Source: Dehalococcoidia bacterium (GTDB taxonomy: Bacteria; Chloroflexota; Dehalococcoidia; GIF9; AB-539-J10). Taken from it: a DNA stretch of 64,000 nt. Below are positions 1-64,000 of this stretch, in pieces. The position numbers were made by a program, and so were the translations under genes. How positions within the stretch are numbered: the first letter of the stretch is position 1; each line of letters opens with the position of its first letter. The stretch spans positions 124,762 through 188,761 of the forward strand of contig JBKHJG010000001.1 in assembly GCA_046538235.1 (NCBI GenBank), written 5' to 3'. A model generated the notes under the pieces. That model was given only the letters and a program-made list of their open reading frames with translations. It made no database searches and was not told the DNA's origin.

Positions 1-1
1 C

Positions 2-736
<735 letters not shown>

Positions 737-1074
737 AGAGGTACCGGCTCCCTTTACACTGCTGCTTGGGGGGTGGGGCCTGTCCCCACCCCCTCTTTCC
801 TTCTTCACCGCCCTCCCTGCTGCCATCGCCGTGACCGACCCCGAAGTCTCGGCTTTAAAGGTAAGAGTACGTGCTGAGCTCCGACGTGTCGGGGCGTGGC
901 AATGCTCGCAGTTGAACTCCAATCCCGGGGTGGCTCCGATCATTGGGACTTCGCCCGTTAGTTGTTATCCGGATTGAGTGCTTACTTCCTAGGGCTCAAC
1001 CCCTTTTTAGGCCCGTTCCACCCCTCCTGGGGTATGATAGAATGGTCTGGGAGGTACGCATAGTGTAGCAGCCA

Positions 1075-1172
1075 TGTACAAGAAGAAGAGAGTGGCCGCC
1101 CTCAAGCACCGCCGGCGCCAGAAAAAGCTCAAGGAACAGAGAAGGGCCCCGGGTGCGGCAGAGCCTAAATGA
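1075..1172 (+). CDS. very basic 32-aa peptide (MYKKKRVAALKHRRRQKKLKEQRRAPGAAEPK); stop overlaps the NTPase ATG (ATGA), suggesting translational coupling
   Basis: Read from sequence. Not in the ORF track because it is under 60 aa. Its TGA stop overlaps the start codon of the next gene. No recognisable homolog. Confidence 0.3.
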
Positions 1173-1750
1173 AGAGAGTCCTCCTGCTGACAGGCAGGCC
1201 GGGCACGGGCAAGACCGCCCTCATCAAAGAGGCCCTGGCCGGAGCTAGAATCCGGGCCGGCGGGTTCTACACTGAGGAGATACGAATCGGGGGAACGAGG
1301 CAGGGGTTCCGGATAGTGACCCTTGATGGGCAGGAGGCGACACTGGCCCATGTCGGCATCTCCAGCCCCTACCGGATAGGCAAGTACGGAGTCGATGTAG
1401 ACGGCCTGAACGGAGTCGGCGTTGCCACGCTGTCCCGGGCGCTCAAGGAGAGCGACCTCGTGGTCATCGATGAGATCGGCAAGATGGAGCTGGTCTCGTC
1501 CCCGTTCAAGGAAGCCGTTAGGCAGGCAATAGACGGCGGCAAGAGGGTCCTGGGCACCATCATGCTCAACTCCCATCCCTTCGCCGACGAAATCAAGCGC
1601 CATCCCGAGGTCGAAACACTCCTGGTGACCGGGGACAACCGCGCTGAGATAAGGGAGAGAGTGCTGGACTGGCTAACCCGAGGACCATCTCCGCCGACAT
1701 TCCCTTCCGACCCGAATGCGCGTAGGGCGCAGATAAGCAGCAAGCGATGA
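1169..1750 (+). CDS. nucleoside-triphosphatase, THEP1/COG1618 family (archaeal-type NTPase)
   Basis: N-terminus MKRVLLLTGRPGTGKTALI carries a Walker A motif. Length (~190 aa) and overall pattern match MJ1559/THEP1-type NTPases. Confidence 0.8.
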   Translation: MKRVLLLTGRPGTGKTALIKEALAGARIRAGGFYTEEIRIGGTRQGFRIVTLDGQEATLAHVGISSPYRIGKYGVDVDGLNGVGVATLSRALKESDLVVIDEIGKMELVSSPFKEAVRQAIDGGKRVLGTIMLNSHPFADEIKRHPEVETLLVTGDNRAEIRERVLDWLTRGPSPPTFPSDPNARRAQISSKR

Positions 1751-1808
1751 CAACGCGGGTGGATTCCGCTACAATCAGTACGCTCAACGCCGAACAGGAG
1801 GTAGAGGT

Positions 1809-2621
1809 ATGAAATCCGGCAAGATTCCCGGGGCCGAAAAGAGCCACACTCATCACAGGCCTGCCTCGGCCAGCGAGGTGGGAGAACGTGACGTCAACAG
1901 ACGAATGCGTATTCTGATAGCCATTCAGGGATACTATGGTGAGAGAATGGTGGACAATATCAGGCGCCATGCTCCGGCGGACTGGGAGGTGAATCACGTT
2001 ACGTTCCCGGCCGGCCTGCCAAACATAATCGACGACGCAGATGAGTTCCTACCCAAGGAGCTGACGGTGGCCGACCTCCTCATATCCCTGGGCGAACATC
2101 CCGGCGTAGCCCAGATGATTCCCGACATGGTCAAAAGGAGCGGAGCCAGGGCAGTGATTGCCCCCGCAGATAACAGGGCGTGGCTACCAATCGGCCTGGC
2201 CAGACAAACCCAGAAGAAAATGGAATCCATGGGAGTGGACATGGTCTATCCCGTCCCCTTCTGTAGCCTGACGGAAAAGGACAGCCAGAACCCCTATATC
2301 CAGGAATTTGCCAGGCATTTCGGCAGGCCGGAAGTGGACATGGAGTTTTACCAGGACGACAGACACAGAGTAGGTAAGGTCACCGTCAACAGAGAGGCTC
2401 CTTGCGGGAGCACGCGGTTCGTGGCCGATCGTCTCGTCGGAGTATGGTTCAGGGACGCCACGGAGCAGGCAGGACTTCTCCATCACCAGTTCCCCTGCAT
2501 GGCGACCATGGCCATGGACCGGGAGTTTGAGGACACCCTTATGCACCGTGCCGGGAACATGCTCAAGCAGACGGTCCAGCAGTCTATCAAGGATGCCGGG
2601 CTCGATAGATACTCAGTATGA
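1809..2621 (+). CDS. conserved hypothetical protein, possibly DUF166/COG1810-like (family assignment uncertain)
   Basis: Clean 270-aa ORF with a strong RBS (AGGAGGTAGAGGTATG). Several Cys residues. The family guess is from memory of archaeal DUF166 proteins and is low confidence. Confidence 0.6.
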   Translation: MKSGKIPGAEKSHTHHRPASASEVGERDVNRRMRILIAIQGYYGERMVDNIRRHAPADWEVNHVTFPAGLPNIIDDADEFLPKELTVADLLISLGEHPGVAQMIPDMVKRSGARAVIAPADNRAWLPIGLARQTQKKMESMGVDMVYPVPFCSLTEKDSQNPYIQEFARHFGRPEVDMEFYQDDRHRVGKVTVNREAPCGSTRFVADRLVGVWFRDATEQAGLLHHQFPCMATMAMDREFEDTLMHRAGNMLKQTVQQSIKDAGLDRYSV

Positions 2622-2735
2622 CAAAGGCGAAGGGCTATTGTCGACAGCGCACCGTCAAGTCACACATAATCGCATCAAGCTAACATGGCAATGCTGCTCG
2701 TCTAGCGATTTCTCACTGTAAGGAGGTTACGTCTC

Positions 2736-2954
2736 ATGTCCTGCTATTTGCGTCATGTCAAGGATATTCTGAGCGAAGCCGGCATTGAGGTCACTGCCAG
2801 CAACAAGAAGCAGATCGACAGGGCGTTTCACGAGATGGTAGACGTCGAATACAAGGACTGCACCACCACCTGGAGAATGCTCAAGCAGAACGTGATCGGT
2901 GACGACCAGAAGCGTCGTGAGCTTATACGCAGGTTGCAGGCCGCCGTCCGCTGA
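2736..2954 (+). CDS. small hypothetical protein (72 aa)
   Basis: Strong RBS (TAAGGAGGTtacgtctcATG) and a compact ORF. No recognisable family. Confidence 0.55.
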   Translation: MSCYLRHVKDILSEAGIEVTASNKKQIDRAFHEMVDVEYKDCTTTWRMLKQNVIGDDQKRRELIRRLQAAVR

Positions 2955-3107
2955 CGCAAATGCCAGGAGGCGCATCAACACTCAAGTACAGAGTAAGCCG
3001 GAACTCCACCTGTTGTTACCGCCGCCTTGAGGAAGCAGACGTCTTAGCTTCGTAACCCCGCCCAAAGACTTGCGACCATCGACTGCTCGTCACAAGGCAG
3101 GCGATGG

Positions 3108-4136
3108 CTACCGCTGGGGCTCGATGATGACTTTCAGTGAGTCCCGGGCCCGGGCGACAAACTGAAATCCCAGGCCTGTCTCCGCCAGCCCCAGCCGGTG
3201 CGTAATCATCTCCAGCACACGTATCTCCCCCACCTGTATCAGGTCCAGCGCTGCCGCATAGTCGGCGGGACTGCCGCCATAGGAGCTGGTGAGCGTTATC
3301 TCGTTGCGCCAGAACAGGTCGTTCACCGATATGGGAACGCTGACACCCGGCTCCGTGGGGGCAAAGAAGAGAACCGTGCCTCCCCGATCAACGGACTCCA
3401 GTGCCTGCGCTATAGCCGATGCCGCACCTGTGCATACTACCACGAGGTCAGCGAGGCGGCCGTTGGCCGCCTCACGCAGATAGGCGGGTGCGTATTCGTC
3501 GGCGTGAACCGCACCATCGGCCCCGAATTGCCGCGCCGCCTCCAGGCGGTATTCAGAAATATCGGTAGCCAGGATGTAGCCGGCACCTGAAGCCCGGGCC
3601 AGCTGTATATGCAGCAGGCCGGCAACGCCGCAGCCAATGACAAGGACTGTCTGGCCGGACCGGAGATGGGCCACCCTCTGCCCGCGCACGACACAGGCCA
3701 GCGGCTCGACGAAGGTTCCCTCCTCGAAAGATACGCCATCGGGCAAATGGAATATGGCCTGCTCAACATTGATGCGCGGCACCCGCAGGTATTCAGCAAA
3801 GCCGCCCGGGTCGAAATTCGTCCGGCGCAGCGTATCACACACGGTGTGATGCCCGCTGAGACAGTAATGGCACGTGTTACAGGGAACATGATGGGCAGCA
3901 CAAATGCGGTCACCAACCCGGCAGTTCTGCACCCCTTCCCCCACCGCGGCAACGGTGCCGGCAACTTCATGGCCCAGCACCAGAGGCGCCTTGTGCAGAC
4001 GGTACCACTCCAGCAGATCGGTGCCGCAAATGCCACTGGCTTCCACCCTCATCAATGCCTCACCGGGCCCGATCTGCGGAGCAGGCATCTCCTCCAGCCG
4101 CACATCCTTGTTGCTGTAATACATAGCCACCCGCAT
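3108..4136 (-). CDS. zinc-dependent alcohol dehydrogenase, MDR family (sorbitol/threonine dehydrogenase-like)
   Basis: Contains GHEVAGTV and CGTDLLE motifs, the structural-zinc Cys cluster CNTCHYCLSGHHTVC, and the NAD-binding motif GCGVAG. Confidence 0.9.
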   Translation of the reverse strand: MRVAMYYSNKDVRLEEMPAPQIGPGEALMRVEASGICGTDLLEWYRLHKAPLVLGHEVAGTVAAVGEGVQNCRVGDRICAAHHVPCNTCHYCLSGHHTVCDTLRRTNFDPGGFAEYLRVPRINVEQAIFHLPDGVSFEEGTFVEPLACVVRGQRVAHLRSGQTVLVIGCGVAGLLHIQLARASGAGYILATDISEYRLEAARQFGADGAVHADEYAPAYLREAANGRLADLVVVCTGAASAIAQALESVDRGGTVLFFAPTEPGVSVPISVNDLFWRNEITLTSSYGGSPADYAAALDLIQVGEIRVLEMITHRLGLAETGLGFQFVARARDSLKVIIEPQR

Positions 4137-4343
4137 TGCGTCTTCCTTTCAGCAGGCCATAAGGCCAAGACAAACGGTGAATTCTGAACCGTCGGGTCCA
4201 GGCAAGTCATGATATCAGAATCGAGATGTCGAGGCCGTTCCGGCCTTCACTCTCCTGGACTTCGATAGTGTTTAGGACTCAGATATTAGCTTTGAGCAAT
4301 TCCCCCAGGGCTCGAGATGTCCTGGATGATGCGCGCGGGGATG

Positions 4344-5138
4344 CTATGCCCCTCCGCTCTTCACGCCGTCGTATATTTCCTGGGCCTGCTCGGGGGCAGC
4401 ATTGTCGTGAATAATGGCCCGCAGGGCCCTGATCATGGCCACGGGGTGCTCGTTTTGCCAGATGTTTCTTCCCAGGTTCACACCTACAGCACCTTTCCGA
4501 ATACCATCATAGACGAACTGGAACACCTCGTATTCTGTCTTCGCCTTGGGGCCGCCGGCAATGACTATCGGCACCGGACAGCCCTGCGTAACCTTCTCAA
4601 ACCGCTCGCAGTAGTAGGTCTTGACGACTCGAGCGCCCAGCTCGGCTGCGATACGGCAGGAAAGCGAAAGGTAGCGGGCGTCACGCTTCTTCAGTTCTCT
4701 GCCCACAGCGGTCACCGCCATTACCGGGATGCCATACCTTTCCGCTTCATTTACTAGCCTGGCCAGATTCAGCAGGGAATCGTGCTCATACTCGGTCCCC
4801 ACAAAGACAGACAGGCCTACGGCACAGGCATTGAGCCGGATCGCCTCCTCCATGGAGGTTGTTATACCCTCGTGAGCCAGGTCCTTTGACGATACACTTG
4901 TACCGCCGGATACCCTGAGGATGATCGGCTTGGCCTGGTCGGGCTCCATCGTCGACCTCAAGACTCCCCTGGTGATGAAGATTGCATCCGCGTAAGGCAG
5001 AAGGGGCTCCACGGTCTTTCGCGGCTTCTCCAATCCCTTGACAGGGCCCTGAAAATAGCCATGATCAACGGGCAGCCATAGACAGCGACCATCCCCCTGG
5101 ATCAACTGGGCCAGACGGTTTCGCATCCCCCAATCCAT
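4344..5138 (-). CDS. DhnA-type class I aldolase (archaeal-type fructose-bisphosphate aldolase / ADH synthase family)
   Basis: LRVSGGTSV...VKTYY with a Schiff-base lysine context typical of the DhnA family. Start placed at MDWGMRN with a GGAGG RBS; the upstream ORF extension lacks an RBS. Confidence 0.8.
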   Translation of the reverse strand: MDWGMRNRLAQLIQGDGRCLWLPVDHGYFQGPVKGLEKPRKTVEPLLPYADAIFITRGVLRSTMEPDQAKPIILRVSGGTSVSSKDLAHEGITTSMEEAIRLNACAVGLSVFVGTEYEHDSLLNLARLVNEAERYGIPVMAVTAVGRELKKRDARYLSLSCRIAAELGARVVKTYYCERFEKVTQGCPVPIVIAGGPKAKTEYEVFQFVYDGIRKGAVGVNLGRNIWQNEHPVAMIRALRAIIHDNAAPEQAQEIYDGVKSGGA

Positions 5139-5223
5139 ATGGCAGACCTCCTCTCTATGGGACTTTGAAACCATTATAGCACACGAATATGGCACGCCCC
5201 TTCACCTCACCAGCCTAGGAAAG

Positions 5224-5253
5224 TTGCACACCCCTCCCAAGATGGGCTATACT
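5224..5253 (+). promoter_or_regulatory. sigma70-like promoter for 5S rRNA (TTGCAC-18-TATACT)
   Basis: TTGCAC at 5224-5229 and TATACT at 5248-5253, about 13 nt upstream of the 5S 5' end. Confidence 0.5.
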
Positions 5254-5266
5254 TACCAAGAGGGCT

Positions 5267-5384
5267 TTCTGGTGACCTTAGCGGAGTGGAACCACCCGTT
5301 CCCATCCCGAACACGGAAGTGAAACTCTCCAGCGCAGACGGTACTTGAGGGGCAACTCTCCGGGAGAATATGTCGTTGCCAGGA
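5267..5384 (+). rRNA. rrf: 5S ribosomal RNA, stand-alone (no 23S/16S adjacent in this window)
   Basis: Contains the universally conserved CCCGTTCCCATCCCGAACACGGAAGTGAAAC block. Helix I pairing CUGGUGAC/GUUGCCAG closes the ends. Length is about 115 nt. Confidence 0.85.
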
Positions 5385-5389
5385 AGCTC

Positions 5390-6163
5390 TCATGTTAACT
5401 GCGCCAGGTCAAACTTCAAGCCGTCTCTGGCGGCGATGACCGAGACTCCTATCTCTTCAGTTAGCTTCGCAGCCAGCTCCCACGGCTTTGCCCGCCACAT
5501 GGTCATGCCAAGATGAGTGAGTATGGCCGTCTTCGGCTTGACCTCTTCGATTATTGCCTTTGCCTCCGGGAGAGACAGGTGGTCAATGGGAGCTCCGGGC
5601 CGCAAGCGGACCACATTGATAATCAGCAGGTCTCCTTCGTAGTGACCGGCCAGGCCCTCGAAGTACCTCGTGTCGGTAATCCAGGAGAACGTATGCCGTG
5701 GCGTCCTGACGATGAAGCCGTATGTTTCCACCGGGTGCTTATGCCTGACCGGCGTCTTAATGCAAATGTCATTGATCGCGTAGGACCCTCCCTCGACCAG
5801 CACCTGTACGCCACGGAGATAGGCCTGCAGGTAGGAGAAGACCACGGGCTCTCCGGCGAAGGCATCGGCGGGGGCGAGTACCATCCCCCGCTTCCTGGCA
5901 CCTCCTCCGGTCATAGCCTCAACCATGATGTTGATATCCCCGCTGTGGTCCAGGTGTCTGTGGGACAAGACAATGGCCTCCAGCTTCGTGGGGTCGAGTT
6001 TCCTCCGGGCGGAATGCACCAGGCAGCCCGGGCCGGGATCCAACAGTATCTGGGTACCACCCAGGTCGAGCCAGGCTCCTCCTGAAGCCAGCAACTGGCG
6101 GGCTACCACGAACCTGGCACCGCCGGTGCCCAGGAAGGTGATTACGTCGCTCGCTTCAACCAC
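5390..6163 (-). CDS. MBL-fold metallo-hydrolase
   Basis: HRHLDHSGD metal-binding motif (HxHxDH) and overall beta-lactamase-fold pattern. Confidence 0.85.
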   Translation of the reverse strand: MVEASDVITFLGTGGARFVVARQLLASGGAWLDLGGTQILLDPGPGCLVHSARRKLDPTKLEAIVLSHRHLDHSGDINIMVEAMTGGGARKRGMVLAPADAFAGEPVVFSYLQAYLRGVQVLVEGGSYAINDICIKTPVRHKHPVETYGFIVRTPRHTFSWITDTRYFEGLAGHYEGDLLIINVVRLRPGAPIDHLSLPEAKAIIEEVKPKTAILTHLGMTMWRAKPWELAAKLTEEIGVSVIAARDGLKFDLAQLT

Positions 6164-6201
6164 CCCTCAATTATAGCAGGGAAATCTGCTAGAATTGATG
6201 G

Positions 6202-6723
6202 ATGGCGGGAGAACTGGAAGCCGAACTGGCCCGACTTATGGGAGAATGCAGGGCCAGAACTGGGAAATGGCTGACCATCGGCACCGTGGAATCAGCGACC
6301 GGCGGCAGGGTCGCCGATATGATAACCAATGCCGCCGGCAGTTCGGACTATTTCAGGGGCTCGGTAGTAGCTTACAGCAACGAAGTGAAAGCCCGCTTGC
6401 TGGGGGTGAGACACTCGACCCTGGAGAGGCATGGTGCTGTGAGCAAGCAGACAGCGGTGGAGATGGCTCGGGGCGGCAGGAAGCTCCTGGACGTAGACAT
6501 ATGCATCTCCGATACGGGGATTGCGGGGCCCACAGGCCAGGGCCCCGGAAAGCCGGTAGGGCTATTCTATCTTGGCCTGGCCGCCGGGGACGTGAGCTTG
6601 AGTCAGAAACACCTGTTTCCGGGGAACCGCCAGGAGAACAAACAGGATGCTGCTGAGGCGGCGCTCAAGATGCTGCACCAATACCTGCTGCAGTGCTCCG
6701 GCGAAGCCAGACAACCTGCCTAG
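6202..6723 (+). CDS. CinA C-terminal domain protein / nicotinamide-nucleotide amidohydrolase (PncC-like)
   Basis: TIGTVESATGGRVADMITNAAGSSDYFRGSVVAYSNEVKARLLGV is the CinA-C signature. Confidence 0.85.
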   Translation: MAGELEAELARLMGECRARTGKWLTIGTVESATGGRVADMITNAAGSSDYFRGSVVAYSNEVKARLLGVRHSTLERHGAVSKQTAVEMARGGRKLLDVDICISDTGIAGPTGQGPGKPVGLFYLGLAAGDVSLSQKHLFPGNRQENKQDAAEAALKMLHQYLLQCSGEARQPA

Positions 6724-6886
6724 AATATGCTGATTCGAGAGCGTTCGGCAATGCCGGAGGTGTCGGAAGGCGTAACGCGAGGCCCCGACTCCTTCGAGGG
6801 CGCTCGGTCAAAGCGGCACTTCAGCCTCGTTCAGCACGACCCTCAAGGATGCTCTACAATGTCCCGACAAGGGTGTTTCGAATAGG

Positions 6887-8398
6887 ATGGCAACTTTCGA
6901 TATAGGCGAGATAAGGTCCAGGGCCAAGACCGATTTCACCGCTGCCTGGATAGCTACGGCAAAGCTTGTGCCGGCCGGGACAGAGGTAGCCCTGACAAGC
7001 AAGGGCAGACCCCATCCGGTGATGGAGCTAATCCAGAGGTCCCGGCGGATCATGCTAGACCGGGGCTTTGACGAGGTTCAGAACCTGACGATCCTGCCGG
7101 ACAGCGATGTGGTCAAGCAGTACGGCCCGGAAGCCCGGGTTATCCTCGATAGGTCGTTTTACCTGGCCGAACTGCCCCGCCCCGACATAGGGCTGGGGGC
7201 CAGAAGGATAGCCCAGATAAAGAGGATAGCTGAGGAAGCGGACATCGAGAAACTACAGACCATCCTGAGGAGGTACAAGAAAGGAGAGATCGAGGCTGAT
7301 AACCTGACTGAAGAGCTCATGTCCGGACTGGGCATCACGGATTACCAGGCCGCGGAACTCCTGGAGAAGGTCTTCCCCGAGGTGAGAAAGCTACAGCCGG
7401 TGGCGTCCAACAGGACTCTGCGCAGCCACATGACGGCTACCTGGTTTCATACGTTAGCAGCATTGCAGTACAAGGCCAGCTTTCCCGTGGCCCTGTTCTC
7501 CGTGGGGCCTAGATATCGCAACGAGCAAAGAGAAGATGCACAGCATCTGCGGGTGCACCACTCGGCATCCATCGTGATCATGGACCCACAAATATCACTG
7601 GACGCAGGGCGGGCAACTACCAGGGACATCATGCAGCAATACGGCTTCTCCGAGATCAGATTCAAGACCAAGGCGGCAACATCCAGATATTATGCCCCCG
7701 ATCAGGAGCAAGAGGTCTTTGTAAACGATAAAGGCACCTGGCTTGAAATAGCCGACATCGGAATGTATTCGCCCGTTGCGCTGGCGAACTTCGACATCAA
7801 GTTCCCTGTGTTCAACGCAGGCTTTGGCATCGAGCGTCTGGGGATGCTTCTCTATGGAGCAGAGGACATGAGAAAGCTGGTATATCCTCAGTTCTCCGTG
7901 GCGGAGTATGGTGACGAAGAGATGGCCAGATCCATTTCATACATAGCCAGTCCCGGGACGGTCAGGGGCCGAAGAATAGCCAGAGCAATTGAGGCAACCG
8001 CCCGCAAGTACAGGGAGGAGCTAGCCCCCTGCGAGTTCCCGGCCTGGAAGGACAGGTCCGTTGAGGTGAAGATCGTTGAAAGAGAGACAGGCAAGAAGCT
8101 GATCGGTCCCGCCGGTTTCAACGAGATCTGTGTTCTCAACGGTACGATCTACAGCGATATCGTGCCTTCAGGAATCCCCACAGGAATAAATTACATGCGT
8201 GCTATAGCAATGGGTGTAGCCGCGGCAATAGAAAACGGCCACCGCAGCTTGACTTATCAGGTGAAGGGCGTCAGGCATCTCTCCGACCTCAACCTGCAGA
8301 TTCCGGAACCCCTGCTGCAACATATGGAAGGCCAGCACAAGAAGATCGGAGTCAGTGGTGCCGTATTCGTAACCATAGAAGTCAACAGAAGGCAATGA
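6887..8398 (+). CDS. sepS: O-phosphoserine--tRNA(Cys) ligase (SepRS)
   Basis: Strong collinear identity to methanogen SepRS as recalled (M. jannaschii): KPHPVMETIERLR / FGPEA..LDR.FYLA.LPRPDVGLG / TLRSHMT..WF.TL..L / YHSAS / MVYPQF. Here the sequence reads RPHPVMELIQRSR, YGPEARVILDRSFYLAELPRPDIGLG, TLRSHMTATWFHTLAAL, HHSASIVIMD and LVYPQFSVAEY. Confidence 0.92.
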   Translation: MATFDIGEIRSRAKTDFTAAWIATAKLVPAGTEVALTSKGRPHPVMELIQRSRRIMLDRGFDEVQNLTILPDSDVVKQYGPEARVILDRSFYLAELPRPDIGLGARRIAQIKRIAEEADIEKLQTILRRYKKGEIEADNLTEELMSGLGITDYQAAELLEKVFPEVRKLQPVASNRTLRSHMTATWFHTLAALQYKASFPVALFSVGPRYRNEQREDAQHLRVHHSASIVIMDPQISLDAGRATTRDIMQQYGFSEIRFKTKAATSRYYAPDQEQEVFVNDKGTWLEIADIGMYSPVALANFDIKFPVFNAGFGIERLGMLLYGAEDMRKLVYPQFSVAEYGDEEMARSISYIASPGTVRGRRIARAIEATARKYREELAPCEFPAWKDRSVEVKIVERETGKKLIGPAGFNEICVLNGTIYSDIVPSGIPTGINYMRAIAMGVAAAIENGHRSLTYQVKGVRHLSDLNLQIPEPLLQHMEGQHKKIGVSGAVFVTIEVNRRQ

Positions 8399-8473
8399 TG
8401 GAGGCTACATGTGCCGGGCTTTGCCCGCGATGACAGTCTGATATGTGGAACGCTTGTGGCGTTAGGGTAGAAG

Positions 8474-9613
8474 ATGGAAGACAAGAGAACCAGACGACCG
8501 AACAAGGGCTCCAGCCTGCGCAGACAGCACAAAGGCCTCATTAACCTCATGCCTCTGCAGACGGGTGGGCTGCTGACGGATGCCGCCAGGGAGGCATTGA
8601 TGGAGTTCGGCGATGGATACTCGGTGTGTGATTTCTGTCGCGGAACTTTATGTCAGGTAGACAAACCACCCATCAGGGAGTTCGTCCAGGAGTTGCTGCC
8701 CCGCTTTCTGGGGTGCGACGTGGCCACCGTAACCCACGGGGCCCGGGAGGCCAAATTCATGGTCATGCATTCTCTCGCCAGGCCCGGAGACTCCATTATC
8801 GTCGACGCCAACAGGCACTACACAACGGTGGTAGCGGCTGAGAGGGCAGGACTGCATGTGATCGAGGTGCGCCGCCGCGGACATCCGGAATTCACTGTGG
8901 ACGTCAACGAATATGGGCCCCTGATAGAGAAACACAGGCCCAGGCTGGTCCTGCTGACCTACCCGGACGGCAACTACGGCAACCTTGCTGATGCCGCAAG
9001 GTTAGGAGAGATCGCCCAGCACTACAGCGTTCCTTACGTTGTCAACGGAGCATATGCTGTGGGCAGGCTGCCTGTTAGCATGGAGGAGGTGGGGGCCGAT
9101 TTCATCGTCGGCAGCGGGCACAAGAGCATGGCCTCTGCTGGGCCCATCGGGGTATTGGGCATGAAGAAGAAATGGGCGGCGGCAGTTCTGAGAAAGTCGG
9201 ACATTTATGGCAACAAGGAAGTCGAGCTTCTGGGCTGCAGCTCAAGGGGGGTCCCTCTCATGACGCTCATGGCCTCCTTTCCCCATGTGAAGGAAAGGCT
9301 TGACCACTGGGATGAACAGGTCTCCAAGGCGCAGTGGTTTTCGGCTCGGCTTGAGGAACTGGGCTTTGAGCAGCTAGGGGAGCGACCACACAGGCACGAC
9401 CTGCTGCACTTCGAGGCGCCCGCATTGCACGAGATCTCGGGCCGGGTCCGGGAGAGGGGGTACTTCCTGTATAAAGAACTGAAGGAGCGAGGCATCTGGG
9501 GACCTCAGCCGGGCGTGAGCAGGTCGTTCAAAGTCTCCACCTTCGCCGCCACCAGCCAAGAGCTAGGCTTCGTCGTAGACTCGTTCCGAGCTATCCTGGA
9601 CAAACACAGCTAG
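8474..9613 (+). CDS. pscS: O-phospho-L-seryl-tRNA:Cys-tRNA synthase (SepCysS), PLP-dependent
   Basis: INLMPLQTGGLLTDAAREALMEFGDGYSVCDFC and FLGCDVATVTHGAREAKFMVMHSL match the M. jannaschii SepCysS N-terminal region nearly residue for residue. The PLP-lysine context GSGHKSMA is present. A basic ~12-aa N-terminal extension is present relative to the archaeal protein. Confidence 0.9.
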   Translation: MEDKRTRRPNKGSSLRRQHKGLINLMPLQTGGLLTDAAREALMEFGDGYSVCDFCRGTLCQVDKPPIREFVQELLPRFLGCDVATVTHGAREAKFMVMHSLARPGDSIIVDANRHYTTVVAAERAGLHVIEVRRRGHPEFTVDVNEYGPLIEKHRPRLVLLTYPDGNYGNLADAARLGEIAQHYSVPYVVNGAYAVGRLPVSMEEVGADFIVGSGHKSMASAGPIGVLGMKKKWAAAVLRKSDIYGNKEVELLGCSSRGVPLMTLMASFPHVKERLDHWDEQVSKAQWFSARLEELGFEQLGERPHRHDLLHFEAPALHEISGRVRERGYFLYKELKERGIWGPQPGVSRSFKVSTFAATSQELGFVVDSFRAILDKHS

Positions 9614-10263
9614 CGGACCTGCATCAGAAGCTCAGGGTGCCTTCGGGCATGGCCTTCCCTCAACTGCTGAAAGTCGGCCTGAAAGGCAACAGAGGAAATA
9701 CTATCGGTGCTCATGATGATGGCATCCTCCCCGTTGCTGGAATAATACCTCGGGCGCCTTCCCACCAAGCGGAAGCCGTACTTCCTGTAGAGCCCTTGAG
9801 CTATTTCGTTGGAGGCGCGCACTTCCAGCGTCACTACATCGGCGTTTGATATCTGGGCTAGTTCAACGGTTGCTATGAGCAGGCCCTCGCCGATTCCAGA
9901 CCGCCGATAGCCCTCTCTCACACCTATGGAGATGATGTGCGCCTCGCGCATCATCATCCAGAAGCCGGAAAAGCCGGCTATGCTCGGCGATGCACTGACG
10001 CCACGCTCATGACCGAAACGCCGCTTGAACCAGGAGGCCCTTGTAGGCCCCTCTCCCGGGGACTCAGCCGCTGCTCCTCTTATCGAGGCCACTATATAGC
10101 GGACAGACGGATTATCAAGGTCCCGCTTATATGCCGATTGAGAGCGAAACACCCACTCACCCGGGAAAGCCTCGCGATCGATTTGGGCGACCTCGGCGAT
10201 ATCCTCATACTCCATGCGGCGGATGACGTAGTACGCACCTTCCATCAGCCGAGATTCTAGCAT
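9610..10263 (-). CDS. GNAT family N-acetyltransferase (RimI-like)
   Basis: Acetyl-CoA binding motif ...SIGVREGYRRSGIGEGLL... and a YRKYGF C-terminal block. The ORF-track N-terminal 50 aa is probably over-extended, so the start is placed at MLESRL. Confidence 0.8.
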   Translation of the reverse strand: MLESRLMEGAYYVIRRMEYEDIAEVAQIDREAFPGEWVFRSQSAYKRDLDNPSVRYIVASIRGAAAESPGEGPTRASWFKRRFGHERGVSASPSIAGFSGFWMMMREAHIISIGVREGYRRSGIGEGLLIATVELAQISNADVVTLEVRASNEIAQGLYRKYGFRLVGRRPRYYSSNGEDAIIMSTDSISSVAFQADFQQLREGHARRHPELLMQVR

Positions 10264-10468
10264 AGTGCCCGGTTTCCAACCCCGATCGTCACTCTGGCAC
10301 CCGGCACGGCGGAACACGTGTCTGGCGGATGTCCTTGACCTTGAGAATCGCACCGCGCGGATGGCACGCGGACAGCCGCTACGAATACCGGAGACCTTGC
10401 TCGGGACAGGCAATTAGCTCTCAGGTTGCCGATCCAGGGCTCTTCAGCAGTTCGTGACCCGTTCCCGA

Positions 10469-12796
10469 TCAGGAGGCCTCTTGGGTGCCGCGTCGCCGCC
10501 TCAAGACCCAAACGATCATCGCGACTGAGACAACGGGCAATCCCAGTATAGCGCTCTTCTGATAGGGAGTCGTATCGAGGGCCAGTGCGCTCATAGCCAC
10601 AGCCGGTAGCAGTCCGGTCCTCACCATCGGCTTCAGCTTCGGGTGCGCGGTTATGAACTCGGCTATCGGCGGACTGATGGCATAGTAGAAACCCGCAAAG
10701 GCCCGGCCGCCCGTGTTGGTTAGCAGATACTCGTCTCTGAACTCACGCAGGACCACCAGTTGGCCGGCCATCGGGGTGTCATAGGCTGCGGTACAGGAAC
10801 AGCACGATGACCCAACCCTATCAAAACCGGCCTCGATTGAATACGAGCTGTCCATGACGATGGTAGTTGAGGTATTGGTGGCATCTGCAATGGTGTCCGC
10901 GTCGCCAGACCAGCCCACAAACCTGTAGCCATTCTCTGCCTCGGCTGCAAGGCTGATCTTGCTACCGAGAGTACATGAGAACTCGCCTTCACCGGGAATG
11001 GTGACCGAGCCACCCTGGGTGCTGGATATGGTCAATACCGCCACCAGTTCAGGCCACGTCTCGAAATTGGCGGTGATGGAGTAGGAGTCGTGCATGGTGA
11101 CGGCAGTCCGGCTGGCATAGACATCAACAATCGTATCTACGTCGCCGGTCCACTTCACAAACCGGTATCCTTCAGCGGGCTCGGCCACGAGCGTGACCAC
11201 CGTTCCCGCCGTGCGGATGAAGATGCCCTCACCGGGTTCAGTAACCGAGCCGCCGGCCGTGCTGGAGATGGTCAGCCTGTAAAGGTCCGATATTAGTTCA
11301 AAACTGGCGGTGATTGCGTAATCACCGTCCATCGTTATGGTGGTTTCGTCAGCCCCGACATCTTCCACGGTGGCCGTATCCCCGGTCCACCCCGCGAACC
11401 GGTAACCATCGTCGGCCTCGGCCACGAGTTCGACCACCGCCCCATCATCATAAGCGAAGGTCGCCTCTCCGGGTTGGACTACCGAGCCACCCTCAGTGCC
11501 GGAGATCGTGAGGCTGTGCAGGCCGGGCATCAGTTCGAACTTGGCGCCTACCGAGTAATCACCGTCCATGGTGATGGTGGTTTCGGCAGCCCCGACATCG
11601 GCAATGGTGGCCACATCCCCGGTCCACTCCACAAACCGGAAACCATCATCGGGCTCGGCCACCAGTGTAACTACCTCCTGTAGATCATAAGGGAACACCC
11701 CCTCACCCGGTACGGTTACAGCGCCGCCGGCGGTGCTGGAGACGGTGAGGTAGGACACGTTCTCCTGAGGCCCAACGGCAATGCCAAGCGCATCGATGAT
11801 GTGCTCTGCCTTACTGATGACGGCGTGGGTTTCCGAGCCCGCAAAGACCAGCCCCACGAACTCTCCTTCCCTATCCACCCCCGACCCCGAGTCGCCCGAG
11901 GCCGCGAAGGACCAGTCCTCCTGCGTCACCACGATCTGGTCCACGAAGTAAGCTGATTGGTCGCCGTACCACACCAGAAAGGATGCGCTGACATGGACCA
12001 CCTCGCCCATGGTGACCCCGGTCGTCCGTCCGGATTTCCGGACGACATCGCCCTTGGAGACCCCGGTCCAACCTTCCACCCAATAGTTCCCTTCTTCGCC
12101 GAATTGCTCACCGGGAGACAGATCGACGTCATCGTCAATGCTGCCTATGGCGGCATCGGCGTAGTTTCTGGCATTAGACCCGAAATCAATGGGTACGTAT
12201 ACCTCGAGTTCTCCCACCCGGTTGGGCAGTCTTCCTCTATCACCGGTTCCCGGCTGGGTGATGGGTGTGCCATTCTCCAGAAACCGATCGCTGCGCGGCT
12301 CCATGGCGACAACGTGGGCATTGGACAGGATCTTGCCATCATAGGTGACCATGCCCAGGGTGCCGGCATAAAGGTATATGAGCCCCCCTTTGGTGACATA
12401 GGCCGACAGGCTTATCCCTCCCATTAGAGGCCTGACCGCACTTTGCCTGTCCTCGCTGACCCCGGCTACTGGTTCAACCACCTCCGTAGCAAGCGATTCT
12501 ATTCTGCCGGTGACCTCTGTTTTCACCGCATAGCCTGCAAACGAGGACGGCACCTCCCGCTTTGCCTGCTCATCCTCGACAAATACGATGATCTCTCTCT
12601 CACCTGGCGAATGGGCGATGCCGGCAAAGCCGGCGCCTGCCAGAGGCAAGAGGTCTGCCTCCAAGGCCGTTCTGGCCTCCGTCAGCGATATGACGAGCTC
12701 CAGATTATGTCCACCCGAGGCCGGAACTGAGCTAATAAGCAACACACCGACGAGAATCGGCGTGATCAGCAGCAGAACCTTCTTACGCGTTCTCAT
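10469..12796 (-). CDS. secreted S1-family (chymotrypsin-fold) serine protease with 4 tandem InlB-B/Flg_new-type repeats and an unclassified C-terminal Cys-rich domain, TM segment and Arg-rich tail
   Basis: Signal peptide MRTRKKVLLLITPILVGVLLISSVPASG. Catalytic His context LSNAHVV and Ser context GDSGSGV. Four ~75-aa repeats with the GYRFV.WTGD pattern. The C-terminus reads CCSCTAAYD...LPVVSVAMIVWVLRRRRGTQEAS. Confidence 0.8.
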   Translation of the reverse strand: MRTRKKVLLLITPILVGVLLISSVPASGGHNLELVISLTEARTALEADLLPLAGAGFAGIAHSPGEREIIVFVEDEQAKREVPSSFAGYAVKTEVTGRIESLATEVVEPVAGVSEDRQSAVRPLMGGISLSAYVTKGGLIYLYAGTLGMVTYDGKILSNAHVVAMEPRSDRFLENGTPITQPGTGDRGRLPNRVGELEVYVPIDFGSNARNYADAAIGSIDDDVDLSPGEQFGEEGNYWVEGWTGVSKGDVVRKSGRTTGVTMGEVVHVSASFLVWYGDQSAYFVDQIVVTQEDWSFAASGDSGSGVDREGEFVGLVFAGSETHAVISKAEHIIDALGIAVGPQENVSYLTVSSTAGGAVTVPGEGVFPYDLQEVVTLVAEPDDGFRFVEWTGDVATIADVGAAETTITMDGDYSVGAKFELMPGLHSLTISGTEGGSVVQPGEATFAYDDGAVVELVAEADDGYRFAGWTGDTATVEDVGADETTITMDGDYAITASFELISDLYRLTISSTAGGSVTEPGEGIFIRTAGTVVTLVAEPAEGYRFVKWTGDVDTIVDVYASRTAVTMHDSYSITANFETWPELVAVLTISSTQGGSVTIPGEGEFSCTLGSKISLAAEAENGYRFVGWSGDADTIADATNTSTTIVMDSSYSIEAGFDRVGSSCCSCTAAYDTPMAGQLVVLREFRDEYLLTNTGGRAFAGFYYAISPPIAEFITAHPKLKPMVRTGLLPAVAMSALALDTTPYQKSAILGLPVVSVAMIVWVLRRRRGTQEAS
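10849..11764 (-). repeat. four tandem ~225-bp intragenic repeats encoding the B-repeat domains of the protease
   Basis: Repeated protein blocks LTISSTAGGSVT.PGEG.F...G..V.LVAEP..GYRFV.WTGD....DV......T.D..YS..A.FE, mirrored at DNA level by recurring accatcgtcggcctcggccacgag-like strings. Confidence 0.7.
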
Positions 12797-13160
12797 CTCT
12801 TCTCGTCTGCCGGGCGGGGCCCCACGTCCGTCCTTTCATGCCACAAAAGGCCGTAACCCGGCCTGCTATCGGTACTCCTCCATCGTGCCACTTCTCACGT
12901 GTTCGTAGCAATTCAGGCAGGGCCGATGTGAAAATAGCTCGCCGAAGCAGTGAAGCAACGTCAAGTCTTAGTGCTTGCTCAATGCCCTGGACCTCGAACG
13001 TTTGCGTATCATACTGCACCACCCTCGCACCGTGTCAACTTTTCCGCTTCCCAGCGACCACAAGGCTGGCACCATAGCCAGACCGGGGCCGCACCAGGAG
13101 AAGCAACTCCGGGATACGGGCCCCGGTTCAATTAGAGCCGTCGAGGTCAGGCTGTACCGG

Positions 13161-14312
13161 CTATGCGATGTTGCCCTTCTTCAGCGTCTCGGTGGGCCTG
13201 AAGACGCTGACACCAAACTGCTGGGCCAGATCCTCGCACATTTTGGCCAGCTTATCGTATCCTATTCCTTTGGCAAGTTGGAAGGGGCCGAACCCGCCAC
13301 CACCGCCGTTGACCATGGCCTTGTCGATTTCCTCGGCGCTCTTGACCACTCCGTCCTCGAGCAACTTGGTGGCCTCGTTGACCTGAATAGCAATCAGGGC
13401 GGTGGGGTCGAAGTCCTCCTTGGCCTTGGACAGGTCTATCTCCGGTCTGCCCTTGGACCAGTCATAGATGCCTTTGCCCGTCTTCTTCCCCAGATCACCG
13501 GCATCTATCCTGGCTTTGAGCCAGGCGGCCGGCTCATAGTCACGCGAAAGCCTCTCGGCGAAATAAAGCGCGCTGTGATAAGCGACGTCCAGCCCCACAT
13601 AGTCCATCAGCTCATACGGCCCCATAGGCATGCCCACCTTCTTCATCCTGGCATCGATTTGCTCCGGACTGGCTATGCCCCTCTCCACGATATGCCGGAG
13701 CAGGATGGCAGTGGGAGCGTTGATCCGATTGTAGACAAACCCGATGGAGTCCTTCTCCACCCTGACCGGCACCTTGTTCATCTTCAGCGCCAGGTCATAT
13801 GTCACCTTCATCGTGTCCTCGCTTGTCTTCTCTCCCTTTATGACTTCGACCAGCTTCATGAGGACCGCCGGGTTGAAGAAATGCATGCCCACCACCTGCT
13901 CAGGCCTGTTGGTAGTTGAGGCAATCTCGGTGATGCTCATATTGGAGGTGTTGGAGGCCAGTATGGCATGTTTGGGAGCAGCCGCATCCAGTGCCTGGAA
14001 GACCTGCTTCTTGAGGTCCATGATCTCGGGGACGGCCTCGATCACAAAATCGGCGTCCTTAACAGCCTCGGCAATATCCACAAAGGTCTCGATATTGGCC
14101 AGCATGGCCTTCTTATTGTCTTCGCTGACTTTCTGCTTCTCAACAAGCTTATCCAGGCTCTCCTTGATCCTGGAAAGCCCCCTGTCAACAAACCGCTGCT
14201 CGATATCCCGCATCGCTACCTTGTAGCCGGCAAGTAGCGCCACCTCGGCGATGCCATGCCCCATGTCACCCGCTCCCATGACCGCAATCTTCTTGATGTC
14301 TTCGACTTTCAT
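13161..14312 (-). CDS. 3-hydroxyacyl-CoA / 3-hydroxybutyryl-CoA dehydrogenase (NAD-binding domain plus extended C-terminal domain)
   Basis: IAVMGAGDMGHGIA Rossmann motif with the 3HCDH pattern and a C-terminal 3HCDH_C-like extension. Confidence 0.88.
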   Translation of the reverse strand: MKVEDIKKIAVMGAGDMGHGIAEVALLAGYKVAMRDIEQRFVDRGLSRIKESLDKLVEKQKVSEDNKKAMLANIETFVDIAEAVKDADFVIEAVPEIMDLKKQVFQALDAAAPKHAILASNTSNMSITEIASTTNRPEQVVGMHFFNPAVLMKLVEVIKGEKTSEDTMKVTYDLALKMNKVPVRVEKDSIGFVYNRINAPTAILLRHIVERGIASPEQIDARMKKVGMPMGPYELMDYVGLDVAYHSALYFAERLSRDYEPAAWLKARIDAGDLGKKTGKGIYDWSKGRPEIDLSKAKEDFDPTALIAIQVNEATKLLEDGVVKSAEEIDKAMVNGGGGGFGPFQLAKGIGYDKLAKMCEDLAQQFGVSVFRPTETLKKGNIA

Positions 14313-14463
14313 GCCTTAAACCCTCCTTTTGCCTTATTCTTTCGTTCGTTCTTAGTCAGCGCCATCGAAGCGCCTCAGGCCCACGCTCCTGTAACCGGTC
14401 GCTTCGTCACATCCGAAAAGCAACCTCCGCAATGACCGGACCGCGCGCTCCCCGCGCAGGAAG

Positions 14464-15240
14464 CTATTCGCCCCTGAACACCGGCTCCCGTTTCTCGACG
14501 AAGGCTATCATCCCTTCCATAGCGTCCTTGGTCTTGCCGACCCGCTGTGACCCTTCCAGTTCTATCCTCAGGCCCTGGTCGATGGTGGTCTCCAGTCCCC
14601 GGGTCACCGCATCCAGAATTATCTGCACGGCGATGGGGGCCTTCTTAGCCAGAGCCCTGGCCAGCTCCTTGGCGTCACCCATCAGTTGCCCGGGCTGAGA
14701 TACCTTGGTGATCAGCCCGATGCTCAGAGCCTCGGGGGCCCTGATTCTGGTGCCGAGCAGGAGCATTTCCAGGGCCTTGGTCTTACCCACCAGCCTGGGC
14801 AGCCGCTGGGTGCCACCCCAGCCCGGTATGATTCCCAGGTCGATCTCGGGCTGGCCGGCCACCACTCGCTCCGAGTCGACCATTATCCTGAAATGGCAGG
14901 ACATTGCCAGCTCGCAGCCACCGCCGAGGGCAAACCCGTTCAGGGCGGCGATTACGGGCTTGGGATACTTCTCGATGCGGCTGAAGACCTCCTGGCCGAA
15001 AGACATGGCCTTTTCGCCCTCCGGCGTCCCGGCCGTCTTAACGTCAAAGCCGGCCGAAAACCCTCTCTCGCCGGAGCCGGTGATGATTACGGCCCTCACC
15101 TCTTTGTCTTTTTCCCACTCGTTCAGAGCCTTATCCAGTTCTTCGAGTACGGACAGATTTATGGGGTTTGCCGGCGGCCGGTTCAGGGTTATTATGCCGA
15201 CATTCTCCTCCCTCTCCACAATCAGATTCTCATAAGCCAT
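14464..15240 (-). CDS. enoyl-CoA hydratase (crotonase family)
   Basis: VGIITLNRPPANPIN...ITGSGERGFSAGFDV...GGGCELAMSCHFRI crotonase signature. Confidence 0.9.
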   Translation of the reverse strand: MAYENLIVEREENVGIITLNRPPANPINLSVLEELDKALNEWEKDKEVRAVIITGSGERGFSAGFDVKTAGTPEGEKAMSFGQEVFSRIEKYPKPVIAALNGFALGGGCELAMSCHFRIMVDSERVVAGQPEIDLGIIPGWGGTQRLPRLVGKTKALEMLLLGTRIRAPEALSIGLITKVSQPGQLMGDAKELARALAKKAPIAVQIILDAVTRGLETTIDQGLRIELEGSQRVGKTKDAMEGMIAFVEKREPVFRGE

Positions 15241-15394
15241 TAGGCCCTCCTTGTTTTGATGTTTTTGGCAAGCGCAATGATAGCTCCAGTGAACTAGATT
15301 TCCATACCGCCCGCTTCCAGCAAGTCAGCCCGCAAAGCACCGCACCCATAGAAACAACGAGATGTTAGCACCGGCAGCAGCCGCCTGTCAACGG

Positions 15395-16294
15395 CTAGAG
15401 GTAGCGATGATGGCCTGGCTGCCCGTCCTGCCGGGTAGCCACGAGATATGTTTCGGCAGCGTGGAAGGAACTGCGCACCAAGGGGCCGGAAGCCACATAC
15501 CGGAAACCGAGCTGCTTCCCGATGTTCTCATATTCCGCAAACTCCTCAGGGGAAACATACCTGACCAGCTTGTGATGCTTTAGCGAAGGCTGTAAGTACT
15601 GGCCGATGGTCAGTAGATCGCAGCCGACCTGCCTGAGGTGATTCATCACGTCGATGACCTCCTGTTGAGTCTCACCCAGGCCCACCATAAGGCCGGACTT
15701 GGTCATAAGCTCTGAGTTGAACAGCCTGGCCTGCTTCAGAAGCTCCAGGGATCGCCGGTAGTCTGCCTGAGGACGGACCTCAGCGTAAAGCCGGGGGACC
15801 GTCTCCACGTTGTGATTGAGAACAGCCAGCGTCGTATCGGTCACAGTCAGGAGGGCCGAAAGGGAACCCCCCAAATCAGGGATAAGGGCTTCCACCATGA
15901 TTGCCGGGTTGTAGCTATGAATGGCCTCAATGGTGCAGGCAAAGTGGGAAGCGCCGCCATCGGGTAGGTCGTCTCTGGTGACAGAGGTGATAACTACATA
16001 CCTGAGCTGGAGTTCCGCCACTGCGGCCACGACATTCTCAGGCTCGTGCAGGTCGGGCGCTTGAGGGCGCCCGCTCTGCACAGCGCAAAACGTGCAGTTG
16101 CGCGTGCAGACATTCCCCAGTATCATGAAGGTGGCAGTACCTTCAGCATAGCATTTCTGACGGTTGGGACAACGGGCGCTTTCGCATACCGTATGCAGCT
16201 TTAGCGTACGGGTGAGGTTTCTCATAGGGGCAAGGGCGGCCCCGTCGAATGGGCTCAGCTTCAGCCACTCAGGCCGTCTAATATAGCCAGGCAT
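15395..16294 (-). CDS. lipA: lipoyl synthase
   Basis: Radical-SAM CTRNCTFCAV cluster plus the auxiliary cluster CESARCPNRQKC. Confidence 0.92.
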   Translation of the reverse strand: MPGYIRRPEWLKLSPFDGAALAPMRNLTRTLKLHTVCESARCPNRQKCYAEGTATFMILGNVCTRNCTFCAVQSGRPQAPDLHEPENVVAAVAELQLRYVVITSVTRDDLPDGGASHFACTIEAIHSYNPAIMVEALIPDLGGSLSALLTVTDTTLAVLNHNVETVPRLYAEVRPQADYRRSLELLKQARLFNSELMTKSGLMVGLGETQQEVIDVMNHLRQVGCDLLTIGQYLQPSLKHHKLVRYVSPEEFAEYENIGKQLGFRYVASGPLVRSSFHAAETYLVATRQDGQPGHHRYL

Positions 16295-17010
16295 TTCTTA
16301 TCTTCCCGTTCGATCTGCAGGCCGAATACCGCCGAGAAAGCATCAAGCAGAGGTCTTATGACGGCTTCAACTTCCACGCGATATCCCAGCACTTTGGAGA
16401 GCGAAGTCATTACTTTGCCGCTGAGCCCGCAGGGATTAATGTATCCGAAGTGACGGAGGTCCGTACTCACATTAAGAGCAAAGCCATGCGCGGTGATACC
16501 ACGGCTGACACGTATGCCAATTGAGCAGATCTTCTCCCCATTGACCCAGACGCCGGGATAATCTGCGTCGCAGTAGGCGCGGACACCAAAATCGAGCAGT
16601 AGCCGTATGATGGTGGCCTCGAGTTTGGAGATATACTCACGCACGCCAAGGCTATTTTCCTTGAGACTGATAATCGGATAGCCCACCAGCTGTCCAGGGC
16701 CATGATAGGTGACGCCTCCTCCGCGGTTGGTATGAACAACGGTCATTCCCTCCCGGGCCAGCCTCTCGGCGGGGACTACTATGTCCTCCTCCCCCCTGAA
16801 CCGACCTACGGTGAATACCGCAGGATGCTGGAGGAGGAGGAAGATATCCGCAACCGTACGTCTGGCTCTGGCCAGCATCAAGACGTCCTGTAGCTTCAGG
16901 GCATGTTCATACGCTATCATTCCCAGGTAGTCTGCAAGGCACACTATCCGGGATGTCAGGCCGTGTTCTTCCGAAACGCCCGACCCGCCGGCTCTGTTCT
17001 CCATATACAT
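16261..17010 (-). CDS. lipB: octanoyltransferase (lipoyl(octanoyl) transferase)
   Basis: RGGGVTYHGPGQLVGYPI LipB signature. Overlaps lipA by ~34 nt. Confidence 0.88.
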   Translation of the reverse strand: MYMENRAGGSGVSEEHGLTSRIVCLADYLGMIAYEHALKLQDVLMLARARRTVADIFLLLQHPAVFTVGRFRGEEDIVVPAERLAREGMTVVHTNRGGGVTYHGPGQLVGYPIISLKENSLGVREYISKLEATIIRLLLDFGVRAYCDADYPGVWVNGEKICSIGIRVSRGITAHGFALNVSTDLRHFGYINPCGLSGKVMTSLSKVLGYRVEVEAVIRPLLDAFSAVFGLQIEREDKKCLAILDGLSG

Positions 17011-17020
17011 GAGCTAACCC

Positions 17021-18403
17021 CTATGTTCTTCCGAAATGGATTGCACCCTCCAGCTGCCCCATCGCCGCCTCATGCACTGCCTCGGGCAGAGTGGGATGGG
17101 CGTGCATGGTATGGGCAATCTCCCTGGCGGTTGCTCCGAGCTGCACGGCAAGCGCACCTTCGGCGATAAGGTCACCGGCACGCGCCCCCATGATGTGCAG
17201 GCCCAGCACCTTGCCGCTGTCAGCATGGCAGATCATCTTAACGAAACCCGCAGTCTCACCCATGGCCACAGCACGGCCACAGGCGAGGAAGGGGAATTTG
17301 CTCACTTTGTGAGGAATGCCGGTATCCTTCGCTTCCTTCTCTGTGATGCCCACACCGGCGACCTCGGGAAAGGTGAAGACGCAGGTGGGAACAGACCGAT
17401 AGTCGGCCTGGCGCGGGCGGCCGAGGGCGTTCTCAGCAGCTACTTCGCCCTCGTAGGAGGCCACATGGGCCAGCATGTGCTTGCCCAGGACATCCCCGAT
17501 GGCATAAACGTCATCTACACTCGTCCTGAGATGTTCATCCACGTCGATGGCTCCTCCATTCATCTTCACCCCAAGATCTGCCAGGCCAAGCCCCTCGGTA
17601 TAGGGACGGCGTCCAGTGGCCATAAGGACCATCTGCCCCTCAACTCCTTGCTCGCCCTCCGGGGTCTGCCATACTACCTTGAGGCCTGCTCCCTGCTTCT
17701 TGATAGCCTTCACGGCAGCTCCGATTATGACGTCGATGCCCTGTTTGGATAGGGTCTGAGCAAAACGCCGACCAACCTCCTCATCAACCGGTCCCAGCAG
17801 AAGGGGACGCCTCTTCACGATGGTAGTCTTTGTCCCCAATGCGCTGAACATGCTGGCGAACTCAACGCCCACATGACTGCCGCCGATAACCACCAGGCTC
17901 TGGGGGATCTCCTCCAGTTCGAGGATATCGTCGGTCATGAGTACACCGGGAAGGTCAAGACCATCGATAGGCAGGGGAGACGGCTCGGAGCCCGAGGCGA
18001 CGATTATCTTCGCGGTTGCTATCTCGGTATCGCCCACCTTAACCAGATGTGGAGACGCAATGCGGCCCGTACCGTGGTAGACACTTATCTTGTTTGCCTT
18101 CATCAACTGCTCGACGCCCGACACCAGTCGATCAACCACTTCCCTCTTGCGAGCCATAATCCGCGGCAAATGCGCCTTGAGGCCGTCGATCTCCAGCCCG
18201 AACTCGCGGGCTCTCCTTGCCTCCAGGAGCACCTCCACGCTTCTCACCAGGGCCTTGGTGGGAATACAACCCCGGTTGAGACAGGTGCCTCCGAGCCTGT
18301 CCTTCTCAATGACGGCTACCCGGGCCCCCATGTGGGCGGCATGGATGGCCGCAACATACCCGCCCGGGCCACCACCAATTACCACTATGTCTTTCTCGGC
18401 CAA
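17021..18403 (-). CDS. lpd: dihydrolipoyl dehydrogenase (glycine cleavage L protein / E3)
   Basis: VVIGGGPGGYVAAI FAD motif and GGTCLNRGCIPTKAL redox-active disulfide. Confidence 0.93.
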   Translation of the reverse strand: MAEKDIVVIGGGPGGYVAAIHAAHMGARVAVIEKDRLGGTCLNRGCIPTKALVRSVEVLLEARRAREFGLEIDGLKAHLPRIMARKREVVDRLVSGVEQLMKANKISVYHGTGRIASPHLVKVGDTEIATAKIIVASGSEPSPLPIDGLDLPGVLMTDDILELEEIPQSLVVIGGSHVGVEFASMFSALGTKTTIVKRRPLLLGPVDEEVGRRFAQTLSKQGIDVIIGAAVKAIKKQGAGLKVVWQTPEGEQGVEGQMVLMATGRRPYTEGLGLADLGVKMNGGAIDVDEHLRTSVDDVYAIGDVLGKHMLAHVASYEGEVAAENALGRPRQADYRSVPTCVFTFPEVAGVGITEKEAKDTGIPHKVSKFPFLACGRAVAMGETAGFVKMICHADSGKVLGLHIMGARAGDLIAEGALAVQLGATAREIAHTMHAHPTLPEAVHEAAMGQLEGAIHFGRT

Positions 18404-18454
18404 GACTCGGTGTCCTCAAATGGCACTCGCGCCAGCACGTAAGAAACCAATATT

Positions 18455-19903
18455 CTACTCCTTCTGGCCGTTGATTTCCCAGCGCAAGTCAAGTTGCCTG
18501 AACGCTCTGGCCTCGTCCAAACGTCTCACCGGCGTATTGTGGGGAGCATCATGCAGGATATCTGGATTCTCGGTGACATCCTTGGCGATCTCAACCATGG
18601 CGGCAACATAATCGTCCAGCGTCTGTTTGCTCTCCGTCTCCGTAGGTTCAGTCATGAGTGCTTCGCCAACGATCAGAGGGAAGTAGACCGTAGGGGGGTG
18701 CAGGCCGTAGTCCAGCAGGCGCTTGGCGATGTCGGCCGCGGCGACACCCTTGGCTTTCTGCTTCCTGCCGGAAAAGACTACCTCGTGCATACACACCCGG
18801 TCATAAGGCAGTAGGTAATGGGGTTTTAGCTTCTCCCTGAGATAGTTGGCATTCAATACGGCGTCTCCGCTAACGAGCCTGAGGTCCTCGAGGCCGAGCG
18901 AGCGGAGGTAAGCATATGCCTTGACCATGACGCCGAAGTTGCCGTGGAAACTGGCTACCTTCCCTATGGACCTGGAGGGGGAGCTAAGGCCGTACCTGCC
19001 TTTGTCTTTGGTCACCAGCGGTAACGGCAGGAAATCAGCCAGCTCTCCTTTGGCACACACGGGACCGGAGCCAGGTCCGCCACCCCCGTGGGGTGTACTG
19101 AAAGTCTTATGCAGATTGAGCTGGACGTAGTCGAATCCCAGCTCACCGAACTTGGCCCGGCCCAGCAGGGCATTCAAGTTCGCGCCGTCCCCACCTAGAA
19201 GCCCACCACGTTCGTGGACCAGTTTGGCAATCTCAGCTATCTTGGGGTCGAACAGGCCCAGAGTAGAAGGCATGGTCAGAGTCAGGGCGGCCACTTCCTC
19301 GTTCATCAACGACTCCAGGCTCTTCAGATCGAGGTCGCCCTTGTCATCGGAGGCCACAACGCCTGTTTCAAAGCCGCACATGGCAGCACTGGCCGGGTTC
19401 GTGCCATGGGATGAATCGGTGAGCAGTACCTTCTTCCGGGCCTTATCGCCCCCGCCTTGATGATATGCCTTGACCATAAATAGACCTGCCAGCTCGCCAT
19501 GTGCTCCGGCTATAGGAACCAGGCTGGTGGCACTCATACCGGTGATCTCGGTCAGATACTCCTGTAGCCGGTACATAAGTTCCAGCGCCCCCTGGACCGA
19601 CTCTTCAGGCTGGCAGGGATGGATGGCTGTGAAGCCCGTAAGGCTGGCCACATCCTCATGCCACTTGGGATTGTATTTCATGGTGCAGCTTCCTAGAGGG
19701 TAGAAGCCCGTGTCGACGCCGTAATTGAGCTTGCTGAGGGCGGTGAAGTACCTTACGAGGTCGACCTCGCTGACCTCAGGCAGCTCGAGTTCCTGCCGGA
19801 GCAGCTCTTCAGGCGGCGGTTCGCTGGAGGGCACATCCACAGGAGGGAGGCTGCATCCGACCCTACCGGGTTTACTGATATCAGGGAGTAGATAATGCTT
19901 CAT
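18455..19903 (-). CDS. gcvPB: glycine dehydrogenase (decarboxylating) subunit 2
   Basis: PLP-lysine context NLHKTFSTPHGGGGPG and overall GcvPB pattern. Confidence 0.92.
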   Translation of the reverse strand: MKHYLLPDISKPGRVGCSLPPVDVPSSEPPPEELLRQELELPEVSEVDLVRYFTALSKLNYGVDTGFYPLGSCTMKYNPKWHEDVASLTGFTAIHPCQPEESVQGALELMYRLQEYLTEITGMSATSLVPIAGAHGELAGLFMVKAYHQGGGDKARKKVLLTDSSHGTNPASAAMCGFETGVVASDDKGDLDLKSLESLMNEEVAALTLTMPSTLGLFDPKIAEIAKLVHERGGLLGGDGANLNALLGRAKFGELGFDYVQLNLHKTFSTPHGGGGPGSGPVCAKGELADFLPLPLVTKDKGRYGLSSPSRSIGKVASFHGNFGVMVKAYAYLRSLGLEDLRLVSGDAVLNANYLREKLKPHYLLPYDRVCMHEVVFSGRKQKAKGVAAADIAKRLLDYGLHPPTVYFPLIVGEALMTEPTETESKQTLDDYVAAMVEIAKDVTENPDILHDAPHNTPVRRLDEARAFRQLDLRWEINGQKE

Positions 19904-19916
19904 TGCTCTTTCCTTA

Positions 19917-21221
19917 CTATAGTGATCCCAGCGTCTTCACTAGTCTGTCTATTTCCGCCCTGGTATTCATCTCGGTGACGCAGAGCAACATGCCGTTGTC
20001 AACGAGATGGCTTATGTCCAGGCCGCCGATAATCTTCTTCTTGCGCAGGGACTCGTTTATCCGCGATGGCGATACCGGACAGCGAATGGTGAACTCCTTG
20101 AAGAAAGGTTGGGGGAAGACCAGAGAATATCCTTTCAGCTTGCCTATCTCCCGGGCCGCATAGTGGGCCTTGTGATAGCACAATTCAGCTATCTGTCTCA
20201 GTCCCGTCTTGCCCACTGCGGCAAGATAGACGGCCGCCGCCAGCGCCATCAGGGCCTCGCTGGTGCATATATTGGATGTAGCCCGCTCGCGACGAATATG
20301 CTGCTCACGAGTCACCAGGGTCATAACATATCCCGGCTTACCTTCGACATCCACGGTCTTGCCCACAATCCGGCCCGGCATCCGCCGGACATAGTCCTTA
20401 CGACAGGCGAAAACTCCGAGATACGGCCCGCCGAAACTGGTGGGGATGCCCAGAGGCTGTGCCTCAGCGACAGCAATGTCGACTTCGTACTCACCCGGCG
20501 GCTTGAACATGCCCAGGGAGATGGGGTCCACTATGGCGATGAGAAGCGCGCCGGCATCGTGAGCTTTCTCAACACATGCTGCCATCTGTTCGAAGTGGCC
20601 GAAGAAATTCGGTTGCTGGACTATCAGGCAGGCACAGTCCGGGGGGAAGCTGCTTGAGTCAGACTCCAGCGTGACCAGGGGAAGATCCCTGCCCCGGCAA
20701 TAAGTGTCCAGCACATCCCGATATCCCGGGTGCACAGTGACCAACACCGCTACCTTCCTTCTACCGGTTATGGCACAGGCCATCATGGCGGCCTCAGCGG
20801 CCGAGGTGCCGGCATCATACATCCCGGCATTGCTTACCTCCATGCCCGTAAGCTGGCAGACCAGCGACTGGTACTCATAGACCGACTGCAGCGTGCCCTG
20901 GCTGACTTCAGCCTGATAGGGAGTGTAGGCGGTGTAAAACTCGCTGCGCCCGATCAGGTGCTCTACCACACTGGGGATGAAGTGCCGGTAGCTTCCGGCT
21001 CCCAGGAAGCAGGCATAATCATCCAGGTTGGCATTCGACTCCGCCAGCTGGCGAAGCTCCCTTTTGAGTTCAAGCTCGGACAGGGGAGCAGGCAAGCTGA
21101 ACTGGGCATTGCGAAATCTCTCCGGTATGTCCCTGAAAAGCTCTTCGATGGAGCCGACCCCAATGTCCCGAAGCATGGCCTTGCGGTCGGCCTCGGTATT
21201 TGGCAGGTAGGGTAAAGGCAT
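19917..21221 (-). CDS. gcvPA: glycine dehydrogenase (decarboxylating) subunit 1
   Basis: GcvPA pattern. Start placed at MPLPYLPNTEADRKAML with a GGAGCG RBS; the ORF-track upstream extension lacks an RBS. Confidence 0.9.
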   Translation of the reverse strand: MPLPYLPNTEADRKAMLRDIGVGSIEELFRDIPERFRNAQFSLPAPLSELELKRELRQLAESNANLDDYACFLGAGSYRHFIPSVVEHLIGRSEFYTAYTPYQAEVSQGTLQSVYEYQSLVCQLTGMEVSNAGMYDAGTSAAEAAMMACAITGRRKVAVLVTVHPGYRDVLDTYCRGRDLPLVTLESDSSSFPPDCACLIVQQPNFFGHFEQMAACVEKAHDAGALLIAIVDPISLGMFKPPGEYEVDIAVAEAQPLGIPTSFGGPYLGVFACRKDYVRRMPGRIVGKTVDVEGKPGYVMTLVTREQHIRRERATSNICTSEALMALAAAVYLAAVGKTGLRQIAELCYHKAHYAAREIGKLKGYSLVFPQPFFKEFTIRCPVSPSRINESLRKKKIIGGLDISHLVDNGMLLCVTEMNTRAEIDRLVKTLGSL

Positions 21222-21240
21222 CGTATCTGTCGCTCCTTTT

Positions 21241-21642
21241 CTATTCCGCGCCCTCTGCGGATGCTTCGGCCTCGTATTTGTCGTACTCATCGCTATTCAT
21301 CAGCGCATCCAGCTCCGACGGGTCACTCAGTTCCAGTCTGACCAGCCAGCCCGCTCCGTAGGGGTCTTCATTGACCAGCTTGGGCTCATCAACGGCCTTC
21401 TGGTTGATTCCCAGTACTTTCCCGCTGGCCGGCGAGAAGAGATCAGAGACTGCCTTCACCGATTCCACTTCGCCCATCTTCTTGAACTGCTCGACCTGAG
21501 TGCCCGGCGATGGCAGGTCAAGAAAGACGATGTCGCCGAGCTGGGTCTGGGCATAATTAGCAAGCCCCGCTTTCCCCTTCTTCTCGGATTCGAGGAACAG
21601 CCATTCATGCTCCTTTGTGTACTTGTAGTCCTTCGGATTCAT
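21241..21642 (-). CDS. gcvH: glycine cleavage system H protein
   Basis: Lipoyl-lysine context GEVESVKAVSDLFSP. Start at MNPKDYKYTKEHEW. Confidence 0.92.
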   Translation of the reverse strand: MNPKDYKYTKEHEWLFLESEKKGKAGLANYAQTQLGDIVFLDLPSPGTQVEQFKKMGEVESVKAVSDLFSPASGKVLGINQKAVDEPKLVNEDPYGAGWLVRLELSDPSELDALMNSDEYDKYEAEASAEGAE

Positions 21643-21643
21643 C

Positions 21644-22723
21644 TTACCCTCCTTTCTTATAGAACCGCTTGTCAACTGTGTGCGCCGGGACTGGCTTGTT
21701 ACGGATCATTATCTCGATTCCGCCGCCCACGGCCGATAGTTCAGTGGGAACATATCCCAGGCCAATATTAACACCTAGGGTCGGGGCATATCCACCGCTG
21801 GTGACCTTGCCCACCTCCTTGCCGGACACGAAAATGCGGTGGCCCGAGCGGGCTATCTCCCGCCCATCCACCTGGAAGCCGATAAGCTTACGTCCAACAC
21901 CCTGACGCCTGATCTCGAGCAGGGCCTTCTTCCCCACGAAGTCCCCCCTGTCAAGATCCACCAGCCAGCCCAGGTCAGCCTCAAACGGATTGGTGCCGGA
22001 ATCCATGTCCTGCCCGCAGAGCAGCATGCCGGCTTCCAGCCGCAGGCTATCGCGTGCCCCCAGGCCACAGGGCTTCACACCCTGTTCCATGAGGAAATTC
22101 CACAGAGGTATAGCGTCTGCCGACCGGCACCCAAGCTCAAAACCGTCCTCTCCGGTATATCCTGTTCTGGCCGCAGACACTCTCATGCCGCCTACCTCTG
22201 TCTCAGCATGGCCGAAGCGGGGTAGATGAGATATGCCGCCAAAGCTCTTCAGGCCGGCAACGGCCGGACCTTGAACGGCCACCATAGCGGTGTCTGCCGA
22301 CACATCATCGATAGCAATTTCAGGGTCGGAGCCCGACCAGCGGGACAGCCAGTCACGCTTCTGCTCGATATTGGCCGCATTCCAGACTATCAGATATTGG
22401 TCGGCCGTCACACGGAATACCCATAGGTCATCCAGGATGCCCCCGTTCTCCAGACACATCAGCGAGAGGTGAGATGAACCTGCCTCCAGTTTCTGGGCCG
22501 GCCTGGTCAGTATCCTGTCCAGGAAAACGCCCGATTTCTTCCCGGTTACCCACACCCTCCCCATATCGGAGACATCAAACATGCCTGCCGCAGTACGAAC
22601 GGTCTTATGCTCCTCCAGGATGGAAGTGTACCAAGCGGGCAACTCCCAGTCCGCGAAATCCATCATCCTGGCCTTCAAATCGTGGTGGACCCTGTTAAGA
22701 GGTGTTTTCTTCAACCGTGCCAT
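21644..22723 (-). CDS. gcvT: aminomethyltransferase (glycine cleavage T protein)
   Basis: AGMFDVSDMGRVWVTG signature. Start at MARLKKTPL with a GGGAG RBS. Confidence 0.92.
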   Translation of the reverse strand: MARLKKTPLNRVHHDLKARMMDFADWELPAWYTSILEEHKTVRTAAGMFDVSDMGRVWVTGKKSGVFLDRILTRPAQKLEAGSSHLSLMCLENGGILDDLWVFRVTADQYLIVWNAANIEQKRDWLSRWSGSDPEIAIDDVSADTAMVAVQGPAVAGLKSFGGISHLPRFGHAETEVGGMRVSAARTGYTGEDGFELGCRSADAIPLWNFLMEQGVKPCGLGARDSLRLEAGMLLCGQDMDSGTNPFEADLGWLVDLDRGDFVGKKALLEIRRQGVGRKLIGFQVDGREIARSGHRIFVSGKEVGKVTSGGYAPTLGVNIGLGYVPTELSAVGGGIEIMIRNKPVPAHTVDKRFYKKGG

Positions 22724-22774
22724 TTCTCGATCTCCCTTATTACAAGTTGCCTGAACGATTTCATCGGCTTGCCC

Positions 22775-22994
22775 AACAACAAGGGGCAATCTGTGCTAGA
22801 CAGATTGCCCCTGTCCTGTTACCTGAGAGCTTGCCCGCCAGCCACTTGCGGGCTTACACCTTCGGTGACCTCATGTCGAGGTCTCTCCAGGGATTTCTGC
22901 CTGCGGTAGTCCTTTTGCCTGAGAGTTTCAAGACCTCCCACCGGTGCTCTGTCTCTTGCCCCTTCGGCTCCCCTTGTGAGGCATCTCCTACCGC
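22775..22994 (-). promoter_or_regulatory. tandem glycine riboswitch (two aptamers) with a terminator-type expression platform, in the gcvT leader
   Basis: Minus-strand reading gives aptamer 1: GCGGUAG-GAGAUGCCUCACAAGGGGAGCCGAAGGGGCAA...AAACUCUCAGGCAAAAGGACUACCGC. Aptamer 2: CUGGAGAGACCUCGACAUGAGGUCACCGAAGG...GCUCUCAGGUAACAGGACAG. These are followed by a perfect hairpin GGGGCAAUCUG-ucuagca-CAGAUUGCCCC and UUGUUGUU. Confidence 0.88.
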
Positions 22995-23015
22995 AAGTCA
23001 ACAATCGTAACTAAG

Positions 23016-23043
23016 CTTATAGCATGCTGCGCATAGTTGTCAA
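23016..23043 (-). promoter_or_regulatory. sigma70-like promoter of the gcv operon (TTGACA-16-TATAAG)
   Basis: Minus-strand TTGACA (plus 23038-23043) and TATAAG (plus 23016-21), placing the TSS a few nt before riboswitch P1. Confidence 0.55.
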
Positions 23044-23048
23044 CAGGT

Positions 23049-24308
23049 CGAATTGCGTCAAAATTGATGTTACCGAAAGGAGGTAAGGTGACACGACGCA
23101 GCATAGCAGAATACGGTGAGGCGGTGCGGGTGCGTTATGCCCGGGCCAGTAAGAAGGAAAAGACAGGGATACTGGACGAGTTTGTGGCTACCACGCGTAT
23201 GCACCGAAAGGCGGTGATAAGGTTACTGAATCGGAGGGGTAGGCCCTCAGGGAGGAGAAAGAGAGGGCGTCCCAGGTTATACGGACATGAGGCGATGGCA
23301 GCACTTAAGGCGGTATGGGAAGCTAGCGACTGCTTGTGCTCCAGGCGTCTGCAGCCCTTTCTGCCGGAACTGATCGACGTGCTGAAGAGATGCGGTGAGC
23401 TTACAATGAGCAGGGAGACGGAGGCCCAGCTTTGCCAGATGAGTCAATCGACTATAGACCGTCTGCTGCACTGCTGGCGGAGGAGTAGTACACGACGTGG
23501 TCTAAGCACTACCAAACCAGGCACACTGTTGAAGAATTCGATTCCGATCAGGACTTTCGGTGATTGGAGTGAGAACAAACCTGGTTTTCTGGAGGCTGAC
23601 CTTGTAGCTCACTGTGGAGAGAGCACGGAAGGCTTTTATCTCACCACATTGTCCACCGTGGATGTGGCCACCGGCTGGTGTGAGCCAATTGCGGTATGGG
23701 GCAAAGGCCAGGACCGTGTTGGCGGCGCCGTCTACCGTGTGAGCAAGCAGCTCCCCATGCCAATGCTTGGCTTGGACTCAGACAATGGCAGCGAATTCAT
23801 CAACCAAAGCCTCTACAACTACTGTCAGCGCAATGGTATCGTCTTTACCAGGTCACGCTCCTACAAGAAGAATGATAGTTGTCATGTTGAGCAGAAGAAC
23901 TGGACAGTGGTAAGACGGGTAATAGGCTATGACCGCTTCAGTTCCAGGGCAGCATTGCAGGCCCTGGGGGATGTCTATGCTGTGCTGCGGTTGTATATCA
24001 ACTTCTTCCAGCCGGCCTCGAAACTGGTGAGAAAGAGCCGGCATGGAGCCAGGGTCTACAAGGTCTATGATACTGCCCGGACACCTTACCAGCGCCTGCT
24101 CGAAAGTGGAGTACTAACTGAGAATAAGAAGCGCGAGCTGGCTGATCTGTACGCCACCCTCAACCCGGTAACCCTCCTAAAAGAGATCGAACGATCGGTA
24201 GATCATCTCTGCACCCTGGCTGAAAGGCAGGCGGTACAATCAGTTCGGTAACAATAATTATGACGCAACAAGGAGCACTTCGGTAACACTTACTTTTGAC
24301 GCAACACG
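23049..24308 (+). mobile_element. insertion sequence (~1260 bp) with ~31-bp imperfect terminal inverted repeats and a 5-bp CAGGT target-site duplication
   Basis: Left end cgaaTTGCGTCAAAAttgatGTTACCGAAg versus reverse complement of right end cgtgTTGCGTCAAAAgtaagtGTTACCGAAg. CAGGT at 23044-48 and 24309-13 flanks both ends. A single transposase ORF lies inside. Confidence 0.75.
23088..24251 (+). CDS. DDE-type transposase (integrase-core/rve fold; IS481/ISNCY-like, family not resolved)
   Basis: DDE catalytic residues in the contexts EADLVAHCGES..., GLDSDNGSEF and HVEQKNWTVVRR. N-terminal HTH region. GTG start 8 nt after AAAGGAGGT inside the left inverted repeat. Confidence 0.8.
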   Translation: MTRRSIAEYGEAVRVRYARASKKEKTGILDEFVATTRMHRKAVIRLLNRRGRPSGRRKRGRPRLYGHEAMAALKAVWEASDCLCSRRLQPFLPELIDVLKRCGELTMSRETEAQLCQMSQSTIDRLLHCWRRSSTRRGLSTTKPGTLLKNSIPIRTFGDWSENKPGFLEADLVAHCGESTEGFYLTTLSTVDVATGWCEPIAVWGKGQDRVGGAVYRVSKQLPMPMLGLDSDNGSEFINQSLYNYCQRNGIVFTRSRSYKKNDSCHVEQKNWTVVRRVIGYDRFSSRAALQALGDVYAVLRLYINFFQPASKLVRKSRHGARVYKVYDTARTPYQRLLESGVLTENKKRELADLYATLNPVTLLKEIERSVDHLCTLAERQAVQSVR

Positions 24309-24405
24309 CAGGTGATTTAGCGGTCCCAGTACGTGTGTGTTACAATAGGCGGGAGCTGTCGTCCCGCCTGTAGGGCAGGGCTAGGGTCATTGTTCGGAGG
24401 TACCT

Positions 24406-25701
24406 ATGATTTACTGGGCCCAATTACTGCACTTCTATCAGCCACCGACCCAGGTACCATCGGTGCTGAAGAAGATATGTGACGAATCATACCGTCCCTT
24501 ACTCCAGGTCTTTGAGGACTACCCCAACGCCCGGGCAACCGTGAACTTCAACGGTGTCCTGACCGATATGCTGATGGACTGCGGCCATGGAGATGTAATC
24601 GATGGCTTGAGAGGCCTTGCCGAGAAGGGCCAACTCGAATTCACCGGAACCGGCAAGTACCACCCTATTCTGCCGCTCATACCCAAAGAGGAAGTCAAGA
24701 GGCAGATAGATCTGAACACACAGACCAGTCGCCGCTTCTTTGGCAAGGCATACGCGCCCCAGGGATTCTTCCCCCCGGAGATGTGCTACAGCCAGGACAT
24801 ACTGCAGCCTGTAGTCAAGTCAGGGCATCGCTGGATCATCCTCAGCGGTATTGCCTGCCCGGCAGAATGGCCGGTGGATACCGTCTGCAAGGCGGAGTGT
24901 GATGGACAGGAGATAGCCGTCTTCTTCCGCGACGACGTGCTCAGCAACAGGATAAGCTTTCAGGACCTGAAGGCGACGGAGTTCCTTGCCCACCTTGAAC
25001 AGTGGCAGGGCGAGAGAGAGAGCATCTATGTGGTCACGGCCATGGACGCCGAGACCTATGGCCACCACATTCAAGACTGGGAAAAGACATTCCTGGCCAG
25101 AGTCTACCAAGAACTGGAAGCAACTGCCGGGCCCGTTGAGGAGGTCAGGCAGGCCAAGGCGCTGGCCGGACAGCACGCCGCCCTTCTGACCAACGGCGAA
25201 GCCGCCGGCCAGATACAGATGGCTACTATCAGCCAGCTCCTCGACCTCTTTCCGCAGGGCCCTACGATAGAGCCCAGGCCCTCCTCCTGGAGCACCACGG
25301 CCGATGATATGGAGGCCGGTGATTACTATCCCCTGTGGCAGGACAAGAATAATGAAGTACATCGTCTGCAGTGGGAACACCTCGGCATCTGCATTGAGCT
25401 GGTGAACAAAGCTCTCCAATGTGCCGATAATGATGAGAGCCGGCACTCTGCCGCCATTGCCCGGGGACTCCTGGATCGCGCCGAGCACAGCTGCCAGATG
25501 TGGTGGGCCAGTAATCGCCCTATGTGGGACATCAACCTCATCCATATGGGCTTGCTCGACCAGCTGCGGACCATAGTCAACGCCTACCGAGCTATAAACA
25601 AGAGCGGGGCCGGAGACGACACGAAGCGAGAGTATTACTACCGCACGATTGCTGCCAGGGATATCAGAAACAAGCTGGAAGACCGTCTGTTCGTGCAGTA
25701 G
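24406..25701 (+). CDS. glycoside hydrolase family 57 protein (short form, 431 aa)
   Basis: Collinear with T. litoralis GH57 4-alpha-glucanotransferase regions. LHFYQPP corresponds to HNHQP, SYRPLLQVFEDYP to SYRPFMEILEEFP, and EKGQLEFTGTGKYHPILPLIPKEE to KRGQLEIV..FYEP.L..IPKED. Nucleophile Glu in FPPEMCY; acid/base Asp in MDAETYGHH. Confidence 0.8.
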   Translation: MIYWAQLLHFYQPPTQVPSVLKKICDESYRPLLQVFEDYPNARATVNFNGVLTDMLMDCGHGDVIDGLRGLAEKGQLEFTGTGKYHPILPLIPKEEVKRQIDLNTQTSRRFFGKAYAPQGFFPPEMCYSQDILQPVVKSGHRWIILSGIACPAEWPVDTVCKAECDGQEIAVFFRDDVLSNRISFQDLKATEFLAHLEQWQGERESIYVVTAMDAETYGHHIQDWEKTFLARVYQELEATAGPVEEVRQAKALAGQHAALLTNGEAAGQIQMATISQLLDLFPQGPTIEPRPSSWSTTADDMEAGDYYPLWQDKNNEVHRLQWEHLGICIELVNKALQCADNDESRHSAAIARGLLDRAEHSCQMWWASNRPMWDINLIHMGLLDQLRTIVNAYRAINKSGAGDDTKREYYYRTIAARDIRNKLEDRLFVQ

Positions 25702-25719
25702 CATGCTGAGGAGAGGGCC

Positions 25720-26949
25720 ATGTACTGGAGCAACTTTCTTCACATCTATCAACCACCCACCCAGACCGAGGAGATAGTCCGCAAGGTCACCGAGGAGAGC
25801 TATCGGACGCTGGTGCGCGTGCTGAGGGAGGCGCCATATGCCAAAATCACGCTCAACATAAACGCGGTCCTCACCGAACAGCTGGCAAGGCATGGGCTCG
25901 ATGACGTGATCCAGGGTCTTCGCCAGCTGGCCGAGCGAGGCCAGATTGAGTTCACCGGGAGCGCCATGTACCATCCTATCCTGCCGCTTATTCCCAGGGA
26001 CGAGGTTATCCGACAGATCAAGCTCAACAGCGATGTCAACAGGCGCCATTTCGGGGAAGCGTATAACCCTGCAGGCTTCTTCCCCCCGGAGATGTGCTAT
26101 AGCTACGAGGTAGCCCGGACGGTGGCCGACCTCGGCTTTCGCTGGATAGTCGTGGATGAACTTTCGTTCAAGGGTAAGATTGGCTCCGTTAAGTACGACC
26201 GACTTTACGGGATAGAAGGGCTGGAGGACTTCCTGGTGTTCTTCAAGGAACGCCCTTTCAGCGCCGGTATAACCTACGGCGCATATCCCTCGGCAGGACC
26301 CTTTCTGGCAGGCCTGAAAGATAGGTTAGATGAGCATAGTTACCTTCTCACGGGCACCGATGGCGAGGTCTACGGGCATCATCGGCCGGGGCAGGAGAAG
26401 CTGCTTTCGGAGGTGTTTGCCTGCGGACTGCCTGAGACCTGCACCGTATCGGAGCTCATCGAGCACTTCACTAAGGTAGATACCGTGAAGCCGGTCTCGT
26501 CCTCGTGGAGCACCTGGGAGGATGAGGCGGCACAGGGCATACCTTATCCTCAGTGGCAGTATCCGGGGCATGTCTTGCACGAGTTGCAGTGGCAGCTCAC
26601 CGGGCTTGCGCTGCAAGCTGTCAGAAAGGCTCCGTCAACGTCGCCCGGGTTTTCCGAGGCACGCAGACTCCTGGATGAGGGACTGCATAGCTGCCAGTAC
26701 TGGTGGGCCAGCTGCCGGCCGTGGTGGAGCGTGGAAATGGTCGAGTGGGGTGCTCAGAAGCTATACCAGGCTGTGGAGGCGCTGGGGGAGGCCATCGACA
26801 GAAAGCAGAGAGAAGAAGCCGGCAGGCTGTTCCAGGCAGTAGTGGCCAAGGCAAGAGAATGGCAGGAGTCAGGAGAAGCCCAGCGTCTGAAGCAGCGATA
26901 CAGAAAGGAACACCCCGAGGTCTCATCGGAACTGACCTTCGGCGGTTAG
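25720..26949 (+). CDS. glycoside hydrolase family 57 protein (paralog, 409 aa)
   Basis: Paralog of the previous ORF. LHIYQPP, RGQIEFTGSAMYHPILPLIPRDE, FPPEMCYSYE, TGTDGEVYGHH. Confidence 0.8.
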   Translation: MYWSNFLHIYQPPTQTEEIVRKVTEESYRTLVRVLREAPYAKITLNINAVLTEQLARHGLDDVIQGLRQLAERGQIEFTGSAMYHPILPLIPRDEVIRQIKLNSDVNRRHFGEAYNPAGFFPPEMCYSYEVARTVADLGFRWIVVDELSFKGKIGSVKYDRLYGIEGLEDFLVFFKERPFSAGITYGAYPSAGPFLAGLKDRLDEHSYLLTGTDGEVYGHHRPGQEKLLSEVFACGLPETCTVSELIEHFTKVDTVKPVSSSWSTWEDEAAQGIPYPQWQYPGHVLHELQWQLTGLALQAVRKAPSTSPGFSEARRLLDEGLHSCQYWWASCRPWWSVEMVEWGAQKLYQAVEALGEAIDRKQREEAGRLFQAVVAKAREWQESGEAQRLKQRYRKEHPEVSSELTFGG

Positions 26950-26962
26950 AGAGCGGATTACT

Positions 26963-28855
26963 ATGAAGCGTGCCTACGTCATTCTTGCCTTCCACGCCCA
27001 TGAGCCGCTGTGGGACCTGCCCAATGAACTCATCGCCCTGGTGGATGACCCTGAAATACGCGATGCCATTCGGGGAGAGAACTATGTGCTGAAGCGGGCG
27101 GGAGAACAACGCGACATATACGCCCATCTGGTACAGACGGCAGAATCGCTGGGGGCACCGGTAACGCTGGATATCACCAATGAACTCCTGGTGCAGCTGG
27201 CCTGGTACATGCCGGAGACGTTCCAGAACCTGGCGGCAGCTTACAAGAACGGCACCATATACCCCCTGTACACTCACGCCCACCATACGCACGCCGCCTT
27301 ACTCACCTCCGATGAGATAGCTGATGAGCTCCGCCTCAACATGGAACTGCTTCACGATGTCATGGGTATCCCTGAGCCTAGACATCGTGGTGCCTTTCCC
27401 ACGGAAGGCTCGGTGGATGCAGCCAAGCTCGTTGCCTATAAAGACAGCGGCATGGAGTATATCGTCTTTCCCCGCCTGGGCGACCGTAAGGCGCATTTCA
27501 CCATAGACGGCCAAGGCGACGTCCAATACCGTGCCTTTATAGTGGGACCCGATATGCTGGCGCTGCCCCGCCATTTCACCGTTTCCCAGTACATCTGGCG
27601 GCCGATAACCCGATATGACCCCCAGGGCGTAAAGAACCAGGGATACATCCTGGGAAGGTACTGGGTGTTCGCCGAAGAATATCGCAGCAAGTCTTACCTT
27701 CCCTTCCCCGTATCCTGGGAGGACGCCGTAGCCGAGTATACCGCAGTACTGGAAAATGCGGTGGCGGAACTGCCTGACGGGGGCCTGATCCTCTACATCC
27801 AGGACCTGGAGCTAATGGACTTCGGTGATATCGCCCTCCGCATAATGGAGCAGTCCTGCAAGGACCTGGTCAGCAGGAAGACCGTCGACCTGCGATTTGT
27901 AACTCCCGACGACTACCTGGAGAGCCTGGGCGATACGGCGAAGCTGCCTCGCGTGCGCTTCCACCAGATCTCCTGGGCGCCTGAGATGCGCCTGGTACTG
28001 CGCTCCGACGGTCACTATCCGCCGCGTAATGCCGGCCAGTTCAACGGTCTGGACCTTGAGGAGGCGGTCTTCAAGCACCTGCCCTTCGTACTCTGGGAGA
28101 CCGGTCGCTTTCTGACAAACATCTATGGCGCAGTCCTCGACGCCTTCGGCATGCCCAAGCAGCTAGCCACAGATGCAGCCTCGCTCCACAATACGAGATA
28201 CGCCATCCCTCGCTTCGATTTCAAAGAGCAGGCGGGCCTGCACTACCGGCTCATCAAGCGCGCCTGCAACTGGGGCTGGCGGCCCGAAGAGGGACGGCAG
28301 AAGAGGCCCTTCCTGCATGGCTATCGCCTTTCAGACCTTCTCCTGGGCACGACGCCCGAGGATATCGCCTTTGCTGCCACCAGATACGTGCACCCCGGTG
28401 ACGCCATTTACCTGGGAGCGGAGCGCATTCTGGAGTTCCTCCTCGATGCCAGGTTCGCCTACCTGAGAATCGGCATCCAGGAGCGCGGTCTTGCCGGCGA
28501 GCAGAGGGATGCGGCCCTGCTGGATATCGAACGGGGACAGAGCCACCGTGTCATTGCCACGGAGTTCATCCACCGCGCACTCGAGGCCAGCCGCTCAGTC
28601 GAATCGGCAGGCACTACCGACGGAAAGAGCGAAGCCCTGAACCGCCTCATCCGCGAACTGAAGGGCTATTGCCGGGAGGTCTTCGTGGCCACCGACCATG
28701 CACAGCGTGCCTGGGGCCATATCACCGACATAGACTCCATGATACTGACGATGTACGAGCACCTGTACGGGGTTTATCCCCCCGGGTTTCCCGCCCTGTT
28801 CAGAGAACTCTTTCCTCAGGAGTGGGAAGCCCGGCAGAACCCCAGGCTGCTTTGA
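26963..28855 (+). CDS. GH57-like protein (630 aa; divergent, HAHEP N-terminal motif as in GH57 branching-type enzymes)
   Basis: N-terminus AYVILAFHAHEPLW resembles the GH57 region I (HxHxP). Putative Glu in AFPTEGSVD. Less secure than the two preceding ORFs. Confidence 0.5.
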   Translation: MKRAYVILAFHAHEPLWDLPNELIALVDDPEIRDAIRGENYVLKRAGEQRDIYAHLVQTAESLGAPVTLDITNELLVQLAWYMPETFQNLAAAYKNGTIYPLYTHAHHTHAALLTSDEIADELRLNMELLHDVMGIPEPRHRGAFPTEGSVDAAKLVAYKDSGMEYIVFPRLGDRKAHFTIDGQGDVQYRAFIVGPDMLALPRHFTVSQYIWRPITRYDPQGVKNQGYILGRYWVFAEEYRSKSYLPFPVSWEDAVAEYTAVLENAVAELPDGGLILYIQDLELMDFGDIALRIMEQSCKDLVSRKTVDLRFVTPDDYLESLGDTAKLPRVRFHQISWAPEMRLVLRSDGHYPPRNAGQFNGLDLEEAVFKHLPFVLWETGRFLTNIYGAVLDAFGMPKQLATDAASLHNTRYAIPRFDFKEQAGLHYRLIKRACNWGWRPEEGRQKRPFLHGYRLSDLLLGTTPEDIAFAATRYVHPGDAIYLGAERILEFLLDARFAYLRIGIQERGLAGEQRDAALLDIERGQSHRVIATEFIHRALEASRSVESAGTTDGKSEALNRLIRELKGYCREVFVATDHAQRAWGHITDIDSMILTMYEHLYGVYPPGFPALFRELFPQEWEARQNPRLL

Positions 28856-28897
28856 ATCTGCGGCAAAGGACACTCCGAGTGATGCACCAAGACGCTG

Positions 28898-29209
28898 TTA
28901 TAGTTTGCTTTCCAGAAAGGAGACCCTCTCTGCTACCGCCTTGCCGGCCTGGCCAGGCGATTTGGCCCTGGCCAGGTCCTTCGCCAGCTTCTCGTCCCCT
29001 ATCACTTCCCTGACCCAGTTGGCGAAATCGCTTCGCCCCTGGCCCGAGTGATGATCAAAGCTCTCAGCACTCATCTCATTCAGAGCGCTCCCAAGCTCCC
29101 TGAGGTTCTTTATGAGCCTGCCATCACGGCACCAGAAGCGTTTGTCATCAGGCACATCTGCCAGACGCCTGCTTGCCTCTTCCTTACTGATCCTGACGAT
29201 CTTCGCCAT
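28898..29209 (-). CDS. hypothetical protein (103 aa)
   Basis: GGAGG RBS 9 nt upstream of ATG. No recognisable family. Confidence 0.55.
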   Translation of the reverse strand: MAKIVRISKEEASRRLADVPDDKRFWCRDGRLIKNLRELGSALNEMSAESFDHHSGQGRSDFANWVREVIGDEKLAKDLARAKSPGQAGKAVAERVSFLESKL

Positions 29210-29393
29210 ATTCGCCTACCTCCTGAACTGATACTGTGTTCACATTTTATCATATAAATCGGGACCACACTGCCCACCATATGAGCAGGCCTCTGCTGGA
29301 ATCGGCCACATCTACAGCCGCACCTGGGGGTGAGCGAACTACTGCCGGCGTTCGCATCGCTTCCGCCAGGAGCTACAGAACCATCCACCCACG

Positions 29394-29429
29394 ACTCAGG
29401 GGTGGGAGAGGTAGCCCTCCCACCCCTGA
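29394..29429 (-). promoter_or_regulatory. perfect 14-bp GC-rich hairpin (CTCAGGGGTGGGAG-aggtagcc-CTCCCACCCCTGAG) in the leader of the 103-aa gene
   Basis: Seen directly. Not followed by a U-run on either strand. Lies just downstream of the short PGAPK uORF on the minus strand. Confidence 0.5.
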
Positions 29430-29449
29430 GCTGCCGGGCCGGGGATCAC

Positions 29450-29530
29450 CTACCTTTTGGGTGCGCCGGGCTTCGGTGCGCCGGGCTTCGGTGCGCCGGG
29501 TTTGGCTGGGCCGATGGGCTGTTTCTGCAC
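29450..29530 (-). CDS. candidate leader peptide, 26 aa (V/M-QKQPIGPAKPGAPKPGAPKPGAPKR), GTG start with a GGAGGTG RBS
   Basis: Minus-strand GGAGGTGATACAAGTG then 26 codons to TAG. Contains three PGAPK repeats encoded by a 15-bp tandem DNA repeat. Confidence 0.3.
   Translation of the reverse strand: MQKQPIGPAKPGAPKPGAPKPGAPKR
29461..29503. repeat. 15-bp tandem direct repeat, ~2.8 copies (TGCGCCGGGCTTCGG)
   Basis: gtgcgccgggcttcggtgcgccgggcttcggtgcgccggg seen directly. Confidence 0.8.
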
Positions 29531-29752
29531 TTGTATCACCTCCTTTTTTCTCGAGACATCAGGCAGAGTGCTTCCATTTTTCCGGTGGATGTGTTACTAT
29601 GAACTCCTAAACACCATGCACGACGCATGATTCCTGAATAATGAAATCAGCATCATGTATAATACCATTATACCCCGAAAAAACGGTTTGTCAAGACCTT
29701 TTGCCCCGAAACCCGAGAATTTTGAGGAGAAACTGCTGAAAGGAGGCGAGCC

Positions 29753-30055
29753 ATGCCGGAGTGGACATTTCTGACCAATCACGGACTGGTGCTGAGCCAC
29801 ATCGCCCGCCATCCCCGGATCACCGCCCGCGAACTCGCCGAGTCTGTCGGCATCACAGAAAGAGCAACGCGTAAGATAATCGCCGACCTGCTGGAGACCG
29901 GGTACATCACCAAGAAACGAGAGGGTCGGCGCAATCGCTACCGGATCAACCCCGACCTCTCTCTCCGCCATCCCAGCCACGGGGAAACTGCCGTGGGAGA
30001 GCTTCTGCAGGCGCTGGGCTGGAAGAGGCGCAGGACGACTGCCACGTTGGGATGA
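29753..30055 (+). CDS. winged helix-turn-helix transcriptional regulator (100 aa)
   Basis: ITARELAESVGITERATRKIIADLLETGYITKKREGRRNRY is an HTH plus wing pattern. Strong RBS GAAAGGAGGcgagccATG. Extended -10 TGTATAAT about 90 nt upstream. Confidence 0.75.
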   Translation: MPEWTFLTNHGLVLSHIARHPRITARELAESVGITERATRKIIADLLETGYITKKREGRRNRYRINPDLSLRHPSHGETAVGELLQALGWKRRRTTATLG

Positions 30056-30301
30056 TGAGGCCGCAGACGACGGACAGTGTATGCTCCACTCAGGCCGCGC
30101 ATCTTCTCCGGTCCTTACGATTGGAGGACTGGCATGTGATCTGTCGTCAACCTGCCTTGATCTATCCAAAGGGACTCGCGCCCTGGTAGTGCAAGATAGC
30201 GGACCATGCGGATTCGTTCCGGACTCACTGCCACTGATCGAGCTGAGCAGGGGTGCGGCTCTGCTGTTACATGTGAGCTGTCAGTTTGCCTGCCCCGCCA
30301 G

Positions 30302-32338
30302 CTAGTCCAGCAGCACATCTTCAGGCAATGCGTCTTCAACCTGAGCCAGCGCCTCGACCCCCATAGCAGCAGCGGCATCTAGAGCTCCCTGGGCCACGCA
30401 GGCGGCAGCCTGCTCTTCGCTCAGCCCGGCCTGTGTCGCTACGTTTCTGGCTGCCTCCACTGCCCTGGCAGCCGCCTTAGCGTAATCGACCCCGGTCTCG
30501 CCCGCACCCTGTACTATCCCGTAACCAGCACCGCGAAGCGCATCCCGCGGGTCCATGCGGGCCCGCCCAAAAGTACGTGCGATTCCCAGCACGGCGGAAT
30601 GGGCCAGACGCCCCACATCCAGGTCCACCGCCTCCCTGGCAAGCATGGTCCCGCGCGCCGTTTGTCGCGCCACTTCGCTGCTGTGAATCTCAATATCATC
30701 CCTGGTTCCAACGCCGGTCAGGGCCTTTTCCAGGGCCCTTGCTATTTTGGTCACTCTTCTCTGTCCCCGCAGCGCCGCCACAGTGGCGGCCTTGGCCATG
30801 TCGGCAAGCTGATACGCCGTCACGCCCAAAGCCACGTCCAACCCGGGGACAGGGACACGGCGGAGGATACCGTAGGGGAACTGGCTCAGGAAGTTCAGGC
30901 CGGGAACCGAACTCATGGGCCGCACCGCGTGCTGCATGGGAGCCAGTAGCGCATTGACGACTATCTCCCTGCTTGCTTCACCCTCTTCCCGCAGGCCTCG
31001 CAGGATGTCCACCGTGAACAAGCCGAGGACAAAGGTGATGATGAACAGGAAATCAAAGCCGACGAGGTCAAAGGTCGGGAGATGTATAGTCCGGAAGGGA
31101 TCGATCCAGGTAAAGAGAAGGCTGACCTGTCGGGTACTGAAGAAGTCACCGAGGTACCCGCCGAGCAAAGGTCCCAGTCCGGCGCCCAGGCTGGCCGCCA
31201 GGCTAGCCACCGCCAGATAGGCAGTGGCTTCTCCCTTAGGAGCCAGTTTCAGTCCGATGGTGCCGGTGGTGAAACTGGTGCCCGCTGCTGCGATTCCGGC
31301 GAATATATGGAGCATCACCAGCAGAGGAATGGTCAAGAAGTAGCGCTCCGGCATGGTCGTGAAAGCCCATCCTACAACTACCAGGAGATACAGCGAGACC
31401 GACACGGACAGGACCGACTTGAGGCCAAACCTGTCAGCCAGGGGCCCCCAGACGCGAAGGAACAGGATATTGGAGGCCTGACTCAAGATACTGAAGCCGA
31501 TCACTGCCGGAAGAGGCAGGCCCAGACGTAGAAGCATGTACACGGCGAAGAAAGGAATGGATATATTGAGAGCCAGTCCCCACAGGAACAAGAACAGGAC
31601 AAGGCGCCGGTAGTTAGCGTCGCGGAGGGGGCTGGAGATGGTGGAAAAAAGCGATTGTTTGGGGCCGGGGGCGGGCTGCATCAAGGGCTCCGGTATCCGG
31701 CTCATGAAGAGGGGGCTGGCCAGTCCCAGAAAGATGGCGCCGAAAAGCAAGAGAAGGGTGTATCCCAGGGCCTCGTTTCCGGGGGCACGGGCTTCCCAGT
31801 AACTCACGAAGAACGCGGCCAGCAAGCCAAAGGCCATGGCTGCCAGGTTGGCCCACATCTGACGGCGGGCGAAGAAGCTGCCCAGTACCTGCTGCGGCAC
31901 CAGGTCCCTGATCCAGCCATTCCAGGCGCAATTGGTAATCGAGACAAAGACGCCACGAATCGCCATTACGCCCAGTAGCATCAATGCGGCACTACTGCTC
32001 GGGATGGCCAGAAACAGCGGGATCAGGGCGACAACCACCCAGGACAGCTGCGCCGGAATCCAGGAGGCCAATGCGATGGCTTTTCGCCGGCGGATGCGCT
32101 CGACCATGGGTATGGCCAGTATCTGGATAGGCTGGGTGATAAATGGAATAGCCGCCAGAATACCAATCTGGAAATTGTTGCACCCCAGTAGCAGAGCGTA
32201 GGCCGCCAGGAAGCCACTGGTGGTTATGCTGAATAGCCCCATGGCCGTCACCCCTTCCCAGGTTAGGTTGCGCAGTCCCTTTGCCACATCCTGGTCGGAT
32301 ATGGTGGGCCTGGGGCTAAGCGTTTGTCTAAGTCCCAC
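30302..32338 (-). CDS. MFS transporter (12 predicted TM) fused to a ~235-aa Ala-rich C-terminal cytoplasmic domain of unknown function
   Basis: 12 hydrophobic segments in the first ~440 aa with an MFS-like loop pattern. A continuous ORF extends into a soluble helical domain (…AARAVEAARNVATQAGLSEEQAAACVAQGALDAAAAMGVEALAQVEDALPEDVLLD). Confidence 0.7.
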   Translation of the reverse strand: MGLRQTLSPRPTISDQDVAKGLRNLTWEGVTAMGLFSITTSGFLAAYALLLGCNNFQIGILAAIPFITQPIQILAIPMVERIRRRKAIALASWIPAQLSWVVVALIPLFLAIPSSSAALMLLGVMAIRGVFVSITNCAWNGWIRDLVPQQVLGSFFARRQMWANLAAMAFGLLAAFFVSYWEARAPGNEALGYTLLLLFGAIFLGLASPLFMSRIPEPLMQPAPGPKQSLFSTISSPLRDANYRRLVLFLFLWGLALNISIPFFAVYMLLRLGLPLPAVIGFSILSQASNILFLRVWGPLADRFGLKSVLSVSVSLYLLVVVGWAFTTMPERYFLTIPLLVMLHIFAGIAAAGTSFTTGTIGLKLAPKGEATAYLAVASLAASLGAGLGPLLGGYLGDFFSTRQVSLLFTWIDPFRTIHLPTFDLVGFDFLFIITFVLGLFTVDILRGLREEGEASREIVVNALLAPMQHAVRPMSSVPGLNFLSQFPYGILRRVPVPGLDVALGVTAYQLADMAKAATVAALRGQRRVTKIARALEKALTGVGTRDDIEIHSSEVARQTARGTMLAREAVDLDVGRLAHSAVLGIARTFGRARMDPRDALRGAGYGIVQGAGETGVDYAKAAARAVEAARNVATQAGLSEEQAAACVAQGALDAAAAMGVEALAQVEDALPEDVLLD

Positions 32339-32603
32339 CTTCAGCCTGCATGTCGTGGAGAACTAGCTATATTCCGATATAAACTTGGCCGCCAGCTACA
32401 TCAAGAGGAGGAACGGCAGGCAAGTCCCCACAGCAACCCAGAATAATATCAAGTCGCGCGACGTTTGGCACGACCTTCCGGGATGGAAACGAAGGCAATT
32501 GTGACTCCTGAAGTCGCCGCCCGACCCGCTCAGGGCCGGGCCTCAAAGGCAGGCCCGTCAGGCCCGCAAGCGGAGCGTACATTGCGTATCCGCTGTCAAC
32601 TCC

Positions 32604-33518
32604 CTATTTCTGCTGCGGCCTAACTATGAGCACGGACGGCCTGGCATAGCGTGCTACACGCTGGGACACGCTGCCCAGCAGGAAACGGCGGGCTCCAGTG
32701 AGGCCCTTGGCGCCCAGGGCAATCAGGTCGGCATCTCGCCGCTCTGCCTCCCGCAGGATCTGCTGCGAAGGGTCACCGCGGGCAACGATGGCTGAAACCC
32801 TGTACCGATCCTTACGAAACCGGCTTTCCACCTCCGACAGCAATCGCTGAGCAGCCTCCTCTTCAGCCTTCTGAAGTTCAGCAACTATCTGCCGGTCACG
32901 CTCCAGGTCCACCGTGTACGCCTTGACAAATGCGGCCGCAAAGGACTGCACCACGGTCACGAGCACGACTTCCGTACGGCGTGGCAGCGGCATACGCAGC
33001 AGGAACTGCACCGCCTCATCAGCGTGCTTCGAACCATCAAGGGGCACCAGTATCCTGTTGACAGCTTTGTTTTCTCTCTTAGCTATCAACACGCTGCATG
33101 GCGCGTACTTCGTCACCTTATGCGCGACTTCGCCTAACATGAACTCCGGCGCATCGCTCATGCCTCTAAGTCCCACCACGACAAGGTGCGGTCGAAGGGA
33201 ACGACATGTCTTTATGATTTCATCGGCAGGACTGCCCCTACGGACCATGGTCTCGGCTTTCAACCCCCGGGCGGCGAACGCCTGTGACGCTTCGGTAACC
33301 ATCTGCAATGCCCCTTCTTCTGCAGCCCGCCTTATCTGAGTTCTCAAGGCAGCGGACTGCCCCAGGAGACCAGCCAGGGTATGCCCGCCCAGGAAGACAT
33401 GCCCGGGAATCACGGTCAACACGATTATCTCAGTCTCCCTCCCCGGCTTCAGAGCGCCGACCATGGCCGCGGCAGCTTCAGAGTAGCGAGAACCATCAAC
33501 GGCAACAATAATCCTCAC
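32604..33518 (-). CDS. universal stress protein, tandem UspA domains
   Basis: Two repeats of the IIVAVDGS...H..VLV(P/A) pattern typical of Usp. Confidence 0.85.
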   Translation of the reverse strand: MRIIVAVDGSRYSEAAAAMVGALKPGRETEIIVLTVIPGHVFLGGHTLAGLLGQSAALRTQIRRAAEEGALQMVTEASQAFAARGLKAETMVRRGSPADEIIKTCRSLRPHLVVVGLRGMSDAPEFMLGEVAHKVTKYAPCSVLIAKRENKAVNRILVPLDGSKHADEAVQFLLRMPLPRRTEVVLVTVVQSFAAAFVKAYTVDLERDRQIVAELQKAEEEAAQRLLSEVESRFRKDRYRVSAIVARGDPSQQILREAERRDADLIALGAKGLTGARRFLLGSVSQRVARYARPSVLIVRPQQK

Positions 33519-33621
33519 ATCCGTCTCCTTTCACGCCCGGAATTGTGGTGCAATTGCATTATCGCGACTGCCCTTCGCGCAGCATAATATCCTAGGGCCC
33601 GGTCGGCATGTCACTCGACGG

Positions 33622-34290
33622 TCACTGGCGAAGGAGTCCTTTCACAGCTTCTCTACTCGCATATACCAGAAGCCGGTCTCCTGCGGCTATTGTCTGCCCC
33701 GGATCGGGCCTGGCTAGGTGGGCACCGGCCCTGTCTATGGCCAGCAACTCCATATCCCGCTCTGCGGTGATCTCAGCCACAGACAACCCGACGCTTTTCG
33801 AGCTTCCCTTTACCGTGAGGAGACTGATGGCCCAGTCCTTTCCCACGGAGAATACCTCCTCCACCGCGGGCGCTTCCCCGAAGATCCGCTTTATGACTGG
33901 CCTTTGCAGCCAATCGAGGACCCGCTGGCCCATCTTGACTCTCATAATCAGACGATAGAAAAGTAATATGCCTCCGATGATTACGGCCAGGCGAATGAAG
34001 AACCACATGTAACCGCTGACCTGGGTGAAGGACGCCACCAGAGTGGCAATAATCGTAACCAGGCCGGCATTGCCCAGTATGATGAGAATAGTCACAATTC
34101 TTCGCCTGACTTTGTGTCCCACCACCCGTTCAGCTTCTCTGGTCGTAAAGCCCGTTCCCGTGAAGGCCGACAGCGCCTGGAATCTGGCCACGTCGGGTTC
34201 TATTCCCGTTAGCTGTAAGGCAAAGCCGCCTATTCTGACTATGATGAACGAAACCAGAATAGCTATCAACAAGATACCTACGTAGGCCAT
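33622..34290 (-). CDS. membrane protein with C-terminal TrkA-C/RCK_C domain (possible ion channel/transport regulator)
   Basis: N-terminal TM segments, then WAISLLTVKGSSKSVGLSVAEITAERDMELLAIDRAGAHLARPDPGQTIAAGDRLLVYA, an RCK_C pattern. Confidence 0.6.
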   Translation of the reverse strand: MAYVGILLIAILVSFIIVRIGGFALQLTGIEPDVARFQALSAFTGTGFTTREAERVVGHKVRRRIVTILIILGNAGLVTIIATLVASFTQVSGYMWFFIRLAVIIGGILLFYRLIMRVKMGQRVLDWLQRPVIKRIFGEAPAVEEVFSVGKDWAISLLTVKGSSKSVGLSVAEITAERDMELLAIDRAGAHLARPDPGQTIAAGDRLLVYASREAVKGLLRQ

Positions 34291-34414
34291 ATCAAATACC
34301 TCCCATCTGAGTTCCAGGCAGAGACAGGTGGGGCTGCCTGAGCGTAACGGCGTGGGGCCCCGGCCGATTCGCCACTATTGCAGATGGCAGAGACACTTTC
34401 CTCCTCCAGCGACT

Positions 34415-35404
34415 CTACAGCCACATCTTCCTCCTAAAATAGAATACCAGCGAAACACCTATCACCGCCATCGCTGCCAGGATAGCAAAGTAACCGTACC
34501 GCCACTCCAGCTCCGGCATATGGGCGAAGTTCATGCCGTAGATGCCGGCAACAAAAGTCAGAGGAATGAAGATGGTGGCGATGAGGGTCAACATCTTCAT
34601 CACCTCGTTCATGCGGTTGGATACCGAAGAAAGGTAGGTATTCAGTGCACTCTCAGCCATATCTCTGAGACCGCGGGTGAGCATCTCAATACTCACCAGA
34701 TGGTCATAAATGTTGCGGTAGTATATTCGCGCCCGTTCGCTTATCAGGGCATACTCGCCCCGGCTGAGCGCGTTCGCTATCTCCCGTTGAGGCAATATGA
34801 CCCGCGTCAGAGCCAATATACTGCGCTTGAGCTGCATAATGGATACCAGCGTTTGTCTCTCCGGCTCGTGAAGCGCCTCAGCCTCGATAGCGACACTTCT
34901 CTCGTCCATCTCATCGATAGTAGGCATGATGTTGTCCACCAGGGCATCGATGATATCGTGGGCCACAAAATCGCCTCCCCTCCGCATAACGCGTCCATTC
35001 GCGCGAACCCGGTCCACCATAGAGGAAACCGATCGCATCGGCACATCGTGGCTGGTGACCACATAGTTCTTCCCCAGGAAGAGGGCCAGCTCGGCGGTCT
35101 CCACCACATCGGATTCGATATGGTAGTTGATACCATGAACGATAATAAACAGGTAGTCCTCGAAATCGTCTATCTTGGGCGGATGGATGTTCTTACTGAT
35201 GCAGTCCGCTACCGCTAGGGGATGGAAGCAGAATGCGTTAGACAGTAATTCGGCATCCTCGCTGGTCATGGCCTCTATATCGACCCAGAGCAACCCCTCG
35301 CCGGTCGCCAGACAGTCCCTGATTTGTTCGCGGCTTAGCTGGTCCAGGAATCGCCCATCCGGCGCCGCATACAGAGCACACTGTATCATCACTGCCTCCT
35401 GCAA
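34415..35404 (-). CDS. corA: magnesium/cobalt transporter CorA
   Basis: C-terminal two TM segments with the YGMNF (GMN) motif. Confidence 0.9.
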   Translation of the reverse strand: MQEAVMIQCALYAAPDGRFLDQLSREQIRDCLATGEGLLWVDIEAMTSEDAELLSNAFCFHPLAVADCISKNIHPPKIDDFEDYLFIIVHGINYHIESDVVETAELALFLGKNYVVTSHDVPMRSVSSMVDRVRANGRVMRRGGDFVAHDIIDALVDNIMPTIDEMDERSVAIEAEALHEPERQTLVSIMQLKRSILALTRVILPQREIANALSRGEYALISERARIYYRNIYDHLVSIEMLTRGLRDMAESALNTYLSSVSNRMNEVMKMLTLIATIFIPLTFVAGIYGMNFAHMPELEWRYGYFAILAAMAVIGVSLVFYFRRKMWL

Positions 35405-35556
35405 TTCTGCGGGAGTTGCCCGGCAATAAGCGGCGCCACAAGTCCTGACGAGCTGGCAATCACGTCTTCACCAATGTGCCGCACATTGCAGCCGGCAACG
35501 AACGCACCTGTTCATATGATAGCACAATCCATATCCTGCTATAATAGGGACCCAAG

Positions 35557-37689
35557 TTGACGAAAGGGAGCTTGCCCCAGCGAATAGGCAGACTGGAGGA
35601 ACTGGCCAACAACCTGTGGTGGAGCTGGCATCCACAGGCTCGTGAGTTGTTCCGGGCACTGGACTACCCGTTATGGCGTTCGGGCGGACATAACCCCGTC
35701 AAGCAAATACGCGAGATCAGCACCGATAAGCTAGAGACGGCTGCCACCGACCCTGCTTTCCTCGAGCTTTACGATTCCGTCATGTCGGCTTTCGACTCTG
35801 AGATGTCAGACGCGCATAGCTGGTTTGCCCGCAGATATCCCGAGTCTCTGGGCGGCCCCACCGCCTTCCTTTCAATGGAATTCGCCATACACAACTCGCT
35901 CCCCATATATGCCGGCGGACTGGGAGTTCTGGCCGGCGACATATGCAAGGAAGCATCTGACCTGGGCCTGCCCCTTATCGGAGTTGGCTTCATGCATCCT
36001 CAGGGATACTTTCACCAGCATATCTCCGCCGAGGGCTGGCAGGAAGAAGTCTATGAGCAACTGGATTTCGATGAAGCACCGATCGAGCCGATAAGCCCGG
36101 TTCCGCGGTCGACCTGGTGCGGCCCGCTGCTACACATTCAGCTGGGTGACAGGCCCCTATATATCGGGGTCTGGCAGGTGCGGCTGGGGCGAGTCAAGCT
36201 TTACCTGCTATGCTGTGACGTTGAAGGCAACATGCCCGCCGACCGGCAGCTATGCGCCCGCCTCTACACCGCCGACCAGGAGCAGCGTATCCAGCAGGAA
36301 ATCGTGCTGGGAATCGGCGGGGTGCGTGTCCTGCGGGCTCTTGGCATCAGCCCCTCGGTATGGCATGCTAACGAGGGTCACACTGCCTTCATGATGCTGG
36401 AGCGTGTCAGGGAAGAGGTAGAACAAGGTGCGACCTTCGTCGAAGCCCTGCGCAAGACACAGGCGACTACCGTTTTCACGACCCATACTCCGGTCGCCGC
36501 AGGACATGACGTCTTTCCTGTCGGACTCGTGGAGAAGTACCTCGGCGCTTACCGGGAGTGTCTTGGAATCAGCAGGGAGGAATTCCTGCAACTGGGACAG
36601 CGGGGCGATACAGACGACCAGACATTCAACATGACCGTGCTGGCCCTGAAGACAACTGAGCATCGCAATGCCGTTAGCCGTCTTCATGGGAGGATTACGC
36701 GCAGGATGTGGCACGGACTGTGGCCGGAAGCTACAGAGGAGGAAACGCCCATCTCCCATATCACGAACGGAATTCACGTGCCTACCTGGGTGGCCCGAGA
36801 CATGAGCCGTCTGTACGACAAACATCTAGGCCCCGAGCTCTCGCAGAGGTACGACGAAGCCGATCTCAGACAACGTCTGCTGGATATCCCCGACGAGGAA
36901 ATCTGGGCGGTACATCAGATCCTGAAACGCAAGCTCGTCGGGGCCATGATAGAGCGGGCGCGCCAATGCTCCACCGAACGTGAATGCACAGCCCGGCAGG
37001 TGCTGGCCATGGGGGCCCTGCTCGACCCCAACGCTCTGACCATCGGCTTTGTCCGTCGTTTTGCCGCATACAAGCGTCCGGCGCTTATCTTTCGCGACGT
37101 GGACCGTCTGAGGCGGATTGTTGCTGACAAATGGCAGCCGGTCCAGATAGTCTTCGCCGGAAAGTCCCACCCCGCCGACCTCCCGTCAAAGGAACTCCTG
37201 CACCACGTGTATACGCTGGCCACAGACCGGGGATTCCAGGGGCGAATAGCGTTTGTCGAGGACTACGATATGCATATAGCTCACTATCTGGTCCAGGGGG
37301 TAGACGTCTGGCTGAATACACCGCGCCGCCTGTACGAAGCCTGCGGCACCAGCGGCATGAAGGCAGCGGTGAACGGCGTACTTCACCTCAGCGTTCGAGA
37401 CGGCTGGTGGTACGAAGGCTACAATGGCAGCAACGGCTGGGCCATTGGTGACGAAGCGGGAGCACAAGGCCCGGAACAAGACGGAGAAGATGCTGCGGCA
37501 CTCTACCGTCTGCTGGAGGAGGAAATCGTGCCTCTCTACTACCGGCGGGACAGGGCGGGAGTGCCCCATGGTTGGGTACAGATGGTCAAACAGGCGATCG
37601 GTTCCATTGTGCCGTTCTTCTGCACCCGGCGCATGTTGAAGCAGTACATCAAGCAAATGTACGTACCGGCGGCCCGCAAACAGAACTGA
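35557..37689 (+). CDS. glgP: alpha-glucan phosphorylase (GlgP/MalP, GT35, alpha-glucan phosphorylase subfamily)
   Basis: LANNLWWSWHP N-terminal signature, ~710 aa, with the pyridoxal-phosphate region. Confidence 0.88.
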   Translation: MTKGSLPQRIGRLEELANNLWWSWHPQARELFRALDYPLWRSGGHNPVKQIREISTDKLETAATDPAFLELYDSVMSAFDSEMSDAHSWFARRYPESLGGPTAFLSMEFAIHNSLPIYAGGLGVLAGDICKEASDLGLPLIGVGFMHPQGYFHQHISAEGWQEEVYEQLDFDEAPIEPISPVPRSTWCGPLLHIQLGDRPLYIGVWQVRLGRVKLYLLCCDVEGNMPADRQLCARLYTADQEQRIQQEIVLGIGGVRVLRALGISPSVWHANEGHTAFMMLERVREEVEQGATFVEALRKTQATTVFTTHTPVAAGHDVFPVGLVEKYLGAYRECLGISREEFLQLGQRGDTDDQTFNMTVLALKTTEHRNAVSRLHGRITRRMWHGLWPEATEEETPISHITNGIHVPTWVARDMSRLYDKHLGPELSQRYDEADLRQRLLDIPDEEIWAVHQILKRKLVGAMIERARQCSTERECTARQVLAMGALLDPNALTIGFVRRFAAYKRPALIFRDVDRLRRIVADKWQPVQIVFAGKSHPADLPSKELLHHVYTLATDRGFQGRIAFVEDYDMHIAHYLVQGVDVWLNTPRRLYEACGTSGMKAAVNGVLHLSVRDGWWYEGYNGSNGWAIGDEAGAQGPEQDGEDAAALYRLLEEEIVPLYYRRDRAGVPHGWVQMVKQAIGSIVPFFCTRRMLKQYIKQMYVPAARKQN

Positions 37690-37776
37690 CGTACAAGAAC
37701 GGAATGCCGTTGGATGCGATTAGACATGGCTTCCTACAATGGTTACAATAGCCATCACTAGACACCTGGCGGGCAG

Positions 37777-39054
37777 ATGAAGAAGGTACTGGCTTTGATC
37801 CTGGCGGGTGGGGAAGGGAAGAGGCTGAGCGTGCTGGCCGAAGAGCGCGCAAAGCCGGCAGTCCCTTTCGGCGGCAAATACCGCATCATTGACTTCACCT
37901 TGAGCAATTGCGTGAACTCGGGCATCAACGCGGTAGCCGTCATACCGCAATACAATCCTCGCTCCTTGGCCCGCCATATCGGCGTGGGCAAGGCCTGGGA
38001 CCTCGATCGCGTGGTCGGTGGAATCACTCTGCTGTACCCGTTTGTGAGCACGAACGGGGATATGCACTGGTATAAGGGCACTGCCGATGCTGTCTACCAG
38101 AACCTGCCTTTCATAGAGGACAGCAGGGTTGACGAGGTGCTCATTCTATCGGGAGATCACGTTTATACCATGCACTATGAAGAGATGATCAAGTTTCATC
38201 GCCAGCAGGCAGCCGATATCACCGTTGGGGTCACTGAGGTGCCCCGGGAGGAGACCGATCGTTTTGGCATCGTGCTACTGGACGACAATAACAGGGTGGT
38301 CGCCTTTGAGGAGAAGCCATCACAGGCGCAGAGCAACCTGGCCTCCATGGGGATCTACATATTCAATAAGGAAGTCCTCTTCGAGCTGCTGGAAGATGCT
38401 CATCGCCGGGGACTTCGGGACTTCGGCAGCCAGATCATACCCGAGGCAATAGATAGATACCTGATTTGCGGTTACAGGTATCAAGGTTACTGGCGCGACG
38501 TGGGGACAATTGAAGCCTACTGGCAGGCCAATATGGACCTGGTGATTGACCTGCCCCCGTTTAATCTCTACGAACGTGACAGCCAGGTGCGCACACCTTC
38601 CGTAGATATGCCGCCCGTGAAGCTCGGGCCAAGGTCCCAGATAAGCAGAAGCCTGGTCAGTAACGGTTGCATCATAAACGGCAGTGTGTCTAACTCCGTG
38701 CTTTCCCCGCATGTCTACGTCGAGGAAGGGGCCCAGGTGGTAGATTCCATAATCTTCGATGATACCGTCATCGCCCGGGACGCCGTCATAGACAGGGCCA
38801 TCATCGACAAGCGGTGCCATATTGCACCGGAGTGTCGCATTGGCTATGGCGACGACTACACTCCCAATAGGGACGAACCGGCCTATCTGGACTGTGGCAT
38901 CACCGTAGTGGGCAAGGGAGCACGGCTGCCCGCAGGACTGAGAGTAGGCCGAAACTGCAGAATCGCGCCCGGGGTGGTGGAGTACGATTTCCGTGACCTG
39001 CTCATTCCCAGCGGCAGCTCCGTAGGGCCAGGGACGCTCCTCCAGACCCGATAG
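37777..39054 (+). CDS. glgC: glucose-1-phosphate adenylyltransferase
   Basis: LAGGEGKRL and [24 protein letters not shown], plus a C-terminal left-handed beta-helix. Confidence 0.9.
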
Positions 39055-39060
39055 CAGTTC

Positions 39061-40485
39061 ATGAAAGTCCTGTTCGTTGCCTCTGAGGCCTTTCCCTTAG
39101 TCAAGGTAGGAGGACTGGCAGACGTCACGAGTTCGCTGGCCATGGCACTCCAGGACTCAGGACATGAGACCTGTTTGATATTGCCCAAATACAGCAGCAT
39201 ACACGCTCCCGTCCAGGATGTTGAGCCGGCGGAGTTTGACGTCGAGCTTTCGGGGCACCGTGAGCAAGTGGCTCTGAGCCTGACCAGTCTCAGGGGAAGG
39301 GTGCCGGTATACCTGCTGGATAACGACCGCTACTTCAACACAGAGGAGGTCTACGCCAGGAACGAATTGGAGCGCTTTCTCTTCTTCTCGTTAAGCATCC
39401 CGGCCGTCTTCTCTCAGCTTGATTTTCATCCCGACATCATCCATTGCCATGACTGGCATACTGCACTGGTGCCCTTGTGGCTCAGAAAGGCCGACATGCC
39501 TCTGCCCAGCATATTCACCATTCACAACCTGGCCTACCAGGGCGCCTTTGACCAGCAGTTCCTCCTCAGCTCCGGCCTTTCCTCCCTATGGCACGAGTAC
39601 ACGCCCGCCGGTGCCCCCAGGCCGGCAATGAACTTCATCAGCCAGGGAATCCTTCTGGCCGACATTGTGACAACTGTCAGCCCCACCTATGCCTCGCAGA
39701 TACTGACGCCCGAATATGGTGAGGGCCTGGAGCAGTTACTGCTCTATAGGCGAAACGACCTTTGCGGCATAGTCAATGGCATCGACGATGATGAATACAA
39801 CCCGGCCACCGACCCCCGTCTGGCAAGCAATTATGATCACACAACTCTGGCGAGGAGGGCTCAGAATAAGCTCGCATTACAGAGAGAGAGTGGCCTTCCG
39901 CAAGACCCTGATACCCCGTTGTACGGCATGGTGTCCCGTCTTGAAGAGCAGAAGGGTATCGACTTACTACTCCAGGCCATAGGGCCGTTCATCGAACAGA
40001 CAACGGGTCAACTGGTCATCCTCGGTGAGGGAAGGGACCACTATCACAGCCTGCTCGCCGGGGTAGCCGTCAAGTACCCTCACCGCATATCGGTGTCCAT
40101 TGCTCATGATGAACGTCTGGCCCGTCTTATCTACGGCGGTTCCGACATGTTTCTCATGCCTTCGCGTTTTGAGCCCTGCGGACTAGGACAACTCCTGGCT
40201 ATGCGCTACGGCGCTGTCCCCGTGGTACGGCGTACCGGAGGGCTGGCAGATACGGTGAGGGATATGGCCGAAGAAGATGGGAACGGCTTCGTATTTGAGC
40301 ACTACACTGCGGATGAGATGCTGCAGGCTACAAAGAGGGCGGAGCATCACTTCCATCAACGGACCGAATGGCAGGACCTGGTGAGACGTAATATGAAGCT
40401 AGATTTCTCGTGGAAGGCATCGGCCCACAAGTACGAAGAGGCTTATCTCCGCGCGCAAGACAGGTGCTGGAGTCACCGGCGCTAA
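39061..40485 (+). CDS. glgA: glycogen synthase (ADP-glucose type)
   Basis: MKVLFVASEAFPLVKVGGLADV signature. Confidence 0.92.
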   Translation: MKVLFVASEAFPLVKVGGLADVTSSLAMALQDSGHETCLILPKYSSIHAPVQDVEPAEFDVELSGHREQVALSLTSLRGRVPVYLLDNDRYFNTEEVYARNELERFLFFSLSIPAVFSQLDFHPDIIHCHDWHTALVPLWLRKADMPLPSIFTIHNLAYQGAFDQQFLLSSGLSSLWHEYTPAGAPRPAMNFISQGILLADIVTTVSPTYASQILTPEYGEGLEQLLLYRRNDLCGIVNGIDDDEYNPATDPRLASNYDHTTLARRAQNKLALQRESGLPQDPDTPLYGMVSRLEEQKGIDLLLQAIGPFIEQTTGQLVILGEGRDHYHSLLAGVAVKYPHRISVSIAHDERLARLIYGGSDMFLMPSRFEPCGLGQLLAMRYGAVPVVRRTGGLADTVRDMAEEDGNGFVFEHYTADEMLQATKRAEHHFHQRTEWQDLVRRNMKLDFSWKASAHKYEEAYLRAQDRCWSHRR

Positions 40486-40687
40486 CGTCAGTCCCACAGC
40501 CATATCCCGGCCCGTGCAGGAGCTTGCTCTCACGGTTGCGTTTCTTGCCTTCTCACGACGATGACCGCGGCCTGAACGCCCGGATTCAGCCCTGTTTGCC
40601 CATTCTCTTTGACAGAGACATACAGATAAGGCACAATCTTTCCTGAAACAGGATTATCACCTGCCAGCAAGGCGGAGTTCTGGTGCC

Positions 40688-42682
40688 ATGGAGGAACCGA
40701 CGGGTCAAGAACGGGTTGTTATTGAAGAGCTCAATCCCCGGGTCAATGGGGGACGCTACCCCGTCAAGCGGGTCATCGGCGAGAGGGTAGTCGTGGAGGC
40801 GGACATCTTCACCGACGGCCACGATGCTATATCAGCTATGCTCCTCTACCGCGGAGAAGACGGACCTGAATGGGCTGAGACTCCTATGAGACCGCTGAGC
40901 AATGACCGTTGGCGCGGCTCCTTCACGGTCGGTGAAGTGGGGCGCTATCGCTATACAGTTCGAGCCTGGGTTGACCAGTTCAAGTCATGGCGGCGTGACC
41001 TTGCTAAGAAGGTCCAGGCAGGCCAGGAGGTGCCTGCCGACCTTGAGATAGGGGCCCGGTTGATCACTGAGGCAAGCCGGCGTGCTTCCGCACCCGAGCA
41101 GGAGAAGATGAGCCTATGGGCAGATACCTTGCGGTCTACACAGACAACAGAGGAGGCAAAGGTCCAGCTGGTCCTGAGCGAAGAAGCATCACAACTAATG
41201 GACCGATATAGTGACAGGCGATTTGCCTCCACCTATCGCCAGGAGCTTGTAGTGGCGGTTGACAGCGAGAAAGCCCGCTTCAGCTGCTGGTACGAGATTT
41301 TTCCCCGCTCCTGTGCGCCTGAGCCCGGTGGCCACGGGACCTTCAAGGACTGCGAGGCCCGCCTTCCCTATGTTGCGGACATGGGCTTCGATGTGCTGTA
41401 TTTCCCTCCTATCCATCCTATTGGCCATACCAACCGCAAAGGGAAGAACAACAGCCCTGTGGCCGGCCCTGATGACCCCGGCACTCCCTGGGCCATCGGA
41501 TCCCAAGAAGGAGGACACAGGTCCATTCACCCTCAGCTCGGCACACTGGACGACTTCCGGAGCCTGGTAGCCAGAGCGCATCGATACGGCATCGAGATCG
41601 CCCTGGATATGGCGTTCCAGTGTAGTCCCGACCACCCCTATGTAAAGGAGTATCCAGAGTGGTTCCGCTGGCGTCCCGACGATACAGTGCAGTTCGCCGA
41701 AAACCCGCCTAAGAAATACGAGGATATCTACCCCCTGGATTTCGAGACCGAGAACTGGGAGCAACTCTGGGAAGAGCTCAGGGGCATCGTGCTTTTCTGG
41801 ATCGAACAGGGCATCCGCATCTTCCGCGTGGATAACCCCCATACCAAGCCCTTCCGTTTCTGGGAGTGGCTGGTCGACGGTGTCAAGAGCTCATACCCGG
41901 ATGTCATCTTCCTGGCCGAGGCCTTCACGCGTCCCAAGGTGATGTACCAGCTGGCCAAGCTGGGCTTCACTCAGTCCTATACCTATTTCGCCTGGCGCAA
42001 CACCAAGCAGGAGCTGGTCCGGTACTTCACCGAGCTTACACAAACGGAAGTCCGGGAGTATTTCATCCCCAGTCTCTGGCCCAACACGCCGGATATTCTG
42101 ACCGAGTATCTTCAGTTTGGCGGCCGTCCCGCGTTTGTGGCCCGACTGGTCCTGGCAGCTACTCTGGGCGCCAGCTATGGCATCTACGGCCCGGCCTTTG
42201 AGCTCTGCGAGAACCGTGCCAGGGAACCGGGAAGCGAGGAGTATCTGGACTCCGAGAAATACGAGATCAGGAGCTGGGATATTGCCAGACCAGACAGCCT
42301 GAAGGAGTTCATAGCCCGGGTCAATCGGGTTCGACGGGAGAACCCTGCTCTTCACAAAGACTGGAGCCTGCGCTTCCACGACATAGACAATGAGCAGCTG
42401 GTCTGCTACAGCAAGCGCACCGATGACCTCTCCAATGTCATCCTGGTAGTGGTGAACCTCGATCCGCACCATACTCAGTCCGGCTGGATGGAGTTCCCCC
42501 TGGACGAACTAGGTATCGACCCTCAGACGCCATACCAGATGCACGACCTCTTAAGCGACGCCCGCTATCTGTGGCAGGGGGCCCACAACTATGTTGAACT
42601 CAACCCGCAGTTCGTCCCTGCCCACATCTTCCGTATGCGGCGGCGGGTACGCACGGAGCAGGACTTTGACTACTATATGTAG
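40688..42682 (+). CDS. glgE: alpha-1,4-glucan:maltose-1-phosphate maltosyltransferase
   Basis: N-terminal VNGGRYPVKRVIGERVVVEADIFTDGHD GlgE signature followed by a GH13 catalytic core. Confidence 0.88.
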   Translation: MEEPTGQERVVIEELNPRVNGGRYPVKRVIGERVVVEADIFTDGHDAISAMLLYRGEDGPEWAETPMRPLSNDRWRGSFTVGEVGRYRYTVRAWVDQFKSWRRDLAKKVQAGQEVPADLEIGARLITEASRRASAPEQEKMSLWADTLRSTQTTEEAKVQLVLSEEASQLMDRYSDRRFASTYRQELVVAVDSEKARFSCWYEIFPRSCAPEPGGHGTFKDCEARLPYVADMGFDVLYFPPIHPIGHTNRKGKNNSPVAGPDDPGTPWAIGSQEGGHRSIHPQLGTLDDFRSLVARAHRYGIEIALDMAFQCSPDHPYVKEYPEWFRWRPDDTVQFAENPPKKYEDIYPLDFETENWEQLWEELRGIVLFWIEQGIRIFRVDNPHTKPFRFWEWLVDGVKSSYPDVIFLAEAFTRPKVMYQLAKLGFTQSYTYFAWRNTKQELVRYFTELTQTEVREYFIPSLWPNTPDILTEYLQFGGRPAFVARLVLAATLGASYGIYGPAFELCENRAREPGSEEYLDSEKYEIRSWDIARPDSLKEFIARVNRVRRENPALHKDWSLRFHDIDNEQLVCYSKRTDDLSNVILVVVNLDPHHTQSGWMEFPLDELGIDPQTPYQMHDLLSDARYLWQGAHNYVELNPQFVPAHIFRMRRRVRTEQDFDYYM

Positions 42683-42725
42683 GATAGAGGGCTCATATCA
42701 TGACGCTGTAACATCCCGGTGATAA

Positions 42726-43091
42726 ATGAGTGCTAAATCGCTGATCTTAATAGCGGACACCAACCGCAGTAACCTGGAGTTCCTGTCGCAGCAGCTCGAG
42801 CAGGCAGGCTATGAGACGATTGCTGCCTCCAGCCTGGAGGAAGTGGACCAGGCCATTCAGGGCAAAGAGAGCATCGCGCTGTCGCTGATAGATGTCTCGG
42901 GCTTCGACCAGCATATCTGGCAACGCTGCCAGGAGTTACACAGGGCCAGGACGCCCTTTGTCGTGATCTCACCCCAGCGCAGCTCCACCGTTCAACGGCA
43001 CAGCATGGAACACGGGGCCAGCGGCCTGCTCGCCAAGCCGCTTGATGTCAAGGACTTGCTGGAACACATACATACAGTGCTTGGTGACTAG
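42726..43091 (+). CDS. stand-alone response-regulator receiver (REC) domain protein
   Basis: CheY-like layout with a phospho-acceptor Asp in LSLIDVSG, Ser in VVISP and Lys in LAKPLD. The acidic pocket is partly degenerate (IADTN rather than DD). Its stop is 3 nt before the treS start. Confidence 0.7.
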   Translation: MSAKSLILIADTNRSNLEFLSQQLEQAGYETIAASSLEEVDQAIQGKESIALSLIDVSGFDQHIWQRCQELHRARTPFVVISPQRSSTVQRHSMEHGASGLLAKPLDVKDLLEHIHTVLGD

Positions 43092-43094
43092 CTT

Positions 43095-46000
43095 ATGAAG
43101 AGACGAAGCCACAGCAAGCCATTTCCGTCCAGTGATGATCCTCTCTGGTACAAAGACGCCATAATCTACGAGCTTCACGTCCGTGCCTTTTCGGATAGCC
43201 AGGGCGACGGCGTGGGCGATTTCCTGGGACTTACCCAGAAGCTTGATTACCTCGAGGATCTGGGTGTTACCGGCCTGTGGTTGTTGCCCTTCTATCCCTC
43301 GCCCCTGAAGGATGATGGCTACGACATCTCTGACTACACCAGCATCCAACCGGTGTACGGCAGTATGCACGATTTCAGGACCTTTGTGGATGAGGCCCAC
43401 CGGAGGGGTATCCGCGTCATTACGGAGCTGGTCCTTAACCACACGTCTGACCAGCACCCCTGGTTCCAGCGGGCGCGCCGGGCGGCAGTGACAAGTCGCT
43501 GGCGCAGCTTCTACGTCTGGAGCGACACGCCGGAACGGTACCAGGAGGCCCGCATCATCTTCAAAGACTCCGAGTACTCTAACTGGACATGGGACAATGT
43601 AGCCAGGGCGTACTACTGGCACCGCTTCTATTCACACCAGCCTGACCTGAACTATGACAGCCCCGCTGTCCGGCGGGCAGTCTTCAGAATCCTGGACTCC
43701 TGGTTGAGGGTGGGAGTTGATGCCCTGAGAGTGGATGCAGTACCCTACCTCTACGAGAGGGAGGGCACGAATTGCGAGAACCTGCCGGAAACACACGCTT
43801 TCTTAAAGGAATTGCGCAGACATGTTGATGGAAGCTTCAGAGATCGTATGCTCTTGGCAGAGGCCAACCAGTGGCCCGAAGATGCAGCCGCCTACTTCGG
43901 AGACGGTGATGAGTTCCATATGGCCTTCCACTTCCCGCTCATGCCCCGTATGTTCATGGCCATCCGCATGGAGGACCGTTTCCCTATCATAGACATTATC
44001 CAGCAGACGCCGGCAATACCGCAGGTCTGCCAGTGGGCGGTCTTTCTCCGCAATCACGATGAGCTAACCCTTGAGATGGTCACGGATGAAGAGCGAGACT
44101 ATATGTACCGGATGTATGCCAGTGATCCCGCTGCCCGGCTCAACCTCGGCATCCGGCGACGCCTGGCACCTCTGTTGAACAACGACCGCAAGAAGATTGA
44201 ACTGATGAACGGCCTGCTCTTCTCCCTGCCCGGGACGCCGGTCCTTTACTATGGGGACGAAATCGGCATGGGGGATAACTTCTATCTCGGCGACCGCAAC
44301 GGGGTACGTACCCCAATGCAGTGGAGCCCTGACCGCAACGCAGGGTTCTCTCATGCCAACCCTCAGAGACTCTACCTTCCGCCGATCATAGACCCGGAGT
44401 ACCACTATGAGTCGGTAAATGTGGAGAATCAACAAAACAACCCCGACTCCCTGCTGTGGTGGATGAAGCGAACTATTGCTCTGAGGAAGCGCTTCAAGGC
44501 TTTCGGGCGGGGGAGCCTGGAATTCCTGCAGCCGAAAAACCGCAAGATCCTCGCCTTCCTACGCCGCTATGAGGGCGAGACCATCCTTGTGGTGGCCAAC
44601 CTGGCACATGCCGCTCAGCAAGCTCAGCTTGACCTCGGCCAGTTTCAGGGCAGGGTGCCCGTTGAGCTCTTCGGCCGGGCGGAATTCGCCCCCATCGGCG
44701 ATGGAGGGTATACCTTCACCCTCAGCCCTCATGCTTTCTACTGGTTTTCCCTGGAACCGGAGCGCTCTGAGACGCTTCGCTTTCGTTCCCTGCCTCCCGA
44801 GGCCGCGGTGGCTCTTCCTTCACTGGCCGAGACGGAGGAAAAGCTGTACAGGAAGGAAAACCGCTTTGTCCTGGAAGCAGTACTGCTGGAGTACATAAGG
44901 GGCCGTCGCTGGTTCCGCGGTAAGGCACGTGACTCCTGGGCGCTGCAGATTCTGGATGTTATACCCGTGAATTCTGCGGAATCTGCCGCTAACCTCGTCT
45001 TCGTTGAAGTGGAATACACCGAAGGAGACCCCGAGACATATATGCTGCCCCTTGCCAGCACTCCTGCCGAGCAGGCCAGCGATATTACGGCGGAGTATCC
45101 CCATACCGTTGTCGCCCGCCTGAAACCCAGAGGGAAGGACGGTGACAACGAGCGCCTGTTATATGATGCGCTGGCGGACAAGAGCTTCTGCATGTTCCTG
45201 GTGAAAGCCATTGGACAGCGACGCCATTTCAAGGGAAAGACTGGCGAAATCGTGGCCTCGCGCACCCAAGCCTTCCGCAGCGTCCGCGGATCGACCGAAG
45301 CCTCACTCGAACCCGTGCCCGTCAAGGCAGAGCAGACCAACACGTCTGTTGTCTACGGAGACCGGCTTATCCTCAAGATGTTCCGCCGCATCGAGGAGGG
45401 GATCAACCCTGAGTTCGAACTCGGACGGCTCCTGACAGAGAGACTTGCCTTCCCGCATATTGCGCCGGTGGGCGGGGCCATTGAATACCGTCCCAGAAAA
45501 GGCAAGACCATGACCTTGGCCACTCTTCAGCGCTTCGTACCCAACGAAGGAGATGCCTGGCAATACACTCTGGATACCCTGAACCGCTATTTTCAGTCTG
45601 TGCTGGCACATCCCACGGTGCAGGTACCACCCATTTCCCAGAAACATGTCCTGGCCTTGCTCAAGGAGCCACCTGCGCTGGCCCAGGAGACTATTGGTCC
45701 CTATCTCCTTTCGGCACAGCTCCTGGGAAGTCGGACCGCTGAAATGCACGTAGCACTGGCCTCCATAACGGACGACCCAGAGTTCGCACCTGAGCCATTC
45801 TCCCTTATCTACCAGAATGCGCTGTGCCATGCCATGCGTAGCTTCACTATCCGCACACTGCAACTCCTGAGGGAGCACTTCAGAGACCTGCCGCAGGAGC
45901 CCAGGGAGACTGCTGCTCAGGTCCTGGACTCAGAAGAGAGCATCATGAAGCGCTTTCGCTTGCTTCGCAATCGGAAGATCTCGGCGATGCGGTTACGTTG

Positions 46001-46496
46001 CCACGGGGACTACCATCTGGGGCAGTTGCTCTATACCGGGAAGGACTTCGTTATCATCGATTTTGAGGGCGAACCGGCGCGCTCCTTGAGCGAGCGGCGG
46101 ATCAAGCGATCGCCTTTGATGGATGTTGCCGGTATGATACGCTCCTTCCACTATGCCGCCCACAGCGCCCTCCTACAGCAGGCTTCGCTGGCGCTCAAAC
46201 CGGAGGACCTGCCTGCACTGGAACAGTGGGCGCAGTTTTGGTACATCTGGGTATCGTCATCGTTTCTCGTAGCCTATCTGAACGGCGTCAAACAGGCCCG
46301 GCTGCTTCCCGATGATCCAGAACAGCTGAGGGTCCTTCTTGACGCCTATCTCTTGCAGAAGGGCATCTATGAAATCGGCTATGAACTGAACAATCGACCG
46401 GACTGGCTGAAGGTGCCGCTTCAGGGCATATTACAGCTGCTGAGCATGGACACCGAGCAAAGGATGCCCGACGTAATCCCTGCGTCAGCGAAATAG
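43095..46496 (+). CDS. treS: trehalose synthase fused to maltokinase (TreS-Pep2/Mak)
   Basis: GH13 TreS N-terminal region (AIIYELHVRAFSDSQGDGVGDF, PFYPSPLKDDGYDISDY) with a ~450-aa C-terminal aminoglycoside-kinase-like maltokinase region. Confidence 0.88.
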   Translation: MKRRSHSKPFPSSDDPLWYKDAIIYELHVRAFSDSQGDGVGDFLGLTQKLDYLEDLGVTGLWLLPFYPSPLKDDGYDISDYTSIQPVYGSMHDFRTFVDEAHRRGIRVITELVLNHTSDQHPWFQRARRAAVTSRWRSFYVWSDTPERYQEARIIFKDSEYSNWTWDNVARAYYWHRFYSHQPDLNYDSPAVRRAVFRILDSWLRVGVDALRVDAVPYLYEREGTNCENLPETHAFLKELRRHVDGSFRDRMLLAEANQWPEDAAAYFGDGDEFHMAFHFPLMPRMFMAIRMEDRFPIIDIIQQTPAIPQVCQWAVFLRNHDELTLEMVTDEERDYMYRMYASDPAARLNLGIRRRLAPLLNNDRKKIELMNGLLFSLPGTPVLYYGDEIGMGDNFYLGDRNGVRTPMQWSPDRNAGFSHANPQRLYLPPIIDPEYHYESVNVENQQNNPDSLLWWMKRTIALRKRFKAFGRGSLEFLQPKNRKILAFLRRYEGETILVVANLAHAAQQAQLDLGQFQGRVPVELFGRAEFAPIGDGGYTFTLSPHAFYWFSLEPERSETLRFRSLPPEAAVALPSLAETEEKLYRKENRFVLEAVLLEYIRGRRWFRGKARDSWALQILDVIPVNSAESAANLVFVEVEYTEGDPETYMLPLASTPAEQASDITAEYPHTVVARLKPRGKDGDNERLLYDALADKSFCMFLVKAIGQRRHFKGKTGEIVASRTQAFRSVRGSTEASLEPVPVKAEQTNTSVVYGDRLILKMFRRIEEGINPEFELGRLLTERLAFPHIAPVGGAIEYRPRKGKTMTLATLQRFVPNEGDAWQYTLDTLNRYFQSVLAHPTVQVPPISQKHVLALLKEPPALAQETIGPYLLSAQLLGSRTAEMHVALASITDDPEFAPEPFSLIYQNALCHAMRSFTIRTLQLLREHFRDLPQEPRETAAQVLDSEESIMKRFRLLRNRKISAMRLRCHGDYHLGQLLYTGKDFVIIDFEGEPARSLSERRIKRSPLMDVAGMIRSFHYAAHSALLQQASLALKPEDLPALEQWAQFWYIWVSSSFLVAYLNGVKQARLLPDDPEQLRVLLDAYLLQKGIYEIGYELNNRPDWLKVPLQGILQLLSMDTEQRMPDVIPASAK

Positions 46497-46529
46497 CCCG
46501 CATCCTCCCTCAAAGGGAGGATTTCGGAT

Positions 46530-48497
46530 ATGAGAAATGGAGTGAACACAGGTAGAGACAGATACTCGGAGGACAAGATGAATGGCCAGCCACCGCGCTA
46601 TGACACAAGCATGCTGGGCGATGACGACCTCTACCTCTTTAACGAGGGATCGCACTATCGACTGTATGAGAAGCTTGGCGCTCATCCCATGGTGGTGGAT
46701 GGTACTGAAGGGATTTACTTCGCCGTATGGGCACCCAGTGCCAAGCAGGTCTCGGTCATTGGTGACTTCAACGGCTGGAACAGATCTAGCCATCAATTGC
46801 GTGCCCAAGGGCAGTCCGGTATCTGGGAAGGTTTTGTCCCTGGTGTAGCTAAAGGTGCAACCTACAAGTATTACCTCATCTCCCATCACAGAGGCTATCA
46901 TGTCCAGAAAGCCGACCCATTTGCCTTCTACGCTGAGACTCCTCCCAATACAGCCTCCCTCGTCTGGGACCTGGATTATAGCTGGGGAGACCAGGCGTGG
47001 ATGGACAAGCGACACGCTCACAACGCCCTTGATGCCCCTATCTCCATCTACGAAGTACACCTGGGCTCCTGGCGGCGCGTGCCTGAGGAAGGGAACCGCT
47101 TCCTCAGCTACCGCGAGCTTGCCCCCAGGCTGGCGCAGTACGTGAATGAGCTGGGCTTCACCCATGTCGAGTTTCTGCCTGTGATGGAGCACCCGTTCTA
47201 CGGCTCCTGGGGCTATCAGATAACGGGATACTTTGCTCCCACCAGCCGCTACGGTACTCCCCAGGACTTCATGTACCTCGTTGATTATCTGCACCAGCAC
47301 GGCATAGGGGTAATCCTCGACTGGGTACCCTCTCATTTCCCTAACGATGAGCATGGACTGGGCTATTTCGATGGGACACATCTGTACGAACACGGAGATC
47401 CGAGACAGGGCATTCATCCCGATTGGAACAGCTTCATCTTCAACTACAGTCGCCACGAAGTGAGGAGCTTTCTTCTCAGCAACGCCCTGTTCTGGCTGGA
47501 CAAATACCACGTCGACGGCCTGCGTGTAGATGCGGTAGCCTCCATGCTCTATCTGGATTACGGTCGTAAACAGGGTGAATGGATACCCAATAAGCACGGA
47601 GGGCGGGAGAACCTGGAGGCAATCTCATTTCTGCGCCGCTTTAACGAAGCGGTCTACCAGGAGATCCCCGGTGCACACACTATCGCCGAAGAGTCCACCG
47701 CCTGGCCCTCGGTGTCTCGCCCGACTTACCTGGGAGGCCTGGGCTTCGGCATGAAGTGGGACATGGGCTGGATGCATGATACCCTGGAATACATCACCAG
47801 GGATCCCATACACCGCAAATACCACCATAACAACCTGACTTTCCGTTTGATCTATGCCTTCTTTGAGAACTTCGTCCTGCCGCTGTCTCACGATGAGGTT
47901 GTACACGGCAAGGGTTCCCTCCTGGCAAAGATGCCCGGAGACGACTGGCAGAAGTTTGCTAACTTGAGGCTCCTTCTGGGCTATATGTACGGCCAGCCCG
48001 GCAAGAAGCTGCTGTTCATGGGAGGGGAGTTCGGCCAGTGGCGCGAATGGACACACGACGACAGCCTGGAATGGCACCTCCTCAATCATACTCCTCACCT
48101 GGGCCTCCGGCGCTGGGTGGAGGACCTCAACCGGCTATATCGGGAGCAGCGGGCCCTCTATGAACTGGACTTCGAACACGTAGGCTTCGAATGGATTGAC
48201 TGCAACGACGTCGAGCATAGCGTAATCAGTCTCATTCGTAAGGGGCGCTCGCGCGACGACCTCGTTGCCGTAGTATGCAATTTCACTCCCACTACTCATG
48301 TCAACTACCGGATCGGAGTACCGCAGTCAGGACTGTGGAACGAGCTGTTGAACAGCGATGCCAGGGAATATGGAGGTAGCGGTCAGGGGAATCTGGGCGG
48401 AGTGGAGGCAGCACCGATTCCCTTGCATGGCCGTCCCCATTCGCTGACCATCACCCTGCCGCCGCTGGCCGTTGTCTTTCTCAAGCCTTCGCAGTGA
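46530..48497 (+). CDS. glgB: 1,4-alpha-glucan branching enzyme (GH13)
   Basis: CBM48 followed by a GH13 catalytic core ([20 protein letters not shown]). Confidence 0.92.
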
Positions 48498-48522
48498 AAC
48501 GGGGCACCTGACGCGGGCGTAC

Positions 48523-49959
48523 CTACTCGATCTCCTCGACCTTGAGCAGATTGGTGGAACCGATTACTGCGATAGGGATGCCGCCCGTTATCACTATCAG
48601 GTCACCGCGCCTTGCCAGCCCCGACTCTTTGGCAATCCTGGCGGCTGTGCTAAACAGGTCATCGATGGATGAAGCCGGGCCTACCTGGTAAGGGTAAACG
48701 CCCCAATGCAGCACTAGCCTACCTGCAACCGCGGCATCGGGCGTAATGGCCAGGACGGGCATTCGGGGACGGTATTTCGATACCCGTCCCGCTGTGCTGC
48801 CGGACTGCGTAAAGGCCACCACCCCCACAGCCCCCAGACGCTGGGCTGTGTGACAGGCACTATAGCTTATGAGTTCATCCGTTTTCTGCTCCAGCCACTT
48901 GCCCTTTTCCCACAATATCTGCTCATAGGCCAGTTTCTTCTCTGTCTCCCGGGCGATCCTGGCCATCATCCTCACCGCTGGCACGGGGTATTTCCCTATG
49001 GAGGTTTCTGCCGAGAGCATGACGGCATCGGTACCGTCAAATATGGCATTGGCCACATCGGTGACTTCAGCCCTGGTTGGTCGGTGAGCTTTAACCATCG
49101 ATTCCAGCATCTGGGTAGCCGTAATGACCGGCTTGCCCGCCTGATTGCATTTTCCTATGATCTCCTTCTGCACCAGTGGCACCTTCTCCAGGGGAATGTC
49201 CACGCCCAGGTCTCCCCGCGCCACCATTATGCCCTCACTCGCCGCCAGGATGCTGTCAAACTTGCTGACCGCCGCGCCCCTCTCGATCTTGGCGATAACT
49301 GGTATGTCGACACCGTTGTCATGCAATATAGCTCTTACTCCGGTTACGTCCTGGGCACTGCCCACAAAAGAGAGGGCCAGGTAATCGGGCCGGTGCTTGA
49401 CTGCGAAGTCGATGCACTCGCGCAGGCCATCGGTGATGAAGGGACCCGACGTGCGCATACCGGGCATCACCACACCCCTCCCCTCGGTAAGTATGCCGCC
49501 AACCATTACCTCGCACCTGACCTGTGAGCCCTCTGCCTCGAGCACCTTCAGTTGCATCGCGCCATCGTCGAGCAATACGGTATCGCCCGCTTTTGTGTCC
49601 TGAGGAAGCGTAGCAAGATTGACCGGTATTAGCGCCTCGTCGCCAACAACGTGCATGGTGGTGAGGACAACCTCCGCACCCTTCCTCAGCCTGACCTGCC
49701 CGTCTTTCAGCTTGCCCGTGCGGTACTTGGCCCCTGGAAGATCCATGAGCACCGCCACGGGGATTGACAGACGGCGCGATAGCTTCCTCACATTCCGAAT
49801 ATGCAGAGAGTGTTCGTCGTACGTACCGTGGGTCAGATTGAGCCTGGCGACATTCATGCCAGCCCTCATCAGCTGCTCGATCATGGCGGCTGAACGAGTA
49901 GCCGGACCGATCGTACACACTATCTTGGTTCTTCTCGCGAACAAGCCGGAGAGTTTCAT
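48523..49959 (-). CDS. pyk: pyruvate kinase
   Basis: TKIVCTIGPAT and MNVARLNLTHG signatures. Confidence 0.93.
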   Translation of the reverse strand: MKLSGLFARRTKIVCTIGPATRSAAMIEQLMRAGMNVARLNLTHGTYDEHSLHIRNVRKLSRRLSIPVAVLMDLPGAKYRTGKLKDGQVRLRKGAEVVLTTMHVVGDEALIPVNLATLPQDTKAGDTVLLDDGAMQLKVLEAEGSQVRCEVMVGGILTEGRGVVMPGMRTSGPFITDGLRECIDFAVKHRPDYLALSFVGSAQDVTGVRAILHDNGVDIPVIAKIERGAAVSKFDSILAASEGIMVARGDLGVDIPLEKVPLVQKEIIGKCNQAGKPVITATQMLESMVKAHRPTRAEVTDVANAIFDGTDAVMLSAETSIGKYPVPAVRMMARIARETEKKLAYEQILWEKGKWLEQKTDELISYSACHTAQRLGAVGVVAFTQSGSTAGRVSKYRPRMPVLAITPDAAVAGRLVLHWGVYPYQVGPASSIDDLFSTAARIAKESGLARRGDLIVITGGIPIAVIGSTNLLKVEEIE

Positions 49960-50019
49960 GTCACCGCCTGTCTTGTATATACCGCATCGCCTCTCCCCTC
50001 AAGGCTCCATGGCTGCGGC

Positions 50020-51012
50020 TCAGTAGGCCCGGTACCATCCCTCGTCCAAAGGGCGAAATACGCCCTTTTCGGCGCCCAGCTTACAATACCAGGGCTTGCC
50101 GCAGCGGTCGGCTAGCTCTGCCAGTTCCTTCAGCCTTGGAGCAGCCGTATTGCGGAAGAAGCTCATCCTGTCCTCCCGGGAACGAATTTGAGCGCCCTCC
50201 TGCCACAGGGCGCGCCCGGCCAGAAAACCGGAGGCTCCTGCCCGGCAGGCCATTTCCACCTGCTTCTTGAACGACACAAAACCCACGCCCGCACTGAGCA
50301 GCACCCAGGGCAGCCGGGACGCCCGGTCCAGTTCCCGGCACAGCCCCAGCAGCTTTCCCTCATCCCGCTCAAACTCCATGTCTGCCGGGAACTCCGCCTT
50401 CAACACATCGATGGGCAAGGTGGTAATCCGCCGGGCTGTCTCGATTACCAGATCAGGCTTCATCTCGGCGAATGTCTTTGAAGATGCCTCACCCTTTTCG
50501 ACGGGATAGGTTACCGGCTCAACCAGACAGGCTATGTCTTCTTCGAGGCACTGGTCGGCCAGTCTTGCCACCAGATCGAGTTGCTTTGACGCGACATCCT
50601 TCAGATCGGGCCTGAAGTATATCAAGAGCTTGACGGCTGAGGCGCCCATCCTCTTGGCCTTACCCACGCTCCAGCCTGGCAGAAGCTCGGTGATTCTGGC
50701 GTTGCGGTCTCCGGCGTAGCCGGTCTTCTCCATGCTGACCAGCAGCCCCTTGGACCCTGGCACGACACCGGCGGCGATAGCCTGAGCAGCCCCGTATTCC
50801 GGGTCCAGCAGTATGGCACCGGCAAAGGGTGCCACAGCCTGACAGAGATCCAGCTTGAAGTCAACCATCTCCTGGTAACTCACCGCGTGGGGATTGTCCG
50901 CATCAAGGGCCCGCCTCAACGCCCCTCTGTGGTCAATAGCGCACATGGCCATCATGCCCTTACAGTCAGCTAACTGCTGCAGGCCTCTTAGCTTGCCGGT
51001 GGATATGTTCAT
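50020..51012 (-). CDS. LacD-family class I aldolase (tagatose-1,6-bisphosphate aldolase family)
   Basis: CAIDHRGALRR and ILLDPEYG match the LacD motifs AFDQRGALK and ILLDPEYG. Confidence 0.75.
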   Translation of the reverse strand: MNISTGKLRGLQQLADCKGMMAMCAIDHRGALRRALDADNPHAVSYQEMVDFKLDLCQAVAPFAGAILLDPEYGAAQAIAAGVVPGSKGLLVSMEKTGYAGDRNARITELLPGWSVGKAKRMGASAVKLLIYFRPDLKDVASKQLDLVARLADQCLEEDIACLVEPVTYPVEKGEASSKTFAEMKPDLVIETARRITTLPIDVLKAEFPADMEFERDEGKLLGLCRELDRASRLPWVLLSAGVGFVSFKKQVEMACRAGASGFLAGRALWQEGAQIRSREDRMSFFRNTAAPRLKELAELADRCGKPWYCKLGAEKGVFRPLDEGWYRAY

Positions 51013-51045
51013 GATATCGCTCCCTGACAGATCGTATCCGTCTCT

Positions 51046-52039
51046 TTATTCACGATTTAGCTTTCTCATCTCCCGGAGGGCCAAGGCAGCGGCACCGAGC
51101 ACACCGGAGTCCCGGCCCAGCTCCGCGGTGGCAAAGCGCACAGCGTGGAAGGCTTCCTTGTATGCCCTCTCTCTGGCCACTTTGAAGGCCGGCTCAAGCA
51201 GCATGTCGCCGGTATTCGACAGGCCGCCACCGATGACTATCAACTCAGGGTCGAAGATGTTTATCAGATTGGCCAGTCCCACGCCAACATAGTAGCCAGT
51301 CCGAGCAATCAACTCCCTGGCCAGGCTATCGCCCTGCTGGGCAGCCCTGTCAATGACCTCCGCCGTCACCTTTTCCACATCATGCCCGGCATATTCGAGG
51401 ATGGAAGTGCTTGCTCCCTGCTTGATCCGGTTTCTTGCCTCCCTGGCCAGGGCCGTCCCCGATGCCAGCGTCTCCCAACAACCTCTGTTGCCGCAGCTGC
51501 AGACTGGGCCGCGGTCATCGATGGTCATATGCCCCACCTCACCGGCGGCACCGATAGCTCCGCTGTAGAGTTCTCCGCCGATAAAGATGCCCCCGCCGAT
51601 ACCGGTGCTGAGAGTAACATAGATGAAGTTACGGGCACCCCGCCCCGCGCCAAAACAAGCCTCGCCCAGGGCCGCAGCATTGGCATCGTTTATGAGAAAT
51701 GTCTTCCTGCCCAGCCTGGCCTCTACTATGTCTCTCAGAGGAACGTTCCTCCATCCCGGCAGATTGGGTGACGCAAACAGGATGCCCCCCTCAGGGTTAA
51801 CCAGGCCCGGTGCTCCAATTCCTGCGGCTACAAGCTCCGAAATGCCGATGCCTATGTGGTGCAAAGCGCGGTGTGCAGAGTCCAGAATGGACTCAATTAC
51901 CGCCTCATGGCCCTCCTGTGCCGGTGTTGGACTGTGGTCACGCGATAGCATCTCCCCCCCGGAGTTGATCACCGCCGTCAGTATCTTGCTACCTCCAAGG
52001 TCAACACCGAGGATCAGGTCCGCTAAGTCCTCAGCCACT
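51046..52039 (-). CDS. ROK-family glucokinase
   Basis: GVDLGGSKI N-terminus and ROK Cys/His zinc motif (CSCGNRGCWE). GTG start after a GGGGAG RBS. Confidence 0.85.
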
Positions 52040-52159
52040 ATTACTCCCCATCTGCATAGGATCTGTTCCTGCTGTTCACCCCATCCCGGCAGCAATTGTC
52101 TGCCGCTATGTCCTATTGTATACTGCTACAGATAAGAATTCCAAGACAGCAGGCCTGTA

Positions 52160-53761
52160 GTGGATAATCAAGAGCACGGTGGCACCGCCAACTGCCCTAT
52201 CACTGCCACGGATGACCCCGATAAGCGTCAGCTCAATCCGGGCTTTCCCAGGGCAAGCGGCATATTATTGCACCCTACCTCACTTCCGGGCGGATCCGGA
52301 ATAGGAGACCTGGGAAGGGAGGCCTATCATTTCGCAGACTTCCTGGCCGATAGCGGACAGCGCCTGTGGCAGGTCCTGCCGCTGGGTCCTACAGGCTACG
52401 GCAACTCGCCATATCAGTGCCCCTCCGTCTTCGCCGGCAACCCTCTGCTCATAAGTCTGGAAAGGCTGGTTGAAGATGGCCTGCTCAAACCTGCCGACCT
52501 GAAGAGCGGCCCTTCCTTTCCTGAAGACAGGGTGGACTACGACTCAGTTACGGAATTCAAGCTGCCCTTGCTGAGGAAGGCATCCGGCGCCTTTCACAAG
52601 AAAGGTGCTCCAGGCGAGCGCGAGCGATTTGAAGCTTTCTGCCGGCAGCACAGCTCCTGGCTTGAGACTTATTCCCTGTTCATGGCCTTGAAGGAGGCCC
52701 AAGGGCTGGCTGCCTGGAATACGTGGGAGGAAGATATCCGTCGTCGGCAGCCGCAGTCTATCAGACGGTGGAGGGAGAGACTGGGCCCTGAAATCCGCCA
52801 CCACGAGTTCCATCAATACCAGTTTTTCAAGCAGTGGTCTGAACTAAAGAGGTACTGCAACGAACGAGGCATCAGGCTGATCGGTGATCTGCCCATCTTC
52901 GTTGCCCTTGAGAGCGCCGAGGTCTGGTCGCACCCGGAGATGTTCTACCTGGATAGCGGTGGCAGACCGACGGTGGTAGCGGGCGTGCCGCCTGACTACT
53001 TTAGCGCCACGGGGCAATTATGGGGAAACCCTCTCTATCGCTGGGACGTAATCGCCGGCGATGGCTACACGTGGTGGATTGAGCGCTTCCGGGCAACCCG
53101 TGCCCTGGTGGACATCATCAGGCTGGACCACTTCCGCGGCTTCGAGAAATACTGGGAGGTACCGGGCACCGATACCACAGCCATGAACGGCCGATGGGTC
53201 TCAGGACCGGGGATTGAGCTATTCAGAGCCGTGCAGGAGGCACTGGGCAACCTGCCCATCATCGCCGAGGACCTTGGGGTAATCACACCGGAAGTAGACG
53301 CACTCCGAGACCAGCTTGGCTTCCCGGGGATGCGGGTCCTCCAGTTCGCCTTCGGCACTGATCCCAAGGCCGACGACTACAGGCCTCACAACTACCCGCG
53401 ACACTGCGTGGTGTACACCGGCACTCACGACAACAATACGACCATCGGCTGGTTCCAGGGCATCAGGGCAGATGATACCACGCAGAGCAAGGAGGAGAAA
53501 CGGAAGGAGAGGGAGATTGCCCTGAAGTATCTCGGCACAGACGGGCATGAGCTTAACTGGGACTTCATCCGCCTGGCTTTCATGTCCGTCGCCGATACAG
53601 CTATAGTGCCCATGCAAGACGTTCTGGGGCTGGGCAGTGAAGCCAGGATGAACTGCCCGGGTACAACTGAGGGCAACTGGCGCTGGCGCTATGTTCCCCA
53701 TACGCTGACCCGGAGAACCGAGGACCGGTTAGCGGAGTTGACGGCGTTATACGGACGGTAG
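52160..53761 (+). CDS. malQ: 4-alpha-glucanotransferase (amylomaltase, GH77)
   Basis: ASGILLHPTSLPGGSGIGDLG and LPLGPTGYGNSPYQ signatures. Confidence 0.92.
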   Translation: MDNQEHGGTANCPITATDDPDKRQLNPGFPRASGILLHPTSLPGGSGIGDLGREAYHFADFLADSGQRLWQVLPLGPTGYGNSPYQCPSVFAGNPLLISLERLVEDGLLKPADLKSGPSFPEDRVDYDSVTEFKLPLLRKASGAFHKKGAPGERERFEAFCRQHSSWLETYSLFMALKEAQGLAAWNTWEEDIRRRQPQSIRRWRERLGPEIRHHEFHQYQFFKQWSELKRYCNERGIRLIGDLPIFVALESAEVWSHPEMFYLDSGGRPTVVAGVPPDYFSATGQLWGNPLYRWDVIAGDGYTWWIERFRATRALVDIIRLDHFRGFEKYWEVPGTDTTAMNGRWVSGPGIELFRAVQEALGNLPIIAEDLGVITPEVDALRDQLGFPGMRVLQFAFGTDPKADDYRPHNYPRHCVVYTGTHDNNTTIGWFQGIRADDTTQSKEEKRKEREIALKYLGTDGHELNWDFIRLAFMSVADTAIVPMQDVLGLGSEARMNCPGTTEGNWRWRYVPHTLTRRTEDRLAELTALYGR

Positions 53762-53881
53762 TAGCAGTCCGGCCAGCTCTGGCCTGAGGCCATACTACCC
53801 AGCAAGGATAGCCAGCGCCTAAGCCACAAGGTCGCACAGCCCGTGCTTCCCGGCAGCCGGTCGTTATGTCACATCGAATCG

Positions 53882-53910
53882 TTGATTATTGCAGTGCTTG
53901 ATAGTATACT
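53882..53910 (+). promoter_or_regulatory. sigma70-like promoter of dnaN (TTGATT-17-TATACT)
   Basis: Read directly; about 30 nt upstream of the dnaN RBS GGGAGG. Confidence 0.55.
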
Positions 53911-53940
53911 GTCACCATACACATTGGCGGGAGGTATTCC

Positions 53941-55074
53941 ATGAAGCTATCTTGTCTTCAAGAGAACCTGAACACGGGCCTCAGCATCGTAGGGAGAGCC
54001 GTAGCCACCAGGTCCACTTTGCCTATTACCCAGAATGTCCTTCTATCCGCTGAGCAGTCACGCCTCAAACTGGCGGCCACCAACCTGGAGATGGCTACCA
54101 CGTGCTGGATCGGGGCCAAGGTGGAGGAGGAAGGAGACATAACCGTGCCTGCCCGGTTGCTCATCGACTTCGTCAATTCCCTGCCCAACGACCTGGTTGA
54201 GATCAACCTTCCAGCTTCCGGCCGGATTCTGGAAGTCAAGAGCGGGCATTTCCAGGCGCATATCAACGGCATCGACGCCGCCGACTTCCCGCCTATTCCG
54301 CAGATAAGCGATGGCGTAGCCACCACCATTGAAGCAACGAGCCTCAGGGAAGGGATCTCGCAGGTCGCCTTTGCCGCCGCCAGCGAGGAGTCCCGCCCGG
54401 TGCTGACCGGGATTAACACCGAGTTCGATGGCGAGCAGCTCAACCTTGTGGCTGCCGATGGCTTCAGGCTGGCCGTCTACAAGACTACCCTCAACTCGCC
54501 CGTCAACGAGAAGGCTACCGTCATCATCCCGGCAAGGACCCTCAATGAACTGAACCGCCTTCTCGGCGAGCAAGAGGAGCCGGTGGAAATCACGGTCAAC
54601 GAAAAGAAAAGCCAGATACTCTTCCGCCTTAAGGACGCCGAGCTGGTGTCTCAGCTTATACAGGGTTCGTTCCCCAACTACTCTCAGGTCATTCCTCAGA
54701 ACTATACCACGCGAGCTGTCGTGGACATCAGTGAGTTCTTGCGGGTTACAAAGATGTCCTCCATATTTGCCCGCGATGCCAGTGGCATAGTCCGCCTGGT
54801 AGTCACTCCCGGGACGGAACTTACTCCGGGAAAGCTGACCGTCTCCGCGCAGGCCGAGGAAGTCGGAGGCAGCGTGAGCGAGATCGACGCTCTCATCGAC
54901 GGCGAAGAGGCCAAGATTGCCTTCAACGTAAGATATCTCTCCGATGTTCTGTCCGTCCTCCGCCAGTCCCAGGTCGCCCTGGAACTCACCACCCCCTCCA
55001 GCCCGGGCACGATTCGCCCTATAGGCGTCGACAACTATGTTCACGTTGTCATGCCCATGTTCGTCCAGTGGTGA
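53941..55074 (+). CDS. dnaN: DNA polymerase III subunit beta (sliding clamp)
   Basis: Three-domain clamp pattern and N-terminal MKLSCLQENLNTGLSIVGRAV. Confidence 0.92.
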   Translation: MKLSCLQENLNTGLSIVGRAVATRSTLPITQNVLLSAEQSRLKLAATNLEMATTCWIGAKVEEEGDITVPARLLIDFVNSLPNDLVEINLPASGRILEVKSGHFQAHINGIDAADFPPIPQISDGVATTIEATSLREGISQVAFAAASEESRPVLTGINTEFDGEQLNLVAADGFRLAVYKTTLNSPVNEKATVIIPARTLNELNRLLGEQEEPVEITVNEKKSQILFRLKDAELVSQLIQGSFPNYSQVIPQNYTTRAVVDISEFLRVTKMSSIFARDASGIVRLVVTPGTELTPGKLTVSAQAEEVGGSVSEIDALIDGEEAKIAFNVRYLSDVLSVLRQSQVALELTTPSSPGTIRPIGVDNYVHVVMPMFVQW

Positions 55075-55157
55075 TGAGTCCTGGCGTCGCCGGTGCCGCG
55101 TTCGTACCCTTTGGTCACACGATATGCTAGAATCATCATTGTTGGGCTCGAATATCA

Positions 55158-55358
55158 TTGAAGCTCAGCGAACTGATCAGGCTTCTAGAGCACAACGGTT
55201 TCGAACTGATAAGGCATAAGGGTTCCATCAGATATTATGCCAAACGAGGAGTCGACATGCTTATCAGGGTCGATTATCACGGTTCTAGAGAAGTACGGGC
55301 CGGGATTTGTGAAGCGATTCTGAAAGCATCCGCACTGAAGAGCAAAGGCGGAACCTAG
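55158..55358 (+). CDS. hicA: type II toxin HicA (mRNA interferase)
   Basis: 66 aa, LIRLLEHNGFELIRHKGSIRYYAK HicA signature. TTG start. Confidence 0.8.
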   Translation: MKLSELIRLLEHNGFELIRHKGSIRYYAKRGVDMLIRVDYHGSREVRAGICEAILKASALKSKGGT

Positions 55359-55360
55359 TA

Positions 55361-55606
55361 ATGATAGACCTGAAGTATTCTCTAATCATAGAGGCAACCG
55401 AAGACCCGGCATTTTTTAGCTTCTTCTCGCCAGACCTGGAGGGGTTCACAGGCGTGGGCAGTTCGGTGGAGGACTGCCTGTACAAGGCAAAGTGGGGGCT
55501 GGAAGAGCACGTCGCCCTGCTCAGGGAGCGCGGGCTTCCCATCCCCAAGCAAAACGCCAGCCCCACCGTAACAATCAGGAATGCCTCACCTGCCGGAGTC
55601 GCCTAG
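55361..55606 (+). CDS. hicB: antitoxin HicB (UPF0150 / RNase-H-like fold)
   Basis: 81 aa, YSLIIEATEDPAFFSFFSPDLEGFTGVGSSVEDCLYKAKWGLEEH. Begins 3 nt after hicA. Confidence 0.8.
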   Translation: MIDLKYSLIIEATEDPAFFSFFSPDLEGFTGVGSSVEDCLYKAKWGLEEHVALLRERGLPIPKQNASPTVTIRNASPAGVA

Positions 55607-55848
55607 AGGACAAGGGCAGCATGGTTGTTCATCCATCAGTGCCGCGCTTTCATCTGTAGGGGCAAGTGCCAGAGACATCATTATGCAATGGCAATGAGGT
55701 CCCAGCGGACGCGAACTGAACACCGACCCCGGATGCTGATGCAGAGGCTCTCTTGTTTTAAGCCCTGGCTTGGCCACATGGTGCGCCATGGTGGTTGCCT
55801 CACCGGGCAGTCCCATGACCCGGCGCTCAACCCCGCGACTATGCAGAA

Positions 55849-56577
55849 ATGGCATCACAGCCAATAATCAAGTTGCTCGCCCGCTCCGGCCTCGGCTCCC
55901 GCAGACGGATAGTCGCACTGATCAAGAGGGGCGGCATAGCCATTAACGGCGAGATAGTCCAGAGCTTCAATGAGCCGGTCGACCCCGCCAAGGATGTCAT
56001 CACAATTGACGGTGAAGCCGTTTCCATCGCAGCCCAGCCCATGGTCTATGTTATGCTTAACAAGCCCAGGGGAGTGATCTCCAGCACAAGCGGCAGAAAA
56101 GGAGAGAAGACGGTACTCGATCTCCTTCCGCAGAAGTACCATCGCATCCGCCTCTACCCGGTGGGCCGTCTGGATAAGGACTCCACGGGCCTGATTCTCC
56201 TGACCAACGACGGCGACCTGACCCTGCACCTAACCCATCCCCGTTTCGAACATGAGAAGGAATACCTGGTCCGCGTGGAACAAGACCTGGCGCCGGAAGA
56301 GATAAGGGCATTGCAAAGGGGCATCGACCTTGAAGACGGCAAGACGTCGCCGGCCGAGGTGAAGGCCCTTAAGCACCCGCTTGGCTGCTACTCCCTGACC
56401 ATTCATGAGGGCAAGAAGCGTGAGGTACGCCGCATGTTTGCCGCTCTGGGATACAGGGTCATTGAATTGAAGAGGGTTAGACTGGGCAGCCTCAGGTTGG
56501 GCACGCTGCCGGAGGGTGAGATCCGCGAGTTGACTCTTGCAGAGGTCCAGGCACTCAGGAGGGTACGCACGACCTGA
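55849..56577 (+). CDS. rRNA pseudouridine synthase (RsuA/RluB family, S4 domain plus catalytic domain)
   Basis: S4 domain N-terminus and catalytic Asp in GRLDKDSTGLILLTNDG. Confidence 0.88.
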   Translation: MASQPIIKLLARSGLGSRRRIVALIKRGGIAINGEIVQSFNEPVDPAKDVITIDGEAVSIAAQPMVYVMLNKPRGVISSTSGRKGEKTVLDLLPQKYHRIRLYPVGRLDKDSTGLILLTNDGDLTLHLTHPRFEHEKEYLVRVEQDLAPEEIRALQRGIDLEDGKTSPAEVKALKHPLGCYSLTIHEGKKREVRRMFAALGYRVIELKRVRLGSLRLGTLPEGEIRELTLAEVQALRRVRTT

Positions 56578-56677
56578 ATGGCTGCTAACCTGTCGCTTCC
56601 TATCGCTGATCGCATTACACGAGCAGGATTTCGAGAGAGGAGACACAAGAGCGAGAATATGCAGGAGGGTTCCAGCT

Positions 56678-56767
56678 AGGGCAAGCCAACGAACACTATC
56701 ACCACGCCTACCACTACCATTGCCACACCCAGAGCCAGTAGACCGATCAGCAGCTTCATATTCATGC
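56678..56767 (-). CDS. candidate 29-aa hydrophobic peptide (MNMKLLIGLLALGVAMVVVGVVIVFVGLP)
   Basis: Read from sequence; under 60 aa so absent from the ORF track. Single TM-like segment. No RBS verified. Confidence 0.2.
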
Positions 56768-56912
56768 GCACAGTCCTTGTTCAGGCCGGCAGATCATCAT
56801 CATACTAAAACGTGAGACAAAAAGAAAGCATGGCCGCGATGCCGGGCAGCCCAGGCTCAGCCCCGCGGCGAAGCTCGCCGTGCCCGATGACAGGCGGCCT
56901 CAAAGGTAGAGC

Positions 56913-58271
56913 TTACTCGGAGATAGGTATGGTGAAAGAGAAACGGCTTCCCTTGCCCGGCTTGCTTTGAACCTCAATCCTGCCGCCATGGGCTTCCACC
57001 AGACGCTTAGCAATAGTAAGTCCCAGCCCGCTGCCTCCCGTAGCCCTGGCCCGGGACTTGTCGACTCTGTAAAATCGCTCAAAGATATTGGGCAAGTCCT
57101 CGGCAGGAATGCCTTCCCCCGTATCGGACACGGCAATCTCCACACAGTCGCCCCGTCTGGCGGCACTTATGATGATCGTCCCCGTCCTGCCGGTGTGAAC
57201 AAGCGCATTCTCCAACAGGTTATACAGCACCTCACTGATCCGCTGCCAGTCAAGGTTAACAGCAGGCAGTTTGTCAGGCAGATCAAGGGACAGCGATATC
57301 CCCTTGGCCGTTGCCTGGGGCTCCCAGGGAGTAACTGCCTGCCTGACTAACCTGGTGATGTCCTCCGCCTGGTAGACCAGCTTTAGCTCGCCTGCCTCGG
57401 CCAGACTCAGCTCCTGGAGTTCCTCAACCAGTCTTGACAGGAGAGTTACCTCTTCGTTGAGGGCGCGGATGGTAGCTGCCTTTGGTTTCATCACGCCATC
57501 ACGGATTGCCTCCAGGTAGCCCTGAATATTGGATAGCGGGGTCCTGAGCTCGTGAGCGACATCGGCGACCAGGTTCCGCCGCAACTGCTCGGCCCGCTCC
57601 AGGTTAGTGGCCATGGAGTTAAAGGCCCTGGCCAGTTCGCCTATTTCGCCCTTCTCCTCGACCTGGACTCTCTGAGACAGGTCCCCCCGTCCCAACTGCC
57701 CGGCTGTCACCGCCAGGGCCTGAATAGGCGCCGAGATCCTCCGTGAAAGGAAGAAGGTCAGGAGCAACGCCACCCCTATTGCCAGCAACCCTCCCATGAT
57801 CAGGAGCCGGTTCATGGACTCCGATAGCCCGTGCAGGGGAGGGAGCTCTTGTTCAAACGCCGGGTCGGGCCCCAGATACAGCGTCCCCACTTGTTGTTCT
57901 TCGCCAGGAGGCTGAAAAAGCGCCTGCACAGTGCGGGCGGGCAAGTCACCGCTGTACAACTCCCCCAATAGCACGTCCCCCTGCGAATCAGCTATCACCA
58001 TTCCCTCAACATCGGTCACTATGATATGTACTCCCAGCACACTGGATTTCTCTGCAACTACGGACTGAATGCCCTCCCAACCACCGTGCACATAGTAATG
58101 GCTGGCCAGTATAGTTTCCATCTGGTCGAACTGAAACTGATCCCGCATCTCCTCATAGCGCTCTACTTCAGCAGCGATGTTGCGACTGACGAAGACATAT
58201 ACGGTGCCCACGGTCACCACTATCACCACCAGGAAAGCCGTTGCGAACCGAAACCACAGACTACTCGTCAC
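56913..58271 (-). CDS. sensor histidine kinase (TM sensor, HAMP, HisKA, HATPase_c)
   Basis: H-box [14 protein letters not shown] and G-boxes DTGEGI and GGSGLGL. Confidence 0.9.
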
Positions 58272-58957
58272 TCCTCACCCCCGCCAAACTTGTAGCCGAC
58301 GCCATACACAGTCTTTATGTATCTCGGGCGGCTGGGGTTCGGCTCAATCTTTCGGCGCAGGTTGAGGATATGAACGTCAACGGTTCGGTCGAAACCTTCA
58401 AAATCGTAGCCAAAGGCCCTTTCGATAAGCTCTGCCCGGCTGTAGACCCTGCCCGGCGTTCTGGCCAGGACTCCCAATAGCTTGAACTCAATATTGGTCA
58501 AGTTGAGCGGTCTGCCGGCAAACCATGCCTCCTGCTTGTCAAAGTCCATAGTCAGCTCATTGTGCGTGATCTCCACCGAAACGCGCTCTCCAGGAAGGCG
58601 CCTGAGCACTGCCCGGACTCTGGCTGCCAGTTCCCTGGGACTGAAAGGCTTGGTTACGTAATCGTCGGCACCCAATTCCAGACCGGTCAGTTTGTCCTGG
58701 TCGGTAGTCCTGGCAGTCAGCATGATGACCGGGACATCGGATTCGCGCCTCAGAACACGGCAGACCTCCAGGCCATCGACGTCCGGCAGCATCAGGTCCA
58801 GAACAATCAGGTCGGGACGGCCTTCACGGGCCAGTCGAAGTGCTTCGATACCGTCATAGGCAGTGAGGACGCGGTAGCCATCTCGCGTTAGGTAGAGTTT
58901 GACCAGCTCTACAGTCTTGACATCGTCATCCACCACGAGAACTCTTTTGCCCGCCAA
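58268..58957 (-). CDS. OmpR-family response regulator
   Basis: VLVVDDD...[10 protein letters not shown] receiver plus winged-helix C-terminus (TVYGVGYKF). Its start overlaps the kinase stop by 4 nt. Confidence 0.9.
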
Positions 58958-59109
58958 CTCCAGCCTCCTGGAGGTGTCTCCAGCTTATCTAAGGTTATAA
59001 CACAATTGTTAAGAAATTGTTAAAGCTCTTCTGACTCGCAAGTAGCTGCTGGTAAGTAAGGTGCGATGAAACTATGCCCGTCGGGCAACCGCTTCGGGGC
59101 TCCATCCGA

Positions 59110-59138
59110 TTGACATGGCTACGCCATGTGTTTATAAT
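59110..59138 (+). promoter_or_regulatory. consensus sigma70 promoter (TTGACA-17-TATAAT) driving the mgtE leader
   Basis: TTGACA at 59110-15 and TATAAT at 59133-38, with an exact 17-nt spacer. Confidence 0.65.
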
Positions 59139-59273
59139 CTTCACCGCAACGAGATATGAGGCATGGACACCAAGTCATCGCCCAACCCGGATCACAGACC
59201 GCTAAGGATTGCCCGTTTCGTTCGATGGTGGTGGGGCCTGCCCTAGCGTAGGTCTCTGCTGCAGCCGTGCGCG

Positions 59274-59305
59274 CCCCACGTCCACCGGACGTGGGGTTTT
59301 TGTTT
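59274..59305 (+). terminator. rho-independent terminator-like hairpin (CCCCACGTCC-accg-GGACGTGGGG plus TTTTTGTTTG) inside the mgtE 5' leader: attenuator / riboswitch expression platform candidate
   Basis: Seen directly. Lies ~10 nt upstream of the mgtE ATG, about 135-160 nt downstream of the promoter. Confidence 0.6.
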
Positions 59306-59314
59306 GTGTGTAGC

Positions 59315-60688
59315 ATGAGCGAAGAGTTAGCTGAAAGGCCATCGTCGGGTGCTCTGGACGAGGACACCTTTAAGGAGCTGCTGGAGAATAAGCAATACAG
59401 GATGTTGCGAGAGCAGCTATCAAAGGCTGAACCGGCCGATGTCGCCGATCTCCTGGCCAGCGTACCCGCTGACGAGGCAGTGATAGCGTTTCGCCTCCTC
59501 CCCAAAGGCCTGGCCATTTCCGTCTTCGACTATATGGATGGAGCCTTTCAGGACCGGCTTCTTGAGGCGTTCAGCGACCAGGCAGCGCGCAGTTTCCTGG
59601 AAGCGATGCCCCCGGATGACCGAACCGAACTGCTGGACGAGGTGCCCGCCAAGGTAGCCCGCAGGCTGCTGCAGATACTCTCGCCCGACCAGCGCCGCGT
59701 CACCATGCAATTGCTGGGCTATGACGAGGACACGGCCGGGCGCGAGATGACCCCTCTGTTCGTGGACCTGCACGGCGATATGACCGTAGCACACGCCCTG
59801 GAAAGGATCCGCAAGCTGGCCATCAACCGGGAGACCGTCTACGAGTGCTATGTCATGGACCGCCGCCGTCGCCTCATAGGTACCGTCTCGCTGAAGGACC
59901 TGGTCCTCGCCGACCCCGATGCCACGGTAACCGATATCATGAAGCCGGACCCGTCCTTCGTGTCGACACATGCCGACCGGGAAGAGGCGGCCAGGGAACT
60001 GCGTGAGCACGACCTTCTGGCAATTCCCGTGGTAGATGCGGAGCAGCGTCTGGTAGGCATCATCACCTATGACGATGTGGCCGACATAATCGAGCAGGAG
60101 GCCACCGAGGACATGTATCGCTTTGGTGCGGTGCCGGGTACGGAGCGGGGTTACTTCGCCAGCCGTACTCTCAGCGTTGTCCGGCGCCGGGCCCCGTGGC
60201 TGTTCCTGCTTATCGCAGTGAGCATGGTTATCGCCCCCATTATCTTCGAGCAGGAAGAGCTGCTGGGCGGGGCCTGGATACTGGCCGGCTTCATCCCCCT
60301 GGTCATTGCCGCCGGCGGGAATGTGGGAGCACAGTCGGCCACGGTCGTTATCCGCGGCCTGGCCACCGGCGAGGTGAACCCGAGACGGGCTCTAGCCGTG
60401 GTCTTGCGCGAAGTTGGGATAGGCGCTATCATCGGCGTGGCCCTGGGCGCGGTTGCCCTGGGCGCAGCCTATGCATTCGGCCGGAACCTCGAGGCGGCAG
60501 TCGTGGTGGGCGTGACCCTGGTCGGCATCTCAATAATGGCAACTCTGGTAGGCGCAGCTCTACCGTTTCTTTTTCGGCTACTCAAGATTGACCCGGCGAT
60601 GGTCTCGGCACCTCTGTTAACTACTGTTATGGATATCTTTGGTGTGACACTGTATTTTGCTGTTGCCCGTCTGATACTGCCGATTTGA
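59315..60688 (+). CDS. mgtE: magnesium transporter MgtE
   Basis: MgtE_N domain, two CBS domains, and a 5-TM C-terminal domain (…GGNVGAQSATVVIRGLATGEV…). Start placed at MSEEL; the ORF-track GTG extension would encode the terminator hairpin. Confidence 0.9.
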   Translation: MSEELAERPSSGALDEDTFKELLENKQYRMLREQLSKAEPADVADLLASVPADEAVIAFRLLPKGLAISVFDYMDGAFQDRLLEAFSDQAARSFLEAMPPDDRTELLDEVPAKVARRLLQILSPDQRRVTMQLLGYDEDTAGREMTPLFVDLHGDMTVAHALERIRKLAINRETVYECYVMDRRRRLIGTVSLKDLVLADPDATVTDIMKPDPSFVSTHADREEAARELREHDLLAIPVVDAEQRLVGIITYDDVADIIEQEATEDMYRFGAVPGTERGYFASRTLSVVRRRAPWLFLLIAVSMVIAPIIFEQEELLGGAWILAGFIPLVIAAGGNVGAQSATVVIRGLATGEVNPRRALAVVLREVGIGAIIGVALGAVALGAAYAFGRNLEAAVVVGVTLVGISIMATLVGAALPFLFRLLKIDPAMVSAPLLTTVMDIFGVTLYFAVARLILPI

Positions 60689-60743
60689 TCAGCCTGCTGA
60701 ATGGAGCCGGAGTAGTCCTCCGTGCTAGGAAAGGAGATTTGCG

Positions 60744-61880
60744 ATGACTAACAGGATAATGAATGGGCCGGAGACAAGGCCGGCAGCGGAGCGACTGCGC
60801 AAGCTGCGCACTGCCATTGCCGCAAACGGCCTGGATGTCCTGCTCGTCTCCCAGCCGGAGAATCGGCGCTACCTATCGGGCTTCACCGGCTCATCAGGCT
60901 GGCTCCTTATTGCGCAGGAAAGTGCCATCCTGGCCACTGACTTCCGCTATGTGGAGCAGGCGGCGGGAGAGTGCCCCGACTTCGAAGTCGTTCAGACCAA
61001 GCGGGAGCTACGCGACTGGCTTCCCGGCCTGTTATCTAACTACGGCTGGCACAAACTGGGCTTCGAGGGCCACGCCGTTTCCTACGACAGCCATCACAAG
61101 CTGGGCCAGGCATTGGAGGGCGGACAGGTCCACGTTGACCTGGTGCCCACCAGCGATCTGGTAGAACAGCTTCGGGCGGTCAAGGAGCATGAAGAGCTTC
61201 AGTACATCGCAAGGGCGGTAGCGATGGCCGATGCCGCTCTTGAACAGGCAGCGACCCTGATCCGCCCCGGCATGACTGAAAAACAGGCATCCTGGGAGAT
61301 AGAGAAGCTCCTTCGCCAGCAAGGTAGCGAAGGCGTCGCCTTCGAAATCATCGTAGCTTCAGGCCCTAACGCAGCCCTGCCCCATGCCCGGCCCACAGAG
61401 AAAGCGCTCTGCCCGGGGGAACCGGTGATCATTGACATGGGCGCCAGGTCCGACGGCTATTGCAGCGATCTCAGCCGTAGTCTGTTCCTGGGCAAGCCGG
61501 ACCAAACCTTCCGTCAGATTTATGATATAGTGCTCAGAGCACAGACCGCCGCCATAGAGGGAGTTGAATCAGGCATGGAGGCTGCGCAGGCAGACCGGCT
61601 GGCCCGAAGCGTCATTGAACAAGCCGGCTATGGAGATGCCTTTGGGCATGGCCTGGGGCACGGAGTGGGACTGGCCGTCCACGAATCTCCCACCGTGGGC
61701 TCCAGTTCCTCGGACTCGCTGGCAGATGGTATGGTGTTTACCATCGAACCGGGAATCTACCTTGCGGGGCAGGGTGGAATCAGAATTGAAGATATGGTGG
61801 TCCTGGAGAACGGCAGGGCCAGAGTGCTTACCAGGGCCAGGAAACTCGACTTTGGGTCCCCGGACGTCAGCCAGGGGTGA
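60744..61880 (+). CDS. pepP: Xaa-Pro aminopeptidase (M24 family)
   Basis: Creatinase_N-like N-terminus and metal ligands HGLGHGVGLAVHE plus the IEPGIY/…IRIED pattern. Confidence 0.88.
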   Translation: MTNRIMNGPETRPAAERLRKLRTAIAANGLDVLLVSQPENRRYLSGFTGSSGWLLIAQESAILATDFRYVEQAAGECPDFEVVQTKRELRDWLPGLLSNYGWHKLGFEGHAVSYDSHHKLGQALEGGQVHVDLVPTSDLVEQLRAVKEHEELQYIARAVAMADAALEQAATLIRPGMTEKQASWEIEKLLRQQGSEGVAFEIIVASGPNAALPHARPTEKALCPGEPVIIDMGARSDGYCSDLSRSLFLGKPDQTFRQIYDIVLRAQTAAIEGVESGMEAAQADRLARSVIEQAGYGDAFGHGLGHGVGLAVHESPTVGSSSSDSLADGMVFTIEPGIYLAGQGGIRIEDMVVLENGRARVLTRARKLDFGSPDVSQG

Positions 61881-62047
61881 TTCTCCCAACCCTGATGGGC
61901 GTCCATCCGATGCCTGTCGGCGCATAATTTCACACGTCTCGGCGGGCGGGAGAACAGAGGGCGAAGACGTGCCGGCAAGGCCGGGACGAGGACTCAACAC
62001 CCCTGGCTGATAGCCACAAGCAGAATACCTGATCAGGAGGTTACCGA

Positions 62048-62608
62048 ATGCCCGATGCCGGAGAATTGAGAAAGGGAGCTGCCATAGAACTGGGCGGCGA
62101 GATATACCAGGTGCTGGAATACCAGCATGTCAAGATGCAGCAAAGGCAGCCCGTAGTCAAGTTGAAGCTACGTGATGTCCGCAGCGGCAATATCACCGAG
62201 CGCAATTTTCAGTCCGGAGACAAGGTCACCACGGCGTTTCTGGAGCACCGTCCGGTCCAATACCTCTACAACGATGGCCAGCTGTACTATTTCATGGATA
62301 ATGAGAACTACGAGCAGATTATGTTAACTGCCGCCCTGATCGGAGAGGGGACCAGCTATCTGAAAGAGGGCCTGGAGCTGGAGCTTCTGACCTCCAGGGG
62401 AGATACAGTGTCAGTAGAGTTACCCAACTCGGTGGAGCTTCAAGTCATAGAGACTGAGCCTGGCTTCAAGGGCGATAGGGCCACAGCGGGCACCAAGCCC
62501 GCCAAGCTGGAAACCGGTGCAAGCATCCAGGTCCCCCTATTCATCGACACGGGCGATATCGTTAGGGTCAACACTCGCACCGGCGAATACCAGGAGAAGG
62601 CCGGGTAA
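62048..62608 (+). CDS. efp: elongation factor P
   Basis: 186 aa with a three-domain EF-P pattern (…GASIQVPLFIDTGDIVRVNTRTGEY). Confidence 0.9.
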   Translation: MPDAGELRKGAAIELGGEIYQVLEYQHVKMQQRQPVVKLKLRDVRSGNITERNFQSGDKVTTAFLEHRPVQYLYNDGQLYYFMDNENYEQIMLTAALIGEGTSYLKEGLELELLTSRGDTVSVELPNSVELQVIETEPGFKGDRATAGTKPAKLETGASIQVPLFIDTGDIVRVNTRTGEYQEKAG

Positions 62609-62716
62609 TCTCAGCGCCAGCCTCTTCTCTGCCAGCAGTGCTGGCTGCCTGCCCCCAGCCAATGTATGCGGACCTGGCTCCAAGCGCCGATGAATCTGGT
62701 ATAATCAAAGCCCTCA

Positions 62717-63418
62717 ATGAGGGAAAACAGGAATCAGGTAAGCCGCTTGATAAAAGCCGATCTGCATGTCCATACCTGTTACTCGATGGACTGCCTCACG
62801 CCTCTGGAACAGATAATCGACCGTTGTCTGGAACTGGGCATAGGTTGCGTTGCCATAGCCGACCACAATACCATTGCCGGCGCCTTGAAGCTGAGCGAAA
62901 TTGCCCCCTTCAGGGTGATCGTTGCTGAAGAAATCCTGACACCGGTGGGCGAGATAATGGGACTCTTTCTCAGCGAAGAGATCCCCCGGGGCCTATCTCC
63001 ACAGGAGACAATATCGCAGATCCGAAGCCAAGGCGGGCTGGTGGCTATTCCACACCCTTTCGGCAGGCCGCTGCCCAGACATCCCGACACGCTGACCTCG
63101 CCTGAGATTCTGTCGCAGGTTGACATCATAGAGACCCTCAATGCCCGCACGCCATCATCCAGCGCCATCGCCAGAGCATGGAAACTGGCAAAAGAGCACG
63201 GAAAGGCAGCCAGCGCCGGCAGCGACGCCCATACTCTGGGCGAGATCGGCCGCGCATACGTGGAAATGCCTGACTTCAGCGGGCCCGACGACTTCCTCAG
63301 TTGTCTGGCTCAAGGGACGGTTTGCGGGCAGAAATCCAACTCCTTGGTTCATGTGGCCAGCATCTGGGCCAGGATAAGGAAACGGACCCTGGGGAACTCC
63401 CCGTCATGCTCGAACTAA
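62717..63418 (+). CDS. PHP-domain metal-dependent phosphoesterase
   Basis: DLHVHTCYSMDC…AIADHNTIAG…HPF PHP motifs. Start uncertain; a TTG at about 62749 with an AGGTAAG RBS is an alternative. Confidence 0.8.
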   Translation: MRENRNQVSRLIKADLHVHTCYSMDCLTPLEQIIDRCLELGIGCVAIADHNTIAGALKLSEIAPFRVIVAEEILTPVGEIMGLFLSEEIPRGLSPQETISQIRSQGGLVAIPHPFGRPLPRHPDTLTSPEILSQVDIIETLNARTPSSSAIARAWKLAKEHGKAASAGSDAHTLGEIGRAYVEMPDFSGPDDFLSCLAQGTVCGQKSNSLVHVASIWARIRKRTLGNSPSCSN

Positions 63419-63544
63419 CGGCCGGCCGACACCGTATGGAGGGCTCACGCCGCACACTAAGGGCCCAACAAGGCAGATGAAGCGGCACCACGAATCCTCA
63501 AAACGGCGACCACAGACGGACCTGCCTCTTCCGGTCAGCACAGG

Positions 63545-63772
63545 CTAGTCCCTCCTTCGGGTCTCACGAAAGATCCACACGAAAGTAACTATGGCTATAA
63601 CGGCGATAACGACGACCGTGATCAACCCCGCCTTGCCCAGCCCGCCGAACGCTTCTCCGGGGGCATGGGCCACACCGCTTGCCGCCCTCCATACTGTTAT
63701 CATCCTGCCTGCCAAGACGATGCCGCTATTCTCCTGCCGCATCCCTCTCGCCACAGGCGAGAGGCCACACAC
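63545..63772 (-). CDS. possible small membrane protein (75 aa)
   Basis: One C-terminal TM segment. No RBS or homology support. Confidence 0.2.
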   Translation of the reverse strand: MCGLSPVARGMRQENSGIVLAGRMITVWRAASGVAHAPGEAFGGLGKAGLITVVVIAVIAIVTFVWIFRETRRRD

Positions 63773-63779
63773 CGACCTT

Positions 63780-64000
63780 ACTTGTCGGTCCGCTTGCTGA
63801 GTATCTCGTCTATGAGGCCATACTCCACTGCCTGCTCAGCACTAAGATAGAAGTCCCTATCGGTGTCGTGGGCTATCTTCTCTACCGGCTGACCAGTGTG
63901 CTTGGCTATGATGGTGCGTATCGTCTCCTGCATCCGCATGATCTCCCTGGCGGCAATCTCAATGTCCGCCGCCTGTCCCTGAGCGCCACCGACCGCCTGG
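63780..64000 (-). CDS. clpP: ATP-dependent Clp protease proteolytic subunit, C-terminal part (continues beyond window)
   Basis: Minus-strand translation …IEIAAREIMRMQETIRTIIAKHTGQPVEKIAHDTDRDFYLSAEQAVEYGLIDEILSKRTDK* is the typical ClpP C-terminus. Not in the ORF track because it runs off the window. Confidence 0.85.

Follow-up and report, generated by a model that had tools for sequence, protein, structure and literature searches.

SepRS (O-phosphoseryl-tRNA synthetase) and SepCysS (Sep-tRNA:Cys-tRNA synthase), the two enzymes of tRNA-dependent cysteine synthesis, are no novelty in bacteria. An operon of this type was already published in 2017, with its biochemistry, by Mukai et al. in mBio (PMC5424206). 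The Chloroflexi pair tested, which came from the hot-spring metagenome 3300002966, charged and converted tRNA-Cys in vitro, the SepRS homolog acylating this tRNA with O-phosphoserine (Sep), and was also active in E. coli (PMC5424206). Published carriers include Chloroflexi bacterium RBG_13_51_36 as well as Dehalococcoidia bacterium CG2_30_46_9 and CG2_30_46_19 (PMC5424206). That bacteria possess this route is relevant both to how the genetic code acquired cysteine and to the way in which the abundant subsurface Chloroflexota assimilate sulfur; the argument dates from 2017, when it was backed by biochemistry, and was extended in 2022.

The window, i.e. the whole 64-kb stretch of DNA analysed here, adds a further member, already annotated correctly, to the bacterial SepRS-SepCysS lineage. 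Three open reading frames follow each other on the plus strand, to which all coordinates below refer: a stand-alone CinA C-terminal/PncC-type gene (6202..6723, 173 aa), sepS encoding a SepRS of the bacterial (Chloroflexi) clade (6887..8398, 503 aa) and the SepCysS gene (8474..9613, 379 aa). The original prediction of adjacent SepRS and SepCysS genes separated by 75 bp is borne out by both the ORF coordinates and the profile scores. GenBank already contains both proteins, at 100% identity and under correct names, from a Dehalococcoidia metagenome-assembled genome: MFP3897809.1, 'O-phosphoserine--tRNA ligase [Dehalococcoidia bacterium]', and MFP3897810.1, named SepCysS. Compared with the bacterial operon described in 2017, the locus displays the same gene pair in the same order, the same deletion of the m1G37-reading element with an Asp, the same SepCysS loop deletion without the 8-aa insertion, the three cysteines, the N-terminal SepCysS tail and the lack of SepCysE. 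It differs only by sequence divergence and by a somewhat longer spacer (75 bp), and in nothing of kind. The likeness is closest with RBG_13_51_36, whose SepRS and SepCysS are respectively 75% and 77% identical to those of the window and whose entire neighbourhood is syntenic with it (aldolase, 5S, MBL, CinA, SepRS, SepCysS, RimI, CFI-box protein). We hold it to be very probable that the locus is a sepS-sepCysS operon of Dehalococcoidia (Chloroflexota), a vertically inherited member of the lineage of Mukai et al.

Both proteins match their families far above chance level. The SepRS scores 431.3 bits on the NCBIfam model TIGR00470, whose curated equivalog cutoff is 380.65, whereas the runner-up model, PheS (cutoff 237), gives 84.5 bits and the PylS model gives 24 bits. 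Its best solved structure is that of Archaeoglobus fulgidus (2du3, E 1.7e-109), onto residues 3-530 of which its residues 4-498 align in one stretch; this alignment covers the full domain set, i.e. N-terminal extension, class II core, insertion domain and C-terminal anticodon-binding domain, at 42-43% identity. All but one detail of the motifs initially listed were found: HPVME (aa 43-47), GPEARVILDRSFYLAELPRPDIGLG (80-104), TLRSHMT (177-183) and YPQF (333-336) are present, but the second block begins with YGPEA and not with FGPEA. The residues expected to bind Sep are all retained on alignment with the A. fulgidus enzyme. His181-Met182-Thr183, at the end of TLRSHMT (7427..7435), align with His186-Met187-Thr188, which bind the phosphate of Sep in the 2du3 structure. 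Similarly, Ser226-Ala-Ser228 (7562..7570) align with Ser231/Ser233, presumably involved in Sep recognition. Finally, Asn310-Ala-Gly312 (7814..7822) aligns with Asn325-Leu-Gly327, so that every position of the Sep pocket is kept. This last Asn-x-Gly motif is known to be significant for SepRS and is altered in SepRS-like proteins (PMC8762117).

The anticodon-binding domain carries the bacterial signature. In bacterial SepRS, the m1G37 motif is lost: a hydrophilic residue, in most cases Asp, takes the place of Ile444, and the helix that follows is missing (PMC5424206). The window SepRS displays at IYS-DIVPSG (8147..8173) an 8-residue gap opposite A. fulgidus residues 444-451, i.e. Ile444 and the following helix, and then Asp424. 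The same gap followed by S-D is found in the published bacterial SepRS from RBG_13_51_36, Deep_marine_Sb2 and Alkali_sediment_b1.

The SepCysS scores 519.9 bits on TIGR02539 (curated equivalog cutoff 365.25), whereas the runner-up, SufS, reaches 43 bits against a cutoff of 475. Its best solved structures are also from A. fulgidus (SepCysS1, 2e7i/2e7j, E 1.5e-138, 55% identity). The three predicted motifs are present: PLQTGGLLTDAAREALMEFGDGYSVCDFC (27-55), FLGCDVATVTHGAREAKFMVMHSL (78-101) and GSGHKS (213-218). Cys52 and Cys55 (8627..8638) align with A. fulgidus Cys39 and Cys42, and Cys255 (9236..9238), the third conserved cysteine, aligns with Cys247. The Schiff-base lysine of PLP, Lys217 in GSGHKS (9122..9124), aligns with A. 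fulgidus Lys209 and with Methanocaldococcus jannaschii Lys234, the PLP-linked residue of the latter enzyme (PMC5688128). Chloroflexi SepCysS are known to retain those conserved cysteines that have been linked to persulfide and Fe-S chemistry, and the bacterial lineage is marked by the absence of the A. fulgidus loop 144-147 and of an 8-aa insertion between 234 and 235 (PMC5424206). The window SepCysS conforms to this pattern, with a 4-residue deletion at 8930..8956, opposite A. fulgidus residues ~146-149, and no insertion at 234/235 in the alignment. Compared with the A. fulgidus pair, the two proteins thus share full-length homology, domains, Sep pocket, PLP lysine and three cysteines, but lack Ile444 and the following helix in SepRS and the 4-residue loop in SepCysS, which has in addition 13 extra N-terminal residues.

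These data bear on whether the two genes could be SepRS-like and SepCysS-like paralogs that have degenerated and differ in substrate or role, like the SepRS-like proteins of Thermoplasmata and Deltaproteobacteria, or whether the second could encode a cysteine desulfurase or SepSecS-type enzyme. Such SepRS-like proteins do exist in both groups (PMC8762117) and the SepCysS also matches the Pfam families SepSecS and Aminotran_5. PheRS alpha on the one hand and SepSecS and the class V aminotransferases (cysteine desulfurases) on the other hand share, as distant relatives, superfamily folds with SepRS and SepCysS. However, these relatives are matched in the PDB with E values of 1e-13 and 1e-8, versus 1e-109 and 1e-138 for SepRS and SepCysS; both equivalog cutoffs are passed while the PheS, SufS and CsdA models remain far below theirs; N310-A-G312, the PLP lysine and all three cysteines are intact; and activity has been demonstrated for close homologs (PMC5424206). 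The profile and PDB searches therefore designate SepRS rather than PheRS-alpha paralogs, and SepCysS rather than generic PLP-dependent aminotransferases, as the top homologs. The paralog hypothesis is largely refuted already, and we regard it as very improbable.

The transsulfursome of M. jannaschii, SepRS-SepCysE-SepCysS (5x6b, 5x6c, 3wkr), has the two catalytic enzymes and their chemistry in common with the window locus but differs by its SepCysE scaffold, none being detected here. As anticipated, the two SepCysE probes (MJ1481 and the M. thermautotrophicus protein) had no match nearby, a low-sensitivity tblastn of the window and the 73 related loci giving no hit below E 0.8. The 75-bp spacer is too small for a gene and the SepCysS tail extends only ~13 aa beyond the A. 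fulgidus protein. At the level of the locus, neither a SepCysE gene nor a SepCysSn/SepCysSN helix-turn-helix homolog, which would indicate a transsulfursome, is found. According to PMC8762117, bacterial systems as a rule do without SepCysE, and the missing gene is therefore no peculiarity of this locus. As SepCysE is undetected here and unknown in bacteria, channelling within a ternary complex is not expected.

The basic N-terminal extension of SepCysS was also singled out originally. It exists with respect to A. fulgidus SepCysS, but it is conserved in the lineage and is not a peculiarity of this protein. The tail, MEDKRTRRPNKGSSL (8474..8518), belongs to a stretch (residues 1-25) with 8 Lys/Arg and 2 Asp/Glu. 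It is also present in the published RBG_13_51_36 sequence and its length is kept in most relatives, where the start codon lies 26 codons before PLQ (consensus MEQKSSKSLQKLSGLRREHKGLINLMPLQTGG). According to the offset in the structure alignment, it is ~12 residues shorter than the N-terminal chain of M. jannaschii SepCysS, which touches the T-stem of the tRNA (PMC5688128). It corresponds to part of this chain and may likewise contact the tRNA.

The bacterial nature of the host, as first proposed, is confirmed by the gene content of the window, which includes gcvT, preceded by a glycine riboswitch, as well as gcvPA/PB, lipA/lipB, lpd, dnaN, efp and glycogen genes. That the two genes would be archaeal DNA brought in by mis-assembly or mis-binning, or acquired very recently from a methanogen, might come to mind, since methanogens are the best-known carriers of the pathway and the source is a metagenome-assembled genome. 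However, the genes are embedded within 64 kb of bacterial housekeeping genes; the GC content is uniform, the GC and GC3 of sepS and sepCysS falling within the range of the dnaN, efp, gcv and glg genes; the same sequence was found in an independent Logan assembly (6-kb contig); and the order CinA-SepRS-SepCysS-RimI is repeated in dozens of independent assemblies. Furthermore, identity is 42-55% with the archaeal enzymes versus 61-80% with those of other Dehalococcoidia. The probability of an archaeal contamination or of such a recent transfer is thus negligible. The close relatives, which display the same gene order, come from 73 species genomes, all of Dehalococcoidia/Chloroflexota, this number being that of the species-representative genomes that carry the operon in conserved synteny. 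The occurrence of this route, initially described as sporadic in bacteria, is therefore not so within this lineage. The stability of the neighbourhood (5S rRNA, CinA-C, SepRS, SepCysS and a convergent RimI) in at least 73 species-level genomes speaks for an old and vertical inheritance of the operon within the clade. Elsewhere in the window, a HicA/HicB-like ORF pair was noticed by eye only at 55158-55606.

By homology to characterised enzymes, SepRS, which belongs to the class II synthetases and is akin to PheRS alpha, would use ATP to attach O-phosphoserine to tRNA-Cys. Since it is devoid of the element that reads m1G37, it should accept bacterial tRNA-Cys of the A37 type. SepCysS, a PLP enzyme with three sulfur-carrying cysteines, would then convert the tRNA-bound phosphoserine to cysteine, probably through a dehydroalanyl-tRNA attacked by a persulfide, to give Cys-tRNA-Cys. 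The whole would work as a two-component system devoid of the SepCysE scaffold, like the Chloroflexi pair in vitro. As predicted, no tRNA-Cys gene lies nearby: the window lacks any tRNA gene, and in 60 related loci none for tRNA-Cys was found up to 10 kb to either side.

As to the physiological role, we infer cysteine synthesis, whether or not a CysRS operates in parallel, in the same way as the activity, the choice of tRNA and the sulfur donor. The operon could be the sole route to Cys-tRNA-Cys in a lineage devoid of CysRS and free-cysteine synthase, like many methanogens. Its retention in strict synteny over at least 73 species suggests strong selection, and an approximate cysS probe had no match in the window or in the 1.05 Mb made up of the window and related flanks. 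However, since the sequence searched is a small and non-random fraction of each genome, this absence is nearly uninformative, and it is common for organisms to possess CysRS in addition to SepRS (PMC8762117); this possibility appears rather doubtful. Alternatively, the operon would exist alongside CysRS and would serve mainly for cysteine biosynthesis under sulfidic, anoxic conditions. This role, which we somewhat favour, is the one preferred for organisms carrying both systems (PMC8762117). It is also consistent with the co-occurrence of methanogen-type sulfur-assimilation genes in SepRS-carrying Dehalococcoidia (PMC5424206) and with the sulfur-related genes inserted inside the operon of some relatives. 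It seems unlikely, as a combined reading, that this broad clade depends wholly on the tRNA route, without CysRS or free-cysteine synthase, with the conserved basic SepCysS tail then taking over from SepCysE the task of holding tRNA-Cys, and with the linkage of the conserved 5S rRNA-cinA-sepS-sepCysS cluster reflecting co-regulation with the translation apparatus. Mention of this last linkage was not found in the papers searched.

The gene directly upstream of sepS in the same orientation is, as foreseen, of the CinA-C/PncC type (NMN amidohydrolase family; PF02464, E 5.8e-49; TIGR00199, 137.9 bits against a cutoff of 68.9). Of the 48 related loci with enough upstream sequence, 43 carry it upstream on the same strand, and it is thus a conserved neighbour of SepRS-SepCysS. 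The 163-bp CinA-SepRS spacer (6724..6886) contains no recognised RNA element, and no promoter-like or terminator-like consensus site was found in it; between 5200 and 10500, the only Rfam element at E<=1 is the 5S rRNA. Among relatives, the length of this spacer varies between 25 bp and 2.8 kb, and inserted genes may lie in it. In all related loci with room for it (61/61), SepCysS comes after SepRS on the same strand, and no terminator or terminator-like hairpin was found in the 75-bp spacer (8399..8473); sepS and sepCysS are probably co-transcribed. As this spacer is usually 2-36 bp in relatives, translational coupling is less likely here. In some relatives, transporter or sulfur-related genes are inserted inside the SepRS-SepCysS operon; such insertions and the stability of the operon neighbourhood over at least 73 species-level genomes are modest additions to what was already published.

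The sepS-sepCysS feature, which encodes SepRS, an O-phosphoseryl-tRNA synthetase, together with SepCysS, a Sep-tRNA:Cys-tRNA synthase, is real, correctly identified and already known. The SepRS ORF (sepS, 6887-8398, + strand, 503 aa) is followed, after a gap of 75 bp, by the SepCysS ORF (sepCysS, 8474-9613, + strand, 379 aa). Upstream and in the same orientation lies the CinA-C/PncC-like gene noticed in the original prediction, a stand-alone CinA-C/PncC domain of 173 aa (6202-6723, + strand). SepRS scores 431.3 bits on TIGR00470 (the NCBIfam equivalog for O-phosphoserine--tRNA ligase; cutoff 380.65), whereas PheRS-alpha models reach only ~84 bits for cutoffs of 237-350. An unbroken alignment joins its residues 4-498 to residues 3-530 of the A. 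fulgidus enzyme (2du3, E 1.7e-109), while PheRS structures match the catalytic core only, at ~1e-13. On the equivalog model TIGR02539 (cutoff 365.25), SepCysS reaches 519.9 bits, compared with ~43 bits for cysteine desulfurase models. Its alignments to the A. fulgidus enzyme (2e7i/2e7j, E 1.5e-138, 55% identity) and to the M. jannaschii one (E 5.7e-109) run from end to end. Over their full length, the two proteins share 42-55% identity with the solved structures. These model scores and structure alignments place them closest to the SepRS and SepCysS families, not to PheRS-alpha or generic aminotransferases. Both are 100% identical to GenBank proteins from a Dehalococcoidia MAG (257,224-bp contig), MFP3897809.1 and MFP3897810.1, named 'O-phosphoserine--tRNA ligase' and 'O-phospho-L-seryl-tRNA:Cys-tRNA synthase'; the two genes are also present in an independent Logan assembly (run SRR21542050, 5,973-bp contig).

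All the motif strings claimed for the two proteins are found at the expected places, except that the window reads YGPEA where FGPEA had been given. In SepRS, H181-M182-T183 align with A. fulgidus 186-188, and S226/S228 with 231/233; in the 2du3 structure the former are reported to bind the Sep phosphate and the latter to take part in Sep recognition. N310-A-G312 aligns with A. fulgidus N325-x-G327, and this Asn-X-Gly motif is perfectly conserved in true SepRS but altered in SepRS-like proteins of other specificity (PMC8762117). In SepCysS, K217 occupies the position of the PLP lysine (K209 in A. fulgidus, K234 in M. jannaschii; PMC5688128), and the three conserved cysteines have their counterparts in C52, C55 and C255. 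The Sep-pocket residues and the PLP lysine are kept on alignment, with no loss seen.

SepRS-SepCysS operons have been described in Chloroflexi (Dehalococcoidia) and Parcubacteria (Mukai et al. 2017, PMC5424206). When expressed, a Chloroflexi pair made Sep-tRNA-Cys and converted it to Cys-tRNA-Cys in vitro, and was also active in E. coli (PMC5424206). Bacterial SepRS are devoid of the m1G37-recognition motif, Ile444 being mostly replaced by Asp and the next helix missing, and bacterial SepCysS lack the loop 144-147 and any insertion at 234/235 (PMC5424206). The window SepRS displays the identical pattern, lacking the 8 residues that correspond to A. fulgidus 444-451 and continuing with D424. 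The window SepCysS, like the bacterial lineage, is 4 residues short at A. fulgidus ~146-149 and shows no gap at 234/235. The window SepRS shares 75% identity with its counterpart in Chloroflexi bacterium RBG_13_51_36, one of the genomes that PMC5424206 names; the locus of that genome (L015 among the related loci, taken with +/-10 kb flanks) has the same gene order as the window. Published work already covers the family, its occurrence in this class of bacteria, its peculiarities and its activity, and GenBank already names these very proteins correctly.

Searching one genome per GTDB species for SepRS gave 73 loci (61-80% identity), all of whose titles refer to Dehalococcoidia, Dehalococcoidales or Chloroflexota/Chloroflexi, two of them as 'Chloroflexia'. 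SepCysS lies 3' of SepRS on the same strand in all 61 loci with room for it, generally after a gap of 2-36 bp; 43 of 48 loci have CinA-C upstream on that strand, and a convergent gene for a RimI-type acetyltransferase is found downstream in 47 of 49. This distribution and gene-order pattern across relatives indicates that the locus is old and vertically inherited rather than a sporadic or recent acquisition. The route had been regarded as reported only sporadically in uncultured bacteria; within this lineage this does not hold, as 73 species genomes carry the locus in conserved order. A recent transfer from a methanogen is ruled out by composition together with clade-wide synteny: GC is flat along the window (~0.58), and neither sepS (GC/GC3 0.554/0.677) nor sepCysS (0.592/0.734) lies outside the range spanned by the dnaN, efp, gcv and glg genes. 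The remainder of the window is bacterial, as the original prediction stated. It carries a glycine riboswitch (22897-23000, - strand) upstream of gcvT, followed by gcvH, gcvPA, gcvPB, lpd, lipB and lipA, as well as glgC, glgA, glgB, malQ, a treS-maltokinase fusion, and genes for pyruvate kinase, dnaN, efp, mgtE, corA and a two-component system.

We infer the activity of the pair, its substrate tRNA, its sulfur donor and its physiological role by analogy with characterised homologs. SepRS would activate O-phosphoserine and esterify it to tRNA-Cys and, since it has no m1G37 reader, its sequence suggests that it should accept a bacterial A37-type tRNA. No tRNA-Cys gene is found in the window, in agreement with the first reading, or within +/-10 kb of SepRS in 60 related loci. 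The methanogen scaffold SepCysE, of which no gene had been seen nearby, gave only noise (E >= 0.8) in tblastn searches of the window and the 73 loci with two sequences of Data Set S1 of PMC5424206; its absence is the expected state for bacteria, and a scaffold protein would not be involved. For cysS, an approximate E. coli CysS probe gave only noise in the window and the 73 loci (1.05 Mb, best E 0.12). The 75-bp spacer has no terminator and relatives space the two genes tightly, which suggests that sepS and sepCysS would be co-transcribed. A promoter/terminator scan inside the operon was uninformative, with counts at shuffle level, and a permissive Rfam scan of 5200-10500 for a T-box or other RNA leader upstream of sepS returned a 5S rRNA only.

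The short N-terminal extension ascribed to SepCysS is indeed basic (8 K/R and 2 D/E in residues 1-25) but counts as an extension only against the short A. fulgidus protein. Its length is conserved across the clade, and it is also present in the published RBG_13_51_36 sequence. A fused SepCysSN domain is ruled out, as the tail runs only ~13 residues past A. fulgidus SepCysS and, from alignment offsets, falls ~12 residues short of the length of the M. jannaschii N-terminal chain. The latter overlies the tRNA T-stem in the crystal and makes a small contribution to binding (PMC5688128); that the window tail may likewise contact tRNA is a reasonable inference by analogy, nothing more. In two relatives (L065 11557-11892 and L068 11580-11912), a 110-111-aa ORF, with a weak DUF3147 match in one, lies between SepRS and SepCysS. 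The start codon of their SepCysS comes 12 codons later (14 codons before PLQ instead of 26), so that, judging from these sequences, the tail's distal half seems dispensable.

Compared with the SepRS papers searched, what is unpublished is the conserved neighbourhood (a lone 5S rRNA and CinA-C upstream) and the occasional in-operon insertions in relatives. The 5S rRNA gene (5268-5384, + strand; 97.6 bits, full length) has no adjoining 23S gene; it sits upstream of, and on the same strand as, the CinA-SepRS-SepCysS cluster and has a promoter-like site nearby (5225-5253). Those papers do not mention its linkage to SepRS. Of the 73 related loci, 45 have a 5S copy (85-96% identity) at the corresponding position (for example, L054 9179-9292 and L058 9172-9285), and in the more divergent subclade 5S, CinA, SepRS and SepCysS follow one another directly, ~200-350 bp apart.

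In the relative L010, a 5.3-kb insert (11503-16771) splits the operon between SepRS and SepCysS. Its genes all share the operon's strand; they encode a cation-efflux (CDF) protein, a 'Sulphur transport' (YeeE/YedE-like) domain protein and a cysteine desulfurase-type class V aminotransferase, and the insert might serve SepCysS as a sulfur-supply module. L005 and L011 carry a CDF gene, alone or with a SpoIIM-like gene. Seven relatives (L007, L012, L016, L018, L019, L024, L028) have an insert of ~2.5-2.8 kb between CinA and SepRS, encoding on the opposite strand a formate/nitrite-transporter (FNT)-family channel (347 aa) and a cyclic-nucleotide-binding-domain protein (152 aa). Because the FNT family includes hydrosulfide channels, a link to sulfide is conceivable by analogy. 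About ten relatives (L001, L004, L006, L020, L035, L043, L047, L068, L070, L024) have an insert of ~1.8 kb between the neighbour gene MBL and CinA, an ABC-2 transporter pair (ATPase ~314 aa, permease ~243 aa) on the operon strand just 5' of CinA.

Elsewhere in the window, a 775-aa secreted/surface protein (10469-12796, - strand) carrying multiple Listeria-Bacteroides-type repeat domains plus a CFI-box-CTERM sorting domain (78 bits, cutoff 40) is conserved downstream of RimI in several relatives. The hicAB pair noticed earlier corresponds to two adjacent ORFs directly downstream of dnaN that look, by eye, HicA-like (55158-55358, + strand, 66 aa, starting MKLSELIRLLEHNGFELIRHKGS) and HicB-like (55361-55606, + strand, 81 aa). 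A DUF166-family protein (1809-2621, + strand) gives a sub-threshold match to the DfsP (seleno)protein model (78 bits, cutoff 200). Directly adjoining the glycine riboswitch and gcv operon is a 404-aa ORF (23037-24251, + strand) that weakly matches IS481-family transposases (E 6e-9, far below cutoff). Three consecutive large ORFs (24406-28855, + strand; 431, 409 and 630 aa), with no or faint branching-enzyme-like matches, adjoin the glycogen/trehalose cluster (35557-53761), which includes the 1133-aa TreS-maltokinase fusion.
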